Shown: one piece after another, positions 1 to 64,000 of the stretch | How the letters are laid out: the number at the start of each line of letters is the position of its first letter | Numbering within the stretch: position 1 is the stretch's first letter | Assembly (NCBI GenBank): GCA_929200535.1 | Contig: CAKMZV010000005.1 | Coordinates: 12,442-76,441, forward strand | Length of the DNA: 64,000 nucleotides | Reading direction: 5' to 3' | Source of the DNA: an uncultured Gammaproteobacteria bacterium | Lineage (GTDB): Bacteria > Pseudomonadota > Gammaproteobacteria > CAKMZV01 | Program-made: the position numbers and the translations under genes | Notes under the pieces: generated by a model | What the model was told of the DNA's origin: nothing | The model's input: the letters and a program-made list of their open reading frames with translations, nothing else | Databases searched by the model: none

Positions 1-387
<387 letters not shown>

Positions 388-396
388 GTTCTAATT

Positions 397-1173
397 ATGA
401 CCTCACTTTTTTCTGTTAAAGGAAAAAATGCGTTAATTACTGGTGCCAGCAGTGGCATTGGTGCAGAAATTGCATTGGCTCTTGCGAATGCAGGAGCCAA
501 TGTTTTGTTACTTGCTCGCCGAGAAGAGCTACTGCAAGAACAACAAAAACGCATTCAAACAGCTTGCCCACAAAGTAATGTCGCAATCCTAACCACCGAT
601 CTTACTCAATGTAAAAATGACAGTGATTGGCAAACAATTCACCAGCAATTTAGGGAAAAAATTGGTGAAATTGATATACTCTGTAATGTCGCTGGTATCA
701 ATCTTCGTCAACCTTGGGATGAAATCACTGCCGATACATGGCAACAAACCATCGATATAAATCTTAGCATCCCTTTTTTCCTCGCTCGTCAATTAGTACC
801 AAAGATGATTGATAATGGTTGGGGAAAAATCATCAATATAGCCTCATTGCAATCAATGCGAGCTTTCCCTAATAGTATGCCCTATGGAGCCTCAAAAGGA
901 GGCGTAATGCAACTCACCAGAGCGATGGCAGAAGCATGGTCAAGAAATGGTATTAGCGTCAATGCAATTGCTCCAGGATTCTTTCCCACCGAACTCACTG
1001 CTCCTGTTTTTAATGATACACAGCGTGCTCAAAAACTTGCCGAACAAACCAGTTGCAAACGCAATGGTGAACTGAAAGACCTACACGGAATAAGCGTTTT
1101 TCTCGCCTCTCCCGCCTCAGATTACATTACTGGGCAAACCCTATTTATAGATGGTGGATTTACTGCGAGTTGA
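397..1173 (+). CDS. short-chain dehydrogenase/reductase (SDR) family oxidoreductase
   Basis: N-terminal TGASSGIGAEIALALANAGANV Rossmann motif. Downstream Y/K region (MPYGASKGG) typical of classical SDRs. Confidence 0.8.
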   Translation: MTSLFSVKGKNALITGASSGIGAEIALALANAGANVLLLARREELLQEQQKRIQTACPQSNVAILTTDLTQCKNDSDWQTIHQQFREKIGEIDILCNVAGINLRQPWDEITADTWQQTIDINLSIPFFLARQLVPKMIDNGWGKIINIASLQSMRAFPNSMPYGASKGGVMQLTRAMAEAWSRNGISVNAIAPGFFPTELTAPVFNDTQRAQKLAEQTSCKRNGELKDLHGISVFLASPASDYITGQTLFIDGGFTAS

Positions 1174-1289
1174 TTATTGGTTTTTAAAAAATCCACAGAT
1201 TAACACAGAGAAAATAATTTGTGAATTCTTTGAATTCCCTATTTCCCACGCTCCTGCGTTGCTTTACGGGTGCTATATTTAATTTAGGT

Positions 1290-1310
1290 ACGTTTTTCCA
1301 AACGTTTTTT
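1290..1310 (+). terminator. candidate rho-independent terminator after the SDR gene (acgttt-ttcc-aaacgt stem-loop followed by T6)
   Basis: 6-bp inverted repeat with 4-nt loop followed by tttttt, between convergent genes. The stem is weak and AT-rich. Confidence 0.35.
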
Positions 1311-1370
1311 AATTGCTATACTTCGTTTGGGTTAGGGGATGAGGTGGTTTTTATAGTTCATAATTGCCTT

Positions 1371-3491
1371 TTAAAGTTCAGTCGGATCAAGGCGTAGCGA
1401 CCAGCGTAATAGTGAAGGGCGTTGCCATTGTTTGATGGTGTTAATGGTGGGTTTAAGGAGTTGATGCAAGGCTTTGCGGTGGGTACAATGAATGAGAAAT
1501 TGGAGGCGGTAATGAATGCCGATTTTTTCAATACTGGCAGGGACGACTGGGTAAATAATAAACTCCTCTTGGAGATTGTTTTGTGCCGTATAGTCAAGGA
1601 CTATTTTATGAGCTTTTTGAATAAAATCTGTGGCGTGTTGTTGATTTGGACATTCAACTCTTAGCAGGGCTTGGGGATAGTAAGGCGGTAATTTGCTACT
1701 TTGGCGTTGGTTGAGGAGTTTATTGGCAGAGTGAATGTAGCCGTATTGAAACAGGTTTTGCAGAGTAGGGTGAGTGGGATGGTGGGTTTGGATAAGCACT
1801 TGACCATTTTTTTCACCTCTGCCTGAACGCCCTGAAACTTGAGTAATTAACTGAATTAACTTCTCTTCAGTGCGATAATGTGGGCTGAGTAGTCCTTGAT
1901 CGGTATTGATGATTCCCACAAGCGTCACATTTGGAAGATCATGCCCTTTACTCACCATTTGAGTGCCTAATAGAATATCTATTTCATTATCGTGCATTTT
2001 TTTAAGGATGGCTTGCATACTCCCTTTGCGTTGGGTACTGTCACGGTCTAAGCGGGCAATGGTCGCTTGTGGAAACTGCTCTCTAAGTAGTTCCTCAATT
2101 TTTTCAGTGCCATCGCCAAGGGTACGTAAATCATTCGATTGGCAGGATGGGCAGTGTGATGGGCTACGTGCTTTCCAATCACATATATGGCAATGTAGGG
2201 CATCTTTTTTACGGTGAAAAGTAGGAGGTCTTTCACAGTGTATGCATTCGGGTATCCAACCACAAGAATGGCAAATAAGTACAGGAGAATAACCCCGACG
2301 ATTAAGGAATAGAATGCTCTGTTCTTTTTTGGTAATATTGGCTTTAATTTCCTTAATAAGAGGTTCGCTAAGCGAGCTATTTCTTTGACGCATATCGATA
2401 AAACGAGTTTTTGGGAAACTTCCCTCACCGGCACGTTGAGGTAATGAAAGAAGACGATAATGCTTATGATAGGTATTGTGCAAACTTTCAAAAGACGGCG
2501 TAGCTGAGCCGAGCACAATAGGAATATCTTCAAGTTTGGCACGCATTACCCCAACATCTCTGGCACAATAATGCACCCCATCGTGCTGGCGGTAAGAATC
2601 ATCGTGTTCCTCATCAATAATAATCATTCCAAGATTGGCAAGTGGGGTAAAAACGGCAGATCTTGTGCCGAGAATAATTTGTGCTGTGCCTTCTTTCGCA
2701 GCTTGCCAAGCAATTGCTCTTTTCTTTTCTGTGCGTTCAGAATGATAAACATACAGATTATCAAAGCATTGGCTAAAGCGATGAATATTTTGTTGGGTAA
2801 GAGCAATTTCAGGAACAAGAATAAGAATTTGTTTCCCCTGATTAAGGCAGGCTTGAGTGAGTTGCAAATAAACCTCAGTCTTGCCACTACCAGTGACACC
2901 GTGTAGCAACCAAGCAGTAAAACCTTGTGGTTCTTTTTGAATTGTTTGAATGGCTTTTTGTTGCTCCGCATTGAGTTCATCAAATGAGCGTAATGTATTT
3001 TTTTGTTTTTCAGATAACGAGCCTGCAATAATCTCCTTATCTGAGGGAGCAGGTTTATCTAACCAAAAACGCCGAGGTAATGCCGTTTGCCAAATAATCC
3101 CCTCCCAATGATAGTAATAAGTCGTCATCCATAGGATAAGGTCATTAAGTTTTGGCGGAAGAATAGGCTCCCTATCAATAATTTCCTCAATAGGTTTGAG
3201 CTGATACTTCTCTGGTAAGGAATCAGCCGTGATTTTTTGGCAACTATAAACAATACCAATTCGCTTTTTTTTGCCAAGCAAAACAGCCACCCGACAAAAT
3301 AAAGGAATAGCCTCAACAGAGCGATAACTCAATGCTTGAAGCGATAAAGGAAAAAGAACTTCAATGCGATGTCCGCCGTCCCTTTGTGAGGCACCTAAAG
3401 GGCAACTATTATTCCTCCCCTCCTTGGGGAAGGTACCCGAAGGGTCAGCATTCCCCTCCCTTGGAGGGGTGCCCGAAGGATTTGTCTTCAT
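1371..3491 (-). CDS. priA: primosomal protein N' (replication restart helicase PriA)
   Basis: Walker A LLHGVTGSGKTEVYL, DEEHD box, and the Cys-rich zinc region CHSCGWIPECIHCERP...CHIC...CPSC. N-terminal region aligns with E. coli PriA from about 'IEVLFPLSL' onward. The first ~35 codons of the ORF are the GC-rich tandem repeat, so the true start is uncertain. Confidence 0.9.
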   Translation of the reverse strand: MKTNPSGTPPREGNADPSGTFPKEGRNNSCPLGASQRDGGHRIEVLFPLSLQALSYRSVEAIPLFCRVAVLLGKKKRIGIVYSCQKITADSLPEKYQLKPIEEIIDREPILPPKLNDLILWMTTYYYHWEGIIWQTALPRRFWLDKPAPSDKEIIAGSLSEKQKNTLRSFDELNAEQQKAIQTIQKEPQGFTAWLLHGVTGSGKTEVYLQLTQACLNQGKQILILVPEIALTQQNIHRFSQCFDNLYVYHSERTEKKRAIAWQAAKEGTAQIILGTRSAVFTPLANLGMIIIDEEHDDSYRQHDGVHYCARDVGVMRAKLEDIPIVLGSATPSFESLHNTYHKHYRLLSLPQRAGEGSFPKTRFIDMRQRNSSLSEPLIKEIKANITKKEQSILFLNRRGYSPVLICHSCGWIPECIHCERPPTFHRKKDALHCHICDWKARSPSHCPSCQSNDLRTLGDGTEKIEELLREQFPQATIARLDRDSTQRKGSMQAILKKMHDNEIDILLGTQMVSKGHDLPNVTLVGIINTDQGLLSPHYRTEEKLIQLITQVSGRSGRGEKNGQVLIQTHHPTHPTLQNLFQYGYIHSANKLLNQRQSSKLPPYYPQALLRVECPNQQHATDFIQKAHKIVLDYTAQNNLQEEFIIYPVVPASIEKIGIHYRLQFLIHCTHRKALHQLLKPTINTIKQWQRPSLLRWSLRLDPTEL
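3417..3479. repeat. GC-rich 27-bp direct repeat x2 (36-bp period) at the 5' end of priA; hairpin-forming (CC-UUCG-GG and CCCCUCC/GGAGGGG stems on the priA-sense strand)
   Basis: cccctccttggggaaggtacccgaagg (3417-3443) and cccctcccttggaggggtgcccgaagg (3453-3479), sharply GC-rich in an AT-rich genome. In-frame they encode PSGTPPREG / PSGTFPKEG upstream of the conserved PriA N-terminus. Confidence 0.6.
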
Positions 3492-4645
3492 TTCAATTTT
3501 TTTATTGCCTGCTCAATATCGCCAGGTAGTTGTGCTTCATCTTTTAATCTGCTTTGATGAAATTTATCATATTTTTCTTGTGCCAGTTGATCGGCTATTT
3601 GTTTTGTTACGTTTCCTGCATTGGTTAAAACTTCTTGGTTATTAAGTTGTAGAAATGCATCTAATTTTTCACGCCAATCTTTCATAAACATTTGTTTGTG
3701 ATTTTTAGCTTGGAGCTCGGCATAGTCTAAATACATTGTTACAATTCTGTTGAGCGTGTCTAATTCCTCTTTATATAGGCTACCTCTATTAAATATGACC
3801 CGTGTAAAAAAGCGAAAAATTCTCCCCAATTTCGTTGAAAAAAGTGGCAATAGAATGGCTATTACTCACTTTTTCCGCCTCATTGGGAATAATTTTTCAT
3901 CTTTTTTCCATCGTCCCATATTTAATAGAGATAGCCGATAATTTTTAGAAATAGTAACATCTTGTTTTCTTACTTTGTTTCCTTGCCAAGTCGTAAGCCC
4001 CATATTATCTTGCTTGACATCACTACGTTCTGCAATTACCTCGGCGGCGGTATGACCAGTCGCTGCAAAAATAAGTTTGTTTTGCACCACTTTAAAAAAT
4101 TCTTGTGTTTCTTCTGCCTTGGGTTCATAGTCTATGGATAGGGCATAAATATCCGTAATTTTGCGGTAAAAACGTTTTTCACTGGAACGTATATCTCGTA
4201 TCTCTTCTAATAGGTCATCAAAATAATCTTTACCAAAAGGGTTATCAGGATTTTTGAGTTTTTTATTATCAAGAACAAAACCTTTAATAATCAGTTCTTT
4301 TAGTTGCCGTGTTGCCCAAATTCTAAAGTGTGTTCCACGAATGGAATTGACTCGATAGCCTACTGAAATAATCATATCCAAATTGAAGAAATCCATTTGG
4401 TATGTTTTACCGTCTGTGGCAGTTGTTGCAAATTTTGCAACAACTGAATCTTTCTCTAACTCTTTGGTTTTATAGATGTTTTTGATGTGGCGACTGATGC
4501 CACTCTTATCAATGCCAAAAAGTTCTGCCATTTGATTGATGGTAAGCCAAATGGTTTCATCTTTGAGTAATACATCTACCTTTACCTCACCGTCTGGATT
4601 TCGGTAGAGTAAAAAATTGTTATGCTTGTTTGTTGCTTTATTCAC
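3488..4645 (-). pseudogene. rhuM: rhuM-family virulence/Fic-associated protein gene, split by a MITE insertion
   Basis: ORF 3866..4645 (259 aa) matches the RhuM N-terminal and central regions (...WLTINQMAELFGIDKSGISRHIKNIY...NLDMIISVGYRVNSIRGTHFRIWATRQLKELIIKGF...). ORF 3488..3850 carries the RhuM C-terminus (...DYAELQAKNHKQMFMKDWREKLDAFLQLNNQEVLTNAGNVTKQIADQLAQEKYDKF...). The break coincides with the 159-bp TIR element at 3778-3936. Confidence 0.7.
3778..3936. mobile_element. MITE-like element, family B copy 1 (20-bp TIR ggctacctctattaaatatg / catatttaatagagatagcc), inserted in rhuM
   Basis: Near-perfect terminal inverted repeats. A second copy with the same termini and subterminal module (atatgacccgtgtaaaaaagcga) lies at ~41656-41827. 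No ORF of transposase size. Confidence 0.65.
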
Positions 4646-4802
4646 TATTGGGTGGAAATAGTTGTTGTAATAAGCCTTTTTTATGGGTTTGCAATTATAG
4701 CAATCATGCGGATGAAAACACCACGGGAGGGGAATAACTACTCCGTCACTTCGTGGTATTCCTCTATGGGGGGAATAATCGCTTATTTTCGTATAAGAGT
4801 CT

Positions 4803-6242
4803 TCAGAGTTTTTGCTTGAGGAATTTATTGACTTCGGCTGGGTTTGCTTTGCCTTGGCTGGCTTTCATAATTTGTCCGACAAAGTAGCCGAATAGTTTGT
4901 CTTTGCCATCACGGTAGGCAGCGACTTGGTCTGGGTTTTGGGCGATTACTTCATCGACCATTTTTTCAATGGCTCCACTGTCGGTGATTTGTCTAAGCCC
5001 TTTTTTGTCGATAATTTCATCAACTTGTCCGCCATTTTGCCATAGTTCTTCAAAGATTTCTTTGGCGATTTTTCCAGAGATGGTTTTATCTGTGATGCGT
5101 TTAATGATTGTGCCGAGTTGTTCGGCTGATACTGGGCTTTCTTGGATATAGAGGTTGTCTTGGTTGAGCAGACCGGAGAAGTCGCCCATTACCCAGTTGG
5201 CACAAATTTTGTATTCTGTGCCGACGGTGTCGCATACGTTTTCAAAAAAATCGGCAATTTCACGTGAGTTGGTGAGCACTTGGGCATCGTATTCAGTGAG
5301 TTGGTATTGGTTTTGAAAGCGTTCACGTCGTGCATCGGGGAGTTCAGGTAGGTCTTTGGCAGCTAGTTTTATATCTTCGTCACTAACAATGACAGGGAGT
5401 AAATCTGGGTCTGGGAAGTAGCGGTAGTCATTGGCTTCTTCTTTGGTACGCATTGAGCGCGTTTCGCTTTTTTCTGAGTCGAATAGGCGAGTTTCTTGTA
5501 TAACTTTTTCACCTTTATCGAGCAGGGTGCTTTGTCTTTGGATTTCGTATTCTAAGGCTTTTTCTAAGAATTTAAAGGAGTTGATGTTTTTGATTTCCGC
5601 TCGGGTGCCGAGGGGGTCGCCTTTTTTATGTAGGGAAATGTTGGCATCCATACGGAATGAGCCTTCTTGCATATTGCCATCACAGATGCGTAGGTATTGC
5701 ACAATGGAGTGCATTTTTTTGGCGTAGGCAATGGTTTCTTCAATGGAGAATAAATCGGGTTCTGAAACAATTTCCAATAAGGGAGTGCCGGCACGGTTAA
5801 GATCAACACCACTTTGGTTAATAAAGTTTTCGTGTAATGATTTTCCAGCATCTTCTTCAAGGTGTGCTCGAGTAATCCCAATAATTTTGGTGCTTTTATC
5901 GGCGAGGGTGATGGTTATTTTTCCTTGACCAACGATTGGGAGTTCGTATTGGCTAATTTGATATCCTTTGGGGAGGTCGGGGTAGAAGTAGTTTTTGCGT
6001 GCAAACACCGAGCGTTTGCCAATTTCGGCTTCAATAGCTATGCCAAATTGTATTGCCATTTTAAGGGCTTGTTGATTGAGTACGGGAAGTACGCCTGGTA
6101 ATCCTAAATCAATGCCACAGGCTTGAGTATTGGGGGGTGAGCCAAATTTGGTTGAGGCAGGGGAGAAAATTTTAGTTTTGGTCGCGAGTTGGGCGTGAAT
6201 TTCTAAGCCGATAACGGGTTGCCAAGCATTCGTTTTATTCAT
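4803..6242 (-). CDS. gatB: Asp-tRNA(Asn)/Glu-tRNA(Gln) amidotransferase subunit B
   Basis: Full-length GatB similarity ([19 protein letters not shown]..., GatB/YqeY C-terminal domain). Sits in a gatCAB operon. Confidence 0.95.
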
Positions 6243-6264
6243 TGTCTTTTAGTAGAAAAATCGA

Positions 6265-7740
6265 TTAGTCAAAATTCGGTGGTGTTTGCAGGTGCCAGTC
6301 TGTGTTTTTTTGGTATTGATGGGCAATGTTTAAGATGTTATGCTCTTGTTTGTAGTTGCCAATGAGTTGCATTCCAAGCGGCCGTTTTTTCTCATCAAAA
6401 CCAATCGGTAATGCCATTGCAGGTAAGCCTGCGAGATTTACTGGAATGGTGAATATATCTTCCATATACACATTAACTGGGTCTTGATTATGAGAGTTAA
6501 GATTAAAGGCTGAGCCGGGCTTGGCTGGGAGGAGAATAGCTTCTACTTGTGAGAATGTGTTTTGAAATTGATTGGTGATGATTTGTCTGACTTTTTGAGC
6601 TTGTAGGTAGTAAGCATCAAAATAGCCTGCAGAGAGGACGTAAGTGCCTATCATTAATCGTCTTTTAACTTCTTCTCCAAATCCCTCAGAGCGAGAGCGT
6701 TTGTAAAGGTCCATCAAATCAACAGGGTCTTGACAGCGATAGCCATAGCGAACACCATCATAGCGTGAGAGGTTTGAGGAGGCTTCGGCAGAGGCAATAA
6801 TGTAGTAGGCAGCAATGGCACTTTGTAGGTTGTCAATTTCAATATTGACAATTTCGCAGCCGAGTTTTTTATATTCTTCTATGGCTTCGGTTAAGTGTTC
6901 TAAATTTGCCTTTCCTAGAATTTTTTGATCTTGCTCAAATAGGTGGTAGGGAACGCCGATTTTTTTTCCGCTGATTGAATCTTCAAGGTGTTGGCTGGTA
7001 GTGGTCTCGGGTTGTTGAATTGAGGTTGAGTCTTTTTCATCAAAGCCACTAATCACATCGAGTAAAAAAGCACAATCAGCAGCACTTTTTGCCATCGGTC
7101 CACCTTGATCTAAACTTGAGGCAAAGGCAATTTGCCCCCAACGGGATACAACGCCATAGGTTGGTTTTAAGCCAGTAATTCCACAGCAGGCAGCTGGTTG
7201 GCGAATTGATCCTCCGGTATCGGTTCCTACGGATAGAGGAGTTAATCTTGCGGCAACGGCAGCGGCAGAGCCACCTGAGGAACCACCAGGAATTGCATTT
7301 AAATCCCAAGGGTTGTGAGTGCTTCCAAAATAGCTCGTTTCAGTGGTTGAGCCCATAGCAAATTCATCCATATTGAGTTTGCCAAGAAGGGGCATATTTT
7401 GGGCAAAAACTTTGGCAGTAACCGTGGCGTTATAAGGGGCAATAAAATTTTCCAACATTCGACTGGCACAGGTGGTTTTTCCTCCATCTACGCAATAAAT
7501 ATCTTTGAGGGCAATAGGAATGCCTGTTAGCGGTGTGCAGTTGTTTTTTGCTCGTGCGGCATCGGCTTGCTTAGCTTGCTCTAAGGCTTGTTCTTCATTA
7601 AGGCTGATATAGGCTTTGGTTTTTTCATCAAGGCTTTTGCTACGCTCTAAAAAGTGCGTGGTGAGTTCAACGCTGCTTATTTTTTGTTGCGATAGTTGTT
7701 GGGAAAGTTCTTGAACACTGAGGTGGTGTAATTTACTCAT
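6265..7740 (-). CDS. gatA: Glu-tRNA(Gln) amidotransferase subunit A (amidase signature family)
   Basis: Amidase signature GGSSGGSAAAVAA. Full-length GatA similarity, adjacent to gatB and gatC. Confidence 0.95.
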   Translation of the reverse strand: MSKLHHLSVQELSQQLSQQKISSVELTTHFLERSKSLDEKTKAYISLNEEQALEQAKQADAARAKNNCTPLTGIPIALKDIYCVDGGKTTCASRMLENFIAPYNATVTAKVFAQNMPLLGKLNMDEFAMGSTTETSYFGSTHNPWDLNAIPGGSSGGSAAAVAARLTPLSVGTDTGGSIRQPAACCGITGLKPTYGVVSRWGQIAFASSLDQGGPMAKSAADCAFLLDVISGFDEKDSTSIQQPETTTSQHLEDSISGKKIGVPYHLFEQDQKILGKANLEHLTEAIEEYKKLGCEIVNIEIDNLQSAIAAYYIIASAEASSNLSRYDGVRYGYRCQDPVDLMDLYKRSRSEGFGEEVKRRLMIGTYVLSAGYFDAYYLQAQKVRQIITNQFQNTFSQVEAILLPAKPGSAFNLNSHNQDPVNVYMEDIFTIPVNLAGLPAMALPIGFDEKKRPLGMQLIGNYKQEHNILNIAHQYQKNTDWHLQTPPNFD

Positions 7741-7765
7741 ACAAAAAGGTTTTGTTGGTTATTCT

Positions 7766-7805
7766 GAGACTTTTTCACTTGTCATATTTTTTGTGCAAAG
7801 GTCTC
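7766..7805. repeat. minimal family-A element or solo terminus (gagactttttcac...acttgtcatattttttgtgcaaaggtctc) between gatC and gatA
   Basis: Contains the 28-bp family-A terminus (reverse complement of gagacctttgcacaaaagatatgacaagt) paired with a short degenerate gagac half-site. Confidence 0.5.
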
Positions 7806-8091
7806 ACTCTATAATGGTGGGCACAAGATATAATCCAGCTTCTGTTTGTGGGGCATTTTGTTGCATTTTTTCTCGCTGGTCTTTTTCTGTAACTACATCT
7901 TCACGTAATCTTTGGGTGATGGCTAAGGGGCTGGACATTGGCTCTACCTTAGATGTATCCACCTGATTAATTTGATCAATCAAGCTGATAACTTGATTAA
8001 ACTGTTCGGTAAATTTTGGGAGCTCTTGATCATTAAAATGAAGGCGTGCAAGATGAGCAACTTGTTTGATATTTTCGCTTTTTATGGACAT
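7804..8091 (-). CDS. gatC: Asp-tRNA(Asn)/Glu-tRNA(Gln) amidotransferase subunit C
   Basis: 95-aa protein, MSIKSENIKQVAHLARL..., typical GatC size and position upstream of gatA. Confidence 0.85.
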   Translation of the reverse strand: MSIKSENIKQVAHLARLHFNDQELPKFTEQFNQVISLIDQINQVDTSKVEPMSSPLAITQRLREDVVTEKDQREKMQQNAPQTEAGLYLVPTIIE

Positions 8092-8242
8092 TTATTTGTT
8101 GGTTCTTAGTTGATAAGAGGAATGAGGATTGGATGGCTTTTTGAGTAAATAAAATAGCACTTTTTTATCCATTTTAAATTGCTTTTCGTTTTATCCAAAA
8201 TTCTCATATTATAATTGTACAACAGGGGTTATGTATTGGTAG

Positions 8243-9325
<1,083 letters not shown>

Positions 9326-9328
9326 TTT

Positions 9329-9625
9329 GAGACCTTTGTACAAAAGATATGACAAGTAAAAAAGTAAAAAATTGCCTTGATTTTTATTCGCAAGCGCTTC
9401 AAACGCTGTTACTCTATGGTTCGTAAACTCACCAAGAGTAAAAACGCTTTTTGTGTTGTGAAACTTGCGAAGACGGACGTATTAGCTTCATTTCACGCCT
9501 CAATCAGAATAATTTTTTATCTTTTTTCTTTTACCTGCAAGCAGTTCAAACACTGTTACTCTAAGGCTCGCAAGCTCGCCAAGAGTAAAAACGTTTTTTG
9601 TGCCATACTTTTATGTAAAGGTCTC
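9329..9625. mobile_element. MITE-like element, family A copy 1 (TIR gagacctttgtacaaaag...cttttatgtaaaggtctc), with an internal ~70-bp module duplicated
   Basis: Begins 4 bp after the mreB stop. ~95% identical over shared parts to the copy at 30036-30263. Internal module (caagcgNttcaaacRctgttactctaWggYtcgYaaRctcRccaagagtaaaaacgYtttttgtg) is present twice (9379-9450, 9536-9606). Confidence 0.7.
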
Positions 9626-9665
9626 AATTTGTTTCTTTGATGCAATTAGATATGAAGCCCATTAG

Positions 9666-10487
9666 ATGTTGAATTCAACTCTAATAAAAATAGCACGCAA
9701 GGATGATTTACTAAAATTTTTTATTTTTGTTTTCCTTTGTTTGACATTACTCATCGCTCAAAAAGAGTTTCGATATTCCTTTCCTTTGAAAAATTACCTT
9801 TATTTTTGGGTAGAGCCTATTCGTAGCATCCCAGATGTTACTTTTCGTTGGTATCAACAATTCAATAAGTTTTTTTCTGCACTTGAAGGTGATTTACAGA
9901 GCAGAGTAGATTACTTAGAAAAACAAAACACCATACTTTCTGCACAAGTACGTCAATTACCGATTATTAAGCAGCAAAATAAAGAGTTGTTTACATTACT
10001 GGGGGTAAAAGCGGCTGTCCCAAATTTTAATGTAAAATTGGCAGAAGTTAAATACGTCAATAATAATTCTGTTTTACGAGAAATTAGTATTAACCTTGGT
10101 GTGGATGATGGAATTGAGGTCGGGCAAGCGGTGATTGATGCAAAAGGGATTATAGGTCAGGTGAAGTATGTTGGACTGAGTAGTTCAAAAGTACTATTAC
10201 TAACGGCTCCTTCCGTATCTGTTTCTGTGTATAACAAGCGTAATGGCTTGCGTGCTATTACCAACGGCTCTTCAACTGGGTTACGCTTAGATGCACCAGA
10301 TACTGGATTGAATATTCTTGTAGGTGATGTATTTGTGGCAACAGGCTTAGGCAATGTTTTTCCTTCAGGTTATCCAGTGGGTAGGGTAACTAAAATTCAA
10401 TCAGATCGTTATGTGATTAGAACCCAAATGCAACCTGTTACTTCTTTGCAAGCGTTAAAGAAGGTGCTTGTCTTAAAGAAAAATTAA
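9666..10487 (+). CDS. mreC: rod shape-determining protein MreC
   Basis: Position after mreB, coiled-coil N-terminus and beta-rich C-terminus with MreC-like G-rich motifs (GLGNVFPSGYPVGRV). Confidence 0.85.
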   Translation: MLNSTLIKIARKDDLLKFFIFVFLCLTLLIAQKEFRYSFPLKNYLYFWVEPIRSIPDVTFRWYQQFNKFFSALEGDLQSRVDYLEKQNTILSAQVRQLPIIKQQNKELFTLLGVKAAVPNFNVKLAEVKYVNNNSVLREISINLGVDDGIEVGQAVIDAKGIIGQVKYVGLSSSKVLLLTAPSVSVSVYNKRNGLRAITNGSSTGLRLDAPDTGLNILVGDVFVATGLGNVFPSGYPVGRVTKIQSDRYVIRTQMQPVTSLQALKKVLVLKKN

Positions 10488-10497
10488 AGATTACAAT

Positions 10498-10965
10498 ATG
10501 CCTTTTATTAGTGCTATTTCCACTGTCATTTTGGCGATTTTTCTGAGTATTTTCCCATTCTCTCAATCTGTTATTGGCTATATGCCTCCTTGGATGTTAG
10601 TTTTGTGTTTGCTTTTTATGTATCGAAAACCATTGGTCTTTGGTATTGTATGGGCTTTTTTATGTGGTTTTTTAAGTGATTTGCTTGAACAGTCATATAT
10701 AGGTTTTAATGGATTGTTATTTATTATTACTGGTATATTATTTAGATTATTGTTAGGATACTTTATTTCATTGTCAGAACTGGGTAAAGTATTTTTAGCC
10801 TTGATGCTTATTTTGTTTTATCAAGTATTGAAAATTGTGTTATTATTTTGGTTACATGATTACACTATTTATGATATTCAATACACTGAAACTTTGATTT
10901 CTAGTGTTATAGGCGTTGTTCTTTTATCATTGTTACATAATTTTTATCCTAAAGATGAAGGTTAA
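10498..10965 (+). CDS. mreD: rod shape-determining protein MreD
   Basis: 155-aa polytopic membrane protein immediately after mreC, overlapping the mrdA start. Confidence 0.75.
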   Translation: MPFISAISTVILAIFLSIFPFSQSVIGYMPPWMLVLCLLFMYRKPLVFGIVWAFLCGFLSDLLEQSYIGFNGLLFIITGILFRLLLGYFISLSELGKVFLALMLILFYQVLKIVLLFWLHDYTIYDIQYTETLISSVIGVVLLSLLHNFYPKDEG

Positions 10966-12811
10966 AAAGCTTGCGTATAACAATAAACTCCGAAATTATC
11001 GAGAATTTAATTATCTTTATCGATCTCGTACTTTTCAGCTAATAATACTTTGCTTATTTATTGCATTTGTTTTGATGTATCGATTATATGATTTACAGGT
11101 GTTAAATCATACCAAATTAGAAATTCAGTCGGATAATAATCGCCTCTCTTTATTACCAATTTTTCCTTATCGAGGTCGTATATTTGATCGTAATGGACAA
11201 GTGTTAGCAGATAATAAAGCTCAGTATGAATTGCGCATTAACAATAAGTTGCCTCAAAAAGAAAAAAATAGAATTATTAAGGAAATATCTGGAAGATTGG
11301 GCTTTGATTTTCAAAACGCACTTAAACATTATCGTAAGTATAGGCGACTTTCTCGTAAGCAACAAACGACCCCATTTGTTACTTTAACTGATGTGCAAGC
11401 AGCGGAATTTTCTGGCATTAGTTTTTTATATGCTAATGTAAATTTAGATTATCGAATTGTGCGCACTTATCCATATAAGGAAGTAGCATCGCATCTTTTA
11501 GGGCATCTTGGTTTGGTGGATGCTTTTGATTTAAAGGATAGAAAGCTTTTTAGTCAAGATAGGACTAATGTGAATGCTCAAATAAAGTATGTGGGGAAAA
11601 AGGGAGTTGAACGCCATTATGATCGGTTATTAAGAGGAGAATTTGGGTATCAGATTATAGAAATTGATGCAGGTGGAAAAAAAGTTAAAGATATAGAGGT
11701 ATCTCAGGCGAACGATGGTGTTGATTTGCAACTGACTATAGATGTTAGATTACAAAATTATATCAACCAAAAAATACAAAATTTAAAAGCGAGTGTTGTC
11801 CTAATGGATGTCTCTAATGGTGAGATATTGGCAATGAGCAGCGGTCCCAGTTATGATAATAATGTTTGGTCTTCAAAAAAAGGGGTGAACAAGTTATACA
11901 ATGATAAAAGAAAACCACTTTTAAATCGCAGTACACACGGCTTATATCCACCAGCCTCAGTTATTAAACCGTTTATTGCGTTAGCTGGCTTACATAGCAA
12001 GGTTTTAAAAGCCGATGAGAAATATTTTGCAGGACCTTATTATACGCTTAAAAATGTTGAGAGACGTTTTCATGATTGGAAAAAGGAAGGGCATGGGTTG
12101 ATTGATATGAATCAAGCAATAGCCCAATCCTCAGACGTTTATTTTTATGATTTAGGATTTCGACTCGGTATTAATCGTATAGAGTCTTTTTTATCACAAT
12201 TTCCTTTTGGAAAAAAAACAGGTATTGATTTACCAGGGGAAGCAGTGGGTGTATTGCCCAGTCGTCAATGGAAGTATGCCAAGATAGGCAAACGATGGGT
12301 TGATGGTGAAACGCTAATCACTTCTATCGGTCAAGGTTTCTTTTTAGTGACGCCATTACAATTGGCAACAGCAATTTCGAGTTTGGCAAATCATGGAGAG
12401 ATTATTACTCCATCTTTGGTGCGTAATGATCAGCAGGTCAAACTTAGCCCTTCGCAAAGAGTAAAATGGTATGCCGAAAGCAATTGGAATAAAATCAAAG
12501 AAGCTATGCATAATGTTGTATCTAAACCTTATGGCACGGCTTATCAGACAATGAGCAAGGCACGATATAGCTTGGCTGGAAAAACAGGAACGGCTCAAGT
12601 CGTCAATCTTGTGCAATCTCCTGAAAAAAGACAAGAACAAAAGGAAAATTTGATAAAAAAATATCACGATCATTCTATTTTTGTTGCTTTTGCTCCATAC
12701 AATAAGCCTCAAGTTGCCATTGTGACTATTATTGAAAATGGTGGAAACGGTTCTGGTATAGCAACGACTTTATCTAAACAATTCTTGGATAAATACTTTC
12801 AATACTATTAA
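10955..12811 (+). CDS. mrdA: penicillin-binding protein 2 (peptidoglycan D,D-transpeptidase MrdA)
   Basis: N-terminus aligns with E. coli PBP2 (LYDLQVL..., RGRIFDRNGQVLADN). Transpeptidase motifs SVIKP (SxxK), SSD (SxN), KTGTAQ (KTG). Start chosen at the ATG at 10955, overlapping mreD by 11 bp. Confidence 0.9.
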   Translation: MKVKKLAYNNKLRNYREFNYLYRSRTFQLIILCLFIAFVLMYRLYDLQVLNHTKLEIQSDNNRLSLLPIFPYRGRIFDRNGQVLADNKAQYELRINNKLPQKEKNRIIKEISGRLGFDFQNALKHYRKYRRLSRKQQTTPFVTLTDVQAAEFSGISFLYANVNLDYRIVRTYPYKEVASHLLGHLGLVDAFDLKDRKLFSQDRTNVNAQIKYVGKKGVERHYDRLLRGEFGYQIIEIDAGGKKVKDIEVSQANDGVDLQLTIDVRLQNYINQKIQNLKASVVLMDVSNGEILAMSSGPSYDNNVWSSKKGVNKLYNDKRKPLLNRSTHGLYPPASVIKPFIALAGLHSKVLKADEKYFAGPYYTLKNVERRFHDWKKEGHGLIDMNQAIAQSSDVYFYDLGFRLGINRIESFLSQFPFGKKTGIDLPGEAVGVLPSRQWKYAKIGKRWVDGETLITSIGQGFFLVTPLQLATAISSLANHGEIITPSLVRNDQQVKLSPSQRVKWYAESNWNKIKEAMHNVVSKPYGTAYQTMSKARYSLAGKTGTAQVVNLVQSPEKRQEQKENLIKKYHDHSIFVAFAPYNKPQVAIVTIIENGGNGSGIATTLSKQFLDKYFQYY

Positions 12812-12871
12812 AAAAACAGCAAACTCACCACAAAATAATATTCGAATTTTAGATAGACGCTTTCAATTCTA

Positions 12872-14020
12872 ATGGGTATCAAAAACAATAACACAAAATC
12901 ATATGTGGCGCCGGAATTGGTCAGTAAGGGGAGGGTGTGGGGTTTTAGGATAGACCCTTATCTAACGTTATTTTTTTTCGTGTTTTTTATTATCTCAATA
13001 TTCTTGATTTATAATCCAAATTCTTCTTTAGAGTTATATAAAAGGCAAGCACTCAATTATGGCATTTCCTTGATTTTTTTTGTAATAATCAGTCAAATTC
13101 CCAGCAATTTTGTAAAATTATTAGCCCCATACTTATATTTATTAGGAATAATAATGCTTGTTATTGTGCTTCTTTTTGGAGTTGAGGGAAAGGGGGCTCA
13201 ACGTTGGATAGATTTTGGGATATTAAATATTCAACCTTCTGAGTTTTTTAAATTTTTATTGCCATTAATGTTGGCTTGGTGGTTTAATTTAGCGGATGAT
13301 AATGGTTTTAATAAATGGTTAAATTGGATAGTCGTTGCTATTTTTATTATTACAGCAGTTCTGATGATTGCCGTACAGCCTGATTTAGGCTCCGCTTTAA
13401 TGGTCTTAGTTTCAGGTCTTATTGTTATATTTCTTGTTGGCTTGCCGTGGAAAGTGATTATTATTTCGATGGCTTGTATGGCATTAAGCTTTCCTATTCT
13501 TTGGAGCAATATGTACAGCTATCAAAAACAACGTGTGCTCACTTTTCTTGACCCGTATAAGGACCCGCTTGGTTTTGGTTATCACGTGATACAATCAACA
13601 ATAGCCATTGGTTCTGGTGGCTTGTTTGGAAGAGGGTGGCTTCAAGGAAGTCAGTCGCGTTTAGATTTTGTACCAGAACAGCACACAGATTTTATTTTTT
13701 CCATCGTGGCTGAAGAATATGGTTTTATAGGAGGAACCGCTTTGATTTTATTGTATGTTGCTCTGATGTGGCGCGGTCTAATAATTTCGCTAAACTCTCA
13801 AACCCATTTTTTGCGAATTTTAGGTGTTGCTTTAAGCGTTGTGATATTTTTTTATGTTGGTGTTAATATCGCGATGGTTACAGGATTATTGCCAGTAGTT
13901 GGCTTGCCTTTACCGCTAATTAGCTATGGAGGAAGCTCATTAATTACTTATGCGATTATTTTAGGGATTTTGTCATCTATTAAGTGCCATTCGCCTGATA
14001 CGGCAAAGATAAAATATTAA
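12872..14020 (+). CDS. mrdB: SEDS-family peptidoglycan glycosyltransferase RodA
   Basis: 10-TM SEDS protein following mrdA. Conserved RodA/FtsW motifs (PDLGSALM, FIFSIVAEEYGFIGG). Confidence 0.9.
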   Translation: MGIKNNNTKSYVAPELVSKGRVWGFRIDPYLTLFFFVFFIISIFLIYNPNSSLELYKRQALNYGISLIFFVIISQIPSNFVKLLAPYLYLLGIIMLVIVLLFGVEGKGAQRWIDFGILNIQPSEFFKFLLPLMLAWWFNLADDNGFNKWLNWIVVAIFIITAVLMIAVQPDLGSALMVLVSGLIVIFLVGLPWKVIIISMACMALSFPILWSNMYSYQKQRVLTFLDPYKDPLGFGYHVIQSTIAIGSGGLFGRGWLQGSQSRLDFVPEQHTDFIFSIVAEEYGFIGGTALILLYVALMWRGLIISLNSQTHFLRILGVALSVVIFFYVGVNIAMVTGLLPVVGLPLPLISYGGSSLITYAIILGILSSIKCHSPDTAKIKY

Positions 14021-14048
14021 TTATGTACAAAAATAAAAATTTTAACGT

Positions 14049-15131
14049 ATGAAAAAGTTACCGCAGTTGAGTATATTTTTATTGCTATTTTTTAGTGTTT
14101 ATGGGTTGTCTGTTTCTTCTGCTTCAGCTAAAACTAAGTCGAGTAAGGTATTGGAAGTTTCCAAACATCATAAAAACCATGATATTAAAGCGATTGAAAA
14201 ATTTATTCAGAAAATGAGTAAACACATTCCAGAACAGGAGCTGCGGAATTATTTATATACTGAATATAGCTTCAATCCCATTGTTATGAAAAAATTAATA
14301 GCGGGAAAGAGAGAAAAGAAAAATGACAGCAAAAGCAAAAAAAAATCTAAACCGTTATTTCCCCAATACCCTTTGTATAGATGGCTAAAATATAATAAAA
14401 TATTTATTCAACCAGAACGAATTGAACTTGGTGTAAAACACTATTATGAACATAAACCAATATATGATAGTGTGAGCAAACAATATCGTATTGATCCGAT
14501 GATTCTTGCGTCGATACTTGGCGTAGAGACTAAATTTGGTAAGATTCAAGGTAAATACAATGCTCGCAATGCTTTGATTACTAATAGTTTTCATAAAAGT
14601 TCTCATCGTCAGCCTTTTTATCGTCGAGAGCTTGCTGCTTTTTTGCAATTATCGCAACAAAATCCATTTATGCATAATGCAAAAGGCTCTTACGCTGGTG
14701 CATTAGGAATGGCACAATTTATCCCAACCTCTTATCAATATTATGCAGTAGATCATAATAAAGATGGATTTGTTAATTTATTTAGCTCAAAAGAGGATGC
14801 TATTGCCAGTATTGCTAATTACTTTAAAGAACATAGATGGCGAGATGATGAACCTGCCGCTAAACTATTATATGAATTTACCCACCAGCAAATTAACTCA
14901 AAAAATAAATTAACAAAAATGAGGAAAAAGCTCGCTACGGTAGGTAACAAAGCGAGAAAGGAGCTTAAAGGATTAAAGAAAATTGTTATTTTCAAAGCAA
15001 AAAAGTATCAATTATGGGGGCTATATCATAACTTCAATGTGATTAAAAGATACAATTCCCTAAATAGTTATGCTATGGCAGTGCATCAACTGTCTACAGA
15101 AATTGGTAATAAACTATCAAAGGAAAATTAA
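14049..15131 (+). CDS. mltB: lytic murein transglycosylase B-like protein
   Basis: Signal peptide, then an MltB-family core (ILGVETKFG...NA..ALITNSF, GALGMAQFIPTSY, ...KDG..NLFSSKEDAIASIANYFKEH). Confidence 0.75.
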   Translation: MKKLPQLSIFLLLFFSVYGLSVSSASAKTKSSKVLEVSKHHKNHDIKAIEKFIQKMSKHIPEQELRNYLYTEYSFNPIVMKKLIAGKREKKNDSKSKKKSKPLFPQYPLYRWLKYNKIFIQPERIELGVKHYYEHKPIYDSVSKQYRIDPMILASILGVETKFGKIQGKYNARNALITNSFHKSSHRQPFYRRELAAFLQLSQQNPFMHNAKGSYAGALGMAQFIPTSYQYYAVDHNKDGFVNLFSSKEDAIASIANYFKEHRWRDDEPAAKLLYEFTHQQINSKNKLTKMRKKLATVGNKARKELKGLKKIVIFKAKKYQLWGLYHNFNVIKRYNSLNSYAMAVHQLSTEIGNKLSKEN

Positions 15132-15160
15132 ATGATTACAAAAATCTACAATTAAAAATT

Positions 15161-15850
15161 ATGGCGTTAGTATTTTTAGATCTTGATAATACTCTTATTA
15201 AAGGTGATAGTGATTACCTTTGGGGGGAATTTTTAGTCTCTCGAGGATTGGTTGACAGTGAAGAGTATCAAAAAACAAACCTTAAATTTTATGAAGATTA
15301 TAATCAAGGCGTATTGGATTATGATGAGTATTTAAAATTTGTTTTAGATCCATTATTAAAACATCAAACAGATGAACTATTGGCATTAAACCATGATTTT
15401 ATGGAAACAATTATACGTCCAATAGTATATAAATCAGCGTTGGAATTAATTGAGGATCATCAGAAAAATAAGGATCGTGTTGTTATTCATAGTTCAACTA
15501 ATTCTTTTATTGTTGCTCCAATTGCTCGTATGGTAGGTGTTCAAGAAATTATTAGTACTCAATTAGAATTTATTGGAGAGCAATATACGGGTAGATATAT
15601 AGGATTGCCTAATTATGGCGAGAATAAAGTGAAAAACATTTATCAATGGATGAAAAAAAATAAGCTCCCTAAAAGTGCTCTTAAAGGAAGCTATGCCTAT
15701 TCAGACTCTTTTAATGATTTGCCTTTACTATGTGAAGTAGAGATTCCTGTCGCTGTAAATGCGGATGAAAAATTAAGCAGCTATGCTCTCAATTGCGGAT
15801 GGCGTATTATTAACTTTGATAGTCGTGATGTACAAACACAAGGTGAATAA
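15161..15850 (+). CDS. HAD-superfamily hydrolase (subfamily IB-like)
   Basis: N-terminal motif I FLDLDNTLIKGDSD and downstream HAD motifs. Function not assignable. Confidence 0.7.
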   Translation: MALVFLDLDNTLIKGDSDYLWGEFLVSRGLVDSEEYQKTNLKFYEDYNQGVLDYDEYLKFVLDPLLKHQTDELLALNHDFMETIIRPIVYKSALELIEDHQKNKDRVVIHSSTNSFIVAPIARMVGVQEIISTQLEFIGEQYTGRYIGLPNYGENKVKNIYQWMKKNKLPKSALKGSYAYSDSFNDLPLLCEVEIPVAVNADEKLSSYALNCGWRIINFDSRDVQTQGE

Positions 15851-15851
15851 T

Positions 15852-16481
15852 ATGCCGGAAACTGGAAAATTTATTACTTTCGAGGGTATAGATGGCTCAG
15901 GTAAAAGCACGTTAATTACGGAAATTAAAGATTATCTTGAAAATCAAAAAATTAAGGTTTTTCAAAGTCGAGAGCCGGGTGGAGTGCCTATTGCGGAAGA
16001 AATTCGCAGTCTTTTATTAAGTGATGTGTTCATTGGTAGTGCAGGGGAAACGGAGGCATTGATGATGTTTGCTGCTCGCTTTGAGCATTTAAAAAATGCG
16101 ATTATTCCTGCTTTGGAAAAAGGGGAATGGGTATTATGCGATCGTTTTACAGACTCAACTTTTGCATATCAAGTGTTTGGGCGTGGGATAGATTTTTCTT
16201 GTGTAGAAAAATTATCCGATTTAGTGCATCCCAATCATCACCCTGATTTAACGATTTTGCTGGATCTCGATACCAACATTTCTTTAAAGAGAATAACACA
16301 AAAAGAAGAAAAGCTCAATCGTTTAGATGATAATACTGATTGCTTTCAGGATAGAGTGAAAGAGGGATATTTAAAGTTATCACAGAAATACCCAAAACGT
16401 ATCAAAGTAGTTGATGCAACTCAATCTTTTGATAATGTCTTGAAGCAAACTAAGGAATTATTAGATCCTTTACTGAGTTAA
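15852..16481 (+). CDS. tmk: thymidylate kinase
   Basis: ITFEGIDGSGKST P-loop, DRF motif (CDRFTDSTFAYQ). Start at the ATG at 15852, downstream of the longer tool ORF. Confidence 0.9.
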   Translation: MPETGKFITFEGIDGSGKSTLITEIKDYLENQKIKVFQSREPGGVPIAEEIRSLLLSDVFIGSAGETEALMMFAARFEHLKNAIIPALEKGEWVLCDRFTDSTFAYQVFGRGIDFSCVEKLSDLVHPNHHPDLTILLDLDTNISLKRITQKEEKLNRLDDNTDCFQDRVKEGYLKLSQKYPKRIKVVDATQSFDNVLKQTKELLDPLLS

Positions 16482-17470
16482 TGAACACCGAAAAAAATAA
16501 AAAAATTGTAGAATATCCTTGGCTATTCCCAACGTGGGATAAGCTGATGAGTATGCTTTCTAATGGGTTGCCTCATTCCATTCTGTTAAATGCACCTAAT
16601 GGGTTTGGCAAACATATTGTTGCTAATGAACTGGCAAAATTATTACTATGTCAAGGTGAGAAGCCTAACAATATTCCTTGTGGGCACTGTTCTTCATGTG
16701 GTTGGTTTGAGCGTCAAGAGGAAGTTACTCAGCAGTGCCACCCTGATTGCTATCCAGTTAGTAGTGACTCAGATAGTGGTATTATTAAAATTGATGCGGT
16801 ACGAGACTTAATCTCTAATCTTAGTCAAACTGCAAATCAATCCGGTTGGAAAATATGCTTGATTTTCAAGGCTCATTTTTTAAATATACAGGCGTTTAAC
16901 GCCCTATTAAAAACATTAGAAGAGCCAACTTCCAATACCCTTTTTATATTATTAGTTGATAATATTCGTGTAGTACCAATGACTATACTTAGCCGTACAC
17001 AAAATTTACAATTATCACTTAATGATGCGAATAGTCGTGAATGTGCTATTACTTGGTTGTGTGAGAATGGCAAATATAACGAAGAGCAAGTTGCTCAGGC
17101 TTTGCAGTTATCAGCTGATGCTCCTTTATTAGCAAGAGAATTTTTACATTCCAATAAAATAACACAATATCAACAATGGTTACAAGATTTAACGAAATTG
17201 CAAAATCAAACTCTCGGTATTGTGGATATGGCAAATAATTGGAAGGAACTAAAGCAAGAAAATATTATTTGGTTGTGTCAGCTTATTCGTGACAAAATGA
17301 CTCAAAAATCAACCACTCAAACTGTGATGAATTATAGAGAATGGTTAAACTATGAGCAAATTCTCAGAGGGTATGAAAAAAGTTGGCTACAAAATCTTAA
17401 TGAGAATTTAGTATTGCAAAATGTTTATGCCCAGTGGCAAGAGTATCACAACAAGCAACCTTTAGATTAA
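16481..17470 (+). CDS. holB: DNA polymerase III delta' subunit
   Basis: Clamp-loader AAA+ fold (LLNAPNGFGKHIVANELAKLLLCQ), zinc module CGHCSSCGWFE. Canonical tmk-holB arrangement. Confidence 0.85.
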   Translation: MNTEKNKKIVEYPWLFPTWDKLMSMLSNGLPHSILLNAPNGFGKHIVANELAKLLLCQGEKPNNIPCGHCSSCGWFERQEEVTQQCHPDCYPVSSDSDSGIIKIDAVRDLISNLSQTANQSGWKICLIFKAHFLNIQAFNALLKTLEEPTSNTLFILLVDNIRVVPMTILSRTQNLQLSLNDANSRECAITWLCENGKYNEEQVAQALQLSADAPLLAREFLHSNKITQYQQWLQDLTKLQNQTLGIVDMANNWKELKQENIIWLCQLIRDKMTQKSTTQTVMNYREWLNYEQILRGYEKSWLQNLNENLVLQNVYAQWQEYHNKQPLD

Positions 17471-17504
17471 TCAAGAGTTAAAATTATATAATGAGGAGGG
17501 CAAT

Positions 17505-17876
17505 ATGGTTGTTAAAAATATTTTAGCTGGAATTAGCAATGCTCAGCAACTTCTGTTAAGCCCGGAAAGGCTTCGAAATATATTTAAAGATATTGGCTTG
17601 AAGACTTGGGGTGAAATAAAAGAAACAGGTGATATGTTAGAAATTTTATGGAAACTTTCTCTTAATATGGATGTGAGTCAAGAGGAAAAAGAGAGAGCGT
17701 ATGAACAAGCTAAAGATTTAGCAAAAACCATACCTGCTTTTGGAATTTTTTTGCTCCCCGGCGGAATGGTGTTATTGCCATTGCTTGCGAAAATTGTTCC
17801 TTGGGAGATATTACCTTCGCAATTTGCACAAGGTAAGAAAGATAAGGAAAAATCAGATAAAACAGAAGAATCATAA
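17505..17876 (+). CDS. hypothetical small protein with LETM1-like hydrophobic motif
   Basis: 123 aa. [32 protein letters not shown] resembles the LETM1-domain consensus (IPF..F.I.PF.E.LLP...K.FP..LPS.F). No other recognisable domain. Confidence 0.4.
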
Positions 17877-17893
17877 ATAATAAAAAACTAAAG

Positions 17894-19315
17894 ATGAGTA
17901 AAAAGACGTTATATAAAAAACTTTTTGATGAGCACGTGGTTTGTAGTCAAGAAGATGGCACCTCTCTGTTGTATATAGACCGCCATATTATCCATGAAGT
18001 TACCTCACCACAGGCATTTGAGGGCTTACGCTTAAATAATCGAGAGCTTTGGAGAAAATCATCCGTTGTTGCTGTGCCAGATCATAACATTCCTACAGAT
18101 GTTGATGCGCGCAATCAAGGGATTGCTGGAATTGGCGATCAAGTTTCTCGTCAGCAAGTGCAAGCGTTGGAAGACAACACCAAACATTTTGATTTATTTC
18201 AAATTCCGTTGCAAGATGTGCGTCAGGGTATTGTGCATGTTATTGGACCAGAACAAGGTGCAGTTTTACCAGGTATGACTGTGGTTTGTGGTGATTCGCA
18301 CACGGCGACTAATGGGGCATTAGGTTGCCTTGCAAGAGGAATTGGTACCTCCGAAGTTGAGCATGTTATGGCGACTCAATGCTTACTACAAAAAGAAGCC
18401 AAGAGTATGCTTATCAATGTGTCTGGTGAGTTGCAGAAAGGGGTTACTGCTAAAGATGTGATTTTATATATTATTGGGGTTATTGGTACAGCAGGTGGTA
18501 CGGGATACGCCATTGAATACGCTGGAAAAGTGATTGAAAATATGAGCGTAGAAGGGCGTATGACAATTTGCAATATGTCTATCGAGGCAGGAGCACCTTG
18601 TGGTATGGTTGCTGTTGATGAGACAACGATTGAATACATCAAAAATCGTCCTATGGCACCGCAAGGCGAGAATTGGGATAAAGCCGTTAGCTACTGGAAA
18701 ACTTTGCACTCAGATGAAGGAGCAGACTTTGATAGAGTTGTTGAAATTGATGGTTCGCAAATTGAACCTCAAGTGACTTGGGGAACTTCACCAGAAATGG
18801 TGATAAGTATTAATGAAAACCTTCCTTCTTTACAAAATGTTGATGATGAGAATAAACGTCAAGGCTACCAAAATGCCTTTGAATATATGGATTTAGAGGA
18901 AAAAATGGCACTTGAAAATATTCCAATTGATTATGTTTTTATTGGTTCTTGTACCAACTCAAGAATTGAGGACTTACGTGAAGCAGCAAGCATACTACAA
19001 GATAAAAAAATTGCTTCAACTATAGAACGAGCTATGGTCGTTCCAGGTTCTGGCTTAGTACGCCAAGAAGCTGAAAAAGAAGGTTTGGATAAAATTTTTA
19101 CGGCAGCTGGGTTTGAATGGCGTGAAGCAGGTTGCTCAATGTGTTTGGGAATGAACGAAGATCAGTTACCTGCAGGTAAACACTGTGCTTCAACTTCAAA
19201 TCGTAATTTTGAAGGCAGGCAAGGTAAAGGCGGAAGAACGCATCTTGTTAGCCCACTGATGGCAGCGGCAGCAGCAGTAGAGGGTAAATTTACTGATGTA
19301 AGAAAATTGCTCTAA
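17894..19315 (+). CDS. leuC: 3-isopropylmalate dehydratase large subunit
   Basis: Near-colinear with E. coli LeuC ([13 protein letters not shown]..., [44 protein letters not shown]). No leuD follows. Confidence 0.9.
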
Positions 19316-19328
19316 GAAGGCAATTAGT

Positions 19329-21542
19329 ATGAGCGAAAAAACAAAAAAGCTCTCTGGAGCAGAGGTTAGCGCCTCTCCAGAAAAGATAAAAAATAGCCTA
19401 TTAGAGCCTATTCAGTGCCTCTTATTTGAGAATCAGTATCCTGTTTCAGTACAAGAAATTTACCAACTGGCAGAAAAATCCAGTGATGGCGAAGAGATTT
19501 TACGTAACGATGTGGAGCCGATATTTGGTCAGCTAAAATTACAACCTGAATGGCAAAAAATCTCTTGGAATAAACTTGCATCTGCTGAGTTACCAGCGAT
19601 GTTGATGTTAAAAAATCATCAAGCCGTTACACTTATTTCTATGCACAAGACCCATGCTTTAGTCAGTGTGGTCAAGAATGGTAAAGTAGAGCAAACAAAA
19701 ATTCAATTAGCTTCTTTAAAAAGTGCCTATACTGGAGAAGTATTAACAATTAGTGCAGGTCAAGTTGCCACCCTTTCTAACCGTATTCGTATTTCCGAAT
19801 GGATTAGCAAAAAAGCCCTTACTTTTTCCGTGATTGAGGTGTTAGTTGCCTCATTGATGATTAATCTATTTCAAATCGCACTTCCTTTATATACGATGAA
19901 TGTCTATGACAAGGTGCTCCCCAATCAAGCAGAAGAAACGCTTTGGGTGCTTTTTAGTGGTATTCTCATTATTTTAATTTTGGATTATATTTTCCGCCTA
20001 ATGCGTAGTGTCGTATTAGAAAATATGTCTGAGCGAGTAGGTGAGGCATTGATGATGCGTCTTCTAAGAAAAACAGCCACAATGAATTCCAAAGATAAAG
20101 AAGATATTGGTGCACTTTCAGATACTTTTCATGAAATGAACAACTATCGCATAGGATTTTTTGGAAGAACATTTGTTGAAATTATTGAACTACCATTTTT
20201 CTTTTTATTTTTTGCTGTCATATATGGCATTTCTCCTGAAGTGGCAATGATTCCGCTATACGCAGCTATATTTATTACAATTGTTAATCTATTGCACCAT
20301 TTCCCAATTAAGAGCTTAAGTAAAGATTTATACCCTCTTAACAAGCAAAAAGAAAGCTTCTTAGTGCAAGTATTAGGGGGTAGGGAAACGTTAAGACTAA
20401 GCAATGGATTTTCACGTTATATAAACCAGTGGCAAGCTAAAATTCGTCAAACTTTAGATCTTTCTCGCGCCTCTCAGCTTTGGAATAATAGTATGGCAAC
20501 CACTTTGCCTATTATTGTTCAATTAATCAGTGCGGTTGTTATTTTTGTAGGTTCATATCAAATTTTTGCGGGCAAGCTCACAGTCGGTGGGCTTATCGCC
20601 TTAACATTACTTTCAGCGAGGGCAATCCTTCCTGTATTAAATTTTTCTTCGGCACTGACTCGTTTATTTTCTTCACGCCATATGATTAAGGCGTGGCGAG
20701 TGATTCTTTCTCGTGAAACCGATTATGATTTGAGTGAAAATATTGTCAATAAAACGCAATTTAAAGGTAACCTAATCGTTAAAGATATTAACTTTAAATA
20801 TCCCAATAGTGAAAATTACACCCTACACAATCTCAATATGCAAATTCATTCTGGAGAAAAAGTCGGTATTGTTGGACCAAGTGGTGCAGGAAAAAGTACC
20901 TTACTAAGAGTAATTAGTAATTTGGAAAAATCAGAGCAAGGGGAGGTGCAACTTGATGGTTTTAATGTGAAAGACATTCATCCTTTTGAATTTCATCGTA
21001 ACGTTTCTTATATGCCACAAGACCCAGCATTTTTCTCAGGAAGTGTTTATGATAATATTCGTATGAGTAGCCAAGTTTATAATCAGCAAAAAATTGAGAA
21101 AATGGTAGAAGTTTTTGGATTGAACAATCTAACCATGCAAAAAGCTCTTGGGGGTGGCTTATCTTTTCAAGTGGGAGAAGGTGGTAGTAATCTATCTGGA
21201 GGTCAGCGCCAATTGGTGGCACTAATGCGTAGTATGTGCAATGATTCTGTTGTTTATATGTTAGATGAACCAACTTCAGGTATGGATGGGCAATTAGAAG
21301 GTCAAGTTATCAATTACCTACATAAAAATTTACCTGATAAAACTCTAATTATCGTTTCCCATCGACCGAGTTTATTAAGTTTAGTTGATAGTCTTATTGT
21401 CGTCAATGAAGGGAAAATTTTAGAAAAAGGAAGCAAAGAGAAAATGATTAAAAAATACTTTTCAGGTTCCTCCTCGATGCAAAATAACTACGTCCCTCTA
21501 AAACAAACCTCAGTCTTTACGAACCCAATTAAACCAGAATAA
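19329..21542 (+). CDS. type I secretion system ABC transporter (HlyB-like: N-terminal C39-like domain without catalytic Cys, TMD, NBD)
   Basis: Walker A GPSGAGKSTL, ABC signature LSGGQRQ, Walker B YMLDEPTS. 6-TM exporter domain. ~150-aa N-terminal C39-like domain lacking the QxxxxDCG catalytic motif. Followed by hlyD. Confidence 0.85.
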   Translation: MSEKTKKLSGAEVSASPEKIKNSLLEPIQCLLFENQYPVSVQEIYQLAEKSSDGEEILRNDVEPIFGQLKLQPEWQKISWNKLASAELPAMLMLKNHQAVTLISMHKTHALVSVVKNGKVEQTKIQLASLKSAYTGEVLTISAGQVATLSNRIRISEWISKKALTFSVIEVLVASLMINLFQIALPLYTMNVYDKVLPNQAEETLWVLFSGILIILILDYIFRLMRSVVLENMSERVGEALMMRLLRKTATMNSKDKEDIGALSDTFHEMNNYRIGFFGRTFVEIIELPFFFLFFAVIYGISPEVAMIPLYAAIFITIVNLLHHFPIKSLSKDLYPLNKQKESFLVQVLGGRETLRLSNGFSRYINQWQAKIRQTLDLSRASQLWNNSMATTLPIIVQLISAVVIFVGSYQIFAGKLTVGGLIALTLLSARAILPVLNFSSALTRLFSSRHMIKAWRVILSRETDYDLSENIVNKTQFKGNLIVKDINFKYPNSENYTLHNLNMQIHSGEKVGIVGPSGAGKSTLLRVISNLEKSEQGEVQLDGFNVKDIHPFEFHRNVSYMPQDPAFFSGSVYDNIRMSSQVYNQQKIEKMVEVFGLNNLTMQKALGGGLSFQVGEGGSNLSGGQRQLVALMRSMCNDSVVYMLDEPTSGMDGQLEGQVINYLHKNLPDKTLIIVSHRPSLLSLVDSLIVVNEGKILEKGSKEKMIKKYFSGSSSMQNNYVPLKQTSVFTNPIKPE

Positions 21543-21549
21543 AATCTCT

Positions 21550-22815
21550 ATGTGGTATAGAAATAATCGTCGTCCTCGTATTTTTTTATGGACTCTTGCC
21601 TTATCAGTAATACTTCTTATTGTATGGTCTTATTTGGTTGAAATAGAACAGGTTGTAAGAGCACAAGGCAAGGTTGTCCCCACAGGTAATAACAAACTTG
21701 TGCAACATTTAGAAGGAGGCATTATTGCAGAAATTTTAGTACAAGAAGGTGATATTGTAGAAGAAGGACAACCATTATTTAGAATTAAAAATGAATTTAA
21801 TAAAGCTGAACTTACTTCCTTAGAAATTGAAAGGATATCTTTGCTGATTAAACTATACCGTATTCGCTCTCAACTTGAAGACAAACAAAACATTGTTGTG
21901 CCTGAGGAATTAGAAAATCGAGCTCCTAAAGTTGTTGCAAGTGAGAGAGTTTTACTCAAAGATATTTATCTAAATTATGTTAAAAGACAACAAGTTTTAA
22001 GCTCAGTATGGAAACGCAAACAACATCGTATCAAAGAGTTAACAACCCAAAGAAAAAATCTTGAAAAAGAGCTTGAATTAGCAAAACAAGAATGGAAGCT
22101 TAGTGAAAAATTGCTCTCCAAAGGGGCTGCCTCCGAGCGTGAAGTGCTGGACTCTCAAAAACGCTATCAAACAATCAAAACATCTTATGACCGCATTTAT
22201 TTTAGTATCCCCACTGCTCGTGCTGAATCAAAAGAAGCCCTCGGTCGTTATGAACAAATAAAAACAGATTACAAGTTAAAACTTCAAGAAGAGCTAATTA
22301 AAGTTCAATCTAATATCGCCAAAATAGAAACCAAACAAAAAGCTTTTAGAGATCGCCAGTTACGCTCAGAAATTGTTTCTTCGGTAAAGGGAATTATTAA
22401 CAAATTAATGGTTAATACCATTGGCGGTATTATTCGCCCAGGAGATGCTTTAGCCAGTCTCACCCCATTAGATACTTCACTAATTATTGAAGCGAAAGTA
22501 CGTGAAGCAGATAGGGCAGAAATTTGGTTAGGTCAACCCGTGAAAGTTAAGCTACGTGCCTATGATCATACAACTCACGGCAGTCTTGATGGAGAAATTG
22601 TTCTCATAAGTGCTGATAGCTTCTCAGACAACCGACAAATTGATCAATATCACTACCAAGTGCAAATTAAAGTGCAACAACAAATCAATAGTGATAAGCC
22701 CATACTACCTGGTATGTTAAGTGACGTTGATATGCTGACAGGGAAAAAACGTGTCTTAACGTACCTAACAGGACCTATTCTGCGTGCTTGGAGTCGAGCC
22801 CTACAAGAGCAGTAA
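21550..22815 (+). CDS. HlyD-family type I secretion periplasmic adaptor (membrane fusion protein)
   Basis: Single N-terminal TM, long coiled-coil, C-terminal beta-barrel/lipoyl domains. Gene immediately after the T1SS ABC protein. Confidence 0.85.
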   Translation: MWYRNNRRPRIFLWTLALSVILLIVWSYLVEIEQVVRAQGKVVPTGNNKLVQHLEGGIIAEILVQEGDIVEEGQPLFRIKNEFNKAELTSLEIERISLLIKLYRIRSQLEDKQNIVVPEELENRAPKVVASERVLLKDIYLNYVKRQQVLSSVWKRKQHRIKELTTQRKNLEKELELAKQEWKLSEKLLSKGAASEREVLDSQKRYQTIKTSYDRIYFSIPTARAESKEALGRYEQIKTDYKLKLQEELIKVQSNIAKIETKQKAFRDRQLRSEIVSSVKGIINKLMVNTIGGIIRPGDALASLTPLDTSLIIEAKVREADRAEIWLGQPVKVKLRAYDHTTHGSLDGEIVLISADSFSDNRQIDQYHYQVQIKVQQQINSDKPILPGMLSDVDMLTGKKRVLTYLTGPILRAWSRALQEQ

Positions 22816-22825
22816 TTCTAATCTG

Positions 22826-22857
22826 CGACCTTTGCATCTCTTTTATGCAAAGGTCTC
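22826..22857. terminator. perfect palindromic hairpin (gacctttgcat-ctctttt-atgcaaaggtc) = minimal family-A element; likely bidirectional terminator between convergent genes
   Basis: 11-bp perfect stem with 7-nt loop, 11 nt after the hlyD stop. Sequence equals fused family-A termini. Confidence 0.5.
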
Positions 22858-23248
22858 AATCTATAACAATTTCCTCTTTATTAAACTTTTTCCTAACAAA
22901 GTTAAGGGCAGGGAGGAGATTGAATTTTTGAATAAAATATCTCTCAAACTTTTGCTTTTTAGGAAAATCTAACAGAATAATACCGATAAGAATGGTGAGG
23001 ATGCCTTGACCAGGGGTGAATAGAAAAACAATCCCAATCAATAAAAAGAACACCCCAAAAAAATTAGAAACAAAAAATAAAATGGGGTTTTTTCGCCTCT
23101 TTTCTTTGATGAAATAATCATACGGGATTTTGCAAATTAAAAACGGAGTAATCAACAGAGAAACCACAAATAGCGTGGCACTAATTATCGAAATATAGAG
23201 CAAAATAGTAGTGTAATCAAGACTTGAGATAAATTCTATAATATTCAT
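22856..23248 (-). CDS. small inner-membrane protein (PGPGW-like)
   Basis: 130 aa, 3-4 predicted TM helices, TPGQGILTILIGIILLDFP motif. No confident family. Confidence 0.45.
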   Translation of the reverse strand: MNIIEFISSLDYTTILLYISIISATLFVVSLLITPFLICKIPYDYFIKEKRRKNPILFFVSNFFGVFFLLIGIVFLFTPGQGILTILIGIILLDFPKKQKFERYFIQKFNLLPALNFVRKKFNKEEIVID

Positions 23249-23299
23249 TTTTTATGGGTTATTTGTTTATATTTGATATTTAATAGAAAAGTATAGTAC

Positions 23300-24835
23300 C
23301 TAATTTATCGATAGGGTCGAGAGATTGAGGAAATTGCCATCGGTGGAGAGTTGGTAATTTTTGGCTCGAGAGCTAAGGACGACGAATTGGTTTTCGTACC
23401 ATAGTGAAACGTAGGGGAGGTCTTTTTGTAATTGATGTTGCAGTTGAAAGTAATATTTTTTCTTTTCGTCGATGCTTTGGGCTTGGTCACCTTTTTCAAT
23501 AAGTTTATCAGCTATTGGATTAATGTATTTTCCGCGGTTTGCTCCCTTAGGGGGAATCATCGAACTGTGGAACACATAACGATAAATATCAGGTTGTTTA
23601 ATACCAACCCATGAAAGTGAATAGAGTTGAAAACTGCCTTTTTTAATATCACCATAAAAAGTACCCCAATCATAACTTTGAATAGTAATATTGATATTGA
23701 TTTTTTTGAGTTGATGTTGGATAAGGGTAGCAACGCGCAAACGAAAGGCGGATTTTGACGTTTTATAAGAAAGCTCTAAAGGGTTGTTTTTATCATAGCC
23801 AAGCGTTTTAAGAAGTGCAATCGCTTGTTCAGGTTGGTAGGGGATATCGTTAAGGGTATCATCGGATGACCAATGTTCCCTTGGTAGCAAAGTTTGAGCA
23901 AGGCGGGCACGCTGGTTAAAAAGATATTGAATAATTTCTTGGCGGTTAATGCCGAGTGAAATGGCACGCCTAATTGTGCTGTTAGAGAGGATAGCATCTT
24001 GCAGGTTCATCCCGAGATAGGTGTAGCTACTTCCGAGTTTTTCCTTAACAATTAACTCCTTTTGTTGCGAGAGATATTTAATCAACTCTTGCGATAAGCC
24101 ATTTTGAATAATATCAATTTCTCCCTTAAGGATTTGCAGGGTTTTAACGGTATCGTCCCTACTTACAAGAAACTGAAAAATTTTATTATCCTTTTTTCGC
24201 TTGAGGTAAACATCGCCCTCGCCATCCCAATGGGCAAGTTGAAAACTACCACTGCCATTATGTTTTTTAATATTTTTGCCAGCGAGTTGAGTGCGTGGAA
24301 TAATACCAATCACCAGATTAGCAGGAAATAGAATATCCGGTTTTTTCAGGATAAAATCCACCGTTGTGGTATTGATTTTGACAATCTCCTTGATATTGAG
24401 CAGACTTCCGCGATGTGGCGAGCCCGTATTTTTATCCAACACCGATTGATAAGTGGCAATAAAATCCTCAATCTGCAAAGGTGTACCATCAGTAAAAGTA
24501 GGGCTACCTATCAGTCTAAAACGGTAATGAGAGTTACTAAGTTGTTGCCAATCGCTAAGCCACGCAATGGGATTACCCTCGCTATCAAACTTAACAGGAG
24601 CCTTATAAAGCAACTGAGCAATGCGAAAAGAAACCGCATCAGTCGCAAAACGAGGATCCAAAGTGCGCGGTGCGGATTTAATGGCAAACACAATATCGCT
24701 CTGTTTGGGTAAAGCAGTATCGGCAGTATTTGTGCCCTCAATAGAAGAGGAATTTGAGCAAGCGGTGAGGAATAATCCTGTTAGATATACAAGAAAGTTT
24801 TTTTTAAAGATTTCGCATTTAATAGAGGTAGCCAT
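23300..24835 (-). CDS. ABC-transporter substrate-binding lipoprotein, family 5 (OppA/DppA/NikA-like), orphan
   Basis: Lipobox LTACS, SBP_bac_5 architecture over the full length. No permease or ATPase genes adjacent. Confidence 0.8.
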   Translation of the reverse strand: MATSIKCEIFKKNFLVYLTGLFLTACSNSSSIEGTNTADTALPKQSDIVFAIKSAPRTLDPRFATDAVSFRIAQLLYKAPVKFDSEGNPIAWLSDWQQLSNSHYRFRLIGSPTFTDGTPLQIEDFIATYQSVLDKNTGSPHRGSLLNIKEIVKINTTTVDFILKKPDILFPANLVIGIIPRTQLAGKNIKKHNGSGSFQLAHWDGEGDVYLKRKKDNKIFQFLVSRDDTVKTLQILKGEIDIIQNGLSQELIKYLSQQKELIVKEKLGSSYTYLGMNLQDAILSNSTIRRAISLGINRQEIIQYLFNQRARLAQTLLPREHWSSDDTLNDIPYQPEQAIALLKTLGYDKNNPLELSYKTSKSAFRLRVATLIQHQLKKININITIQSYDWGTFYGDIKKGSFQLYSLSWVGIKQPDIYRYVFHSSMIPPKGANRGKYINPIADKLIEKGDQAQSIDEKKKYYFQLQHQLQKDLPYVSLWYENQFVVLSSRAKNYQLSTDGNFLNLSTLSIN

Positions 24836-24846
24836 AAGTAAGCTAA

Positions 24847-26280
24847 CTATGAGGGTAAATCTCCGGGGGTGATTTCACCGATGATAAATTTAAAATTAAG
24901 GTAGTTTATCCAGTGTTGATGGATGGTTTGGGCGAGGGAGATTTGAGCTTTTTGATATTGACTTTGGGCGTTGAGAACATCGGGGAGATTTTGGGTGCCG
25001 AGTTGGTAGCCTTGGAGGAGGGCATCGTAGGCAATTTTTGAGGCTTCAACTTGTTGTTGTAGGGCTGGGATGCGTTGTTCATTGGCTTGTAAGAGTGCCC
25101 AAGTATTATCAAGATTGGCTTTCTCATTGAGGAGGGATTCTTTAAGGCGGGCTTTTTGTTGGTTGAGCTTAGCGTATGCTGTGTCAATATCAGCTGTGGT
25201 GCGAAAGCCACTAAAGAGTTCCCACTCAAAATTTAGGGTGGCAAGTATGGGATCGTTGACTTCATTTTGACTGCCTATTTCGGTAAATTCTGTATGGTTA
25301 TAGGCAAGTCGTAATGATACCTTGGGATAGAGCCTGCCACGCACGGCATTGACTTCGAGAACGGCAGTATCGAGGGCTTTGAGTTGTTGCTGAAGAGTGG
25401 TGTTATTTCTTATTTTTGAGGCGTAGGGGCGTAGGGTAGCAAGTTGGATATTGGGTTTTTTCCATTCAGGAACGGTGTTAATTTTTATGCCGGTTAAGTT
25501 TTGTAAGTTTTGCAGGGCAACGGTGTAATTGCTTTTTCTTTGTATTTGATCGGCAATTGCTAAGGTGTGGGCGGCTTTGGCTTGGGCAACATCTAATTTT
25601 TTTCCTAAGCCGAGTGCGAGCGATTGCTTGACTTTATCGAGGAGTTTTTTTGAGGATTTGATTTCAATCTCTGAGAGGCGTTGATTTTCAATGGCGAGTA
25701 TGAGGTTGCTCCAACGTTGGGCGGTGTTGAAAATAAGCCTTTGACGAGCAAGACGCAGGGCTATTTTACCGCTATCAACTTGGTTGTCTATTTGTTCTGC
25801 TTTAGCAAAACTTTCTGCGTTGTAAAGATATTGCAGGAGGGAGAGTGACAAAATATTTTGATTGTAGTTTGGGACTGTTTTATCTTCAGAGCGAGTGAGG
25901 GCGTACCCAGCGGAGATAGTGGGATAGAATACGGAATTAGCGGTGAGTTGTGAGGCGTAAGCAATATCTAAGGCGGCTTGGTTACTTTTGAAAGATGGGG
26001 AGTAGTTGAGGGCAATAAAGTAGAGATCGCGTACGCTGATGTATTCTTTTGTATTGGTGCGTTCAGAGAGTGAGTTATCCCAGTTTGTTTGGATTTCTTC
26101 TCGTAGAGAGTCTTCTGGATTACTCCAAAATGAATTAAATGTTTTGTTTATTTTGGTGCTAAGCGGTTTATTGGGATGCTCTTCTGCATGTATTGGAAGA
26201 AGAGTGACTGTAAAAATAAAGGCAAATAGGTGGAGGAGTATTTTGCTTGTATTTTTGGTATATAGGAATAATATAATCAT
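24847..26280 (-). CDS. tolC: TolC-family outer membrane efflux/secretion channel
   Basis: Signal peptide (MIILFLYTKNTSKILLHLFAFIFTVTLLPIHA), two tandem OEP repeats with long coiled-coil segments. Start set at the ATG at 26280 to avoid overlap with the upstream CYTH gene. Confidence 0.8.
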   Translation of the reverse strand: MIILFLYTKNTSKILLHLFAFIFTVTLLPIHAEEHPNKPLSTKINKTFNSFWSNPEDSLREEIQTNWDNSLSERTNTKEYISVRDLYFIALNYSPSFKSNQAALDIAYASQLTANSVFYPTISAGYALTRSEDKTVPNYNQNILSLSLLQYLYNAESFAKAEQIDNQVDSGKIALRLARQRLIFNTAQRWSNLILAIENQRLSEIEIKSSKKLLDKVKQSLALGLGKKLDVAQAKAAHTLAIADQIQRKSNYTVALQNLQNLTGIKINTVPEWKKPNIQLATLRPYASKIRNNTTLQQQLKALDTAVLEVNAVRGRLYPKVSLRLAYNHTEFTEIGSQNEVNDPILATLNFEWELFSGFRTTADIDTAYAKLNQQKARLKESLLNEKANLDNTWALLQANEQRIPALQQQVEASKIAYDALLQGYQLGTQNLPDVLNAQSQYQKAQISLAQTIHQHWINYLNFKFIIGEITPGDLPS

Positions 26281-26285
26281 TACTT

Positions 26286-26756
26286 TTATTGTTTTTTTGA
26301 TAATTCTGTATTGTGATATTTTATACAATTTGTGACTTCTTTGCCAGCCCACTGAGGTATTTTGATATTTTCTTGTTCTGATTGTAGTTCAATTTCGGCA
26401 ATAAGTAGTGGGTGATGTTTGCCCATAAATTCATCAACAGTCCATTGTTTGTTGTTATAAGGTATATGGTGACGCTTTTTTTCAATAATAGAGGATATGC
26501 ACAAATTTTTAAGCATATGGCGAGCCTCTTCAATGGGGATAGGGTATTCAAATTCATCACGAGAAATTCCAAGTTCTAAACTTTTTATGGTGATATAGGC
26601 GTTGTTATCGGTAATGCGAATACGCACGGAAGATTTTATTGTTTGTTCAGTATCGGGTAGGACAAGGTAGCCTTGTGCGATTTGTTGGGTAGAGTCAATG
26701 TGTGGACGCCAAGAATTATCCTTAATTAGAAATTTACGCTCAATCTCTCTTGGCAT
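26286..26756 (-). CDS. CYTH-domain protein (triphosphate tunnel metalloenzyme, CyaB/YgiF-like)
   Basis: N-terminal EIERKFLI signature and acidic/basic tunnel residues typical of CYTH. Confidence 0.75.
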   Translation of the reverse strand: MPREIERKFLIKDNSWRPHIDSTQQIAQGYLVLPDTEQTIKSSVRIRITDNNAYITIKSLELGISRDEFEYPIPIEEARHMLKNLCISSIIEKKRHHIPYNNKQWTVDEFMGKHHPLLIAEIELQSEQENIKIPQWAGKEVTNCIKYHNTELSKKQ

Positions 26757-26765
26757 AAAGATAGC

Positions 26766-28550
26766 CTATGTATTAAGCATAATTTTAAATGCTTCTTGCG
26801 GGAGCTCTACTTTGCCGATTGCCTTCATTCGTTTTTTGCCTTTTTTCTGTTTTTCTAAGAGTTTTTTCTTGCGGCTAATATCGCCTCCGTAGCATTTGGC
26901 AGTCACATTTTTGCGTAGTGCTTTGACGTTTGTTCTTGCAATAATTTTTCCCCCAATAGCTGCTTGTAGTGCCACTTCAAACATCTGGCGATCAATAAAT
27001 TCTTTGAGTTTGTCAATCATTACTCTACCACGTGCAGTGGCAAATGAGCGGTGCATTAGGGTGGCAAGTGCATCAACTTTTTCACTGTTAATAAGAACAT
27101 CAACTTTTACCAGGTCAGAAGCTTCATAGTCGGAAAGTTCATAGTCCATTGAGGCGTATCCTCGGCTGATGGATTTTAGACGTTCAAAAAAATCAATCAC
27201 AACTTCGGCGAGTGGAATGCGATAGCTAAGTTGTACTTGGGAACCGAGGTATTGAATGTTGCGTTGTTGCCCACGTTTTTCCATACAGAGAGTGATAATT
27301 GAGCCAATGTATTCTTGTGGGGCATAAATTTCCGCATTAACCATAGGCTCTAAAATTTGTTCGATAACGGTTGTATCGGGGAGTGCCGAGGGACTTTCAA
27401 TAAGTTGGGTTTCTTGGTTTTTTAATTTCACTTGATAGACAACTGTTGGGGTTGTTGAGATAAGCTCAAGTTGATATTCTCTTTCTAAACGTTCTTGGAT
27501 AATTTCCATATGGAGTAAGCCAAGAAAACCACAACGAAAGCCAAATCCAAGTGCATCAGAGGTTTCAGGTTCGTATTGTAGAGCAGCGTCGTTGAGCTGC
27601 AATTTGCCAAGAGCTTCGCGTAAATCCTCGTAATTTTCAGCCGATATGGGATATAGACCGGCAAAGACTCGAGGCTGTATTGCTTGAAAGCCAGCGAGGG
27701 GTTTTTCTGCTGGTTTGGAGGGTGAAGTAAGTGTGTCTCCGACAGGCACTCCATAAATATCTTTTACGCCAGCAACAACATAGCCAACGGAACCGTTGGT
27801 AAGGGTTTTTTGTGGCGTGCGACGTGGAGAAAAAATTCCAACATCGGTAATAAGATGCTTTTCTTGAGATGACATTACTAACATTTCACTACGGGCGTGC
27901 ATTTCTCCAGCAACTATTTTGACTAAAGAGACAACGCCAAGGTAACTATCAAACCAAGAGTCAATAATTAGGGCTTGTAATGGTTCTTCGCTTCTGTCTT
28001 CAGGGGCAGGAATATTCTTAACGACTGCTTGTAATAGTTCATCAATACCGATGCCACTTTTGGCACTGACGCAAACCGCATTTTCTGCTGATATACCAAT
28101 AATCTCTTCAATTTCTTTTTTGGTTTTTTCGATATCAGCTGCAGGTAAATCGATTTTATTGATAATGGGTATGATTTCTAAACCAAGTTCAATGGCTGTG
28201 TAGCAGTTGGCTACGGTTTGTGCTTCAACCCCCTGTGAGGCATCGACTACTAATAATGCCCCATCACAAGCGGCAAGTGAGCGTGATACTTCATAGGAAA
28301 AATCGACGTGTCCTGGAGTGTCAATAAAATTTAGACTATAGGTTTTTTTATCTTCAGGGGAAGTATATTGTAAAGAAACGCTTTGAGCTTTGATAGTAAT
28401 GCCACGCTCTTTTTCTATTTCCATTGAATCCAAAACTTGTTGGGTCATTTCACGTGCTGAAAGCCCTCCACAATGTTCAATTAGGCGATCAGAAATAGTT
28501 GATTTCCCATGATCAATATGGGCAATAATAGAGAAATTCCTGATGTTCAT
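26766..28550 (-). CDS. lepA: elongation factor 4 (translational GTPase LepA)
   Basis: [15 protein letters not shown]1 motif, DTPGHVDF, LepA-specific C-terminal domain. Confidence 0.95.
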
Positions 28551-28571
28551 TAAATTGAGGTTTTGGTACTC

Positions 28572-29993
28572 TTAAGGTAGAAATAGAGTTGTAAATAGTG
28601 TGCGTTGATTACGATATATGAGTACACGAAAACGAGTTCTTTTAGGGGCACTTTCAACAATTTTACGAAATTGGCTGACGGATTCTATTTCGTGATTTTG
28701 TAGAGTGAGAATAACATCATTTTTTTCTATTCCTGCACGGTTTGCTGGTCCATCCGTAAATACATCTTTTACCAGAATACCTTGTTGTAGTTCATTCAAC
28801 ATTTCATCACTTAAATTAATTACTTTGATGCCAACACGAGTGATGCTATATCCAATGTTGTTTCTTTTTTTTCTTTTTTTTCTATTTCGAGGCTCAAGTT
28901 CATCTACGGCAATATTCAGTGTTTTGGGTTTGCCATTACGAATAATTTTTACAGGTACTTTTTTGCCGATAGGAGTAATACCGACAATGGGTGGAAGGTT
29001 GTATGAGCGATTGATTTTTGTGCCATTAAAATTCACAATGACATCGCCTACTTCAATCCCACCTTTTTGTGCAGGGGTATCATCAATAACTGCTGAAACT
29101 AAGGCTCCATGGGGTGCTGACATATGAAACGTTTCTGATAGCTCAGAGGTAATTTCTTGAATTTGTACCCCAAGATAGCCACGACTAACACTACCTTTTT
29201 CTTTAAGCTCTTTAACAATGTATTTTACAAGGTTAGAGGGTATAGCAAAGGAAACGCCCATAAAGCCACCACTACGACTATAGATTTGAGAATTTACTCC
29301 AACAACATTTCCATTCAAATCAAATAATGGTCCTCCTGAATTGCCAGGATTAATAGCAACATCTGTTTGAATAAAAGAAACATAAGCATCGGCAGGTAGG
29401 CTACGCTCTTTAGCACTGACAATTCCAGCAGTAACTGAGTAATCAAAACCAAAAGGGGAGCCTATGGCAATGACCCATGCACCCACTTTTAATTTGGCTG
29501 AATTACCAAATGTGATAATGGGGAGATTATTTCTTTTAACTTTTAGCAGGGCAATATCTGTGCGCGGATCGCTCCCCATTACTTGAGCCTTTTTGACTTT
29601 TAAATCATTAAAGCGTACAAAGATTTCGTCGGCACCATCAATAACGTGGTGATTGGTGACAATATAGCCATCTTCACTGACAATAAAACCAGAACCCAGT
29701 GAGTGGTGCTGTGGTGCACCTCCATTAGGTTCGTCTCGAGGGTTTGAAGGGTCAGGTTGATTGAAAAAATATTTTAGCCATTCATCAGGTAAACCTCTAA
29801 ACTGAGGCGGAATTTCTTGCGAATTTGCAGGTTGATACTTTTTTGTGCTAATGTTCACTACGGCTTGACTTTGTTTTTTAGCAAGTTTGGTAAAGTCAGG
29901 CAGTGAGTTGGCGTGTAAATTCCCTGTTGATAGCAATAAGAGAGCAGAAAATAAAAAGGTGGTTAGCTGGCACCTGTTTGGTAAAATAGTCAT
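28572..29993 (-). CDS. degQ: periplasmic serine endoprotease DegP/DegQ (HtrA family, two PDZ domains)
   Basis: Signal peptide, catalytic triad context (TNHHV, D, GNSGGPL), two PDZ domains. Start set at the ATG at 29993. The longer tool ORF runs into the MITE. Confidence 0.9.
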   Translation of the reverse strand: MTILPNRCQLTTFLFSALLLLSTGNLHANSLPDFTKLAKKQSQAVVNISTKKYQPANSQEIPPQFRGLPDEWLKYFFNQPDPSNPRDEPNGGAPQHHSLGSGFIVSEDGYIVTNHHVIDGADEIFVRFNDLKVKKAQVMGSDPRTDIALLKVKRNNLPIITFGNSAKLKVGAWVIAIGSPFGFDYSVTAGIVSAKERSLPADAYVSFIQTDVAINPGNSGGPLFDLNGNVVGVNSQIYSRSGGFMGVSFAIPSNLVKYIVKELKEKGSVSRGYLGVQIQEITSELSETFHMSAPHGALVSAVIDDTPAQKGGIEVGDVIVNFNGTKINRSYNLPPIVGITPIGKKVPVKIIRNGKPKTLNIAVDELEPRNRKKRKKRNNIGYSITRVGIKVINLSDEMLNELQQGILVKDVFTDGPANRAGIEKNDVILTLQNHEIESVSQFRKIVESAPKRTRFRVLIYRNQRTLFTTLFLP

Positions 29994-30035
29994 ATTGGTT
30001 AAGGTTAATTTAGAAAATGAAAATTTATAAAAGTT

Positions 30036-30263
30036 GAGACCTTTGCACAAAAGATATGACAAGTAAAAAAGTAAAAAGTTGCCCTGATTTTTATCCGCAA
30101 GCGGTTCAAACGCTGTTACTCTATGGTTCGTAAACTCACCAAGAGTAAAAACGCTTTTTGTGTTGTGAAACTTGCAAAGACGGACGTATTAGCTTCATTT
30201 CACGCCTCAATCAGAACAATTTTTTATCTTTTTTCTTTTGCCATACTTTTATGCAAAGGTCTC
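30036..30263. mobile_element. MITE-like element, family A copy 2 (228 bp; TIR gagacctttgcacaaaag...cttttatgcaaaggtctc)
   Basis: Near-identical to 9329-9625 but with a single internal module. 18-bp perfect TIRs. No coding capacity beyond a ~25-codon ORF. Confidence 0.7.
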
Positions 30264-30372
30264 AAGTTATTTAATTAATTATACTTGCCCACGTAAGTAT
30301 TAGAGGTAGCTTTGTTTAAGAGAAGATTAATGCTTAATACACTACTATGCATAATATTTTCATCTCTTTAAT

Positions 30373-30837
30373 TTAAAGTTTCTGTTTTATTTGTAAGCCA
30401 AATGTCTTTTTTTTTGTAAAATGGTTTGCTGTTAGCCAAATAAGTGTGGTGCTTGCGAAGGCAATACACAGACTCCCCCATTGAGAGGGGAGAAGATAGA
30501 GGAGTAGCAGTAAAACTAGTGTTGGGAGAAGCCATAAAAAAAGCTGAATTTTTAGTATGTTGGTTTGTGAGAGTGATAGAGAGAGCGTGCTGCCAATGGG
30601 GAAGTGTTTTTTAGAGTAAATAATGACTTGTTGTTGATTTTTGTCAGTGGATGTTTTGGGCTTTAGTAACAGTTTTTTCCACAGCATAGAACCACAGTAT
30701 CCACCGCAACATTGTGTATTATCTGCTTGACAATCCATAGGTTGTAGGTTGAGCGTATGTTTGTTCTTGTGTTGTTCACTCACTTGTGCATTAATTTGAA
30801 TGTGTGAAGTAGTTGAGGGTATAGATGATGTAGGCAT
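30373..30837 (-). CDS. RseC/MucC-family membrane protein (SoxR-reducing-system-like), translationally coupled to rpoH
   Basis: N-terminal Cys cluster (DCQADNTQCCGGYCGS), a beta-like segment (PIGSTLSLSLSQTNILK), then two TM helices (LLLLYLLPS...). Colinear with E. coli RseC. Start ATG overlaps the rpoH stop (TAATG). Confidence 0.5.
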   Translation of the reverse strand: MPTSSIPSTTSHIQINAQVSEQHKNKHTLNLQPMDCQADNTQCCGGYCGSMLWKKLLLKPKTSTDKNQQQVIIYSKKHFPIGSTLSLSLSQTNILKIQLFLWLLPTLVLLLLLYLLPSQWGSLCIAFASTTLIWLTANHFTKKKTFGLQIKQKL

Positions 30838-31955
30838 TATCTTGTCTCCATACTATTTTTAATTTTCTTTAAGGCAACCGCCTCAATTTGCCTGACTCTT
30901 TCTAAGGAAACATTATGTTTTTCTGATAGATCTTTTAGGGTAATTTTATTACCAGAGAGCCATCTTTCTTGAATAATTTCTTTGCTCCGCTCATCTAATT
31001 GCCCAATGGCTTTAATCATTCGTTGTTTTTGAAATTCAAAATTATCAGAATCAACAAGGATTTTTTCAGGTGAGTAGCGTGTATCAGAGAGGTATTGGGC
31101 TGGTACTAAGGTATTCTCATCATCATTTTCACCGAGATCAAAAGTGGCGTCGGATTGAGTCATCCTGCCTTCCATTTGATAGACTTCTGAAACTTTGACA
31201 TCTAATTTTTTAGCGATACGTTGTGCTTCATCACCATCAACCCAATCTAAATTTTTCTTTGAACTTCGGAGTTTGAAAAATAGTTTGCGTTGTGCTTTGG
31301 TGGTTGCCATTTTAATAATACGCCAATTTTTAATAATAAATTCGTGTATTTCTGCACGTACCCAGTGCGAGGCAAAGGACATTAATTTAACTTTTTTTTC
31401 AGGTTGAAATTTTTTAATGGCACGCATTAGCCCAACATTACCCTCTTGTACTAAGTCGGGTAAGGGTAAGCCATATCCAGAGTATTTTTGTGCGATGGCG
31501 ATAACATAGCGTAAATTGCTAAAAACTAATTTTTGGGCAGCTTCAAGATCGTTATATTTATGGATTCTATTGGCTAATTCCCATTCTTCTTCACTACTTA
31601 ATTTTGGTGCGGAGTTAGCACTCTGTACATATTTTTCAAAGCTTCCAGTATCTTGAAATGGGACTAAGGCTTGAGTTTCGGTTTCATCGTTTTTTTTCAG
31701 GGTTAGTGTTTGAGCACCCTCGATTTTAGGTTGTGAATTCCCTTCAACAAACTGCTTTTCATTTTTTTTATTATGTGTGGGAGGAGTAGCTTCCTCTTCA
31801 TCTTCAATAGTTTCTAACTCTTCTATATTGATAAAATCATCAGCATTGTCAAAAAACTCAGGAGTTTCTTCAGGCGAATTTTTTTCAACGGAATTGAGGA
31901 TTAAATCACCGTTTTTTTTAGCTTTATCTTTGTTAGTCTGATTTTTTTTAATCAT
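30837..31955 (-). CDS. rpoH: RNA polymerase sigma-32 (heat-shock sigma factor RpoH) with ~90-aa acidic N-terminal extension
   Basis: RpoH box QRKLFFKLR, region 2 (LVQEGNVGLMRAIKKF...SFASHWVRAEIHEF), region 4 HTH. Conserved RpoH N-terminus begins ~aa 95. The only in-frame ATG, GTG or TTG upstream of it is the ORF's first codon. Confidence 0.85.
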   Translation of the reverse strand: MIKKNQTNKDKAKKNGDLILNSVEKNSPEETPEFFDNADDFINIEELETIEDEEEATPPTHNKKNEKQFVEGNSQPKIEGAQTLTLKKNDETETQALVPFQDTGSFEKYVQSANSAPKLSSEEEWELANRIHKYNDLEAAQKLVFSNLRYVIAIAQKYSGYGLPLPDLVQEGNVGLMRAIKKFQPEKKVKLMSFASHWVRAEIHEFIIKNWRIIKMATTKAQRKLFFKLRSSKKNLDWVDGDEAQRIAKKLDVKVSEVYQMEGRMTQSDATFDLGENDDENTLVPAQYLSDTRYSPEKILVDSDNFEFQKQRMIKAIGQLDERSKEIIQERWLSGNKITLKDLSEKHNVSLERVRQIEAVALKKIKNSMETR

Positions 31956-31963
31956 TAGTTATT

Positions 31964-32428
31964 TTAAGAAGAGAATGATTGAGCTAATTGTTTGTCAATA
32001 GCTTGTTGCTCTACCCATCGATGAGTTCCGTCTTGATAGGTTTCTTTTTTCCAAAAGGGGGCAGCAACTTTGAGCGAATGAATGATAAATTCACAAGCTT
32101 GTAGAGCATTGATACGTTTGGGAGCACAGCAAATAACCAGTACAATGTTTTCCGCAGGTTTGAGTTCGCCAATGCGGTGAATGATTGAATAGGCACTGAG
32201 TTGCCATTTTTCACAGGCTTGATTGGCGATTTTTTGGAGCATTTTTTGGGTCATTGCGGGGTAGTGCTCTAAATATAGAGAGGAGATTTTGGATTGTTTT
32301 TTATCATCCCCATTGAAGTCACGAACTAAGCCGATAAATGAAGCAATTGCTCCTATATCAGTACGTTTTTGGGTGAGTTTGTGAATTTCCTCTTGAAGGT
32401 CAAAGTCAGAGTGTTGGACTTGAATCAT
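31964..32428 (-). CDS. moaE: molybdopterin synthase catalytic subunit
   Basis: Colinear with E. coli MoaE (...LEHYPAMT...IHRIGEL...APFWKKE...RWVE). Start at internal ATG (MIQVQHSDF). Confidence 0.8.
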   Translation of the reverse strand: MIQVQHSDFDLQEEIHKLTQKRTDIGAIASFIGLVRDFNGDDKKQSKISSLYLEHYPAMTQKMLQKIANQACEKWQLSAYSIIHRIGELKPAENIVLVICCAPKRINALQACEFIIHSLKVAAPFWKKETYQDGTHRWVEQQAIDKQLAQSFSS

Positions 32429-32436
32429 TGGTTGCT

Positions 32437-32682
32437 TTATCCTCCGGTGATTGGGGGAAAAAGGGCAATTTCGGCATTCTCTGGGATAGGGGATTCCCAA
32501 GTACTTAAATTCTGGTTAATTGCAATTTGTGTTTCTGGATTATTTAGTGCTTGTTGCCATTTTTCACCACGCTGGCAGAGGTGGGCTTTTAATTCATTTG
32601 CAGTGGCAAAAGATTGCTCAATTGGCTCTTCAGCAATGCCAAGTTGTTCTTTCAGTTTGGCAAAGTATAGAATGTTAATCAT
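32437..32682 (-). CDS. moaD: molybdopterin synthase sulfur-carrier subunit
   Basis: 81 aa ending in GG. MINILYFAKLKEQLG N-terminus typical of MoaD/ThiS fold. Sits between moaA and moaE. Confidence 0.7.
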   Translation of the reverse strand: MINILYFAKLKEQLGIAEEPIEQSFATANELKAHLCQRGEKWQQALNNPETQIAINQNLSTWESPIPENAEIALFPPITGG

Positions 32683-32710
32683 AATTTGGCAGAGATAGGC
32701 ACTATTATCG

Positions 32711-33709
32711 TTATCCGCCGAGTGATACCATTTGACGAAATTCAATATTTTTTCGATTTTCATTGAAAAAATGACGCTCTGGTTTTAGTTCCATCGATTT
32801 GACAATCATAGCCTCAAGTTCATTATCGCTGATGCCATCACGTATTGGTTGGCGTAAATCAATGGAATGTTCTTGCCCCAGACATAAGGCAAGCGTGCCT
32901 CTTGAGGTGAGACGTACGCGGTTGCAGGTGGCACAAAAATGTTGTGATACAGCGGAAATAACGCCGATACCGAGGTGTTTTTTTTCAGTACGGTAGTATT
33001 TTGCCGGTCCACCACCTTGGCGGCTAATGCTCGGAATTAGTTTTTCACCAAGGTGTTTTTCAACCCGCTCAAGCATTTCTTGCATTGGGATGTGTTTGTT
33101 CATTGAGTCAATCCCAGATTTTCCAATCGGCATTATTTCAATAAAGCGTAATTCAAGCCCGTATTTTGCGCTCCAATCAATGAGGTTTTCCATTTGGTCG
33201 TCATTAACTCCTCTCATCATTACGGTATTGATTTTGATTGGATCAAAGCCAATTTTTTTGGCTTGATAAATGCCTGTGAGAACTTTATTAAGGTTTCCAC
33301 CTCGGGTGATGCGATTAAATTCATCTGCGTTGAGCGTATCTAATGAAATATTCAGACGCCTAATGCCTGCTTGATAAAGGGGTTTTGCATAGCGTTCTAA
33401 GCGAGTGGCGTTAGTGGATAATGAGAGATCTAAATTGTCATTATCTTGGTTTATCATTGATACTATTTCGGTTAGATCTTTGCGTAAAAGAGGTTCGCCT
33501 CCAGTAAAGCGAATTCGCTTTACTCCAAGACGCACAAAAGCGGAGCAAATGCGAGAAATTTCTTCGGCAGTTAAATATTCAGTGTATTTGCCATTGGGGT
33601 GAACTCCTTTTGCTGGTGAGCAATAATCACAACGCAAATCACATTTATCCGTTACAGAAACGCGGATATAAGTAATTTCACGACCAAATGAATCAATTAG
33701 ACTTGTCAT
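32711..33709 (-). CDS. moaA: GTP 3',8-cyclase (radical SAM, molybdenum cofactor biosynthesis)
   Basis: CDLRCDYC radical-SAM cluster motif, C-terminal second cluster (CATCNRVRLTSRG), full-length MoaA similarity. Start codon lies inside a solo family-A repeat terminus. Confidence 0.9.
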   Translation of the reverse strand: MTSLIDSFGREITYIRVSVTDKCDLRCDYCSPAKGVHPNGKYTEYLTAEEISRICSAFVRLGVKRIRFTGGEPLLRKDLTEIVSMINQDNDNLDLSLSTNATRLERYAKPLYQAGIRRLNISLDTLNADEFNRITRGGNLNKVLTGIYQAKKIGFDPIKINTVMMRGVNDDQMENLIDWSAKYGLELRFIEIMPIGKSGIDSMNKHIPMQEMLERVEKHLGEKLIPSISRQGGGPAKYYRTEKKHLGIGVISAVSQHFCATCNRVRLTSRGTLALCLGQEHSIDLRQPIRDGISDNELEAMIVKSMELKPERHFFNENRKNIEFRQMVSLGG

Positions 33710-33730
33710 ATCTTTTGTGCAAAAGTCTCA
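33701..33730. repeat. solo family-A repeat terminus (acttgtcatatcttttgtgcaaaagtctca) overlapping the moaA start codon
   Basis: 28/30 match to the family-A terminus. The ATG ACA AGT of moaA is the atgacaagt of the repeat. Confidence 0.5.
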
Positions 33731-33889
33731 TTCTTTAATTTTATCGCTATGATTTAATTTATCAGCGTCTTTTTGACATTCTGTTAAATCAGCTTGGTAA
33801 GCATTCATATCAACTCCATCGGTATGAATAAAAGGAAGGGGGGCGATTACTACAGGCGGATAATACAAAAAGCAATAGAGTTATTATTT

Positions 33890-34252
33890 TTAATTTAATA
33901 CTTTATAGCCTCGGTTTTTTAAACATTTTTTAACAATACTGCTTTCTTCTTCATCATTCTTTAAGGCTCCTAAAGCTGTTCCTTCAGTAGCTCCGATGGC
34001 AGCGTGTGTGCCGACATTTTCTGGGTCAATTAAGGCACCAAGAGTACCTCGAAGTAATGCCCCAAAACCCGCACTTTTGGCAATGTTCTTACCGCTTTCT
34101 AACTGCTCTGCGACTTGTTCGCATTCAGCAAGATCAGTTTTATAAGCATCTATATCGATACCTTTAGTGTCGATAACTGGGCGACTGGCACAGGATGAAA
34201 GCAGTAGTGTTGACAGGGCAATTATCCAAAAAATGAAATTTTCTTTAACCAT
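33890..34252 (-). CDS. lipoprotein with glycine-zipper motif
   Basis: Lipobox LLSSC, then GFGALLRGTLGALIDP...GTHAAIGATEGTALGAL glycine-zipper-like segment. Overlaps the dsbA stop. Confidence 0.5.
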   Translation of the reverse strand: MVKENFIFWIIALSTLLLSSCASRPVIDTKGIDIDAYKTDLAECEQVAEQLESGKNIAKSAGFGALLRGTLGALIDPENVGTHAAIGATEGTALGALKNDEEESSIVKKCLKNRGYKVLN

Positions 34253-34871
34253 TTTTTAGTAAATAATTAATTATTTTGAAGATCTCATCTTTTCCCCCGG
34301 CGGTTTTTTCAGAAACACGATACTTCCCTTTAACAATAAAAGAGGGAACGCCTTCAATTTCAGATTTTTCAGTTAATTTTTTAGCTTGGGTCATTAAATT
34401 TTTAACCGCAAAACTATTGTAGGTTTTAGTAACGGTTTCTTTGTCAACTCCAACGCTTTTGAAAATATCGAAAATATCTTCTTGCGAGCGTAGTTGACCA
34501 GAGGAATAACGCTTAAAAATCTCCCCTTGAAGCTCATTGTGTTTTTTCAGTACGAATGCGACGTAGTAAAGTTGGACTGACCATTTGACACGTGGGGAGT
34601 AAAAAGCAGGTTGGTAGTGAAAATTAACTGTAGATTGTTTTGTTTTTAACCACTTTTCAACATATGGGTGAATATTTTTACAATGAGGACAACCATAGTA
34701 AAAAAACTCCACAACCTCAGGTTGCTTAGTCAGCGTGAACTCATTCTTCGGAGGGATTTTAAGATAATGTTTCCCTTCAATATACTTTTCTGCATTGCCT
34801 GACAAAGCAAGCAAAGAGAGAGTAGTTAACAAGAATGCTTTTGATAAAAGTGAAAGTGTTTTTGTTTTCAT
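34245..34871 (-). CDS. dsbA: thiol:disulfide interchange protein DsbA (copy 1)
   Basis: Signal peptide, CPHC active site (FFYYGCPHCKN), DsbA fold length (208 aa). Confidence 0.85.
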   Translation of the reverse strand: MKTKTLSLLSKAFLLTTLSLLALSGNAEKYIEGKHYLKIPPKNEFTLTKQPEVVEFFYYGCPHCKNIHPYVEKWLKTKQSTVNFHYQPAFYSPRVKWSVQLYYVAFVLKKHNELQGEIFKRYSSGQLRSQEDIFDIFKSVGVDKETVTKTYNSFAVKNLMTQAKKLTEKSEIEGVPSFIVKGKYRVSEKTAGGKDEIFKIINYLLKNG

Positions 34872-35027
34872 AATATTATTCTATAAGGTTGTTTTGAAAA
34901 AATTAAATAAAAGTGTAGCCTACAGTTCTCCATTATATCGATACCTTTGGTGTCGATAACTGGGCGACTGGCACAGGATGAAAGCAGTAGTGTTGACAGG
35001 GCAATTATCCAAAAAATGAAATTTTCT

Positions 35028-35654
35028 TTAACCATTTTTTAGTAAATAATTAATTATTTTGAAGATCTCATCTTTTCCCCCGGCGGTTTTTTCAGAAACA
35101 CGATACTTCCCTTTAACAATAAAAGAGGGAACGCCTTCAATTTCAGATTTTTCAGTTAATTTTTTAGCTTGGGTCATTAAATTTTTAACCGCAAAACTAT
35201 TGTAGGTTTTAGTAACGGTTTCTTTGTCAACTCCAACGCTTTTGAAAATATCGAAAATATCTTCTTGCGAGCGTAGTTGACCAGAGGAATAACGCTTAAA
35301 AATCTCCCCTTGAAGCTCATTGTGTTTTTTCAGTACGAATGCGACGTAGTAAAGTTGGACTGACCATTTGACACGTGGGGAGTAAAAAGCAGGTTGGTAG
35401 TGAAAATTAACTGTAGATTGTTTTGTTTTTAACCACTTTTCAACATATGGGTGAATATTTTTACAATGAGGACAACCATAGTAAAAAAACTCCACAACCT
35501 CAGGTTGCTTAGTCAGCGTGAACTCATTCTTCGGAGGGATTTTAAGATAATGTTTCCCTTCAATATACTTTTCTGCATTGCCTGACAAAGCAAGCAAAGA
35601 GAGAGTAGTTAACAAGAATGCTTTTGATAAAAGTGAAAGTGTTTTTGTTTTCAT
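35028..35654 (-). CDS. dsbA: thiol:disulfide interchange protein DsbA (copy 2, identical)
   Basis: 100% identical protein to copy 1, within the second 783-bp repeat unit. Confidence 0.85.
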   Translation of the reverse strand: MKTKTLSLLSKAFLLTTLSLLALSGNAEKYIEGKHYLKIPPKNEFTLTKQPEVVEFFYYGCPHCKNIHPYVEKWLKTKQSTVNFHYQPAFYSPRVKWSVQLYYVAFVLKKHNELQGEIFKRYSSGQLRSQEDIFDIFKSVGVDKETVTKTYNSFAVKNLMTQAKKLTEKSEIEGVPSFIVKGKYRVSEKTAGGKDEIFKIINYLLKNG

Positions 35655-35702
35655 AATATTATTCTATAAGGTTGTTTTGAAAAAATTAAATAAAAGTGTA
35701 GC

Positions 35703-36920
35703 CTACAGTTCTCCATAGGAATGAAGCCCAGATAAAAACATATTGACGCCAAGAAAGGCAAAGAGAGTAACGAATAGCCCAATAATAGCCCACCACGCCA
35801 TTAAGGTGCCTCGCCATCCTTTTGATATTCTTAGATGTAACCAAGCCGCATAGTTTAGCCACACAATCAATGCCCAAGTTTCTTTCGGATCCCAAGACCA
35901 ATACCCGCCCCAAGCCTCAGCCGCCCATAAGGCTCCGAGAATAGTGGCAATGGTAAAGGCAATAAAACCTAATGAAATTGCACGATAGGTTACCTCATCG
36001 ATAACCACTGTGGTGGGCATACGTTGTAACCAAAAAGATGGTTTTTCTTTTTGTTGGAAGTGATTGACGATTAACCATGCAATGGAGGTCATTGCGGCTA
36101 ATGCAAAAGCACCATAGCCGATAAAATTTGCTGGCACGTGAATTTTCATCCAATAGGAATTAAGGGCTGGAACTAAAGGCTGTATGTGGTGTGCGTTTCT
36201 TTCAAAGGCATACCACAGCAGGAAAGCAACCGCAAGCGAAACAATCAAGAGAGCAAAAAAGCCTAATTTGTAGTTTTGTAAGCGACGTTCTACTTGTAGA
36301 TAGATTAGCGTGGTAATCAAACAAAATAGAATAAAAACTTCATATAAATTACTGATTGGAATATGTCCGATTTGAGGGTCAATCAGGTAAGATTCGTGCC
36401 AACGAACTAATAATCCAGCAAAACCCATTACAACCCCTATCCATGCTAACTTACTGGATAATGCACCAATAAATTTATTGGTTGATAGAGTATGTGTTAA
36501 ATAGCCGATAGTTGAAAACACTAATAAAGCACTCATCCACATGACAGCAGATTGACTGGCAAAGAGATATTTAAGCCAAAAATTACTTTGTGCTAAATCA
36601 AGATTGTTTTGATATTGCCAAAGTGCAAAGAGGCTAATTACTCCAATAGCGATAAGGGCATATCTAAAAGCACGCCAATAAAAGCTGATGGAAAGCATCG
36701 TAATGACAGTAAAAATATAAATAACAACCTCAAAAACATCCATTGCTTGGCTATAGCGATAGCTAGCAAATAGAAAGAGAGTAGCCACCATCCATATTGA
36801 TGGAGAAAACAACGCTTCCCTAAGAAGGCGTTGGTCTATGGGTTCATTTATAGTTTGGTTTGCAGTAGTCACTTTATTATCATTAAAATAAGACGGCACA
36901 TTCATATTATAAGACGGCAC
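35703..36920 (-). CDS. ccsA: cytochrome c-type biogenesis protein CcsA/ResC (System II heme-handling protein)
   Basis: WWD/tryptophan-rich motif WAAEAWGGYWSWDPKETWALIVW, multiple TM helices. N-terminal ~100 aa poorly conserved, so the start is uncertain. Confidence 0.75.
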   Translation of the reverse strand: MPSYNMNVPSYFNDNKVTTANQTINEPIDQRLLREALFSPSIWMVATLFLFASYRYSQAMDVFEVVIYIFTVITMLSISFYWRAFRYALIAIGVISLFALWQYQNNLDLAQSNFWLKYLFASQSAVMWMSALLVFSTIGYLTHTLSTNKFIGALSSKLAWIGVVMGFAGLLVRWHESYLIDPQIGHIPISNLYEVFILFCLITTLIYLQVERRLQNYKLGFFALLIVSLAVAFLLWYAFERNAHHIQPLVPALNSYWMKIHVPANFIGYGAFALAAMTSIAWLIVNHFQQKEKPSFWLQRMPTTVVIDEVTYRAISLGFIAFTIATILGALWAAEAWGGYWSWDPKETWALIVWLNYAAWLHLRISKGWRGTLMAWWAIIGLFVTLFAFLGVNMFLSGLHSYGEL

Positions 36921-37031
36921 ATTAATATTAAATTATAAACTTTTAATGAATTGTCGTTGTAAAATTGTTTTTATTAGTTCAAATCATCTTTGGTATCGCC
37001 TATATTTTATTGCAAATCAAATTAAACAATT

Positions 37032-37514
37032 ATGAAAAAGTATTTTTTAATCGGTGTTCTTGCTGTTTTATTCTTGGTTGTATGGATAAATAAGGAATCC
37101 TTTTCTCTTGAAGTGAAAAATATGACTTTGGTTGATGTTTTTCAGAAAGAACACCAATTGCTCAACGCTTCTCCAGTATTGGTGAATATGTGGGCAACCG
37201 ATTGTGTTGCTTGTATTAAAGAGATGCCTAAACTCAAAGCGTTGCACAAAAAATACTCTGATAAAGGGTTCCGTGTAGTGGCAATTGCATTAGCTTATGA
37301 TAAATTAGAAGCAATTAAAATTTATGCAAAACAGAATTCTCTTAATTTTCCTGTTATTTATGATGAGGGAGAAAAAATTGCTCCTCTTTTTGGGAAAATT
37401 AGGGTAACGCCAACGAGTTTTTTATTAGACTCTAAAGGGAAGGTGGTAAGAAAAGCGATTGGTGAACCTGAATGGGATGATTGGGAGCAACAGATTAGGC
37501 AATTACTCTCTTAA
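37032..37514 (+). CDS. thioredoxin-fold thiol-disulfide oxidoreductase (TlpA/ResA/DsbE-like)
   Basis: Signal/anchor N-terminus, WATDCVAC CxxC motif, TlpA-like spacing. Divergently adjacent to ccsA. Confidence 0.75.
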   Translation: MKKYFLIGVLAVLFLVVWINKESFSLEVKNMTLVDVFQKEHQLLNASPVLVNMWATDCVACIKEMPKLKALHKKYSDKGFRVVAIALAYDKLEAIKIYAKQNSLNFPVIYDEGEKIAPLFGKIRVTPTSFLLDSKGKVVRKAIGEPEWDDWEQQIRQLLS

Positions 37515-37526
37515 TTTTTTGCTCTT

Positions 37527-38411
37527 GTGTCTCTCCCTTGTGTTTTGAGTATAGGAGGTAATGACCCCACAGGTGCAGCTGGTTTGGCAATGGATGTGCG
37601 AGTTGGGCAGCGTTTGAATGTTCGAGTATTACCGATATTAAGTTGTTTTACAGTGCAGGATGGTAATACGGTTAGTCGAGTAGACTGGCTTTCTAAAGAA
37701 CAGTTTGAAGCCCAACTTGCGTCTCTTTTAAATAGTGGTAGGGAGTTGCCTCGAGTGATTAAAATTGGCTTGTTGTTAAGCCCTGATTTAATCGATAGTG
37801 TGGTTGATTTTTATCATACTATGACTCAAAAAAGTAAGGGTGAAATTTTTGTTATTTTTGATCCTATCTTAACCAATGGACAAGGAAGTCCCTTTTTTTC
37901 GAGTGAGGAAAATTTAACTGCGATTATAAATAAAATTAGGCATCGACTTTTGCCTATTTGTTCAGTCCTTGCACCAAATGAACAAGAATTTAAGCTTTTA
38001 ATAAAAGAAGATAATACCACCATGGAAAATTTGAACGACCAGGTTTCTGATTTAGTTCAAATAATGGCAACGTACCAAAATTTTATACCAATGTTAATTC
38101 TTAGTGGAGGGCATAGCGTAGATGAGGATTGTTATATAGTCAATCGGCTATTTTATCGAGAAGACAATCAGATACAACAACAAAAAATTAAACAAACCCG
38201 CTATCCAGGGGGATATCGTGGTACTGGTTGTGCTTTAAGCACTGCCACAGCTTGCGTTATGGCGAAACACCTGAATAATAATTCAAATACCCTTGAGTCA
38301 ACGACACAAAAAAAAATTATTCAAGAGGGCTTTGCTTTTGTTCACCATGCCGTGGAACAGACCCATAAAAAAACAAAATCGACTGATGAAAATCAGTTTT
38401 TAAATTTTTAA
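37527..38411 (+). CDS. thiD: hydroxymethylpyrimidine/phosphomethylpyrimidine kinase (ThiD/PdxK ribokinase-like)
   Basis: VLSIGGNDPTGAAGLAMDV N-terminal motif and C-terminal GTGCALSTA anion-hole motif. Confidence 0.75.
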   Translation: MSLPCVLSIGGNDPTGAAGLAMDVRVGQRLNVRVLPILSCFTVQDGNTVSRVDWLSKEQFEAQLASLLNSGRELPRVIKIGLLLSPDLIDSVVDFYHTMTQKSKGEIFVIFDPILTNGQGSPFFSSEENLTAIINKIRHRLLPICSVLAPNEQEFKLLIKEDNTTMENLNDQVSDLVQIMATYQNFIPMLILSGGHSVDEDCYIVNRLFYREDNQIQQQKIKQTRYPGGYRGTGCALSTATACVMAKHLNNNSNTLESTTQKKIIQEGFAFVHHAVEQTHKKTKSTDENQFLNF

Positions 38412-38414
38412 AGA

Positions 38415-40235
38415 GTGAAAAATCTATTTATGATAAATAATCGACTGCGAAATAAGCTGTCTTATCTCAAGTGTACTATTCTTTCAATAATGAAAAGTCC
38501 GCTTCAGACGCTGGTATTTCTTAAAAATATCAGGGGTGAGTCAGTATATGAAAATAAAAAACATATTGAATTGGCCACAGATTGGTTACTAAAGGCTCAA
38601 CAAGTCGGAGATGATCAAGGGTATTCAAGAGGGTTTTATTTGTACAAAGGTGGATGGGATAAAAGTTATATTGAAACAACTGGGTATATTATTCCAACGC
38701 TATTGAAGGTGAGCCGTACTTACAATAATAAAAAATATTATGACTCAGCTTTAAATGCTGGTCAGTGGTTGCTTTCTAAGCAAACTAAACAAGGTGGTTT
38801 TTGTGGTATTGATGCTTCGGATGAATTAGTCTTTGATACAGGGCAGGTGCTTTACGGGTTAGTTGCACTGTATGAGTTAGAAGAGAGTAGTCAAGATTTC
38901 AAATTGCAATATGAAACGGCGATAGAGAAGGCGGCAAGTTGGTTATGTGACGTTCAGGATGATGATGGTAGTTGGACTAAATATGGTTATGAGGGTATTG
39001 CTCACAGCTATTATTCCCGAGTTTCTTCGATTTTGTATCGTGTTGGAGAATTGATGAACAATCAAAATTATAAAGATTGTGCAGAAAAACATATTAATTG
39101 GGTCATTAGCCAGCAAAATGAGGTGGGTTTTTTTCAAAAATTACAATTTACTGCACAAGAAAAAAATAGTGTTTTACATTCGATTATTTATGTTTTAGAA
39201 GGATTATACGATTACTATTTAATGACAAAAAATGAGGTTGTTTTGCAATCAATGTTAAAGAATGCAGAGCAACTTAAACGCATTAACTTGGAAAGAGATT
39301 TATTGCTTGGTTCTCAATATGATGATAACTTCAATTGTGTCAATTCGGAAAGATGTATGACAGGATTAGCTCAATGGGCTGGATTAGCATTTAAGCTGCA
39401 TCAATTGACTAAAGATGAGGGCTATCTGCATTGTGCACGCAAAACAATATTTTATTTGAAGTCCAAACAATTTACAGAAGGGAAAGTGCGTGGAAGTTTA
39501 GCAGGATCAGTGCCTTTTTGGGGATTTTATGCTAAATTTCGGGCAATTAATTGGGGTGTTAAATTTTTTATAGATGCTCTTTTAGAGCATCAGAAAATGC
39601 CACTTTCATTAATTGAAGAAAGTGGTTTATGGATAGGAGAGTGTTTTAAGTTTAGCAATATGGTTGATGACAGATTAACAAGTACCTCGTATGAATATAT
39701 TAGTATTCTACAAAGCTATGTCGCTAATTCAGCAAATGTTTTAGATCTTGGATGCGGTCAAGGCAGGCATTTAGATTACTTTAGGGAGCAATTTCAAGAG
39801 AAAAACATTTTGGGGGTAGATCCTTACTATTATGATGGAAAAAAGGTGTTAGAAGGTGATGCGTATTGTATTAAAACAGATATAAAATTCGACTTAATTT
39901 ATACCATTGAAGCATTACAACATGTAAAATATCTTGATGTTGCCTTGGCTGAGATTCATAAAAAATTAGATGATAAAGGATACTTTATTATTTGTGATCG
40001 AAACCCTAATAGTTTGCTTGGCTACTTGAAGCCTATCCAAGAATGGCGTGGCAAATGGATGTACCCATTTGATAGCCCATTTCGGGAAAAATGGTACGGT
40101 ATTAAAAAATGGAAAAAAATTCTAAATGATAATGGTTTCTTAGTAGAAGATATAAAGACTTTTACAGGAAAAAATGGTCGTTTTGGTTGGTTCAGCAGAT
40201 ATAGTGTTATTGTCGCAAGAAAAAATAATGGTTAA
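38415..40235 (+). CDS. two-domain protein: N-terminal (alpha/alpha)-toroid-like repeat domain + C-terminal class I SAM-dependent methyltransferase
   Basis: N-terminal ~400 aa show recurring A..WL...Q..DG.W / GGW / GGF elements as in terpenoid cyclase, prenyltransferase or C5-epimerase toroids. C-terminal VLDLGCGQGRHLDYF motif I and downstream motif II of class I methyltransferases. Confidence 0.6.
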   Translation: MKNLFMINNRLRNKLSYLKCTILSIMKSPLQTLVFLKNIRGESVYENKKHIELATDWLLKAQQVGDDQGYSRGFYLYKGGWDKSYIETTGYIIPTLLKVSRTYNNKKYYDSALNAGQWLLSKQTKQGGFCGIDASDELVFDTGQVLYGLVALYELEESSQDFKLQYETAIEKAASWLCDVQDDDGSWTKYGYEGIAHSYYSRVSSILYRVGELMNNQNYKDCAEKHINWVISQQNEVGFFQKLQFTAQEKNSVLHSIIYVLEGLYDYYLMTKNEVVLQSMLKNAEQLKRINLERDLLLGSQYDDNFNCVNSERCMTGLAQWAGLAFKLHQLTKDEGYLHCARKTIFYLKSKQFTEGKVRGSLAGSVPFWGFYAKFRAINWGVKFFIDALLEHQKMPLSLIEESGLWIGECFKFSNMVDDRLTSTSYEYISILQSYVANSANVLDLGCGQGRHLDYFREQFQEKNILGVDPYYYDGKKVLEGDAYCIKTDIKFDLIYTIEALQHVKYLDVALAEIHKKLDDKGYFIICDRNPNSLLGYLKPIQEWRGKWMYPFDSPFREKWYGIKKWKKILNDNGFLVEDIKTFTGKNGRFGWFSRYSVIVARKNNG

Positions 40236-40730
40236 AATGGTTAAGCGTGAATTTAGGTTACGATGTTCTAAACCATACTAATATACATTTATGGAATAAT
40301 CAACACACTTTTTTATAATCTGGCTTTAAATATATTTGCTTGATAAGTACTTTAAATGCTAATTTCTTCATCTTCTAACTCTCTTTTTTTTCAATACATT
40401 CATTCAAGAATCTAAAGTTGGATTTGTTTTTCTTTTCTGTGACGATGAACGATAAGAAAGACCGCATCTGACCTTAATTTGCTTTTGCTAACTTTCTGTT
40501 TTCTCATAAGCCACTGATTTTATTTAAACTCCAATCGGATTGTTCTGAGGTTTTTAAGATTTTACTAACTAATTAAATTGAGTGTAGGTTAGAATGGATA
40601 TAGAAATTGAGGGTTATCGAGTATGTGGTTAACAATCTTAAGAAGTTATAAAAATTTACAGTAAATTTGCGAAATATACTTCAAAAATAGACTTGAGATT
40701 AAAATTATCTGCCAAATTCGCCATTAAATT

Positions 40731-41512
40731 TTGAATTTATTCTTTGCTATACAAAGTACAACTATATATATGAAAAAAATAACACAAATATATGCAAATA
40801 TCTCGAGACAAATATTATATTTTTCATCTAAATATTTTGGATATTATTTATATAGATGTATTAAAAAAATCATTCTGCCAATGTGGAAGGGAGATGCACA
40901 TCTTAGTTATGTCATCCATTATCCTCTTTTTATACAAGGGAATACAATTAACCAAATTGAACATTTTAATTTTTATGAAGGATTGTTTGAGAGTCGTTCA
41001 GTTACATCTTTAGATAAGTTTTTTAATTGTTTTCCAGTATTTAACAAAGCTGTTTTTATAGGTGTTAATATATGGAACATATTGTCGATTTTTTCAAGAT
41101 AGGTTTTTATCAGCAGATTTATACGAACCTCATCCTAAAACATACAATGATTTATTAGAGAATATAGTTTTAAATGGGGCTGAAAAAAACAGGCGATACA
41201 AATATCTGCTCACCCTGAAAAAGCAATCCTTTATGAGGTACCAAATTCATTTGGCTCTAATTCATTAATTTCAGGATATCCTAAGTCAAACAGTTCAATT
41301 ACAGTAGATACCATACCAATTACCCATATTGATAATAATGCTAATTTGTATTTTATTGATGCAGAAGGATTAGATGTTAAGATAGTTGAGCAGTTGATTC
41401 CACATACATCCAAAGAAACTATTTTTATTTTTGAAGTAGATACACATGATAACTTTCTTGAATTTGATTCTCTTATCAAAAAATATCAAAATCAAGATTG
41501 GTTTTATTTATA
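40731..41512 (+). pseudogene. decayed FkbM-family methyltransferase gene (frameshifted fragments)
   Basis: Three frames carry FkbM-like pieces, including the C-terminal FIDAEGLDVKIVEQLIPHTSKETIFIFEVDTH (compare LKIDIEGAE..VL.G). No intact ORF over 123 aa. Confidence 0.45.
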
Positions 41513-41655
41513 GGATAATGGAGAAAAGAAATATTTTTATGAATAATAAAAATCTAAATTAAATAATGCAACGAAAGTTCCAATCTCAAAATAAAGATAG
41601 ACAAAATCTGTTGAAAGTGCGATAAGGATTGTAAAAAAAAGCTTTACAATCTGAA

Positions 41656-41827
41656 GAGACCATCTCTATTAAATATGACCCGTGTAAAAAAGCGAGAAAT
41701 TCTTCCTAATTTTATCAGCAAGCTATTTAAACAATCATAAATTTGCCAAGAATAAAAACACTTTTTGTTGTCTCACTGGAGGGATTTTTTAATTTTTTTC
41801 TATTATCTCATATTTAATAGAGGTAGC
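41656..41827. mobile_element. MITE-like element, family B copy 2
   Basis: Same termini (ctctattaaatatg...catatttaatagaggtagc) and subterminal module as 3778-3936. Left end begins gagacc as in family A. Internal segment ccaagaataaaaacactttttgttgt resembles the family-A internal module. Confidence 0.6.
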
Positions 41828-41967
41828 TTATAATATCTTAGAAGGCTACGAAGATTACTTATAAAGTACGACATTTAAAAATTGACAAATACACCCTTAC
41901 CCTCAAAACCTCCAAGAAAGAAATTTCATCACAAAATGGTTCATGATTTGAGCTATAAAGTATCGCT

Positions 41968-43470
41968 ATGAATAAATGTTTAGATGCTGTTATTTTAGCG
42001 GCGGGATTTGGTTCAAGGTTACGACCGATGACACTTGAAAAACCAAAAACTTTAATTGAGGTTGGTGGTATTCCTATGCTGGAGTATATCTTAAATTCCT
42101 TAGCTAAAAATGGTGTTCAAAATGTCTTTATTGTTGTTGGCTATCAAAAAGATAAAATTATTCAGTTTTGTAAGGATAATTTTTCAAATCTACATTTTAG
42201 ATTTATTGAAAATCCCATTTATTTTGAAACTAATAATATGTATAGTCTGTATCTCGCTAAGGACTATTTAATTAACGATTTCTATTTGATGAATGCGGAT
42301 TTAGTTTTCGATAATGAAGTTATTACTCGGCTTTCAAAAACAGATAAAACTAGCATTGCTGTTAAAAAAGATGTTTATCTTGAGGAGTCAATGAAAGTAA
42401 AAGTTAATGAGGGGAAAATAGCCAACATATCTAAATCAATCAGCTCGAAGGAAGCGTATGGTGTAAGTATTGATGTTTATAAAATTATTAAAAAAGATAT
42501 TCCTATTATCAAATCAGAATTAGATGAAATCATTGATGTTGATAAAAATTTACACCAATGGACAGAAGTAATGTTGGATAATTTATTTACAAAGAGAGCG
42601 ATTGATGCAATCCCCTGTGATGTTTCTTATTTAAAATGGTTTGAGATTGATAGTTACGAAGACCTATTAAATGCAGAAACTTTATTTAATGAAAACTTAT
42701 GTTTGCTCAAAAGAAAAAAAATATTTTTTGTTGATGGAGATGGCACTTTAATCCTTGGAGATAAGATTATTAATGGAGCTAATGATTTTTTAAATGTACT
42801 GAAACAAAAAAACAAACTTACATTTTTATGTACTAATAACTCTTCAAAAACAAAACATTCTCATTTGAAAAAATTCAATTCTTTAAATCTAAATATAGAC
42901 AATGTTTTAGATTCTTTAGATTGTTCGTTGGATTATTTAAAATCAAAAAAAATAATGAATGTTGGGCTTTTATCAACAAAAGAGGTAAAAGAATATGTTT
43001 TGGAAAGAGGTTTTAAAGTTGATTTGAAAAATCCCCAAGTTGCATTATTGACTTATGATAATTCCTTAACTTATAAGAAATTAATCTCGTTTATAAATTT
43101 GGTAAGAAAAGGTATTCCTTATTATGCGACTCATGCTGATATTTTATGTCCAACTCAAAATGGTCAAATTCCAGATATAGGTTGCTTTATTGATATGATT
43201 AAAAGTTCTACTGGAATTTATCCAGAAAAAGTTTTTGGAAAACCATCAATAGATTTGATAAAATCAACTTTAGATAAGTTGTCGTTAAAGGAATCCGATG
43301 CTGTTGTTATTGGTGATAGACTTTACACAGATATTGCAATGTGTAAGGATAATCAACTAACGTCAGTTTTAGTTTTAAGCGGGGAAACGAATAGAAGTAT
43401 GTATGAAGGGTCAAACATAAAAGCAGATATTATTCTTGATTCTGTAAAGGATTTAATTAAGTATTTCTGA
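41968..43470 (+). CDS. bifunctional LicC-like CTP:phospho-alcohol cytidylyltransferase / HAD-IIA-family hydrolase
   Basis: N-terminus AVILAAGFGSRLRPMT...ETNNMYSLYL strongly resembles LicC-type nucleotidyltransferases. C-terminal ~250 aa has HAD motif I FVDGDGTL plus motifs II-IV (GKP, GDRLYTDI) of subfamily IIA. Confidence 0.75.
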   Translation: MNKCLDAVILAAGFGSRLRPMTLEKPKTLIEVGGIPMLEYILNSLAKNGVQNVFIVVGYQKDKIIQFCKDNFSNLHFRFIENPIYFETNNMYSLYLAKDYLINDFYLMNADLVFDNEVITRLSKTDKTSIAVKKDVYLEESMKVKVNEGKIANISKSISSKEAYGVSIDVYKIIKKDIPIIKSELDEIIDVDKNLHQWTEVMLDNLFTKRAIDAIPCDVSYLKWFEIDSYEDLLNAETLFNENLCLLKRKKIFFVDGDGTLILGDKIINGANDFLNVLKQKNKLTFLCTNNSSKTKHSHLKKFNSLNLNIDNVLDSLDCSLDYLKSKKIMNVGLLSTKEVKEYVLERGFKVDLKNPQVALLTYDNSLTYKKLISFINLVRKGIPYYATHADILCPTQNGQIPDIGCFIDMIKSSTGIYPEKVFGKPSIDLIKSTLDKLSLKESDAVVIGDRLYTDIAMCKDNQLTSVLVLSGETNRSMYEGSNIKADIILDSVKDLIKYF

Positions 43471-43684
43471 ACGTTTTTGGATTGCCAGAGGGGGGAACAA
43501 GTGGGTTTTGTTTACTTATTAAGTGAAACGATTATGCAACTTTTCTGTAGGATTCATTTTCGGTATCGCAAAGTATAAGAGCTTTACGTTTTTGACACAA
43601 AATAATTTAAGTTATAATGTATAGGTACGCTAAAACAATGTTAGCTATATTACATATTATTAGCTATATCATATATTTCAAAAA

Positions 43685-44422
43685 TTGAATACCCCTCTCC
43701 CAAAACCTCAAAGAAGGAAATTTCGTCAAGAAACAGTTATTCACAGCTATATTGTTCGCCCCTTGGCACAAGAGTTAGTTTTGTGGATTTGGAATACTAA
43801 CATTACCCCAAATCAATTAACATTTAGTCGCTTAATTCTTGGTATTATCTATCTCTACTTATTTACGCTTGGTACTGCAAGTGGTTTTATTATAGGCATT
43901 GTTCTTTTTCAAGTGGCTGAAATTATTGACCATGCTGACGGTATGTTGGCTCGCCTCAAAAATCAAACAAGTAAGTTGGGTCAGTGCTACGAATACATCA
44001 TTGATGAATTGTTTGCAATAGAAAGTGGACTTTTAGGTTTAGCAATAGCTTATGGAGCTTATCAATATGGAGCAAATATACTATTTATTTATCTTGCCGT
44101 TGCCGTTCTCTATGTTCATTATTTTCACTGGTATATTAAGTTGAAAATTAATCTCACTGAGAAAGATACTAATAACAAAATGTCTATGGATCACGATGGA
44201 GAGACATTATTACGGATAATTGGTGTGCCGTTTAAACAATCTTTGTTTAACGCTTTAAGAACGATAAATTGTTGGCGAAATCAGTTGTATTTTGTCGGCA
44301 TTATTGGTTTGCTTTGTGGGGCAGAGTTAACACTAATAGCGACTTTTATAGTGTTCCTTTTGCTTAATTTGCTCCGTACAGCTATACAATTAAAAGAAGG
44401 CTATACAAGGCATAAGGAATAG
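43685..44422 (+). CDS. CDP-alcohol phosphatidyltransferase family protein
   Basis: DHADGMLARL...G...YIIDE matches D-x2-DG-x2-AR...G-x3-D-x3-D. 5-6 TM helices. Confidence 0.75.
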   Translation: MNTPLPKPQRRKFRQETVIHSYIVRPLAQELVLWIWNTNITPNQLTFSRLILGIIYLYLFTLGTASGFIIGIVLFQVAEIIDHADGMLARLKNQTSKLGQCYEYIIDELFAIESGLLGLAIAYGAYQYGANILFIYLAVAVLYVHYFHWYIKLKINLTEKDTNNKMSMDHDGETLLRIIGVPFKQSLFNALRTINCWRNQLYFVGIIGLLCGAELTLIATFIVFLLLNLLRTAIQLKEGYTRHKE

Positions 44423-44704
44423 AAGAGTCTGTAATTATGTGTGGTTGGTTATCGCTATTCACTGTGAGCCGTGAAAGAAGGCGAAAATCTATCCCCAATT
44501 TTATTAATAAGCATTTCAAACGCTGTTACTTTAAAAATCGAAAAAAATTAGGCTGCCCTAAAGCAATTTCTTATTATATTCGTACAAATAAAAGTTTACG
44601 TAATTTAGTTATCAGGTTGGTGAAAAATCATAACAAGAATTTTAGGAGTATTGAACGCGTTCTATTAGACTTGTTTTTTAAAGAACAACACTCAGGAGAA
44701 AAAT

Positions 44705-45463
44705 TTGAATTCTAAGTTGATTGATGCTCTTTTTAAAGAAAGAGTTTATTATAGTGTGCGTGATAAGGTTTATAACAAAGAGGGTAGTTACCTAAAAGAT
44801 TTTGTTTTAGATACTGAAATTATGCAGGATATAGGTATTCCACCTAAAATAATTGATGTTCCAGTTGCTCTTAGAGAGCTTACGGTTATTAAAAAAACGT
44901 TTGAAGAATTTCATCTTCCTATTTTTTTTATGTTTGGTACTTGCTTAGGGGCCATAAGAGAAAAGGGATTTATCAAACATGATAAAGATATTGATATTGG
45001 CACTTATGGGGAAAATATAGATAAGATTATTTTAGCGATTCTAAAGCTCAGAGATGAGTGTCAATTTAAGGTTACTAAATTAGCCGTAGATGATACAGTA
45101 ATTAGTCTTTTAAAAGATGCTGTAGTTATTGATATTCATCTTTTTCATAATTGTTCTTCTTATTGGAGTAGTTGTAATAATTTTTTCCAAATACCCTATC
45201 ATCATTTATCTGAGCTAACCGAAATTGATTTTTTGGGAATTAAAATGAATGTGCCTAATTACGTTGAGGATTATTTAGAATATCAATATGGTAGTAACTG
45301 GCAGATACCAGTAGAAGGTTTTTATTCCTACCCTAATAGAGCTAAGCGTATATCTAATAAAATCTTTGCTCCTATTCTGGGAAGTAAAGTAGCGGGTTTT
45401 ATTTCTAACATAGTTTCGTGGTTTGTCAAAAAATTACAAAATTTTCGTCGAAAGTTTCGTTAA
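44705..45463 (+). CDS. licD: LicD-family phosphotransferase (phosphocholine/phospho-alcohol transferase family)
   Basis: LicD/FKTN nucleotidyltransferase-fold motifs (FGTCLGAIRE, KHDKDIDIG). Confidence 0.75.
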   Translation: MNSKLIDALFKERVYYSVRDKVYNKEGSYLKDFVLDTEIMQDIGIPPKIIDVPVALRELTVIKKTFEEFHLPIFFMFGTCLGAIREKGFIKHDKDIDIGTYGENIDKIILAILKLRDECQFKVTKLAVDDTVISLLKDAVVIDIHLFHNCSSYWSSCNNFFQIPYHHLSELTEIDFLGIKMNVPNYVEDYLEYQYGSNWQIPVEGFYSYPNRAKRISNKIFAPILGSKVAGFISNIVSWFVKKLQNFRRKFR

Positions 45464-45535
45464 ATGAGAGGTGTTTGGTATAGTAGCCATTAACCTATTT
45501 CGCTATGGCTAATACTTGATATTTAAATAATCTTT

Positions 45536-46813
45536 ATGTTGGGATATTCCGTCATACTCAATTCATCAGTCACTTTTGTTGTCTTATGTTTAAATTTTGG
45601 GCTCAAAATTTATTTAGCTCAAGAGTTTTCACCAGAAAATCTGATTATTTACTACACCATACTGGATATTTTTTCAATAATCACTCGTTTCTTTGATGGC
45701 TATAAGGATGCCATTATTACAACTTATAGCAAAACAAAACATAAGCTTAAAATGCTCAAAACCTGTTGGGTATTTTTTATGTGGATGGTTTTAATTATTT
45801 CGTTTATAGTCATTCCATTAGTGTTAAATTTTTACTTAGTGCAAAAAGTGGAGAATTTAGATATTAAATGGTGGTCCCTTTCTTTGTTGTTTATGTTGAT
45901 GAGTTTTGTGGCTTATTATTTACGTATGTTATTATTGCATAGAGATTATAAAATGATCTCGGTTATTGATGCCTTAAAAGTGGTTCTGTTTATTTTAAGT
46001 GTTGTTATCTTATATCATTTTTTAAAACAAGAAGCAACTTACAAGACGCTAATTTGGGCGAGTATTTACGCAAATATATTGGCATTACTCTATCTTATTT
46101 ATTATCATAATCGAGTTTTTTCTCGTTATCAAATTGTCCAAAATATTAGCTTGTGTTTTGCTAAATTTCAAGATGATAGTAACCGAGCTTTTATTCAAAA
46201 AACTATTTTAGCGAGTGCAAATTCTTTTACTTATGGGTTATTGCTGTTTGCCCCAGTTTTTGTGATGTTAAATGCAAATGATATTGAGCAGTTATCGAAT
46301 TTTCAAGTGGTTGCAAGAGCGATTTTTTTTGCACTTATTGCTGTTTTTTCATTTCCGCTTGGGCGTTTTATGTTTCCTGAATTTGCTTCAAAATTAGAAA
46401 AAAAAGAATATGCTTCTTTGCTAAATATACGTAAAAAATTTATTAAGCTACTGATGCTTTTTGGTTTTTTTGCAATTGCATTGTGTTGGCTTTTTTCTAA
46501 ACAGTTTGTGCTTTTGCTTTTCCCTATGGAATATGGAAATAGCTATATAATGCTTAATATTTTAATCGTTTCCTTACCTTTCATACTGTACCAAAACTTT
46601 TCTGAGTCAATTATTAAATCTCAAGGTTTATATACAAGGAGCCTACTGATTAAAGGATTTGGAGTAATGAGTTTTATAGGTAGTTACTTAGTGTTAACTC
46701 ACTTGGCTATTGAGCTGGCTTCAATCTACGCTTTGATGATGGGTTTTTTCGGCGTTTTTGTGTCTTCGTTAGGTTTTGAGAGATTAGAAATAAGAAGGTG
46801 GGGAACGATATGA
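45536..46813 (+). CDS. polysaccharide flippase (Wzx-like, MOP superfamily)
   Basis: 425 aa, ~12 TM helices, typical hydrophobic architecture. Sits in a glycan gene context. Confidence 0.65.
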   Translation: MLGYSVILNSSVTFVVLCLNFGLKIYLAQEFSPENLIIYYTILDIFSIITRFFDGYKDAIITTYSKTKHKLKMLKTCWVFFMWMVLIISFIVIPLVLNFYLVQKVENLDIKWWSLSLLFMLMSFVAYYLRMLLLHRDYKMISVIDALKVVLFILSVVILYHFLKQEATYKTLIWASIYANILALLYLIYYHNRVFSRYQIVQNISLCFAKFQDDSNRAFIQKTILASANSFTYGLLLFAPVFVMLNANDIEQLSNFQVVARAIFFALIAVFSFPLGRFMFPEFASKLEKKEYASLLNIRKKFIKLLMLFGFFAIALCWLFSKQFVLLLFPMEYGNSYIMLNILIVSLPFILYQNFSESIIKSQGLYTRSLLIKGFGVMSFIGSYLVLTHLAIELASIYALMMGFFGVFVSSLGFERLEIRRWGTI

Positions 46814-47967
46814 TGATATGGTTTTTAACGCGTTCTTTAAGCCCCTATCAATCCACTGGAGGTGGGCAAATTAGGCTTGCACAAGCCAATCATTTAGAGA
46901 AATTAGGTTGGGAGGTGAAAATAATTATGCCTAATTATCAAGATGAAAAAATCAATATTATAGGCAATGTTACTCAAATTCCGCACACGAAAAATTATCA
47001 CTTATCTAAAGCGTTTCAACATCTTGGAATCTATGAGGATTATTTGGACGTTTGGGTTAAGAAAAGTTTTTTGTATCTAAAAGATAAAATTAAAAAGCAA
47101 GATATTGTATTTGCAACCAGTGGTGGTGAATTGGCAATGGTTAAACTTGGGTATTTGCTTAAACAAGAAGTAGGTTGTAAGTTGGTAATTAATTTTCATG
47201 ATCCTATTAGTTATGGGGATATGAATGGTTTAAGAATAAATAATAAGTTTCATTTTAGTAGAGAGAGGGTGCAGCAAAAGTATGTTAAAGAGGCTGACTT
47301 TATAATTACTTCATCGCAATATTATGCCGAATTCTTAAAACAAAAGTTCCCGATATTGGTTAATCAAATTGAAAACAATTACTTTGGTTACATTAAGAAA
47401 TTTCCCCTTCCAAAAAAATTAGCAGGGCAGTCTAAAAAATTACGGATTGCTTATGCGGGTTTAATGAGTAAAGCCCAAGCACCAGAATTACTTTATCAGG
47501 CTTGGCAAACATTAAGAGATTTTGATATAGAAATTTATTTTATTGGGGATTCGCAAAATTATAAACCACTAAACCATATTTCAAAGACAAAAGGCTGTCA
47601 TTTGGTACCTTTAATGCCTTATGAGCAATTTTTAAGCTTTATGGTGAAAAATATTGATGTCGGATTTGTTAGTCTATCCAATGACTATTATGGGGCTTGT
47701 GTGCCTTCTAAAATTTATGAATATATTAATTTAGGACTCCCTATGTTAGCTGCTTTACCTGCTGGGGATGGTATGGATATTATTAATGAAAATAATTATG
47801 GTGTCGCTTGTGATTACAAAAATACGGCAGCCTTAAAAACAAGTCTGCAAAAATTTAAAGATCAGAGGTTTTTGAATAGTATTCAACAGTCTGTATTACA
47901 AGATAGAGAAATATGGGCAATGGACTCTCGAATTTTACAGTTAGATAAGGTGCTTAAAAAGTTATAA
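46798..47967 (+). CDS. glycosyltransferase, GT-B fold (group 1 / GT4-like)
   Basis: Two Rossmann-like halves, C-terminal E-x7-E-like region. Overlaps the flippase stop. Confidence 0.65.
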   Translation: MGNDMMIWFLTRSLSPYQSTGGGQIRLAQANHLEKLGWEVKIIMPNYQDEKINIIGNVTQIPHTKNYHLSKAFQHLGIYEDYLDVWVKKSFLYLKDKIKKQDIVFATSGGELAMVKLGYLLKQEVGCKLVINFHDPISYGDMNGLRINNKFHFSRERVQQKYVKEADFIITSSQYYAEFLKQKFPILVNQIENNYFGYIKKFPLPKKLAGQSKKLRIAYAGLMSKAQAPELLYQAWQTLRDFDIEIYFIGDSQNYKPLNHISKTKGCHLVPLMPYEQFLSFMVKNIDVGFVSLSNDYYGACVPSKIYEYINLGLPMLAALPAGDGMDIINENNYGVACDYKNTAALKTSLQKFKDQRFLNSIQQSVLQDREIWAMDSRILQLDKVLKKL

Positions 47968-48002
47968 AAAAACGATCGTATTAAATTTTCAATTTAGTTA
48001 TT

Positions 48003-48629
48003 ATGCTGCTTACAAGTATGAAGTATCGTTCTTTGTACCTTATTTATAATGTTGAAGAGAATAATTTTCAGATTGACTGGCAGGTTTTTCTTCGAGTTTT
48101 GAAGCGTGGGGTTTATTGTGTGCAGTATCGCTCTAAAGGGAGTTCTTTTGAGTTTGATTATCGTTATGCGAGAAAGGTGCAGAAGATTTGTTGCCGTTCA
48201 CGTACACCTTTCGTGATTAATGATAGTCTTAAATTAGCTCGTCGAGTGCGTGCAGATGGCATACATATTGGTCAAGAAGATGGGAAATTATCTTTTATTA
48301 AAAAGCAATTAAATTGGCGGGCAAGAGGGTTTAAGGGTCGTTTACCGATAGTGGGTGTAAGTTGTTATAATCACCTTGCTCTTGCTATCAAAGGAAAAAA
48401 GGAGGGGGCAGATTATCTTGCTTTTGGTGCATTATTCCCCTCCCCAACGAAGCCTGATAAGGAAACGGTGTCTTTTCAAGTAGTGAAAAAAGCAAACAAG
48501 CTTGGTCTTCCTACGGTGGTTATTGGAGGTATTAACTCATTGAATCTTCGTTATGCAAAGAAAACTCATGCAAATGCTTATGCAATGATTAGCGGTATTA
48601 ATGGGATAGATGATAAAATTAATTTTTGA
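48003..48629 (+). CDS. thiE: thiamine-phosphate synthase
   Basis: Colinear with E. coli ThiE (..RSK....INDSL.LA....ADGIHIGQED..., GVSCYN, ADYLAFGALFPSPTKP, PTVVIGGIN). Confidence 0.8.
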   Translation: MLLTSMKYRSLYLIYNVEENNFQIDWQVFLRVLKRGVYCVQYRSKGSSFEFDYRYARKVQKICCRSRTPFVINDSLKLARRVRADGIHIGQEDGKLSFIKKQLNWRARGFKGRLPIVGVSCYNHLALAIKGKKEGADYLAFGALFPSPTKPDKETVSFQVVKKANKLGLPTVVIGGINSLNLRYAKKTHANAYAMISGINGIDDKINF

Positions 48630-48665
48630 TTTTGTAATTTTTTAATGGATAGAGGATAGCTGTTT

Positions 48666-49322
48666 ATGAAACTGATATTATTAGGGCCTCCAGGGGCAGG
48701 CAAGGGCACACAAGCTCAGAGTATGACGCATTTTTTTCAAATCCCTCAGGTTTCTACAGGGGATATTTTACGTTCTGAAGTGAGTCGCAATACCAAGCTG
48801 GGAAAGGAGGCGAAAGCCTATATGGATGCAGGCGAGTTAGTGCCAGATAATTTGATTATTGCGATGGTGGAGAAACGCATTGCACAAGAGGATTGTCAAA
48901 AAGGTTTTTTATTGGATGGGTTCCCACGCACTTCAAATCAAGCTGAGGCAATTACGGCACAAAATATTGATATTGATGCGGTTATCGAGTTAAAGGTGCC
49001 GGATAAAGATATTGTTCAGCGACTTGGAGGTAGAAGGGTGCATCCTGCTTCAGGAAGAAGTTATCATATTATTTATAATCCTCCGCAAGAAGAGGGTAAG
49101 GACGATGTGACTGGTGAGGAGTTGGTGCACCGAGTAGATGATCAGGAAGAGACCATTCTCTTGAGGTTACAAGTTTATGCAGAAATGACAAGCCCCCTTA
49201 TTGCTTATTACAAAGAAATGCAGAAGCAAGATAAAACGCATTATTTTGAAATAGATGGCACCCAAGCAATTGATGATATTGGTCAGCAGATTGTGGATTG
49301 CTTACATTCACTCCCTCGATGA
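48666..49322 (+). CDS. adk: adenylate kinase
   Basis: GPPGAGKGTQA P-loop, LID and NMP-binding motifs. Confidence 0.95.
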   Translation: MKLILLGPPGAGKGTQAQSMTHFFQIPQVSTGDILRSEVSRNTKLGKEAKAYMDAGELVPDNLIIAMVEKRIAQEDCQKGFLLDGFPRTSNQAEAITAQNIDIDAVIELKVPDKDIVQRLGGRRVHPASGRSYHIIYNPPQEEGKDDVTGEELVHRVDDQEETILLRLQVYAEMTSPLIAYYKEMQKQDKTHYFEIDGTQAIDDIGQQIVDCLHSLPR

Positions 49323-50662
49323 AAAAAAAAATACTGCTTGTTGGCGGAGGAGGACGCGAACATTCTTTTGCCCAAAAGCTTGTTGAGGATGCAGATGCCA
49401 CTATCTATGCTATTATGGGGCATGCTAACCCTGGTATTATAGATTGTGTTACCGCCTCACAAGGGGTTTATATTATCGATGATGCCAATCAGCCAGATAG
49501 GGTATTGTCATTTGCTAAGCAACAACAGGTAGATTATGTATTTGTTAGTGCGGATACACCTTTGGCAAACGGTGTGGTTGATGTACTTCTATCAAATAAC
49601 ATTAAAGCAATTGGGGGTAATCAAGCGGCTACTCGCATAGAGTGGGATAAAATCTATTCCATTGAAATGATGCAAAAAGTTTGTCCCGAATATACGCCTT
49701 TTTATCGAGTGGTTGCTGATGAAAAGACCTTAGCTCAAGCGATTGATGAATTTAAGCAAAAGCAAATGCAAATTGTGGTTAAGCCTCAAGGTTTAACAGG
49801 AGGAAAGGGGGTTAAGGTAATGCCAGAACATCTAAGTGATTATCAACACGCCAGCAATTATGCCCTTGAATTACTTAGCCAAAAAAACGATGAAAAAGTG
49901 CTTCTTGTGGAAAAATTAGAAGGCTTGGAATTTACCATTATGGGTTTAACCGATGGGAAAAACTTAGTGATGTGCCCAGCAAGTTACGATTATCCTTTTC
50001 GCTTACAAAATGATTATGGGGCAGGCACGGGAGGAATGGGTTGTTTTACCAACACCGAGCATAAACTCCCTTTTATGAGGGAGCAAGATTGGAATGATTG
50101 CCAAACCATTATGCAACGTATTATTGATCAAATGCGTAAAGAAGGTTTGCTTTTTAATGGGGTGTTGAATGGTGGTTTTTTCCTTACCCCCAAAGGCATT
50201 CGCTTTATGGAGTTTAACGGACGCTTTGGCGACCCCGAAGCCCTAAATATTTTAAGCGTATTAAAAAGTTCATTTTTAAAACTGATTGAAGATTTATGGC
50301 ATCAACGTCTATCAACTAAGAGCGTGGAATTTCTTGATAAGGCTAGTGTTGTTAAATACTTAGTCGCAAAAGAATATCCCCAATCCAGCCCAGAGGCATT
50401 AGATTTTAGTATCGATAAAGCGTTGTTAGAAAAAGAAAATATTCGCCTTTTCTACTCATCCTGCATTCGCAAGGGAGAAGATTATCAAACTCTAAAAAGC
50501 TCTCGAGTCATCGCCTTAGGCGCAATTTCTGACTCCATAAGCGAAGCCTCAGAACGAATTAACAAGGCAATCTCACAAGCCATCAAAGGAAACCTTGATT
50601 ATCGTCAAGATATAGCTTCCAAAGAAAATTTAAAGAAACTTCAAAATTTTAACGTTAATTAG
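49319..50662 (+). CDS. purD: phosphoribosylamine--glycine ligase (ATP-grasp)
   Basis: N-terminal GGGGREH motif, ATP-grasp central domain (VVKPQGLTGGKGV), EFNGRFGDPE. ATGA start overlapping the adk stop. Confidence 0.8.
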   Translation: MKKKILLVGGGGREHSFAQKLVEDADATIYAIMGHANPGIIDCVTASQGVYIIDDANQPDRVLSFAKQQQVDYVFVSADTPLANGVVDVLLSNNIKAIGGNQAATRIEWDKIYSIEMMQKVCPEYTPFYRVVADEKTLAQAIDEFKQKQMQIVVKPQGLTGGKGVKVMPEHLSDYQHASNYALELLSQKNDEKVLLVEKLEGLEFTIMGLTDGKNLVMCPASYDYPFRLQNDYGAGTGGMGCFTNTEHKLPFMREQDWNDCQTIMQRIIDQMRKEGLLFNGVLNGGFFLTPKGIRFMEFNGRFGDPEALNILSVLKSSFLKLIEDLWHQRLSTKSVEFLDKASVVKYLVAKEYPQSSPEALDFSIDKALLEKENIRLFYSSCIRKGEDYQTLKSSRVIALGAISDSISEASERINKAISQAIKGNLDYRQDIASKENLKKLQNFNVN

Positions 50663-50723
50663 AAAAAGAGGATTCTTGAGTTAAATTAAAATAGTGTCAT
50701 AGGAAAAGTCAGCGATTTAATAT

Positions 50724-52313
50724 ATGAAAAGAACGGACGATTATAGTAAATATGATATTAGTCACTGTTGGTTCAGCGGTATTAAAAAAAATAAAAAGTT
50801 TTTTTTAGCTGATTCAACCGGGGTCAAAATTGAGGCAAGGAAGATTTTAGTTGGGGTACTCCTTATGCAAGATTTTTTAAAAGCTAAAATGTCTTATGAA
50901 GAAAAAAATATAGCAATGATTATGCCAGCATCAGTCGCTGGTAGCCTTGCCAATATAGCACTCTTAAATTTGGGGAAAACTATTTGTCATTTGAATTATA
51001 CGAGTGATGCGAAATCCCTTAATAACTCTATTGAAATTTCCAATGTTAATACGTTGCTAACGTCAAAAAAATTTATCAACAAATTAAAAGACAAGGGGTT
51101 TGATATATCCTCTTCAATCGGCAAGCTCAATATTATTTATTTGGAGGATTTGAAAAGCTATGCTACTGCAGTTAAAAAAATAAAGTATTACCTATTAACA
51201 TTTTTGCAATCGTCAATTCTCAGATGGTTATTTGCTCAGAAAAATCAACCAGATAAAACAGCATTCGTGCTATTTAGTAGTGGTAGTGAGAGTATGCCAA
51301 AAGGAATACGGCTTAGTCATAGAAATATTGTCGGTAATGTTATGCAATCGAATGATCGTTTGAATGCTAAGGAGGATGATGTGTTAATTGGGATTTTGCC
51401 AATTTTCCATTCTTTTGGGCTAACCGTTTGTACTATATTGCCACAATTAATCGGCTTGAGTGCTGTTTATCATCCAGATCCAACGGATGGTATCACTATA
51501 GCAGAATTAACGAGTAATTATAGGGGAACAATTTTATTTGCAACTCCAACTTTTCTTAGGTTATATACAACAAATAAAAAAATTCATTCACATTCTTTTC
51601 AAACATTAAATAAAGTGATTGCTGGTGCAGAGAAATTACCAGAAAATATAAGAGCCGAATTTCAAAAGAAATTTGGTCTGGAGGTGTATGAGGGTTATGG
51701 AGCAACTGAAACTTCTCCAGTCATTAGTTGTAATGCACCAAATGATAAGCAACAAAATAAAATTGGCACTGTAGGCAAACCTCTTATTGGGACTCAAGTA
51801 CTTATTGTTGATCCCGAAACATATAACAAACTTGATGTAAATGAGGAGGGGTTAATTATGGTCGCCGGCGTTCAGGTTATGCAGGGATACTTGGGGGATA
51901 AAGAGAGTGCTTTTAAGGTAATCGAGGGTACTAAATTTTATAGTACAGGAGATAGAGGGAAAATAGATCAAGATGGGTATATTACTATTATAGATAGATA
52001 TTCCCGCTTTGCTAAGATTGCTGGAGAAATGATTAGCTTATCCAAATTAGAGTCGGAAATTTATAAACACATTGGGGAAAGTATAGAAATATGTGCTACC
52101 TATTTGGAAGATAATAAAAAAGGAGAGCAGCTTGTTGTGTTGCATACAGAGGAAATCGATATTGACGGGTTAAAGCATAAACTTATTAATGATATAAACC
52201 CGCTTTTTATTCCTAAAAAATTTCTTCAAGTTGATCAAATTCCTAAATTGGGCTCTGGTAAGGTAGGTTTTTCTGAAGTTAGAGAGATAGCCAAATTGCG
52301 ATTGTCAATATAG
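50724..52313 (+). CDS. AMP-dependent synthetase/ligase, Aas-type acyl-ACP synthetase-like
   Basis: AMP-binding motif LFSSGSESMPKGIRLSHRN (compare E. coli Aas YTSGSEGTPKGVVLSHRN). Later GYGATETS and DRGKID motifs. Confidence 0.7.
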   Translation: MKRTDDYSKYDISHCWFSGIKKNKKFFLADSTGVKIEARKILVGVLLMQDFLKAKMSYEEKNIAMIMPASVAGSLANIALLNLGKTICHLNYTSDAKSLNNSIEISNVNTLLTSKKFINKLKDKGFDISSSIGKLNIIYLEDLKSYATAVKKIKYYLLTFLQSSILRWLFAQKNQPDKTAFVLFSSGSESMPKGIRLSHRNIVGNVMQSNDRLNAKEDDVLIGILPIFHSFGLTVCTILPQLIGLSAVYHPDPTDGITIAELTSNYRGTILFATPTFLRLYTTNKKIHSHSFQTLNKVIAGAEKLPENIRAEFQKKFGLEVYEGYGATETSPVISCNAPNDKQQNKIGTVGKPLIGTQVLIVDPETYNKLDVNEEGLIMVAGVQVMQGYLGDKESAFKVIEGTKFYSTGDRGKIDQDGYITIIDRYSRFAKIAGEMISLSKLESEIYKHIGESIEICATYLEDNKKGEQLVVLHTEEIDIDGLKHKLINDINPLFIPKKFLQVDQIPKLGSGKVGFSEVREIAKLRLSI

Positions 52314-52366
52314 GGGTAGCCTAACCTAAATTTTTATTGAAACCGTTTTTAAAGTTTTTTAATTAT

Positions 52367-54862
52367 ATGAATGATTTTCCTTCAAAAGCACACACCGTTG
52401 TTATTGGTGGCGGTGTAGCTGGCTGTAGTGTGGCGTATCATCTTTGTAAGCAGGGCATAAAAGATGTTGTTTTACTTGAACGTAAGCGAATTGGGAGTGG
52501 TACGAGCTATCATGCGGCTGGTATGATAAGGAATTTATTGGGGAGTGATAGTAATACGTGGTTATCCTCTTATACGAATAAGTTGCTTGCTAATTTAACT
52601 GAAGAGACTGGAGTTGATATTCATTATCGTAAGGTGGGCTCATTGTTTGTGACCAATTTTGCGGATCGAATGGATGAGTTTCGTAGCACTTATACCTTGG
52701 CAAATTCGTTTGATTTAGAAGCTCATTTATTATCTGCTGCTGAAATGGGTAAGCATTGGGGTTTATTGAATACCGATGATCTTCTCGGTGGGATATATAT
52801 GCCGGATGATGCGTTGGTTAACCCTTATCAGGTTGCTTTGGCTTTTGCTGAGGGGGCGAGAAAGCAGGGTGCAATGGTTTTAGAAAATACCAAAGCCGAG
52901 CAATTGCTTGTTGAAAAAGGGCGTGTGGTTGCGGTAAAAACCGAGCAGGGCGTTATTCATTGTGACAACGTAGTGATTTGTGGGGGTGCGTGGTCTCGTG
53001 ATTTTATGAAAACTATTGATGTGAATGTGCCGCTCCATGGTTGTGAACATTATTATGTGCTTACCGAAGATATTAAAGGGGTTCATTTGGATTTACCAGC
53101 ATTGCGAGATTTTGATGCTCGTTGTTATCTTCGCCCAGTAGCAGGTACTTACTGGAATGATGGTGGGCAACAAATAATGTGTGGTTTCTTTGAAGAAACT
53201 TCAAAACCATGGGGGCATAATGGTATTGATGAGGATTTTGAGTTTGGACGTTTGGACGAGGATTGGGAGCATTTGAATGATGTGATTGACAATGTTAAGC
53301 ATCGTATCCCAGCATTACGTGATGTGAAGATGGAGATGCTATTTAATGGTCCTGAGAGTTTTACTTATGACAATAATTACTTTGTTGGTCAGGCACCCAA
53401 TATCGATAATGTGTATGTTGGTACAGGGCTTTGTTCACGAGGTATTCAGGCTTCAGGTGGGGTAGGCTATGTTTTATCGGATCTTATCAAAAATGGTCGC
53501 TCTACCAGACGTATTGATTTTAATGATGTCGAGCTAAGCAGGGCAGCACCTTATACGGGCAATAAAAAATTCTTGTATGATCGAGCGGGGGAGGCGTTGG
53601 GATTATTATTTGGTATGCATTATCCGTATTTACAAATGGAATCCGCACGTCCAATAAAAACCTCTGCCTTGCATCATAGGCTTAAGGAGCAGGGGGCTTG
53701 TTTTGGTGAAGCGGCTGGTTGGGAAAGACCTAATTTTTATACCATTGGAGGAGAAAAACCAGAATATAAGTATTCCTATGGCAAGCAAAATTGGCATAAG
53801 AATATGATTGCTGAGCATCAAGCAGTTAGAAATAATGTTGCTTTATTTGATCAAAGTTCTTTGGTGAAGTTTTTTGTTCAAGGGGCTGATGCGGTTGTCT
53901 TTCTTAATCAAATATGTGGGGCGAATATTGATGTTGCAGTGGGGCGTATGATTTATACTCAAGCTCTTACCTCGCAAGGAGGTATTGCGGCTGATTGGAC
54001 AATTACACGAATGGCAAAAGACCAATTTATGGTAGTCACCGGAGTTGCTTGCCAAAATAGAGATTTTTATTTTTTGAAGAACAATATTCCAGAGGGTCGG
54101 AATGTTGTAGTTACTGATGTTACTTCAAGCTATGCAGTGATTGGCTTAATGGGACCGCAATCTCGTGCCTTATTAAGTGCATTCTCTCCAGATGATTTTT
54201 CTAATGAAGCGTTTCCATTTTTCACTTCGAAAATAATTGATTTTGGTTATGCCAGAGTGCGGGCAAATCGTTTATCCTATGTTGGGGAGTTGGGATGGGA
54301 GATTTATATCCCTACTGAATTTGCCTTGAGTTGTTACGATCAATTGGTGCAAGTAGGGGCAAAATTTGATCTTGGTTATGCCGGTTTTTATGTGATGAAT
54401 GCTTTGCGTTTGGAAAAAGGCTACTTGCATTGGGGGCATGATATGTGCATTGAAGAGACACCATTGGAGGCAGGCTTAGACTTTGCTGTGAAATTCAATA
54501 AACAAGATTTTAACGGCAAAGAAATTTTATTGGCACAAAAAGAAAAAGGCGTTGAGAAACGGCTCGTGAGCTTCAAGATTTTGGATAATGAGCCTTTGCT
54601 TTATCACTATGAGCCTATTTATTATCAAGGTAAACGTATTGGAAGAATTACCTCTGGAATGTTTTCGCCGTTATTAGATTGCTCCATTGGTTTGGGCTAC
54701 ATCAATGCTGAAAATGGTGCAACAAGTAAAACAGACGAAATGCTACAGGATGATTTTATCAATAATGCCGATTATGAAATTGAAATTTTAAGCAAGCGTT
54801 ACGCTACCAAGGCATCAACAAAAGCATTTTATGATCCTGAGAATCAAAAAATGCGTGCTTAG
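52367..54862 (+). CDS. FAD-dependent oxidoreductase fused to GcvT-like aminomethyltransferase domain (dimethylglycine/sarcosine dehydrogenase family)
   Basis: N-terminal DAO dinucleotide-binding fold (VVIGGGVAGCSVAYHL), C-terminal ~400 aa GcvT/folate-binding domain. Start at the ATG at 52367. Confidence 0.8.
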   Translation: MNDFPSKAHTVVIGGGVAGCSVAYHLCKQGIKDVVLLERKRIGSGTSYHAAGMIRNLLGSDSNTWLSSYTNKLLANLTEETGVDIHYRKVGSLFVTNFADRMDEFRSTYTLANSFDLEAHLLSAAEMGKHWGLLNTDDLLGGIYMPDDALVNPYQVALAFAEGARKQGAMVLENTKAEQLLVEKGRVVAVKTEQGVIHCDNVVICGGAWSRDFMKTIDVNVPLHGCEHYYVLTEDIKGVHLDLPALRDFDARCYLRPVAGTYWNDGGQQIMCGFFEETSKPWGHNGIDEDFEFGRLDEDWEHLNDVIDNVKHRIPALRDVKMEMLFNGPESFTYDNNYFVGQAPNIDNVYVGTGLCSRGIQASGGVGYVLSDLIKNGRSTRRIDFNDVELSRAAPYTGNKKFLYDRAGEALGLLFGMHYPYLQMESARPIKTSALHHRLKEQGACFGEAAGWERPNFYTIGGEKPEYKYSYGKQNWHKNMIAEHQAVRNNVALFDQSSLVKFFVQGADAVVFLNQICGANIDVAVGRMIYTQALTSQGGIAADWTITRMAKDQFMVVTGVACQNRDFYFLKNNIPEGRNVVVTDVTSSYAVIGLMGPQSRALLSAFSPDDFSNEAFPFFTSKIIDFGYARVRANRLSYVGELGWEIYIPTEFALSCYDQLVQVGAKFDLGYAGFYVMNALRLEKGYLHWGHDMCIEETPLEAGLDFAVKFNKQDFNGKEILLAQKEKGVEKRLVSFKILDNEPLLYHYEPIYYQGKRIGRITSGMFSPLLDCSIGLGYINAENGATSKTDEMLQDDFINNADYEIEILSKRYATKASTKAFYDPENQKMRA

Positions 54863-55079
54863 ATTTTGAGCTATTTTTCTCAAAAAAGTAGCTGTGCTGA
54901 TGAGAATAAGTACGAGGTTTCTTTCTATGGTATAATTAACCCTTTTGGGACAAAGCATTGTGCTTTTTATTTATTAACAAACTAATCCCCTTGTTCTATC
55001 AGTTTCACATACTTTTTTGTATTAGAACTGAGGTTAAAAAGAAATGGGGTGATGGTTATTTCAAATTTTATACCTATCA

Positions 55080-56753
55080 ATGTCAGACAAATTCGCTGAA
55101 CTTTTTGAAGCTTCATATAATCCAACTTTATACACCGCTGGTGAAATCATACCTGCTACAGTAATATACATCGAAAAAGATTATATCTATCTTGATGCTG
55201 GAACAAAGTCTGAGGCCTATGTTCCTATTGAACAATTTAAAGATGAAAATAATGAACTCACGGTAAAAATCGGTGATATTGTCGATATGTATTTAGATAT
55301 GCCTGTTGATGGTTTGGGTGAAACTCGCTTAGATCGTGATAAAGCAGAGCGTATAGAGGCATTAAGAGAATTGCAAATTTGTGTTGATAATGAAACTCCA
55401 GTTAAAGGAGTTGTTACTCACGCTGTAAGAGCAGGGTTAAGTTTGAAAGTTGGTAAGATAAAAGCGTTTTTACCTGGGTCATTAATTGATACACGTGGGG
55501 TTGAAAGTTTGGAAGATTTTGTCAATCAAACTTTAGAGGTTCGAGTTCTGAAAATTGATTCAGATAAGGGCAATATGATTGTCTCTCGTCGAGCATTATT
55601 GGATGAGGTGACGCAGGCTGAAAAAGAAGAAAAATTCGCTAAGATTGAAATAGGAGATATTGTTGAGGGAACGGTTAAAAACCTTACAGACTACGGTGCT
55701 TTTATTGATATAGGTGGCATTGATGGGTTGTTGCATATTACAGATATGGCTTGGAAACGAGTAAATCATCCATCAGAAATTACTAAGATGGGAGAAACAA
55801 TTCAACTTAAAGTAATGAAGTTGGATAAAGATAAATGCCGTCTTTCTTTAGGGTTAAAACAAATGCAAAAAGATCCTTGGGAGGATATTGAAGAGCGTTT
55901 TCCTATCGGTACAGTTATTGAAAATACAACAGTTTCAAACATTACAGATTATGGTGCTTTTGTAGCGGTTGATGCATCGATTGATGGTTTGGTCCATACC
56001 TCAGAGTTGGATTGGAAAAACCGCAATATTCATCCTTCTAAAGTACTTTCCATTGGTGAGCAGGTAAGTGTGAAAATTATTTCTTTAGATAGAGATAAAA
56101 GACGTTTCTCTTTATCAATCAAGCGTTGCAAACCAAATCCTTGGGAAGAATTTTCTAACAACTATAAGCGAGGTGATAAAATTTCTGGTGTTATTCGCTC
56201 GAAAACAGACTTCGGTTTGTTTGTTGGTTTAGATGGTGGCATTGATGGCTTAATTCATGCAACTGATCTTTGCTGGGGTAATATGAACAAAGAAGATGAG
56301 TTGGCAAAATACCACAAAGATACTCCCATAGAAGCAATTGTACTCAGTATGGATGTGGAAAGAGAAAGAGTTTCTCTTGGTATTAAACAGCTTACTAAGG
56401 ATGAATTTAATGAATTTATCATTAGTAACAATAAAGGCAGTATTGTTTCTGGAAAAGTTATTAGCTCCGATAGCAAAGGGGCAGAAGTTGAGTTGGCTGA
56501 CAAAGTTATAGGCTATCTTCGTAAATCAGAAATGTTAGAGGATGTGCAGGTTGATAATGAGATTGAAGCTGTTATTTCTAATATTGATAAGAAGAACCGA
56601 AAAATTAGTCTTTCAGTAAAATCAAAAGAAGAAGCCGAAGAGAAATCAGCATTGCGCGAATATAAAAAATCGACTCAAGAAGAACAACGAAACACTATTG
56701 GTGACCTACTTGGAGAGCAATTGACTGATTCTACTGGAGGCTCTAAAGAGTAA
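55080..56753 (+). CDS. rpsA: 30S ribosomal protein S1
   Basis: Six S1 repeats, conserved N-terminus (FAELFEAS). Followed by ihfB as in many gammaproteobacteria. Confidence 0.95.
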   Translation: MSDKFAELFEASYNPTLYTAGEIIPATVIYIEKDYIYLDAGTKSEAYVPIEQFKDENNELTVKIGDIVDMYLDMPVDGLGETRLDRDKAERIEALRELQICVDNETPVKGVVTHAVRAGLSLKVGKIKAFLPGSLIDTRGVESLEDFVNQTLEVRVLKIDSDKGNMIVSRRALLDEVTQAEKEEKFAKIEIGDIVEGTVKNLTDYGAFIDIGGIDGLLHITDMAWKRVNHPSEITKMGETIQLKVMKLDKDKCRLSLGLKQMQKDPWEDIEERFPIGTVIENTTVSNITDYGAFVAVDASIDGLVHTSELDWKNRNIHPSKVLSIGEQVSVKIISLDRDKRRFSLSIKRCKPNPWEEFSNNYKRGDKISGVIRSKTDFGLFVGLDGGIDGLIHATDLCWGNMNKEDELAKYHKDTPIEAIVLSMDVERERVSLGIKQLTKDEFNEFIISNNKGSIVSGKVISSDSKGAEVELADKVIGYLRKSEMLEDVQVDNEIEAVISNIDKKNRKISLSVKSKEEAEEKSALREYKKSTQEEQRNTIGDLLGEQLTDSTGGSKE

Positions 56754-56807
56754 GGTTATCTTTTTAAGGATAGGTAGTATTTTTTCTAATTTTTATAAGT
56801 AAAGCGT

Positions 56808-57095
56808 ATGGTAAAGCAAGAATTGATAAGAAAAATGACTGAGCAATCTAAAGTTTTTTATGAAAAGGATGTAGAACGGTCAGTACGAACAATTATCAAT
56901 GCCTTATCAGACGCTTTGTCTAAAGGTGAGCGAATTGAAATTCGTGGCTTTGGGTCTTTCTATATTAAAAAATATGGTCAAAGAGAAGCTATGAATCCGC
57001 AAACTGGTGAAAAAGTTAAACTCAATAACCGTCGAATTCCGCACTTTAGAATCAGTAAAGTTTTACATGAAAGGCTTAATATAGATAAAGCATAG
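56808..57095 (+). CDS. ihfB: integration host factor subunit beta
   Basis: 95 aa, IEIRGFGSF arm motif of HU/IHF family. Position after rpsA. Confidence 0.9.
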   Translation: MVKQELIRKMTEQSKVFYEKDVERSVRTIINALSDALSKGERIEIRGFGSFYIKKYGQREAMNPQTGEKVKLNNRRIPHFRISKVLHERLNIDKA

Positions 57096-57176
57096 TTCCT
57101 TTTATCTGTTAAAATTAAGTGAATTTTCGCATACTATTTTTCTTTTTTTAGCCCATTTCCAATTAGAGACTACGTT

Positions 57177-58604
57177 ATGAATAAGTACTTTTTAAAAGCA
57201 GCCATTTTCTTTTTTCTTTCAATACTTTCCTTTTCAACGTATGCTGCCTCAATTGGAGGAGAAACCTTAGATCTTACCAATCATCTCGTTGGTTATGTAA
57301 GTATTTTAGTTTTCATCATCGCTTATTCTTTAGTGATGAGTGAAGAGGTAATTCACTTGAAAAAATCAAAACCCGTATTAGTTTCTGCTGGTTTAATTTG
57401 GTTCGGCATTGCTTGGGTTTATAGCTCAAATAATTTGCCTCATGCTGCCGAGGTGGCAGTTAGGCACAATATTTTAGAGTTTGCTGAGTTAATGCTTTTT
57501 CTTTTAGTAGCAATGACTTATGTGAATGCTCTATTAGAGCGTCATGTCTTTGAAGCCCTAAGAAGCTACTTAGTTTCCAAGAATTATAGTTTTAGAAAAC
57601 TTTTTTGGATTACTGGGATTATTGCTTTTTTCCTCTCTCCTATTGCGGATAATTTAACCACGGCATTGGTAATGTGTGCTGTTATTCTTGCCGTTGGGGG
57701 AGATAACAGAAAATTTATTTTAATTGGGTGTATCAATATTGTCGTCGCAGCGAATGCCGGCGGTGCTTTTAGCCCTTTTGGAGATATTACTACCTTGATG
57801 GTATGGCAAAAAGGAATAGTCACTTTTAGTGAATTTTTTGCGTTAGTGCTTCCTTCTGTGGTTAATTATCTTGTGCCTGCGGTTATTATGCAGTTTGCGG
57901 TTTCAAAAGGAGTCCCTGAAGCGATTGAGGAAAAAGTAGAAATTTTACCTGGCGGTATTGTCATAATCTTTTTATTCTTGGCAACAATCGTAACAGCAGT
58001 ATCGGCTCATAATTTTTTCCATTTGCCTCCTGCATTAGGTATGATGTTAGGCTTAGGATACTTGATGTTTTATAGCTACTATTTAACCTTTAGACATAAA
58101 GGCACAGAAACAGATGATAGTTATGGAGAGATTAATATTGGAGGCATTGGCTTCCAACAAAAACACAAAACCTTTGACCCTTTCCACCGTATTGCTGGTG
58201 CTGAGTGGGACACCTTACTATTCTTCTTTGGGGTTATTTTAAGTGTTGGTGGTTTAGGATTTATCGGTTACTTATCATTAGTCTCAGAAACAATGTATAT
58301 TGGTTGGGGACCAACTTGGGCAAATATTATGGTGGGTGTGCTTTCGGCAATTGTCGATAATATTCCGGTGATGTTTGCAGTCCTAACAATGAACCCAGAT
58401 ATGTCTCTAAATCAATGGCTATTAGTCACATTAACAGCTGGAGTAGGTGGTAGTATGCTTTCGGTTGGTTCGGCTGCTGGCGTGGCTCTAATGGGGCAAT
58501 CTAAAGGAATTTATACCTTTTTGGGGCACCTAAAATGGACGCCTGTCATTGCCTTAGGATATGTTGCTAGTATCATAACCCATATTCTCATTAACGGTCT
58601 GTAA
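57177..58604 (+). CDS. ArsB/NhaD-superfamily permease (putative Na+/H+ antiporter NhaD-like)
   Basis: 475 aa, ~12 TM helices, internal two-fold repeat architecture typical of the ArsB/NhaD family. Confidence 0.5.
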   Translation: MNKYFLKAAIFFFLSILSFSTYAASIGGETLDLTNHLVGYVSILVFIIAYSLVMSEEVIHLKKSKPVLVSAGLIWFGIAWVYSSNNLPHAAEVAVRHNILEFAELMLFLLVAMTYVNALLERHVFEALRSYLVSKNYSFRKLFWITGIIAFFLSPIADNLTTALVMCAVILAVGGDNRKFILIGCINIVVAANAGGAFSPFGDITTLMVWQKGIVTFSEFFALVLPSVVNYLVPAVIMQFAVSKGVPEAIEEKVEILPGGIVIIFLFLATIVTAVSAHNFFHLPPALGMMLGLGYLMFYSYYLTFRHKGTETDDSYGEINIGGIGFQQKHKTFDPFHRIAGAEWDTLLFFFGVILSVGGLGFIGYLSLVSETMYIGWGPTWANIMVGVLSAIVDNIPVMFAVLTMNPDMSLNQWLLVTLTAGVGGSMLSVGSAAGVALMGQSKGIYTFLGHLKWTPVIALGYVASIITHILINGL

Positions 58605-58627
58605 AGCCTCATTTTTTAGCTGATAAA

Positions 58628-59164
58628 ATGTTAATCAGCGAAGTACAATGCAAAGAATTGGCACAAGAAATTGCTAACTTGCTTCTACAACAAAATATAC
58701 TTTTAGCAACGGCAGAATCCTGTACAGGAGGTTGGCTTGCTAAATGCTGTACGGATTGTGTCGGTAGTTCACAATGGTTTGATTGCTCTGTTGTTTCTTA
58801 TAGCTACTCCTCAAAAAATCAAATTCTCAATATTGATAACGACTTGCTCGAAAAGCATGGTGCAGTTGATCCTATTATTGTTGCAGAGATGGCAAAAAAT
58901 TTATTGCTTATATCAAAAGCCACAGTCAGTATTGCCATTAGTGGCATAGCTGGTCCAAGAGAAGAAACTAACGATAATCAAAAGCCAGTAGGTATGGTGT
59001 GTTTTGCTTGGGCAAAAAAAGAAGGTTTTTGTAAAACAGAGACGATGTATTTCAAAGGCACAAGAGAAGAAGTTAGACTACAAAGTGTATATCATGCCTT
59101 ATTAGGAATAAAATATCTCATATCGTCTCCTTCGACTTCACTCAGGAATCAGATGGATACGTAG
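58628..59164 (+). CDS. pncC: CinA C-terminal domain protein (nicotinamide-nucleotide amidohydrolase PncC-like)
   Basis: LATAESCTGGWLAK motif and overall CinA_C similarity. Confidence 0.85.
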   Translation: MLISEVQCKELAQEIANLLLQQNILLATAESCTGGWLAKCCTDCVGSSQWFDCSVVSYSYSSKNQILNIDNDLLEKHGAVDPIIVAEMAKNLLLISKATVSIAISGIAGPREETNDNQKPVGMVCFAWAKKEGFCKTETMYFKGTREEVRLQSVYHALLGIKYLISSPSTSLRNQMDT

Positions 59165-59217
59165 TGCAACTCAGCTCATTTTCAAAATAAAAAAATCGTA
59201 ATGTTGATAGAGGTAAG

Positions 59218-60255
59218 ATGATTGATTTAGAAATAGGTATTGATAGCTTTGCCAGTGCCACCTCTCTTGGGGAAAACCAGCAAAAATTAGACCACTCCAC
59301 ATTAATTCGGCAATTGGTAGAAAGAATTCGCCTTGCCGATCAGGTTGGGCTTGATGTGTTTGGTATCGGTGAACATCATCGTAAAGAATTTTTAGATTCA
59401 GCTCCCACAAATATTCTTTCAGCGGCAGCCTTGATTACCAAAAATATTCGCTTGGTGACGGCAGTAAGTGTGCTAAGTGCGGCTGATCCTGTACGTGTTT
59501 TTCAAAATCACACAACCTTAGATTTATTATCTAATGGGCGAGCAGAAATAGTGGTAGGGCGGGGCTCTTTTACCGACGCCTTTCCATTATTTGGTTTTGA
59601 TTTACAGGATTATGATGCGTTATTTCGTGAGAAGTTAGAACTGCTGTTAGCAATACAAAAAAATACAGTCGTAAATTGGCAAGGAACCTTTAGACCACCA
59701 TTAAAAAATCAAGAAGTTTATCCTCGACCCCACCAAGAATTTTTGCCTATTTGGTTAGGTGTAGGAGGGACTCCTCAATCATTTATAAGAGCAGGTGAAT
59801 TGGGCTTACCTTTAATGGTTGCCGTTATTGGTGGAGAAACTCACCGTTTTCGTCCCTTAATAGATCTTTACCGCAAGACTGGCATTGAGGCTGGGCATTC
59901 ACCAGAAAAGTTAAAAGTCGGATTACACTCTTTAGGTTATGTTGCTGATACCTATGAGCAAGCAGAAGAAGATTATTTCCCAGGCTATGCCAAATCTTTT
60001 ACTCAAATTGGTAAAGAGCGTGGTTGGAGGGCAGTTGATAGAAAGCATTTTCAAAAACAAACAACTCCAAAAGGGGCTATTGTTTTAGGAACTCCAGAAC
60101 AAGTTGCTCAAAAAATTCTACAACACAGTGACGCTTTGGGGGGAATTTCTCGCTTTACCTTTCAGATGGACATTGCCGACTTGCCACATAGTAAACTATC
60201 AAACGCAATAGAGCTTATTGGCAAAAAAGTAATTCCTTTGCTTCGCAATAAGTGA
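59218..60255 (+). CDS. LLM-class flavin-dependent oxidoreductase (luciferase-like)
   Basis: TIM-barrel luciferase-like family similarity across the full length (IGIDSFA..., DVFGIGEHH). Confidence 0.7.
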   Translation: MIDLEIGIDSFASATSLGENQQKLDHSTLIRQLVERIRLADQVGLDVFGIGEHHRKEFLDSAPTNILSAAALITKNIRLVTAVSVLSAADPVRVFQNHTTLDLLSNGRAEIVVGRGSFTDAFPLFGFDLQDYDALFREKLELLLAIQKNTVVNWQGTFRPPLKNQEVYPRPHQEFLPIWLGVGGTPQSFIRAGELGLPLMVAVIGGETHRFRPLIDLYRKTGIEAGHSPEKLKVGLHSLGYVADTYEQAEEDYFPGYAKSFTQIGKERGWRAVDRKHFQKQTTPKGAIVLGTPEQVAQKILQHSDALGGISRFTFQMDIADLPHSKLSNAIELIGKKVIPLLRNK

Positions 60256-60266
60256 TTTTTTAGCCG

Positions 60267-61538
60267 TTAGTTAATATATTCCAAATGGATAGTGTTTTCC
60301 GGGGCAATGTTTTCTGAAGGAGTGGGGTTTGATACTATATTTTCTGTCGGGGATGATGAGACTTCTGCGAGTACTTTTTCTGTGTAGGTGGTGGTGGATG
60401 GGCTTTCTATTATCTCTTCTGCGAAGATGAGCGGTTTTACGACTTGTTTACGGTATAGCTCTTCAAAATAATCTTCGCCAGGACCAGTGAGCAAGATTTC
60501 TATGTGTATTTCGTCGGTGTGGTAGTTAATTGATTTTATGTTTATGTTTTTAACCCATCGTGAGTCTTGAAGGGTTTTAACTGCTTTTTTATAATTTCTA
60601 AAATTTTTAATTTTGTGTATAAAAAGGTCATATTTTTTACTGCCACTATTTATTTTTTTTTCATAAGAGGCGATTATACTTATGGCATTATCCAAAGCCT
60701 CTATGGTTGCTTTTTTTAAATCAAGATATTTTTTACCCTCCTCTTTCTCGCTTATGGCTTGCTTAAAGTTATAAACTTCACTTTCAATTCTCCACTCATT
60801 TGATGTAGAATTTCGTGAAAATTCCGTAGTATTTTCAGGATTTGATAGATTTTCATCAACATCTGTAAATAGTTCTGAATTAATGGTTTTTTCTGTAGCG
60901 GTTGATTTATAAGGAGACTTATGTGTTGTTAGGGAAAGGTAGTACTCTGCATTATATCGATTTAAAAATATTTTTTGCTCTGTTTGTTGATCTAATATCT
61001 GCATAGATAAAAGCTCTGTTTTACTACCTGTAATAAATTTAAATTTGATACCTCTTGTTTGGCTCACATGGGTAGCAGCTTCTTGGATTTCTGTTGGAAG
61101 TTTGTTTTTAGGGATGATAATCAAATCACTTTCATCTCCAGCATTTTTATCTTTTGGTTTTTCTTGAACGATAATGACTACAGAAGGTCTGTGCTTATTC
61201 CATATAGAGAAATTATGTTTTTTTAGAATGGCATTAACTTTATTTGGAGAAAAGCTAATTGCCCAATAGTGATTATTTGGTGAAATTTCTTGATAACTTT
61301 TTGAAATAACGTAAGAAGTTATTTTTTTAGTTTTGATAGTTTGAGTATATTTGCTTTGTTTGAGTTTTTTATTTCCAGAAACCTTCACCAAAGTTTGTAT
61401 AAAGGCTTGACGAATGTTGCTATCAGATAAATCATTTTTTTCAGAAGCTATATACGCAGTATACAAATCATTTGCATAGCTTGGCTGCAAGAAAAAACAA
61501 AGCAAGAAGGTAAAAATGAGTAATTTAGTAAAACTCAT
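60267..61538 (-). CDS. hypothetical secreted protein
   Basis: Signal peptide MSFTKLLIFTFLLCFFLQPSYA. No recognisable catalytic motif. Confidence 0.4.
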   Translation of the reverse strand: MSFTKLLIFTFLLCFFLQPSYANDLYTAYIASEKNDLSDSNIRQAFIQTLVKVSGNKKLKQSKYTQTIKTKKITSYVISKSYQEISPNNHYWAISFSPNKVNAILKKHNFSIWNKHRPSVVIIVQEKPKDKNAGDESDLIIIPKNKLPTEIQEAATHVSQTRGIKFKFITGSKTELLSMQILDQQTEQKIFLNRYNAEYYLSLTTHKSPYKSTATEKTINSELFTDVDENLSNPENTTEFSRNSTSNEWRIESEVYNFKQAISEKEEGKKYLDLKKATIEALDNAISIIASYEKKINSGSKKYDLFIHKIKNFRNYKKAVKTLQDSRWVKNINIKSINYHTDEIHIEILLTGPGEDYFEELYRKQVVKPLIFAEEIIESPSTTTYTEKVLAEVSSSPTENIVSNPTPSENIAPENTIHLEYIN

Positions 61539-61541
61539 AAT

Positions 61542-62612
61542 TTAAGCTAAATCGTAATTTTGAGCACGATTTCTAAGAGCATGATCCATAAGCGTTAGGG
61601 CAAGCATTGCCTCAGCGATTGGAGTAGCTCTTATGCCTACGCATGGGTCGTGTCTTCCTTTGACTTTAATTGTAGTCTTTTCTCTTTTTTTGTTAATTGT
61701 CTCGACTTCTTGGGAAATGCTGGAGGTTGGCTTTAAGGCAATATGTACGATGATATCTTGTCCATTGGAAATTCCTCCGAGGATACCGCCTGCATTATTG
61801 CTTAAAAAGCCGTCTGGAGTCATAATATCTCGATGCTGACTGCCTAAATCTTCGGATGATGCCATTCCTTTTCCTATCTCGACACCTTTAACGGCATTAA
61901 TACTCATCATCGCTTTAGCAATATCCGCATCTAAACGATCAAAAACAGGCTCTCCAAGACCACAGGGCATATTCTCGGCTACGATAGTCAGTGTTGCCCC
62001 GATAGAATCCCCATCTTTTTTTAGTTGATTAATTTTTTGTTCAAATGTAGGAATAATTGAACTATCAGGTGAGAAAAATGGATTATTATTAACTTCTTCC
62101 CAATCAAACTGTTTACCTATAGATATATCTCCGAGCTTGGACAGGTATCCCCTTACTTGGGTTTTATAGCGTTCATATAACCATTTTTTAGCAATAGCAC
62201 CAGCAGCTACGCGAATGGCTGTTTCTCGAGCGGAAGCTCTTCCTCCACCGCGATAGTCTCTAAAGCCATATTTTTTATCGTAAACAAAATCCGCATGTGA
62301 AGGACGATAATTATCTTTGATGTCGGAGTAATCTTGAGAGCGGGCATCTGTATTGTGTATGAGTAGGGCAATGGGAGTTCCAGTTGTTCGCCCTTCAAAC
62401 ACTCCTGAAAGAATTTCTACTTTATCGTCTTCACGTCTTGCGGTGGTATAACGGGATGATCCGGGACGCCTACGATCTAAATCTTTTTGTAAGTCTTCAG
62501 CACTAATTTTTAAATTAGGAGGGCAACCATCAACAATACCACCTATGGCAACGCCATGGCTCTCGCCAAAAGAAGTTAGGGTAAAATTCTTACCGATTGT
62601 ATTTCCAGCCAT
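61542..62612 (-). CDS. aroC: chorismate synthase
   Basis: N-terminal GESHG motif, conserved AroC signature regions ([20 protein letters not shown]). Confidence 0.95.
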
Positions 62613-62624
62613 TACTTTAAATAA

Positions 62625-63686
62625 CTACTTTGTATCCGTTTCATTATCAGCACTCTTTTTGTCTGACGTTATTTTGGATTTGGCATTTTTCTTAGGCAGT
62701 AGAGCCTCTCTAACACGTTGTTCGATCTCTTGAGCTATCTCAGGATTATCTCGTAAATACTGTTTTGTATTTTCTTTTCCTTGTCCAATACGAGTTCCTT
62801 TATAGCTATACCAAGCACCTGATTTTTCAATAATATCCTCTCCTACGGCAAGGGAAATAATTTCACTTTCTCGTGATATACCTTCACCATACATAATCTC
62901 AAATTCCACTTGTTTAAAAGGTGGAGCCACTTTATTTTTGACAACTTTAACTCGAGTATCATTTCCAATAATATTATCGCCTTTTTTGATAGCTCCGATA
63001 CGGCGAATATCTAAACGTATAGACGCGTAGAATTTTAAAGCATTTCCTCCAGTTGTAGTTTCTGGATTGCCGAACATAACGCCAATTTTCATACGAATTT
63101 GATTGATGAAAATAACGATTGTGTTAGAGCGTTTAATATTTGATGTTAATTTTCTCAAGGCCTGAGACATTAAGCGTGCTTGTAAACCCATATGTGAATC
63201 ACCCATATCGCCTTCAATTTCAGCTTTAGGGGTAAGGGCAGCGACGGAATCAATAACTAAAATATCCACGCTACCAGAGCGAACTAAAGTATCGGTGATT
63301 TCTAAAGCCTGCTCACCAGTATCTGGTTGTGAGACTAATAACTCATCAAGATTAACGCCCAGATTTTTGGCATAATTTATATCTAAAGCATGTTCAGCAT
63401 CAACAAAAGCAGCCACTCCACCACTTTTTTGAACTTCGGCAATAGTGTGTAAGGCTAAAGTGGTTTTACCTGAAGATTCTGGACCATAAATTTCAATAAT
63501 TCTACCTCTCGGTACGCCGCCTACACCGAGTGCAACGTCAAGAGAGAGCGAGCCACTGGAGACGACTTTTAAATTCTCATCTTGCACATCATCATTCATT
63601 AGTTGAATAGCTCCCTGTCCAAATTGTTTTTGAATTTGAGAAAGGGCTGCATTTAGTGCAGTTTTTTTATCGTTTTCTGTTGGCAT
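62625..63686 (-). CDS. recA: recombinase RecA
   Basis: Walker [14 protein letters not shown]1/L2 loop regions, full-length RecA colinearity. Confidence 0.95.
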
Positions 63687-63749
63687 ATTCTTGAGTTTAA
63701 TTGTTTAAAAGTTGATCAATAATATAATTTTAAGCGTAATAGATGAATT

Positions 63750-64000
63750 TTACACAGAGGTACGTTGTGAAAGAGCATGATTTAGAGTTAGATTATCCAT
63801 TCCAGCAATATCGCTACCTGCAGGCATTCCTTGAGACAGACGTGTAATCGGAACCTCAAAAGGTTCAATTGTGCTAATAATTAATGAGGCTGTAATTTCA
63901 CCCTCAACAGTGTAAGGTAATGCAAGAATAACCTCAGAAATCTCATTAGATTGAGAAAAGAGTGATTTTAATTGATTGATACCAAGATCACTAATGCCTA
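63750..64000 (-). CDS. recR: recombination protein RecR, C-terminal (Toprim) fragment; 5' end outside window
   Basis: Minus-strand translation ...EVILALPYTVEGEITASLI...ITRLSQGMPAGSDIAGMDNLTLNHALSQRTSV* matches the RecR Toprim/C-terminal consensus (EVILATNPTVEGEATA...RIAHGVPVGGELE..D..TL...L.GR). Confidence 0.7.
   Translation of the reverse strand, partial: GISDLGINQLKSLFSQSNEISEVILALPYTVEGEITASLIISTIEPFEVPITRLSQGMPAGSDIAGMDNLTLNHALSQRTSV

Follow-up and report, generated by a model that had tools for sequence, protein, structure and literature searches.

In the Lic (LicA-D) and Pnt (PntC with a LicD-like protein) systems, an enzyme of the LicC fold makes a small CMP-activated head group, which is transferred to a surface glycan by a LicD-family protein (PMC6697681). 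[quoted passage not shown] A Fom1-type cytidylyltransferase-Ppm fusion makes CMP-2-hydroxyethylphosphonate (CMP-HEP), and Campylobacter has been reported to contain HEP clusters (PMC6697681, PMC8942020). Here we compare with these systems a locus in a 64,000-nucleotide stretch of DNA from an uncultured gammaproteobacterium (hereafter the window).

The locus is a 9.5 kb island lying between thiD (HMP/HMP-P kinase, 37527-38411; Pfam Phos_pyr_kin, 7e-30) and thiE (thiamine-phosphate synthase, 48003-48629; Pfam TMP-TENI, 6e-38; TIGR00693, 135.5 bits), and a redoxin gene (AhpC-TSA/TlpA-like, 37032-37514) outside the island provides the left synteny anchor. These three genes are on the plus strand, as are all the island ORFs, which lie where the sequence-only reading had placed them. 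ThiD is divergent: TIGR00097, whose cut-off is 205 bits, gives it a score of 93. The order in the window is thus redoxin, thiD, island, thiE, whereas redoxin, thiD and thiE are contiguous in the only two relatives found (L019 and L020), both very distant from the window genome (ThiD 43-46% identical); a ThiD-ThiE fusion protein also exists (P0125). It is mainly this synteny that supports an insertion of the island into a conserved redoxin-thiD-thiE arrangement.

As the sequence-only reading had observed, the island is richer in AT than the rest of the window (30.8% vs 37.6% GC). Per-gene GC differs accordingly (Mann-Whitney p = 0.0013), but the GC3 difference is marginal (p = 0.057) and in synonymous codon bias the island does not stand out (p = 0.80). 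Since codon usage is native-like and the housekeeping genes mreCD, PBP2, rodA, mltB and tmk (9.6-17.5 kb of the window) are equally AT-rich at 28-36% GC, composition is weak evidence for insertion and does not independently prove a foreign origin. The horizontal acquisition suggested earlier is supported by the synteny and by nearest relatives in unrelated lineages (Campylobacter and a metagenome contig for the core genes, many phyla for the fusion described below), and not by the compositional argument.

Domain searches confirmed the assignments made from the sequence, weakly in Pfam for the flippase and at the borderline for the glycosyltransferase. The first gene (38415-40235; true start probably at 38430-38490) encodes a 606-aa fusion of a squalene-hopene-cyclase-like alpha/alpha-barrel toroid (Pfam SQHop_cyclase_C-like, 3.9e-10) and a class I SAM methyltransferase (Methyltransf_23, 1e-16). 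An integral membrane CDP-alcohol phosphotransferase of 245 aa (43685-44422; Pfam CDP-OH_P_transf, 3e-13) carries the subfamily motif DxxDGxx(A/S)Rx8Gx3Ex3D, and AF2299 is its only solved relative in the PDB (9e-7). The LicD-family phosphotransferase (252 aa, 44705-45463) scores 38.9 bits against a Pfam cut-off of 22.6, and its GTCLGAIREKGFIKHDKDIDIG motif aligns with FKRP. It is followed by a Wzx-like (MOP-type) polytopic protein of 425 aa (45536-46813), a putative flippase with about 10-12 hydrophobic segments, which matches Pfam Polysacc_synt weakly (E 0.0026) and a Wzx profile in hhalign with 70.7% probability (E 3.8e-5, 303 columns). The last gene (46798-47967) encodes a 389-aa GT4-type (GT-B) glycosyltransferase with borderline GT4/GT1 matches (Pfam Glyco_transf_4, 28.2 bits; Glycos_transf_1, 26.5 bits). 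The island contains neither a priming glycosyl-phosphate transferase nor a polymerase or ligase.

A collinear cassette, 34-62% identical to the island, is present in Campylobacter (L105), which belongs to a different phylum and carries it in a locus of 32% GC, and on a metagenome contig (L107); both copies are embedded in larger polysaccharide loci. Its order is toroid-methyltransferase, cytidylyltransferase-PEP mutase, Ppd, Fe-ADH, CDP-alcohol transferase, AsnB, LicD, Wzx-like protein and GT4. Five orthologues are shared with the window, whose proteins are identical to those of L107 and L105, respectively, at 62% and 58% (toroid-methyltransferase), 62% and 53% (CDP-alcohol transferase), 40% and 34% (LicD), 44% and 38% (Wzx-like) and 49% and 46% (GT4). 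The supply genes of this cassette (a Fom1-like cytidylyltransferase-Ppm fusion with the Ppm motif EDKxxxxxNS in both copies, Ppd and a PhpC-like ADH) predict CMP-2-hydroxyethylphosphonate as the donor. The window, in contrast, lacks Ppm, Ppd, ADH and an intact AsnB, with no PepM, Ppd or ADH remnant detectable in it, and the donor slot is occupied by a LicC-like/HAD-IIA fusion and an FkbM-like pseudogene in place of the phosphonate module. The UDP-ManNAc(A) genes and extra glycosyltransferases that flank the HEP-type cassette are likewise absent from the window.

A trace of the lost amidotransferase persists. The 92-aa ORF at 44437-44715, whose nature went unnoticed in the sequence-only reading, consists of an AsnB-like 3' remnant on the plus strand (about the last 60 codons, 44533-44715) fused to a partial MITE, and matches residues 561-645 of the L107 AsnB at 45% identity (E 1.6e-14 and 2e-19, tblastn/BLASTP). 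The partial MITE (44446-44545) is the left half of the element, lies at a deletion scar and is 75-76% identical to its family. The asnB remnant shows that the island and the L105/L107 cassette share ancestry; the island is a HEP-type phosphonate tailoring cassette that has been cut down and given another donor module. This descent had been overlooked in the sequence-only reading.

The decayed FkbM methyltransferase gene reported earlier is indeed a pseudogene, judging from a stitched three-frame translation of about 40770-41510 (plus strand, frameshifted) that aligns over 224 aa with the intact 300-aa protein P0204 (36% identity, E 5e-36). Its FkbM label is borderline, as P0204 itself matches FkbM/Methyltransf_21 below the cut-off (E 9.5e-4) and the pseudogene has no match in Pfam, in the PDB or to a canonical FkbM. 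The MITE copy that had been noted is also present (41657-41834, about 178 bp) with the terminal inverted repeat GGCTACCTCTATTAAATATGA; it is a copy of 3777-3942, and a further partial copy lies at 24798-24833. Together with what is left of asnB, the pseudogene and the two inserted MITEs show that this locus has been eroding.

The gene in the donor slot (41968-43470) encodes a 500-aa protein, proposed here to be a CDP-glycerol synthase, in which an NTP_transferase domain is fused to a HAD-IIA phosphatase/phosphotransferase domain (TIGR01460, 110 bits, above cut-off). The best solved relatives in the PDB are LicC (1jyk, 7e-19) for the N-domain and NagD/pNPPase (1.7e-42) for the HAD domain, and the catalytic motifs of both domains, GxGSRx8PK and the HAD motifs DGDGT, TNNS, GKP and GDRLYTD, are intact and family-invariant. 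A full-length homologue, 40% identical over 488 aa in E. coli O130, occurs in each of the O33 and O130 O-antigen clusters as the sole candidate gene for donor synthesis; these clusters are also Wzx-dependent glycan loci, and each carries a 'CDP-glycerol glycerophosphotransferase family protein'. TagF-like Glyphos_transf genes stand beside fusion homologues in 7 of 12 other loci, and in some loci a reductase adjoins: a GpsA-like one in L017, where fusion, GpsA-like gene and CDP-OH transferase form a row, and an Fe-ADH_2 reductase in L055 and L056, where the NTP-transferase and HAD domains are split. This company of O33/O130 clusters, TagF-like transferases and, sometimes, triose reductases suggests that the activated donor is probably CDP-glycerol and not CDP-choline.

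In the literature read, we found no biochemical characterisation of any member of this fusion family. Wang et al. (2010) reportedly described, for pneumococcal CDP-2-glycerol, a logic of reductase, cytidylyltransferase, glycerol-2-phosphotransferase and phosphotransferase like that of the window system, and the fusion may correspond to Gtp2/Gtp3. The L055/L056 loci, with NTP-transferase, HAD-IIA, Fe-ADH_2 and TagF-like genes, resemble an unfused version, whereas in the window the two activities are fused and the island holds no reductase; the comparison with the Gtp pathway is one of pathway logic. The island also differs from O33 and O130 in having LicD and a CDP-alcohol phosphotransferase in place of a TagF-like enzyme. 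It has one glycosyltransferase and no wzy, while each of those clusters is a full O-unit locus that includes wzy and more than one glycosyltransferase. Wall teichoic acid synthesis by TagD and TagF similarly moves glycerol phosphate from CDP-glycerol to a lipid-linked glycan, but the cytidylyltransferase fold (TagD is CTP_transf_like) and the transferase families differ and the window host is diderm. The usual partners of the fusion are TagF-like, while its window partners pair elsewhere with a phosphonate donor, so the compatibility of donor and transferases is assumed.

Five strain variants are 99.8% identical. The six large ORFs are intact in all six assemblies; SNPs in the island are 19 synonymous and 12 non-synonymous (12 versus 5 in the toroid-methyltransferase gene). 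None of them introduces a stop or a frameshift, and no variation at all is seen in the genes for the CDP-alcohol transferase and LicD. The variants show purifying selection, and the island is real and probably functional.

A decaying relic that makes no product, having lost its phosphonate supply genes and asnB with the remaining genes on their way to pseudogenisation, would suit the FkbM-like pseudogene, the truncated asnB, the two MITEs (one full, one partial), a total of 1.7 kb without coding function and the missing primer transferase and polymerase; it is improbable given the intact ORFs, the synonymous-biased SNPs, the two invariant genes and the complete donor gene in the slot of the lost module. 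We give similarly little credence to an ancestral cassette at thiD-thiE that was lost in the two relatives. Native-like codon usage, colonisation by host MITEs, the great distance of the comparators and the absence of an integrase, tRNA or significant flanking repeat at the island are in its favour, but the three genes are contiguous in two independent relatives, ThiD-ThiE fusions exist, the core recurs in a different phylum and the fusion is patchily distributed across phyla.

The nature of the donor admits other readings. In the phosphocholine-type decoration raised by the sequence-only reading, the fusion would be a CTP:phosphocholine cytidylyltransferase and LicD would add phosphocholine to LPS or another glycan. 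LicC is the nearest solved N-domain relative, plasmid homologues of that domain are annotated 'phosphocholine cytidylyltransferase family' and the LicD protein weakly matches the Mf1 cholinephosphotransferase model (59 bits, where the cut-off is 225). This is nevertheless very unlikely: homologues of the fusion track glycerol-phosphate glycans, TagF-like enzymes and triose reductases; in the alignment, several aromatic residues of LicC give way to Ser141 and Asp169, both invariant in the family, and Lys143 lies close by; and the Lic pathway has no role for a HAD phosphatase. Unlike Lic and Pnt, moreover, the window has no Ppm, no LicA-type choline kinase and no LicB-type permease or transporter (none in the island by Pfam/NCBIfam, as had been claimed), it adds a HAD-IIA domain and a CDP-alcohol phosphotransferase, and its head group is probably glycerol phosphate. 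Less remote, though still unlikely, is another donor for the same architecture (CDP-ribitol, CDP-inositol, CDP-serine/-threonine or CDP-glycerate), with the HAD domain trimming a bisphosphate precursor, a HAD-plus-nucleotidyltransferase logic that exists in the heptose and KDN pathways. The NCBIfam IPCT/DIPPS model matches the N-domain with 85 bits and the CDP-alcohol transferase with 33 bits, scores that fall well short of its cut-off, AF2299 is itself of that family, and identity to the E. coli proteins is only 40%; against this, neither the island nor the homologous loci examined contain a gene for a precursor, such as an inositol-phosphate synthase or a ribulose-phosphate reductase, and glycerol is what the accompanying transferases and reductases indicate. 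A cytidylyltransferase, a CDP-alcohol phosphotransferase and a phosphatase also make up the domain set of the DIP/DGP pathway, so that the product could be a membrane-lipid head group (CDP-glycerol with diacylglycerol) or a compatible solute (CDP-glycerol with glycerol-3-P giving diglycerol-phosphate phosphate, dephosphorylated by HAD, as in Archaeoglobus DGP/DIP) rather than a glycan decoration. The island does pair a nucleotidyltransferase for a soluble CDP-alcohol with a small six-helix phosphotransferase, as IPCT/DIPPS and AF2299-type systems do; however, the window proteins are separate, their context is a glycan locus and not a solute pathway, and the signature of the phosphotransferase subfamily has a Glu for the third Asp and a unique N-terminus, KPxRRKFRQETVIHSY. 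The gene row of L017 would agree with a lipid or solute product, and phosphonate clusters that include a CDP-alcohol transferase are commonly interpreted as phosphonolipid loci (PMC6697681). We hold such a product to be improbable, as the CDP-alcohol transferase is always embedded with LicD, Wzx-like and GT4 genes, in L105 and L107 within larger polysaccharide loci; in O33 and O130, moreover, the fusion functions although the clusters have no CDP-alcohol transferase, which means that its HAD domain does not depend on the product of such an enzyme.

The best explanation, which we favour with some confidence, is a horizontally acquired and still functional surface-glycoconjugate tailoring cassette whose donor has been swapped, probably to activated glycerol phosphate. 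A conserved core of toroid-methyltransferase, CDP-alcohol phosphotransferase, LicD, Wzx-like flippase and GT4, in an order common to Campylobacter and the metagenome contig, has lost its phosphonate module and AsnB-like gene in the window genome. The HAD-IIA domain would provide glycerol phosphate, probably glycerol-2-phosphate, which the LicC-like domain would couple to CTP, yielding CDP-glycerol. Either LicD or the membrane CDP-alcohol phosphotransferase, or both, would then transfer glycerol phosphate, releasing CMP, to a sugar or lipid acceptor built in part by GT4 at the cytoplasmic face; the lipid-linked product would be exported by the Wzx-like protein and may be further modified by the toroid-methyltransferase. 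The domain content is consistent with a CMP-activated phospho-alcohol being added to a surface glycan or lipid, as the sequence-only reading had proposed.

Six large open reading frames, all on the forward strand, lie between thiD (37527-38411, +) and thiE (48003-48629, +); a redoxin gene (37032-37514, +) stands to the left of thiD, and adk and purD follow thiE. They encode a fusion of a squalene-hopene-cyclase-like toroid with a class I methyltransferase (toroid-MT; 38415-40235, +), an NTP_transferase/HAD-IIA fusion (41968-43470, +), a CDP-alcohol phosphotransferase (43685-44422, +), a LicD protein (44705-45463, +), a polytopic Wzx-like membrane protein (45536-46813, +) and a GT4-type glycosyltransferase (46798-47967, +). 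The domains named in the sequence-only reading are all recovered by Pfam and NCBIfam searches, the Wzx-like call resting on a weak Pfam match and hhalign. Pfam detects no choline kinase or permease domain in the island, in agreement with the reported absence of a licA/licB-type kinase or permease.

The LicD protein scores 38.9 bits against Pfam PF04991 (cut-off 22.6) and thus belongs to the LicD family; for the N-terminal GxxLGxxR...D-x-D nucleotidyltransferase-fold motif of that family, its GTCLGAIREKGFIKHDKDIDIG lines up with the catalytic region of FKRP. The glycosyltransferase is borderline with both Glyco_transf_4 for the N-domain (28.2 bits, cut-off 28.5) and Glycos_transf_1 for the C-domain (26.5 bits, cut-off 26.4), and its 46-49% identity to equally annotated orthologues places it among the GT-B GT4 enzymes. 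The Wzx-like protein falls under the Pfam cut-off for Polysacc_synt (17.7 against 28.2 bits), aligns in hhalign with a profile built from four genuine Wzx proteins (probability 70.7%, E 3.8e-5) and presents 10-12 hydrophobic segments, where about 12 transmembrane helices are expected of a Wzx/MOP flippase. A PDB profile search returned no sequence relative for it and, for toroid-MT, nothing beyond class I methyltransferases of a generic kind and a weak match to squalene-hopene cyclase.

The predicted CDP-alcohol transferase scores 50.8 bits against PF01066 (cut-off 22). Its motif reads DHADGMLAR-x8-G-x3-E-x3-D, as opposed to the expected Dx2DGx2ARx8Gx3Dx3D of transmembrane helices 2-3; the Glu in the third acidic position is kept throughout the subfamily and is therefore a subfamily variant, not decay. 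As the N-terminus KPxRRKFRQETVIHSY is also conserved in these proteins, the enzyme is, judged by its sequence, a member of a distinct subfamily. Its sole solved relative is AF2299, from the IPCT-DIPPS group, whose substrates are soluble CDP-alcohols.

The N-terminal domain of the 500-aa fusion is matched by Pfam NTP_transf_3 (1e-12) and NTP_transferase (7e-12), and residues 6-239 have LicC (1jyk) as their best solved relative (7e-19). GFGSRLRPMTLEKPK is invariant across the fusion family and holds the GxG(T/S)Rx4-8PK signature, which places the domain, with its Rossmann-like NTP_transferase fold, among the LicC-type (MobA-like) cytidylyltransferases. For the C-terminal domain, HAD-IIA membership was judged by four motifs (DxDGT; T/S-NN; K; GDxxxTD) and the IIA cap; the domain belongs to this subfamily, with 110.2 bits against TIGR01460 (cut-off 100.15) and a match to 1vjr at 1.7e-42, and the HAD residues D256, D258, G259, T260, N290, N291, S292, K425, G449, D450, T454 and D455 are invariant in the fusion family. 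Its best solved relatives are HAD-IIA proteins of the NagD/p-nitrophenylphosphatase type, a subfamily that includes glycerol-3-phosphate phosphatases.

The fusion family, of about 500 aa, comprises at least 550 matches, the best non-self one being 54% identical. In a 24-sequence sample the mean column identity is 60% and the catalytic motifs of both domains are invariant. Members occur in Bacillus cytotoxicus, Clostridium, candidate-phyla bacteria, archaea, Planctomycetes and others, and everywhere they are annotated only as 'HAD-IIA family hydrolase'. In a metagenome scan with the fusion alignment, for which only HAD-domain peptides served as query, 7 of 80 loci carry the fusion or split versions, the rest being mostly stand-alone housekeeping HAD-IIA genes.

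Five proteins of the window are collinear orthologues of genes in a phosphonate cassette. Close relatives of the CDP-alcohol transferase are found on the metagenome contig L107 (62% identity) and in Campylobacter (53% identity; WP_009651372.1 and others). L107 and the Campylobacter locus L105 have the same gene order: toroid-MT, a CTP_transf_like + PEP_mutase fusion, a TPP enzyme, an Fe-ADH and the CDP-alcohol transferase, followed by an AsnB-like amidotransferase, LicD, a 407-428-aa membrane protein and a glycosyltransferase. Identities of the window proteins to L107 and L105, respectively, are 62 and 58% for toroid-MT, 62 and 53% for the CDP-alcohol transferase, 40 and 34% for LicD, 44 and 38% for the Wzx-like protein, and 49 and 46% for GT4. 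The EDKxxxxxNS motif, diagnostic for PEP mutase, is present in both fusions, and the PEP mutase, Ppd and PhpC-like alcohol dehydrogenase of these loci are predicted to lead to 2-hydroxyethylphosphonate (HEP). As summarised in PMC6697681, a Fom1-type cytidylyltransferase domain converts HEP to its activated form, CMP-HEP (Cho et al. 2017); the literature mentions Campylobacter clusters for HEP without characterising them (PMC8942020).

In the window, tblastn detects nothing of Ppm, Ppd or ADH, and Pfam likewise gives no sign of Ppm-dependent tailoring. With its collinear orthologues, the loss of Ppm, Ppd and ADH and a remnant of asnB, the island is therefore the L105/L107 cassette in truncated form, with 1.7 kb of decayed DNA and the LicC-like/HAD-IIA fusion in place of the phosphonate supply module. 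In L105 (GCA_012979055.1, LIXD01000004) and L107 the cassette itself forms part of a larger locus for polysaccharide, beside groEL and of about 32% GC, with a UDP-GlcNAc 2-epimerase, a UDP-ManNAc dehydrogenase-like gene, a polysaccharide deacetylase, an acyltransferase_3 and extra GT4 genes; the product of this larger locus is apparently uncharacterised.

The asnB remnant is a 92-aa open reading frame (44437-44715) corresponding to the last ~60 codons of an AsnB-like gene (45% identity to residues 561-645 of L107 AsnB, E 1.6e-14 and 2e-19), and it is preceded by a left-half MITE (44446-44545). The MITE copy previously noticed in the island is confirmed at 41657-41834; it spans ~178 bp with terminal inverted repeats and is a copy of 3777-3942. 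A decayed FkbM methyltransferase gene had also been proposed: the pseudogene (~40770-41510) is real, but its FkbM label is borderline. An exhaustive phmmer search with its longest frame piece found an intact 300-aa relative, P0204, to which the stitched three-frame translation aligns over 224 residues (36% identity, E 5e-36). P0204 scores 19.8 bits (E 9.5e-4) against the FkbM model Methyltransf_21 PF05050, under the cut-off of 22.7, and its locus (L108) is an unrelated polysaccharide cluster. The pseudogene has no direct match in Pfam or PDB, and none by tblastn or BLASTP to the canonical FkbM of locus L022.

A second MITE-like family of ~210 bp, with terminal repeat TGAGACCTTTGCACAAAAGATATGACAAG, is dispersed in intergenic DNA (9327-9602, 30034-30279; termini at 7769-7814, 22830-22884 and 33701-33738), and its internal core resembles the island MITE family (3777-3942, 41657-41834, partial 24798-24833). 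A RhuM-family 'virulence protein' gene (3866-4645, Pfam 1e-80), which adjoins the MITE at 3777-3942 between priA and gatB, may be another small insertion.

The identity of the activated group is addressed by the genomic company of the fusion. By blastn, E. coli carries it in two serogroups, O33 and O130 (40% protein identity over 488 aa). Its gene is located between gnd and ugd in O130 and directly follows galF in O33. Each cluster also carries a 'CDP-glycerol glycerophosphotransferase family protein', and neither holds a candidate donor-synthesis gene besides the fusion. Paper titles cited in PMC7685785 describe the O33 O-antigen as containing glycerol 2-phosphate and that of O130 as containing glycerol phosphate. 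The O130 fusion gene lies outside the galF-gnd block, beside an IS200 remnant (L103, 13712-13933), which suggests a separate addition to the O-antigen cluster.

Of 12 other loci that carry the fusion, whole or split, 7 have a TagF-like Glyphos_transf gene nearby; flagellin-glycosylation islands in Bacillus cytotoxicus and Clostridium lundense are among them. In these two species (L015/L016 and L018) the fusion lies between flagellin genes, together with GT2/TPR and TagF-like genes, suggesting glycerol-phosphate-modified flagellin glycans. A reductase for a triose or glycerol is an additional member of some loci. In L017, a GpsA-like gene stands beside the fusion and is followed by a CDP-alcohol transferase; a separate 429-aa toroid protein and a nitroreductase-methyltransferase fusion adjoin this operon (14369-16950), so that toroid, methyltransferase and CDP-alcohol transferase co-occur even when unfused. 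The pneumococcal Gtp1-3/WchX system reportedly makes CDP-2-glycerol (Wang et al. 2010). A Bacteroides-like capsule locus (L055/L056) has the order NTP-transferase, HAD-IIA, Fe-ADH_2 reductase and TagF-like, a set of the same composition as that system (PMC1391919). Three lines, namely the O33/O130 clusters, the TagF-like partners and the reductases, thus point to glycerol phosphate, and O33 membership, TagF-like partners and adjacent reductases make the fusion, by correlation, a candidate CDP-2-glycerol synthase (Gtp2+Gtp3-like), which would form CDP-2-glycerol from CTP and either glycerol or glycerol-2-P.

A search of 5.8 billion proteins returned, besides trivial ones, only two ThiD relatives, at 43-46% identity. 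In both of their loci (L019, L020) redoxin, thiD and thiE are contiguous, thiE overlapping thiD or starting 15 nt after it, and the island is lacking; a ThiD-ThiE fusion protein (P0125) also exists. The proposed insertion between thiD and thiE is thus supported by synteny, which is a stronger argument than composition. The AT-richness formerly taken as a sign of foreign DNA is real in that the island has 30.8% GC against 37.6% in the rest of the window. However, this gap comes mostly from codon positions 1 and 2 and non-coding DNA (GC3 p = 0.057), the Karlin-type synonymous codon bias of island genes cannot be told apart from that of the rest of the window (p = 0.80), and the native genes mreCD, PBP2, rodA, mltB, tmk and holB at 9.6-17.5 kb are at 28-36% GC; composition by itself makes no convincing case for a foreign origin.

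The island is present in the window contig and in five near-identical assemblies (99.8% identity, related samples). Its colonisation by host MITEs indicates that acquisition was not recent. Its borders show no integrase (Pfam), tRNA or significant flanking repeat. The 9-mer TTAAATTTT, found at both junctions, was rejected as a target-site duplication, with 15 occurrences in the window against 9.5 expected. A scan of genome contigs with ThiE reached distant phyla only and was of no use for synteny. Rfam detects no RNA family in the whole 64 kb, including no TPP riboswitch upstream of thiD (36900-37530), and a promoter and terminator scan of 36.9-49.4 kb yielded no decisive signal, promoter-like sites being less frequent there than in shuffled sequence.

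Across strain variants, the island carries 19 synonymous against 12 non-synonymous SNPs, with no stops or frameshifts and with invariant CDP-alcohol transferase and LicD genes, a sign of purifying selection. Among strain variants, thiD shows 8-9 non-synonymous against 3 synonymous SNPs, and it scores 93 bits against a TIGR00097 cut-off of 205; this suggests relaxed or altered selection on this neighbour of the insertion. thiE shows 2 synonymous SNPs and 1 non-synonymous. Further to the left, two identical 208-aa DsbA genes (34245-34871, 35028-35654) form a perfect tandem duplication with a 783-bp period (34151-34450, 34934-35233); DsbA is single copy in four sister assemblies (L004-L007), and the duplication is either strain variation or an assembly artefact.

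We propose that the HAD-IIA domain would be the source of glycerol phosphate, probably the 2-isomer, and that the LicC-like domain would form CDP-glycerol. LicD and/or the CDP-alcohol transferase would then pass glycerol phosphate on to an acceptor, a sugar or a lipid, on the inner side of the membrane, GT4 would add a hexose, the Wzx-like protein would flip the product, and toroid-MT would tailor it. The island holds no priming transferase, polymerase or ligase and so its most likely role is the decoration of a glycan or lipid whose synthesis is encoded elsewhere. The Lic and Pnt pathways share with it the logic of cytidylyl activation followed by LicD-type transfer.

Competing explanations can be ordered by our estimates. 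The most probable among them, still unlikely, is that another small phospho-alcohol is the donor; against it stand the three glycerol-phosphate lines. The next three are each quite improbable. One is a lipid head-group or compatible-solute pathway of the DGP/DIP type, which would fit the relationship of the CDP-alcohol transferase to AF2299. The island could be a non-functional relic, and it does contain decayed DNA; against this stands the purifying selection across its strain variants. Equally, it might be ancestral at the site and have been lost in the relatives, a reading favoured by its native-like codon bias and opposed by the contiguous thiD-thiE of L019 and L020.

Phosphocholine decoration, as suggested by the sequence-only reading, comes last and is very improbable, since the island lacks LicA and LicB, the Trp positions of LicC, which we take to be aromatic-box residues, line up with Ser141 and Asp169, invariant in the fusion family, and all genomic associations are with glycerol.

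All parts of the island are members of known families. To our knowledge, the recurring core of toroid-MT, CDP-alcohol transferase, LicD, Wzx-like protein and GT4 is so far undescribed, and what is new is the evidence that this core can be served by either a phosphonate module or a LicC-HAD-IIA module. On a more general reading, which we advance tentatively and consider rather doubtful, the five-gene core would be a donor-agnostic machine that builds a teichoic-acid-like glycoconjugate in diderms from any CMP-activated hydroxyalkyl phosph(on)ate, its transferases taking C-P and C-O-P donors. The membrane transferase would load the first unit onto a lipid carrier, GT4 would glycosylate the free hydroxyl of that unit, LicD would attach a further unit, and Wzx would export the product. 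If so, this genome would document how a C-P donor (CMP-2-hydroxyethylphosphonate) was exchanged in nature for a C-O-P donor (CDP-glycerol), and the same transferases would accept phosphonate as well as phosphate donors.

The island is also a clean case of DNA recognised by synteny and homology despite native-looking codon usage. For the ~500-aa fusion family, with members in Firmicutes flagellin-glycosylation islands, E. coli O-antigen clusters, a Bacteroides-like capsule locus, candidate-phyla bacteria and archaea, our findings provide a functional lead with a testable role, the synthesis of CDP-glycerol, probably CDP-2-glycerol. The island further shows that modules for phosphonate and phosphodiester donors have been exchanged in nature on a single transferase scaffold. 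This has a bearing on how phosphonoglycans and phosphonolipids are completed, a stage that is poorly known, and on how promiscuous LicD and CDP-alcohol transferases are towards their donors.

Follow-up and report, generated by a model that had tools for sequence, protein, structure and literature searches.

The window, a 64,000-nucleotide stretch of DNA from an uncultured marine gammaproteobacterium, contains a gene that joins a predicted (α/α)6 six-hairpin toroid to a predicted class I SAM methyltransferase domain in one polypeptide. This fusion is not rare but constitutes a conserved subfamily. We give about an even chance to the reading that it is a bifunctional enzyme of the cytoplasm which tailors a lipid-linked sugar in the pathway of a phospho-glycan island gained by horizontal transfer. 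The open reading frame is real and has exactly the extent originally predicted for it (606 aa, 38415-40235, forward strand), with a GTG start. Public gene calls for the same protein use an ATG codon instead, giving 601 aa from 38430 or 581 aa from 38490. A length of 601-606 aa is likelier because the N-terminal helix is kept in homologues. The gene begins 3 nt past the stop codon of thiD. The original prediction made it the opening gene of a glycan island, right behind thiD, and this is indeed its position in an island that closes at thiE (Table 1).

Table 1. Features of the toroid-methyltransferase fusion and its island, with positions in the window.
Feature	Position	Strand	Details or basis
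thiD-like HMP/HMP-P kinase, left island border	37527..38411	+	Phos_pyr_kin E 7e-30; TIGR00097
Toroid-methyltransferase fusion gene	38415..40235	+	606 aa from GTG 38415; alternative ATG 38430 / ATG 38490
Predicted (α/α)6 six-hairpin toroid, residues ~41-395	38535..39599	+	AF2 models, DSSP, invariant columns, Foldseek
Predicted linker helix joining both domains, residues 399-413	39609..39653	+	DSSP on model
Predicted class I SAM-dependent methyltransferase domain, residues ~415-606	39657..40232	+	Pfam Methyltransf_23/11/31/12/25; Foldseek; conservation
SAM motif I, V442-L-D444-L-G446-C-G448-Q-G450-R451	39738..39767	+	Conservation
Low-GC stretch without credible ORF, 1.7 kb	40236..41967	.	GC 0.26-0.30
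Nucleotidyltransferase + HAD-IIA phosphatase-like fusion, 500 aa	41968..43470	+	Presumed maker of activated head group (CDP/NDP-X)
CDP-alcohol phosphotransferase family membrane protein, cluster c8	43685..44422	+	Partner in 11/17 fusion loci
LicD-family phosphotransferase	44705..45463	+	Best NCBIfam match is Mf1 cholinephosphotransferase, below cut-off
Multi-pass membrane protein, 425 aa, cluster c9	45536..46813	+	Weakly Wzx/Polysacc_synt-like; partner in 11/17 fusion loci
GT4 glycosyltransferase, final island gene	46798..47967	+	Profile match
thiE (thiamine-phosphate synthase), right island border	48003..48629	+	Profile match

In AF2 models of the full-length protein (pLDDT 95.3, pTM 0.93) and of the toroid alone (pLDDT 96.4), the N-terminal domain is an (α/α)6 six-hairpin barrel, and in the full-length model it is packed rigidly against the methyltransferase. 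DSSP assigned 12 helices to the toroid, starting at residues 47, 86, 106, 139, 160, 198, 217, 254, 274, 315, 335, and 379. Foldseek searches with the toroid alone returned GH88, AGE, GH8-like, GH76, and GH9 barrels at TM 0.60-0.72. The toroid fold, originally proposed from the letters and their translations, is thus what structure prediction returned. The A..WL...Q..DG.W elements on which that proposal drew are QW-type repeats borne by 4 of the 12 helices (W57/L58/Q62; W118/L119/Q123/G127/F129; W176/L177/Q181/G185/W187; W229/Q234/G238/F240), and across 40-52 homologues their positions vary little or not at all. Across 40 sequences with identity down to 29%, we found 41 invariant columns that include E87, T88, T142, G143, Q144, H197, Y199, H255, Y259, C314, Q320, N379, K383, and D387. 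The conserved polar residues form the groups E87-T88, (D141)-T142-G143-Q144, H197/Y199, H255/Y259, C314/G317/Q320, and N379-W380/K383/D387, and the invariant ones lie where alternate helices begin (starts 86, 139, 198, 254, 315, and 379). Six-hairpin enzymes use this helix-N-terminal face for binding and converting sugars. It is only from the fold and this conservation that we infer catalysis by the toroid.

The original prediction compared the repeats with terpenoid cyclases and prenyltransferases. Part of that likeness stands in that the QW repeats are genuine, but the nearest structures are sugar enzymes of the GH88 and AGE groups and there is no conserved DxDD motif. A toroid of the terpenoid-cyclase or prenyltransferase kind would act on an isoprenoid, such as the polyprenyl carrier or a hopanoid-like lipid, which would then be methylated. 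We consider this very improbable, even though the SQHop_cyclase_C profile matched at 39.7 bits (cut-off 26.1), corresponding to squalene-hopene cyclase residues 464-590, and the class II terpene synthase SsDMS appeared at Foldseek ranks 34-43. These matches are confined to the QW repeats. No acidic cluster is invariant, and where the window has Q181-D-D-D-G, the consensus of the family reads QExDG. The fusion also has one toroid rather than the two domains of the beta-gamma cyclase architecture, and sugar enzymes rank above terpene synthases as structural matches (TM 0.6-0.72 versus 0.41-0.49). Every toroid-family locus examined was a glycan-assembly locus, and isoprenoid genes occurred in none. 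A terpene cyclase or prenyltransferase was therefore rejected on the missing DxDD, the single toroid, and the glycan context. Public annotations that call such proteins prenyltransferase or squalene-related result from the QW repeats and the SQHop_cyclase_C match. The Prenyltrans profile did not match the window protein and gave sub-threshold matches only, in 31 of 52 homologues. The Zn site of a protein prenyltransferase beta subunit consists of Asp, Cys, and His. Such a subunit was rejected as well, because the family has a single invariant Cys (C314), and two positions ahead of it no Asp is conserved.

A likeness to C5-epimerases, also part of the original prediction, was not supported, with C5-epim_C scoring 17.5 bits against a Pfam cut-off of 23.3. 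Proteins of the GlcE type have β-hairpin and β-sandwich domains beside the helical domain (PMC13308652). A GlcE-type D-glucuronyl C5-epimerase (PF06662) was rejected on the sub-threshold score and because these two additional domains are missing from the model; neither GlcE nor DSepi1 structures were among the top 50 Foldseek matches. A LanC-like cyclase was likewise rejected, since LANC_like reached 21.6 bits (cut-off 23.2) and the single invariant Cys contrasts with the Cys-Cys-His zinc ligands of that family.

The best structural match to the toroid came from GH88 enzymes (3wiw, 2zzr, 1vd5), which consist of a single six-hairpin domain of ~370-400 aa. The unsaturated glucuronyl hydrolase 3wiw ranked first both with the toroid alone (E 3.7e-9, TM 0.67/0.72) and with the full-length protein. 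With the toroid alone it was followed by glucose and cellobiose 2-epimerases, a GlcNAc 2-epimerase-family protein, mannose isomerase, and YihS. GH88 enzymes work in catabolism. By its context the toroid family belongs to biosynthesis instead, and its fusion partners are cytoplasmic transferases. The AGE superfamily (cellobiose, glucose, and N-acylglucosamine 2-epimerases, mannose isomerase, and YihS) has an equally large (α/α)6 barrel (TM 0.60-0.69) and converts sugars without hydrolysis at the barrel mouth, as the toroid may also do. However, sequence identity to the toroid is 8-15%, and AGE enzymes act on free sugars, outside glycan-assembly loci. The AGE catalytic set is H184, E187, H243, and H374 in the R. 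albus enzyme; the toroid has two invariant His, H197 and H255. Pfam GlcNAc_2-epim was absent from the matches reported for the window protein and from the list of families matched by 52 homologues.

The C-terminal domain is, judged by its sequence, a class I SAM methyltransferase with all cofactor motifs intact, in agreement with the SAM domain of the original prediction. The motif on which that prediction relied, VLDLGCGQGRHL, lies at residues 442-453 inside the Methyltransf_23 match (E 9.6e-17, 61.6 bits, cut-off 27); Methyltransf_11, _31, _12, and _25 also matched. In motif I, D444, G448, and G450 were present in all 52 homologues and G446 in 51. E499, Q502, and R529 were also found in 52 of 52, and the acidic residue at the end of strand 2 (D469) was D or E in every one. 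Strands and helices alternate in a Rossmann-like manner over residues 441-603 of the AF2 model, and the Foldseek matches for this half were BioC (8x8j), 3ccf, 3l8d, and DnrK. The Rossmann-type fold, the GxGxG motif I, and the acid after strand 2 are shared with generic class I methyltransferases (Methyltransf_23/11; BioC, UbiG-like, and plant N-methyltransferases). The fusion family differs from these in being permanently joined to a toroid and in having a conserved segment of its own, R529...K-W548-M549-Y550-P..D553-S554-P-F556..E558-K-W560.

Searches with the fusion returned at least 498 homologues at E<=1e-3. The best 120 of these are 543-612 aa long and all have Pfam matches to both halves. 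The same methyltransferase occurs in 23 of the 150 best toroid-family representatives. Cultured carriers include Vibrio kasasachensis JAMM1812 (locus L007) and Nitratiruptor sp. SB155-2. Thus, a pairing first described as uncommon proved to be otherwise. The toroid half itself forms about 1,000-1,800 clusters at 50% identity (1,805 representatives) across bacteria and archaea. Together with the fusion homologues, these representatives place the similarity far above chance. We found no Pfam or NCBIfam model specific to the toroid family in the copies searched, and the literature searched yielded nothing relevant on the fusion or on such toroids in polysaccharide loci. The toroid family is widespread but unstudied, with no characterized member, and probably takes part in decorating the surface sugars of bacteria and archaea.

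Standalone toroids of 340-460 aa make up two thirds of the best 150 representatives, and other members are fused to GT4, GT2, WecG/TagA, LicD (LicD+GT4), or Formyl_trans_N domains. This diversity bears on whether the toroid is an enzyme at all. It could be a non-catalytic recognition module that presents a lipid-linked acceptor, either a sugar-pyrophosphate-polyprenol or a glycolipid head group, to an attached or adjacent catalytic domain, with the methyltransferase as the sole enzyme of the fusion. We hold this to be possible but doubtful. Fusion to six unrelated catalytic kinds (class I methyltransferase, GT4, GT2, WecG/TagA, LicD, and formyltransferase) is a many-partner pattern typical of a substrate-binding adaptor and fits this idea equally well. 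The toroid has the QW repeats of prenyl-binding toroids, and two basic residues, K383 and R72, the latter invariant inside the fusion subfamily, are candidates for binding phosphate. On the other hand, the large share of standalone members argues against a dependent module, the invariant His, Asp/Glu, Cys, and Lys on the canonical catalytic face are active-site-like and persist to 29% identity, and the nearest solved folds are all enzymes.

Toroids and methyltransferases also occur near each other as separate proteins. In two Patescibacteria loci (L024 and L027) the methyltransferase, either on its own or in a different fusion, is encoded immediately upstream of the toroid gene. Among loci with standalone toroids, 19 of 57 have an unrelated FkbM methyltransferase gene within six genes, and in 15 of those 19 it adjoins the toroid gene.

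The GC content of the island is 0.26-0.32 compared with 0.35-0.42 in its flanks. RecA has its nearest named relatives in gammaproteobacteria (73-77%), the fusion in Campylobacterota (56-60%). Because of the low GC and these differing affinities, our best reading is that the island was acquired horizontally and placed between thiD and thiE of this uncultured marine gammaproteobacterium. Neither WecB nor a UDP-sugar dehydrogenase was found in the window's island, so that a uronic-acid or ManNAc substrate is unsupported for this copy. The 1.7-kb stretch downstream of the fusion gave weak matches only in tblastn searches with all neighbor proteins, and Pfam had no match to its concatenated translation. 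FkbM profiles gave two weak, collinear matches in this stretch on the forward strand, at ~41122-41187 and ~41292-41447, which may be remnants of an FkbM-type methyltransferase. Rfam had no match over the whole window, and promoter and terminator scans were uninformative.

We compared 74 toroid-family loci, 17 with the fusion and 57 with standalone toroids, scoring neighbors within six genes. The UDP-GlcNAc 2-epimerase gene WecB occurred in 35 of the 74. The fusion loci have as partners the CDP-alcohol phosphotransferase (11/17), the flippase-like c9 membrane protein (11/17), and also a GT4. The modules predicted to activate a head group differ by locus and comprise IspD+SDR, a TagD-like enzyme, a PEP-mutase trio, NTP-transferase+CobD-like+methyltransferase, and, in the window's island, NTP-transferase+HAD. 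Because the head-group module varies while the toroid-methyltransferase is constant, the fusion would act on a constant sugar or lipid core rather than on the head group. The suggestion in the original prediction that the protein tailors a sugar or a polymer fits this genomic context.

The same comparison bears on whether the methyltransferase instead N-methylates a head-group amine of the ethanolamine, aminopropanol, or 2-aminoethylphosphonate type and so creates a choline-like substituent, with the toroid holding the head group or the carrier. Of the proteins with solved structures, those that match best in sequence are N-methyltransferases (tetrahydroprotoberberine, coclaurine, and pavine NMTs, BamL, and phosphoethanolamine NMT). 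The family's IEvLQH aligns over IETIEH of tetrahydroprotoberberine NMT, a segment that we take to contain catalytic residues in the plant NMT family. Several fusion loci appear to make amine-bearing head groups through the PEP-mutase trio or a CobD-like decarboxylase. Nevertheless, we judge N-methylation unlikely. The NMT similarities are weak (30-39 bits), and the fusion is equally present with amine-free modules of the CDP-ribitol/CDP-glycerol type (IspD+SDR, TagD-like) and with the NTP-transferase+HAD module of the window's island. Moreover, one fusion-family locus (L001) has a separate small methyltransferase of its own beside the decarboxylase.

Another reading takes the GH88 likeness at face value. 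The toroid would then be a GH88-like hydratase, or act on a 4,5-unsaturated or uronic sugar, and the methyltransferase would cap the new hydroxyl or the carboxylate, so that an unusual methylated sugar would result. In keeping with this, 3wiw led both Foldseek searches, carboxyl methyltransferases (BioC, 8x8j, TIGR02072; trans-aconitate methyltransferase) were among the matches, and a UDP-ManNAc dehydrogenase-like gene occurred in 17 of the 74 loci. The archaeal methyltransferase AglP, encoded next to AglQ, methyl-esterifies a hexuronic acid. We nonetheless regard this reading as improbable since Pfam GH88 scored 16.1 bits against a cut-off of 26.6, just 3 of the 17 fusion loci have the dehydrogenase, and the window's island has neither a dehydrogenase nor a lyase-type gene.

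The AglQ/AglP pair is, on our best reading, the closest functional analogy to the fusion. In Haloferax volcanii the toroid-like AglQ, a predicted isomerase/epimerase of the N-glycosylation pathway, is co-transcribed with the SAM methyltransferase AglP, and both are required for one methylated hexuronic acid (PMC3827465). The structural homologs of AglQ are the GH88 proteins 2d5j and 2zzr, the AGE protein 1fp3, and YihS 2afa (PMC3827465). Both systems pair a soluble, cytoplasmic helical toroid with a SAM methyltransferase on a lipid-linked glycan, as predicted for the fusion, and the same groups of structural homologs are on the fusion's Foldseek list. They differ in that AglQ and AglP are encoded by two adjacent genes whereas the window's version is one polypeptide, and in that the sugar of AglQ is a hexuronic acid whereas the window's island has no uronate-forming gene. 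A fragment of AglQ rebuilt from published mutagenesis primers (residues 28-123 only) scored 6.8 bits against the family HMM, in a different hairpin, and hhalign gave this fragment a probability of 22%, neither of them a convincing match. A Methanococcus lead, MMP1085, which concerns a methylated hexos-5-ulose sugar, was set aside as evidence, since the review consulted names the methyltransferase and describes no domains.

A second archaeal parallel is Agl32 (VNG1058H) of Halobacterium salinarum, a D-glucuronyl C5-epimerase that is a single-domain helical toroid of ~370 aa and acts on a short lipid-linked glycan (PMC12624080, PMC13308652). In structure it comes closest to cellobiose 2-epimerase, mannose isomerase, and GlcNAc 2-epimerase, the catalytic residues of which it lacks (PMC12624080, PMC13308652). 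Agl32 and the present toroid have the same structural neighbors, but Agl32 has no attached methyltransferase. The two are probably different families, set apart by their annotations: haloarchaeal members of the toroid family are annotated "prenyltransferase/squalene oxidase repeat", and VNG1058H is described as having no predicted function at NCBI (PMC12624080, PMC13308652).

Extended to the whole family, these parallels lead to a broader and distinctly tentative proposal. The toroid half may be an unrecognized pan-prokaryotic cytoplasmic family that epimerizes or isomerizes sugars mounted on lipid carriers, a counterpart by function of AglQ and Agl32, with the product passed in the fusion to a built-in methyltransferase. 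Within this proposal the candidate catalytic set, drawn from conserved positions, would be E-T, (D)-T-G-Q, H-x-Y, H...Y, C, and N-W-x-x-K-x-x-x-D. If correct, it would explain rare methylated or epimerized sugars in many surface glycans that lack known biosynthetic genes.

For the window's island, the tailoring role that we favor could proceed as follows. The nucleotidyltransferase-HAD enzyme would produce an activated phospho-head group, which would be attached by the CDP-alcohol phosphotransferase and LicD. GT4 would contribute a sugar, and the Wzx-like protein would export the product. On the cytoplasmic face, the toroid would bind a sugar residue of the membrane-anchored, lipid-linked intermediate and would most likely convert it without hydrolysis in an isomerase- or epimerase-type reaction, as its nearest structural neighbors do. 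The fused methyltransferase would then methylate the same residue, and the target of both would be the constant sugar or lipid core rather than the variable head group.

Epimerization and methylation of sugars after assembly shape antigenicity, phage receptors, and envelope properties. To our knowledge, the enzymes that make such post-assembly changes are unknown for most glycans. The methyltransferase fusion serves as a Rosetta stone that links the toroid to methylation and places both predicted activities on one soluble protein. Public annotations mislabel members of the toroid family as prenyltransferase or squalene-cyclase proteins. If the toroid is catalytic, it would represent a new family of enzymes that convert sugars at the level of the glycan, and many annotations would be corrected.

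The ORF put forward for the fusion is present exactly as described (Table). Public gene calls for the identical protein start at an ATG about six or 26 codons further on, so that the protein has 601 or 581 aa. Because an N-terminal helix is kept among homologues, the 601-606 aa form appears preferable. Pfam matched residues 438-577 to Methyltransf_23 (E 9.6e-17) and the N-terminal half to SQHop_cyclase_C, at 39.7 bits against a gathering score of 26.1. Sub-threshold Pfam matches to LANC_like, Pec_lyase, C5-epim_C, GH88 and a TED domain all fall in the six-hairpin clan, and NCBIfam yielded no specific model.

AlphaFold2, run on the whole fusion with a 52-sequence alignment, gave a model with pLDDT 95.3 and pTM 0.93 (pLDDT 96.4 for the toroid half modelled alone). 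This model contains an (alpha/alpha)6 barrel of twelve helices (residues 47 to 392), a linker helix (399-413) and a methyltransferase fold of alternating strands and helices. In a Foldseek search of the PDB with only the toroid as query, the top match was 3wiw, a heparin-specific GH88 unsaturated glucuronyl hydrolase (E 3.7e-9, TM 0.67/0.72), followed by glucose and cellobiose 2-epimerases, a GlcNAc 2-epimerase-family protein, mannose isomerase and YihS, and behind these by barrels of GH8-like, GH76, GH9 and GH127 type. A GH88-like hydratase coupled to methylation would fit the first of these matches but is improbable. The methyltransferase half matched BioC, 3ccf, 3l8d and DnrK-type enzymes. 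The model and the Foldseek matches thus confirm the predicted N-terminal toroid fold. The proposed likeness to terpenoid cyclases and prenyltransferases holds at the level of the QW repeats only, and the closest shapes are sugar-acting enzymes; a class II terpene synthase first appeared at rank 34 (TM 0.41-0.49), and GlcE, DSepi1, LanC and squalene-hopene cyclase were all absent from the top 50 matches.

The 'A..WL...Q..DG.W' elements are QW-type repeats carried by four of the 12 toroid helices, and they account for public annotations that name a squalene cyclase or prenyltransferase. These repeats would suit an isoprenoid-directed role of the toroid, which we consider very improbable; no DxDD motif is conserved across the homologue alignment of the fusion. 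Judged from an alignment that takes in haloarchaeal standalone proteins at 29-34% identity, a second invariant set seems more telling than the repeats: Y85, E87, T88, F140, T142, G143, Q144, H197, Y199, H255, Y259, C314, G317, Q320, N379, W380, K383 and D387. D141 is invariant in the fusion subfamily only. In the predicted model, the second set maps to the first turn of each of the helices 86, 139, 198, 254, 315 and 379, which alternate and carry the conserved residues at their N-terminal ends. In six-hairpin enzymes, the active-site funnel lies on the face made up of the N-terminal ends of alternate helices. We infer that the second set may line a putative active-site funnel of the toroid.

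Across 52 methyltransferase sequences, D444, G448 and G450 of motif I are invariant, as are E499, Q502 and R529. At the position of D469 all 52 have D or E, and H503 is kept in 51. Conservation is also strong in the segment 'DRN...KWMYP.DSPF.EKW', which is specific to the family. Judged by sequence, the C-terminal domain has an intact SAM pocket.

The closest functional precedent is archaeal. In Haloferax volcanii, the soluble aglQ product has been modelled on GH88, AGE and YihS toroids, aglQ is co-transcribed with aglP, whose product is the SAM methyltransferase methylating the fourth sugar, and the methylated hexuronic acid depends on the two proteins together (PMC3827465). Agl32 of Halobacterium salinarum, a 372-aa protein made up of one helical toroid, converts GlcA to IdoA in a lipid-linked tetrasaccharide according to genetics and NMR; in structure it comes nearest to cellobiose 2-epimerase, mannose isomerase and GlcNAc 2-epimerase, whose catalytic residues it lacks (PMC12624080, PMC13308652). 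Foldseek gave the present toroid the same group of structural neighbours. AglQ was compared only as a fragment, residues 28-123 rebuilt from published mutagenesis primers, which scored 6.8 bits against the toroid-family HMM, aligned to a different hairpin, and had an hhalign probability of 22%. The resemblance would therefore be one of 'works like' and not 'is a member of'.

A word-indexed search found at least 498 homologues of the fusion. The best 120 are all 543-612 aa long, have Pfam matches in both halves and are 39-63% identical. Carriers among the best homologues include Nitratiruptor, Lebetimonas, Nautiliaceae, other Campylobacterota and Vibrio kasasachensis, as well as Oligoflexia, Bdellovibrionota, a Nitrospirae MAG and Methanosarcinales. 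Exhaustive phmmer with the toroid alone, covering 1.84 billion representatives, returned 1,805 proteins at E<=1e-3 (1,024 at 1e-10, 462 at 1e-30). The best 150 of these include 99 standalone proteins (340-460 aa), 23 that bear the same methyltransferase and 19 that exceed 620 aa. Among 20 longer representatives annotated with Pfam (504-1035 aa), the toroid was fused to GT4 on either side, GT2, WecG/TagA, LicD+GT4 or Formyl_trans_N. The last is another recurrent architecture, with a C-terminal formyltransferase-like domain in the homologues P0240, P0242 and P0248, all from haloarchaea, and in P0466, P0469, P0504 and P0506. With so many homologues sharing both halves and other toroid fusions present, the original view that the pairing is uncommon is not supported. 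The fusion belongs to a large family with no characterised members. That the toroid is fused to varied catalytic domains would be expected of a non-catalytic acceptor-recognition module, the main rival reading. We regard that reading as doubtful, given how many members are standalone and that His, Asp/Glu, Cys and Lys residues of the toroid are invariant. With about even confidence, the best description of the fusion is that of a cytoplasmic enzyme with two functions in glycan tailoring, which would combine a six-hairpin sugar-binding or -converting domain with an active SAM methyltransferase. The original observation is thus confirmed and its interpretation partly right.

The glycan island has a GC content of 0.26-0.32 versus 0.35-0.42 outside. 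The RecA encoded on this contig is gammaproteobacterial, with Methylophaga, Solemya-symbiont and Thiolapillus sequences as its nearest matches (73-77%); among named organisms, the fusion has its nearest relatives in Campylobacterota (56-60%). The simplest reading is that the uncultured gammaproteobacterium acquired the island horizontally. It is a reduced version of related loci, with a single copy each of GT4, LicD, CDP-alcohol phosphotransferase and flippase-like protein; WecB is absent, as is a dehydrogenase. Among NCBIfam models, LicD matched the Mycoplasma Mf1 cholinephosphotransferase best, at a score below cut-off. One copy of the 18-nt repeat lies within the gap and the other where the GT4 gene ends; the pair encloses the low-GC part of the island and could mark a cassette boundary or be chance in AT-rich DNA. 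The 92-aa ORF matched no family and probably does not represent a gene. Elsewhere in the window, the duplicated ORFs look like a periplasmic thiol-disulfide oxidoreductase, judging by a CPHC motif seen by eye; the duplication is either very recent or an assembly artefact.

Table. Features of the window and activating modules of fusion loci (L numbers, fetched genome loci carrying toroid-family homologues)
Feature	Location	Strand	Remark
Fusion ORF	38415-40235	+	GTG start codon; 606 aa
Glycan island	38415-47967		inserted between the thiamine-biosynthesis genes thiD and thiE (37527-48629 with both)
Gap straight after fusion gene	40236-41967		1.7 kb; credible ORF absent; region's lowest GC, 0.26-0.30
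Weak FkbM-methyltransferase profile matches	~41122-41187 and ~41292-41447	+	collinear, different frames; E 1.4e-3 and 3.6e-4
18-nt direct repeat CTTAAGAAGTTATAAAAA	40637-40654 and 47953-47970		94% identical
Sugar/alcohol-phosphate nucleotidyltransferase fused to HAD-IIA phosphatase-like domain	41968-43470		500 aa
Very basic 92-aa ORF	44437-44715		between CDP-alcohol phosphotransferase and LicD genes
Tandem duplication	34151-35654		spacing 783 bp; 34151-34450 vs 34934-35233, 300 nt at 100% identity
Two identical 208-aa ORFs	34245-34871 and 35028-35654	-	tandem duplication
IspD+SDR (CDP-ribitol-like) module	L005, L017
TagD-like cytidylyltransferase module	L009, L013
PEP mutase / decarboxylase / Fe-ADH phosphonate trio	L004, L007, L016
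NTP-transferase+CobD-like decarboxylase plus small methyltransferase	L001
NTP-transferase+HAD-IIA module	window island

We surveyed 81 fetched loci by calling ORFs, clustering the products and annotating representatives with Pfam. The commonest immediate neighbour in the 57 standalone loci is an FkbM-type methyltransferase, which lies within six genes in 19 and is directly adjacent in 15 of these. WecB occurs in 27 of the 57, a UDP-sugar dehydrogenase (UDP-ManNAc dehydrogenase-like by its N-terminal motif) in 14 and WecG/TagA in four, adjacent in all four; GT4s are also frequent. In the Patescibacteria loci L024 and L027, the sequence immediately upstream of the toroid gene codes for the family-specific methyltransferase, as a separate gene in the former and as a portion of another protein in the latter. 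Two unrelated methyltransferase families are thus tied to the toroid by fusion, fission and adjacency, which is good evidence that toroid and methyltransferase are a functional couple. The gap after the fusion gene had no Pfam matches; its weak matches to profiles of the FkbM methyltransferases that neighbour standalone toroid genes suggest that it may be a decayed FkbM methyltransferase. If true, this would mirror the toroid-FkbM adjacency of other loci.

GT4 is a recurrent partner across the 17 fusion loci. A CDP-alcohol phosphotransferase family protein and a weakly Wzx-like membrane protein of ~425 aa each occur in 11, and the UDP-GlcNAc 2-epimerase WecB in eight, directly adjacent in six. 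In L004, L007, L016, L021, L022, L026 and L027, the genes beside the toroid gene encode a PEP mutase with a fused cytidylyltransferase, a protein resembling phosphonopyruvate decarboxylase and an Fe-ADH, so some glycans or lipids of these loci probably carry a phosphonate head group. The head-group activating module is not uniform among fusion loci (Table); in the window island, the nucleotidyltransferase-HAD-IIA gene sits where related loci have modules that activate CDP-ribitol, CDP-glycerol, phosphonate or amino-alcohol groups. That the methyltransferase N-methylates the head group is unlikely. Since the fusion is constant and the head group variable, the fusion most likely acts on the constant part, that is, the sugar or its lipid anchor.
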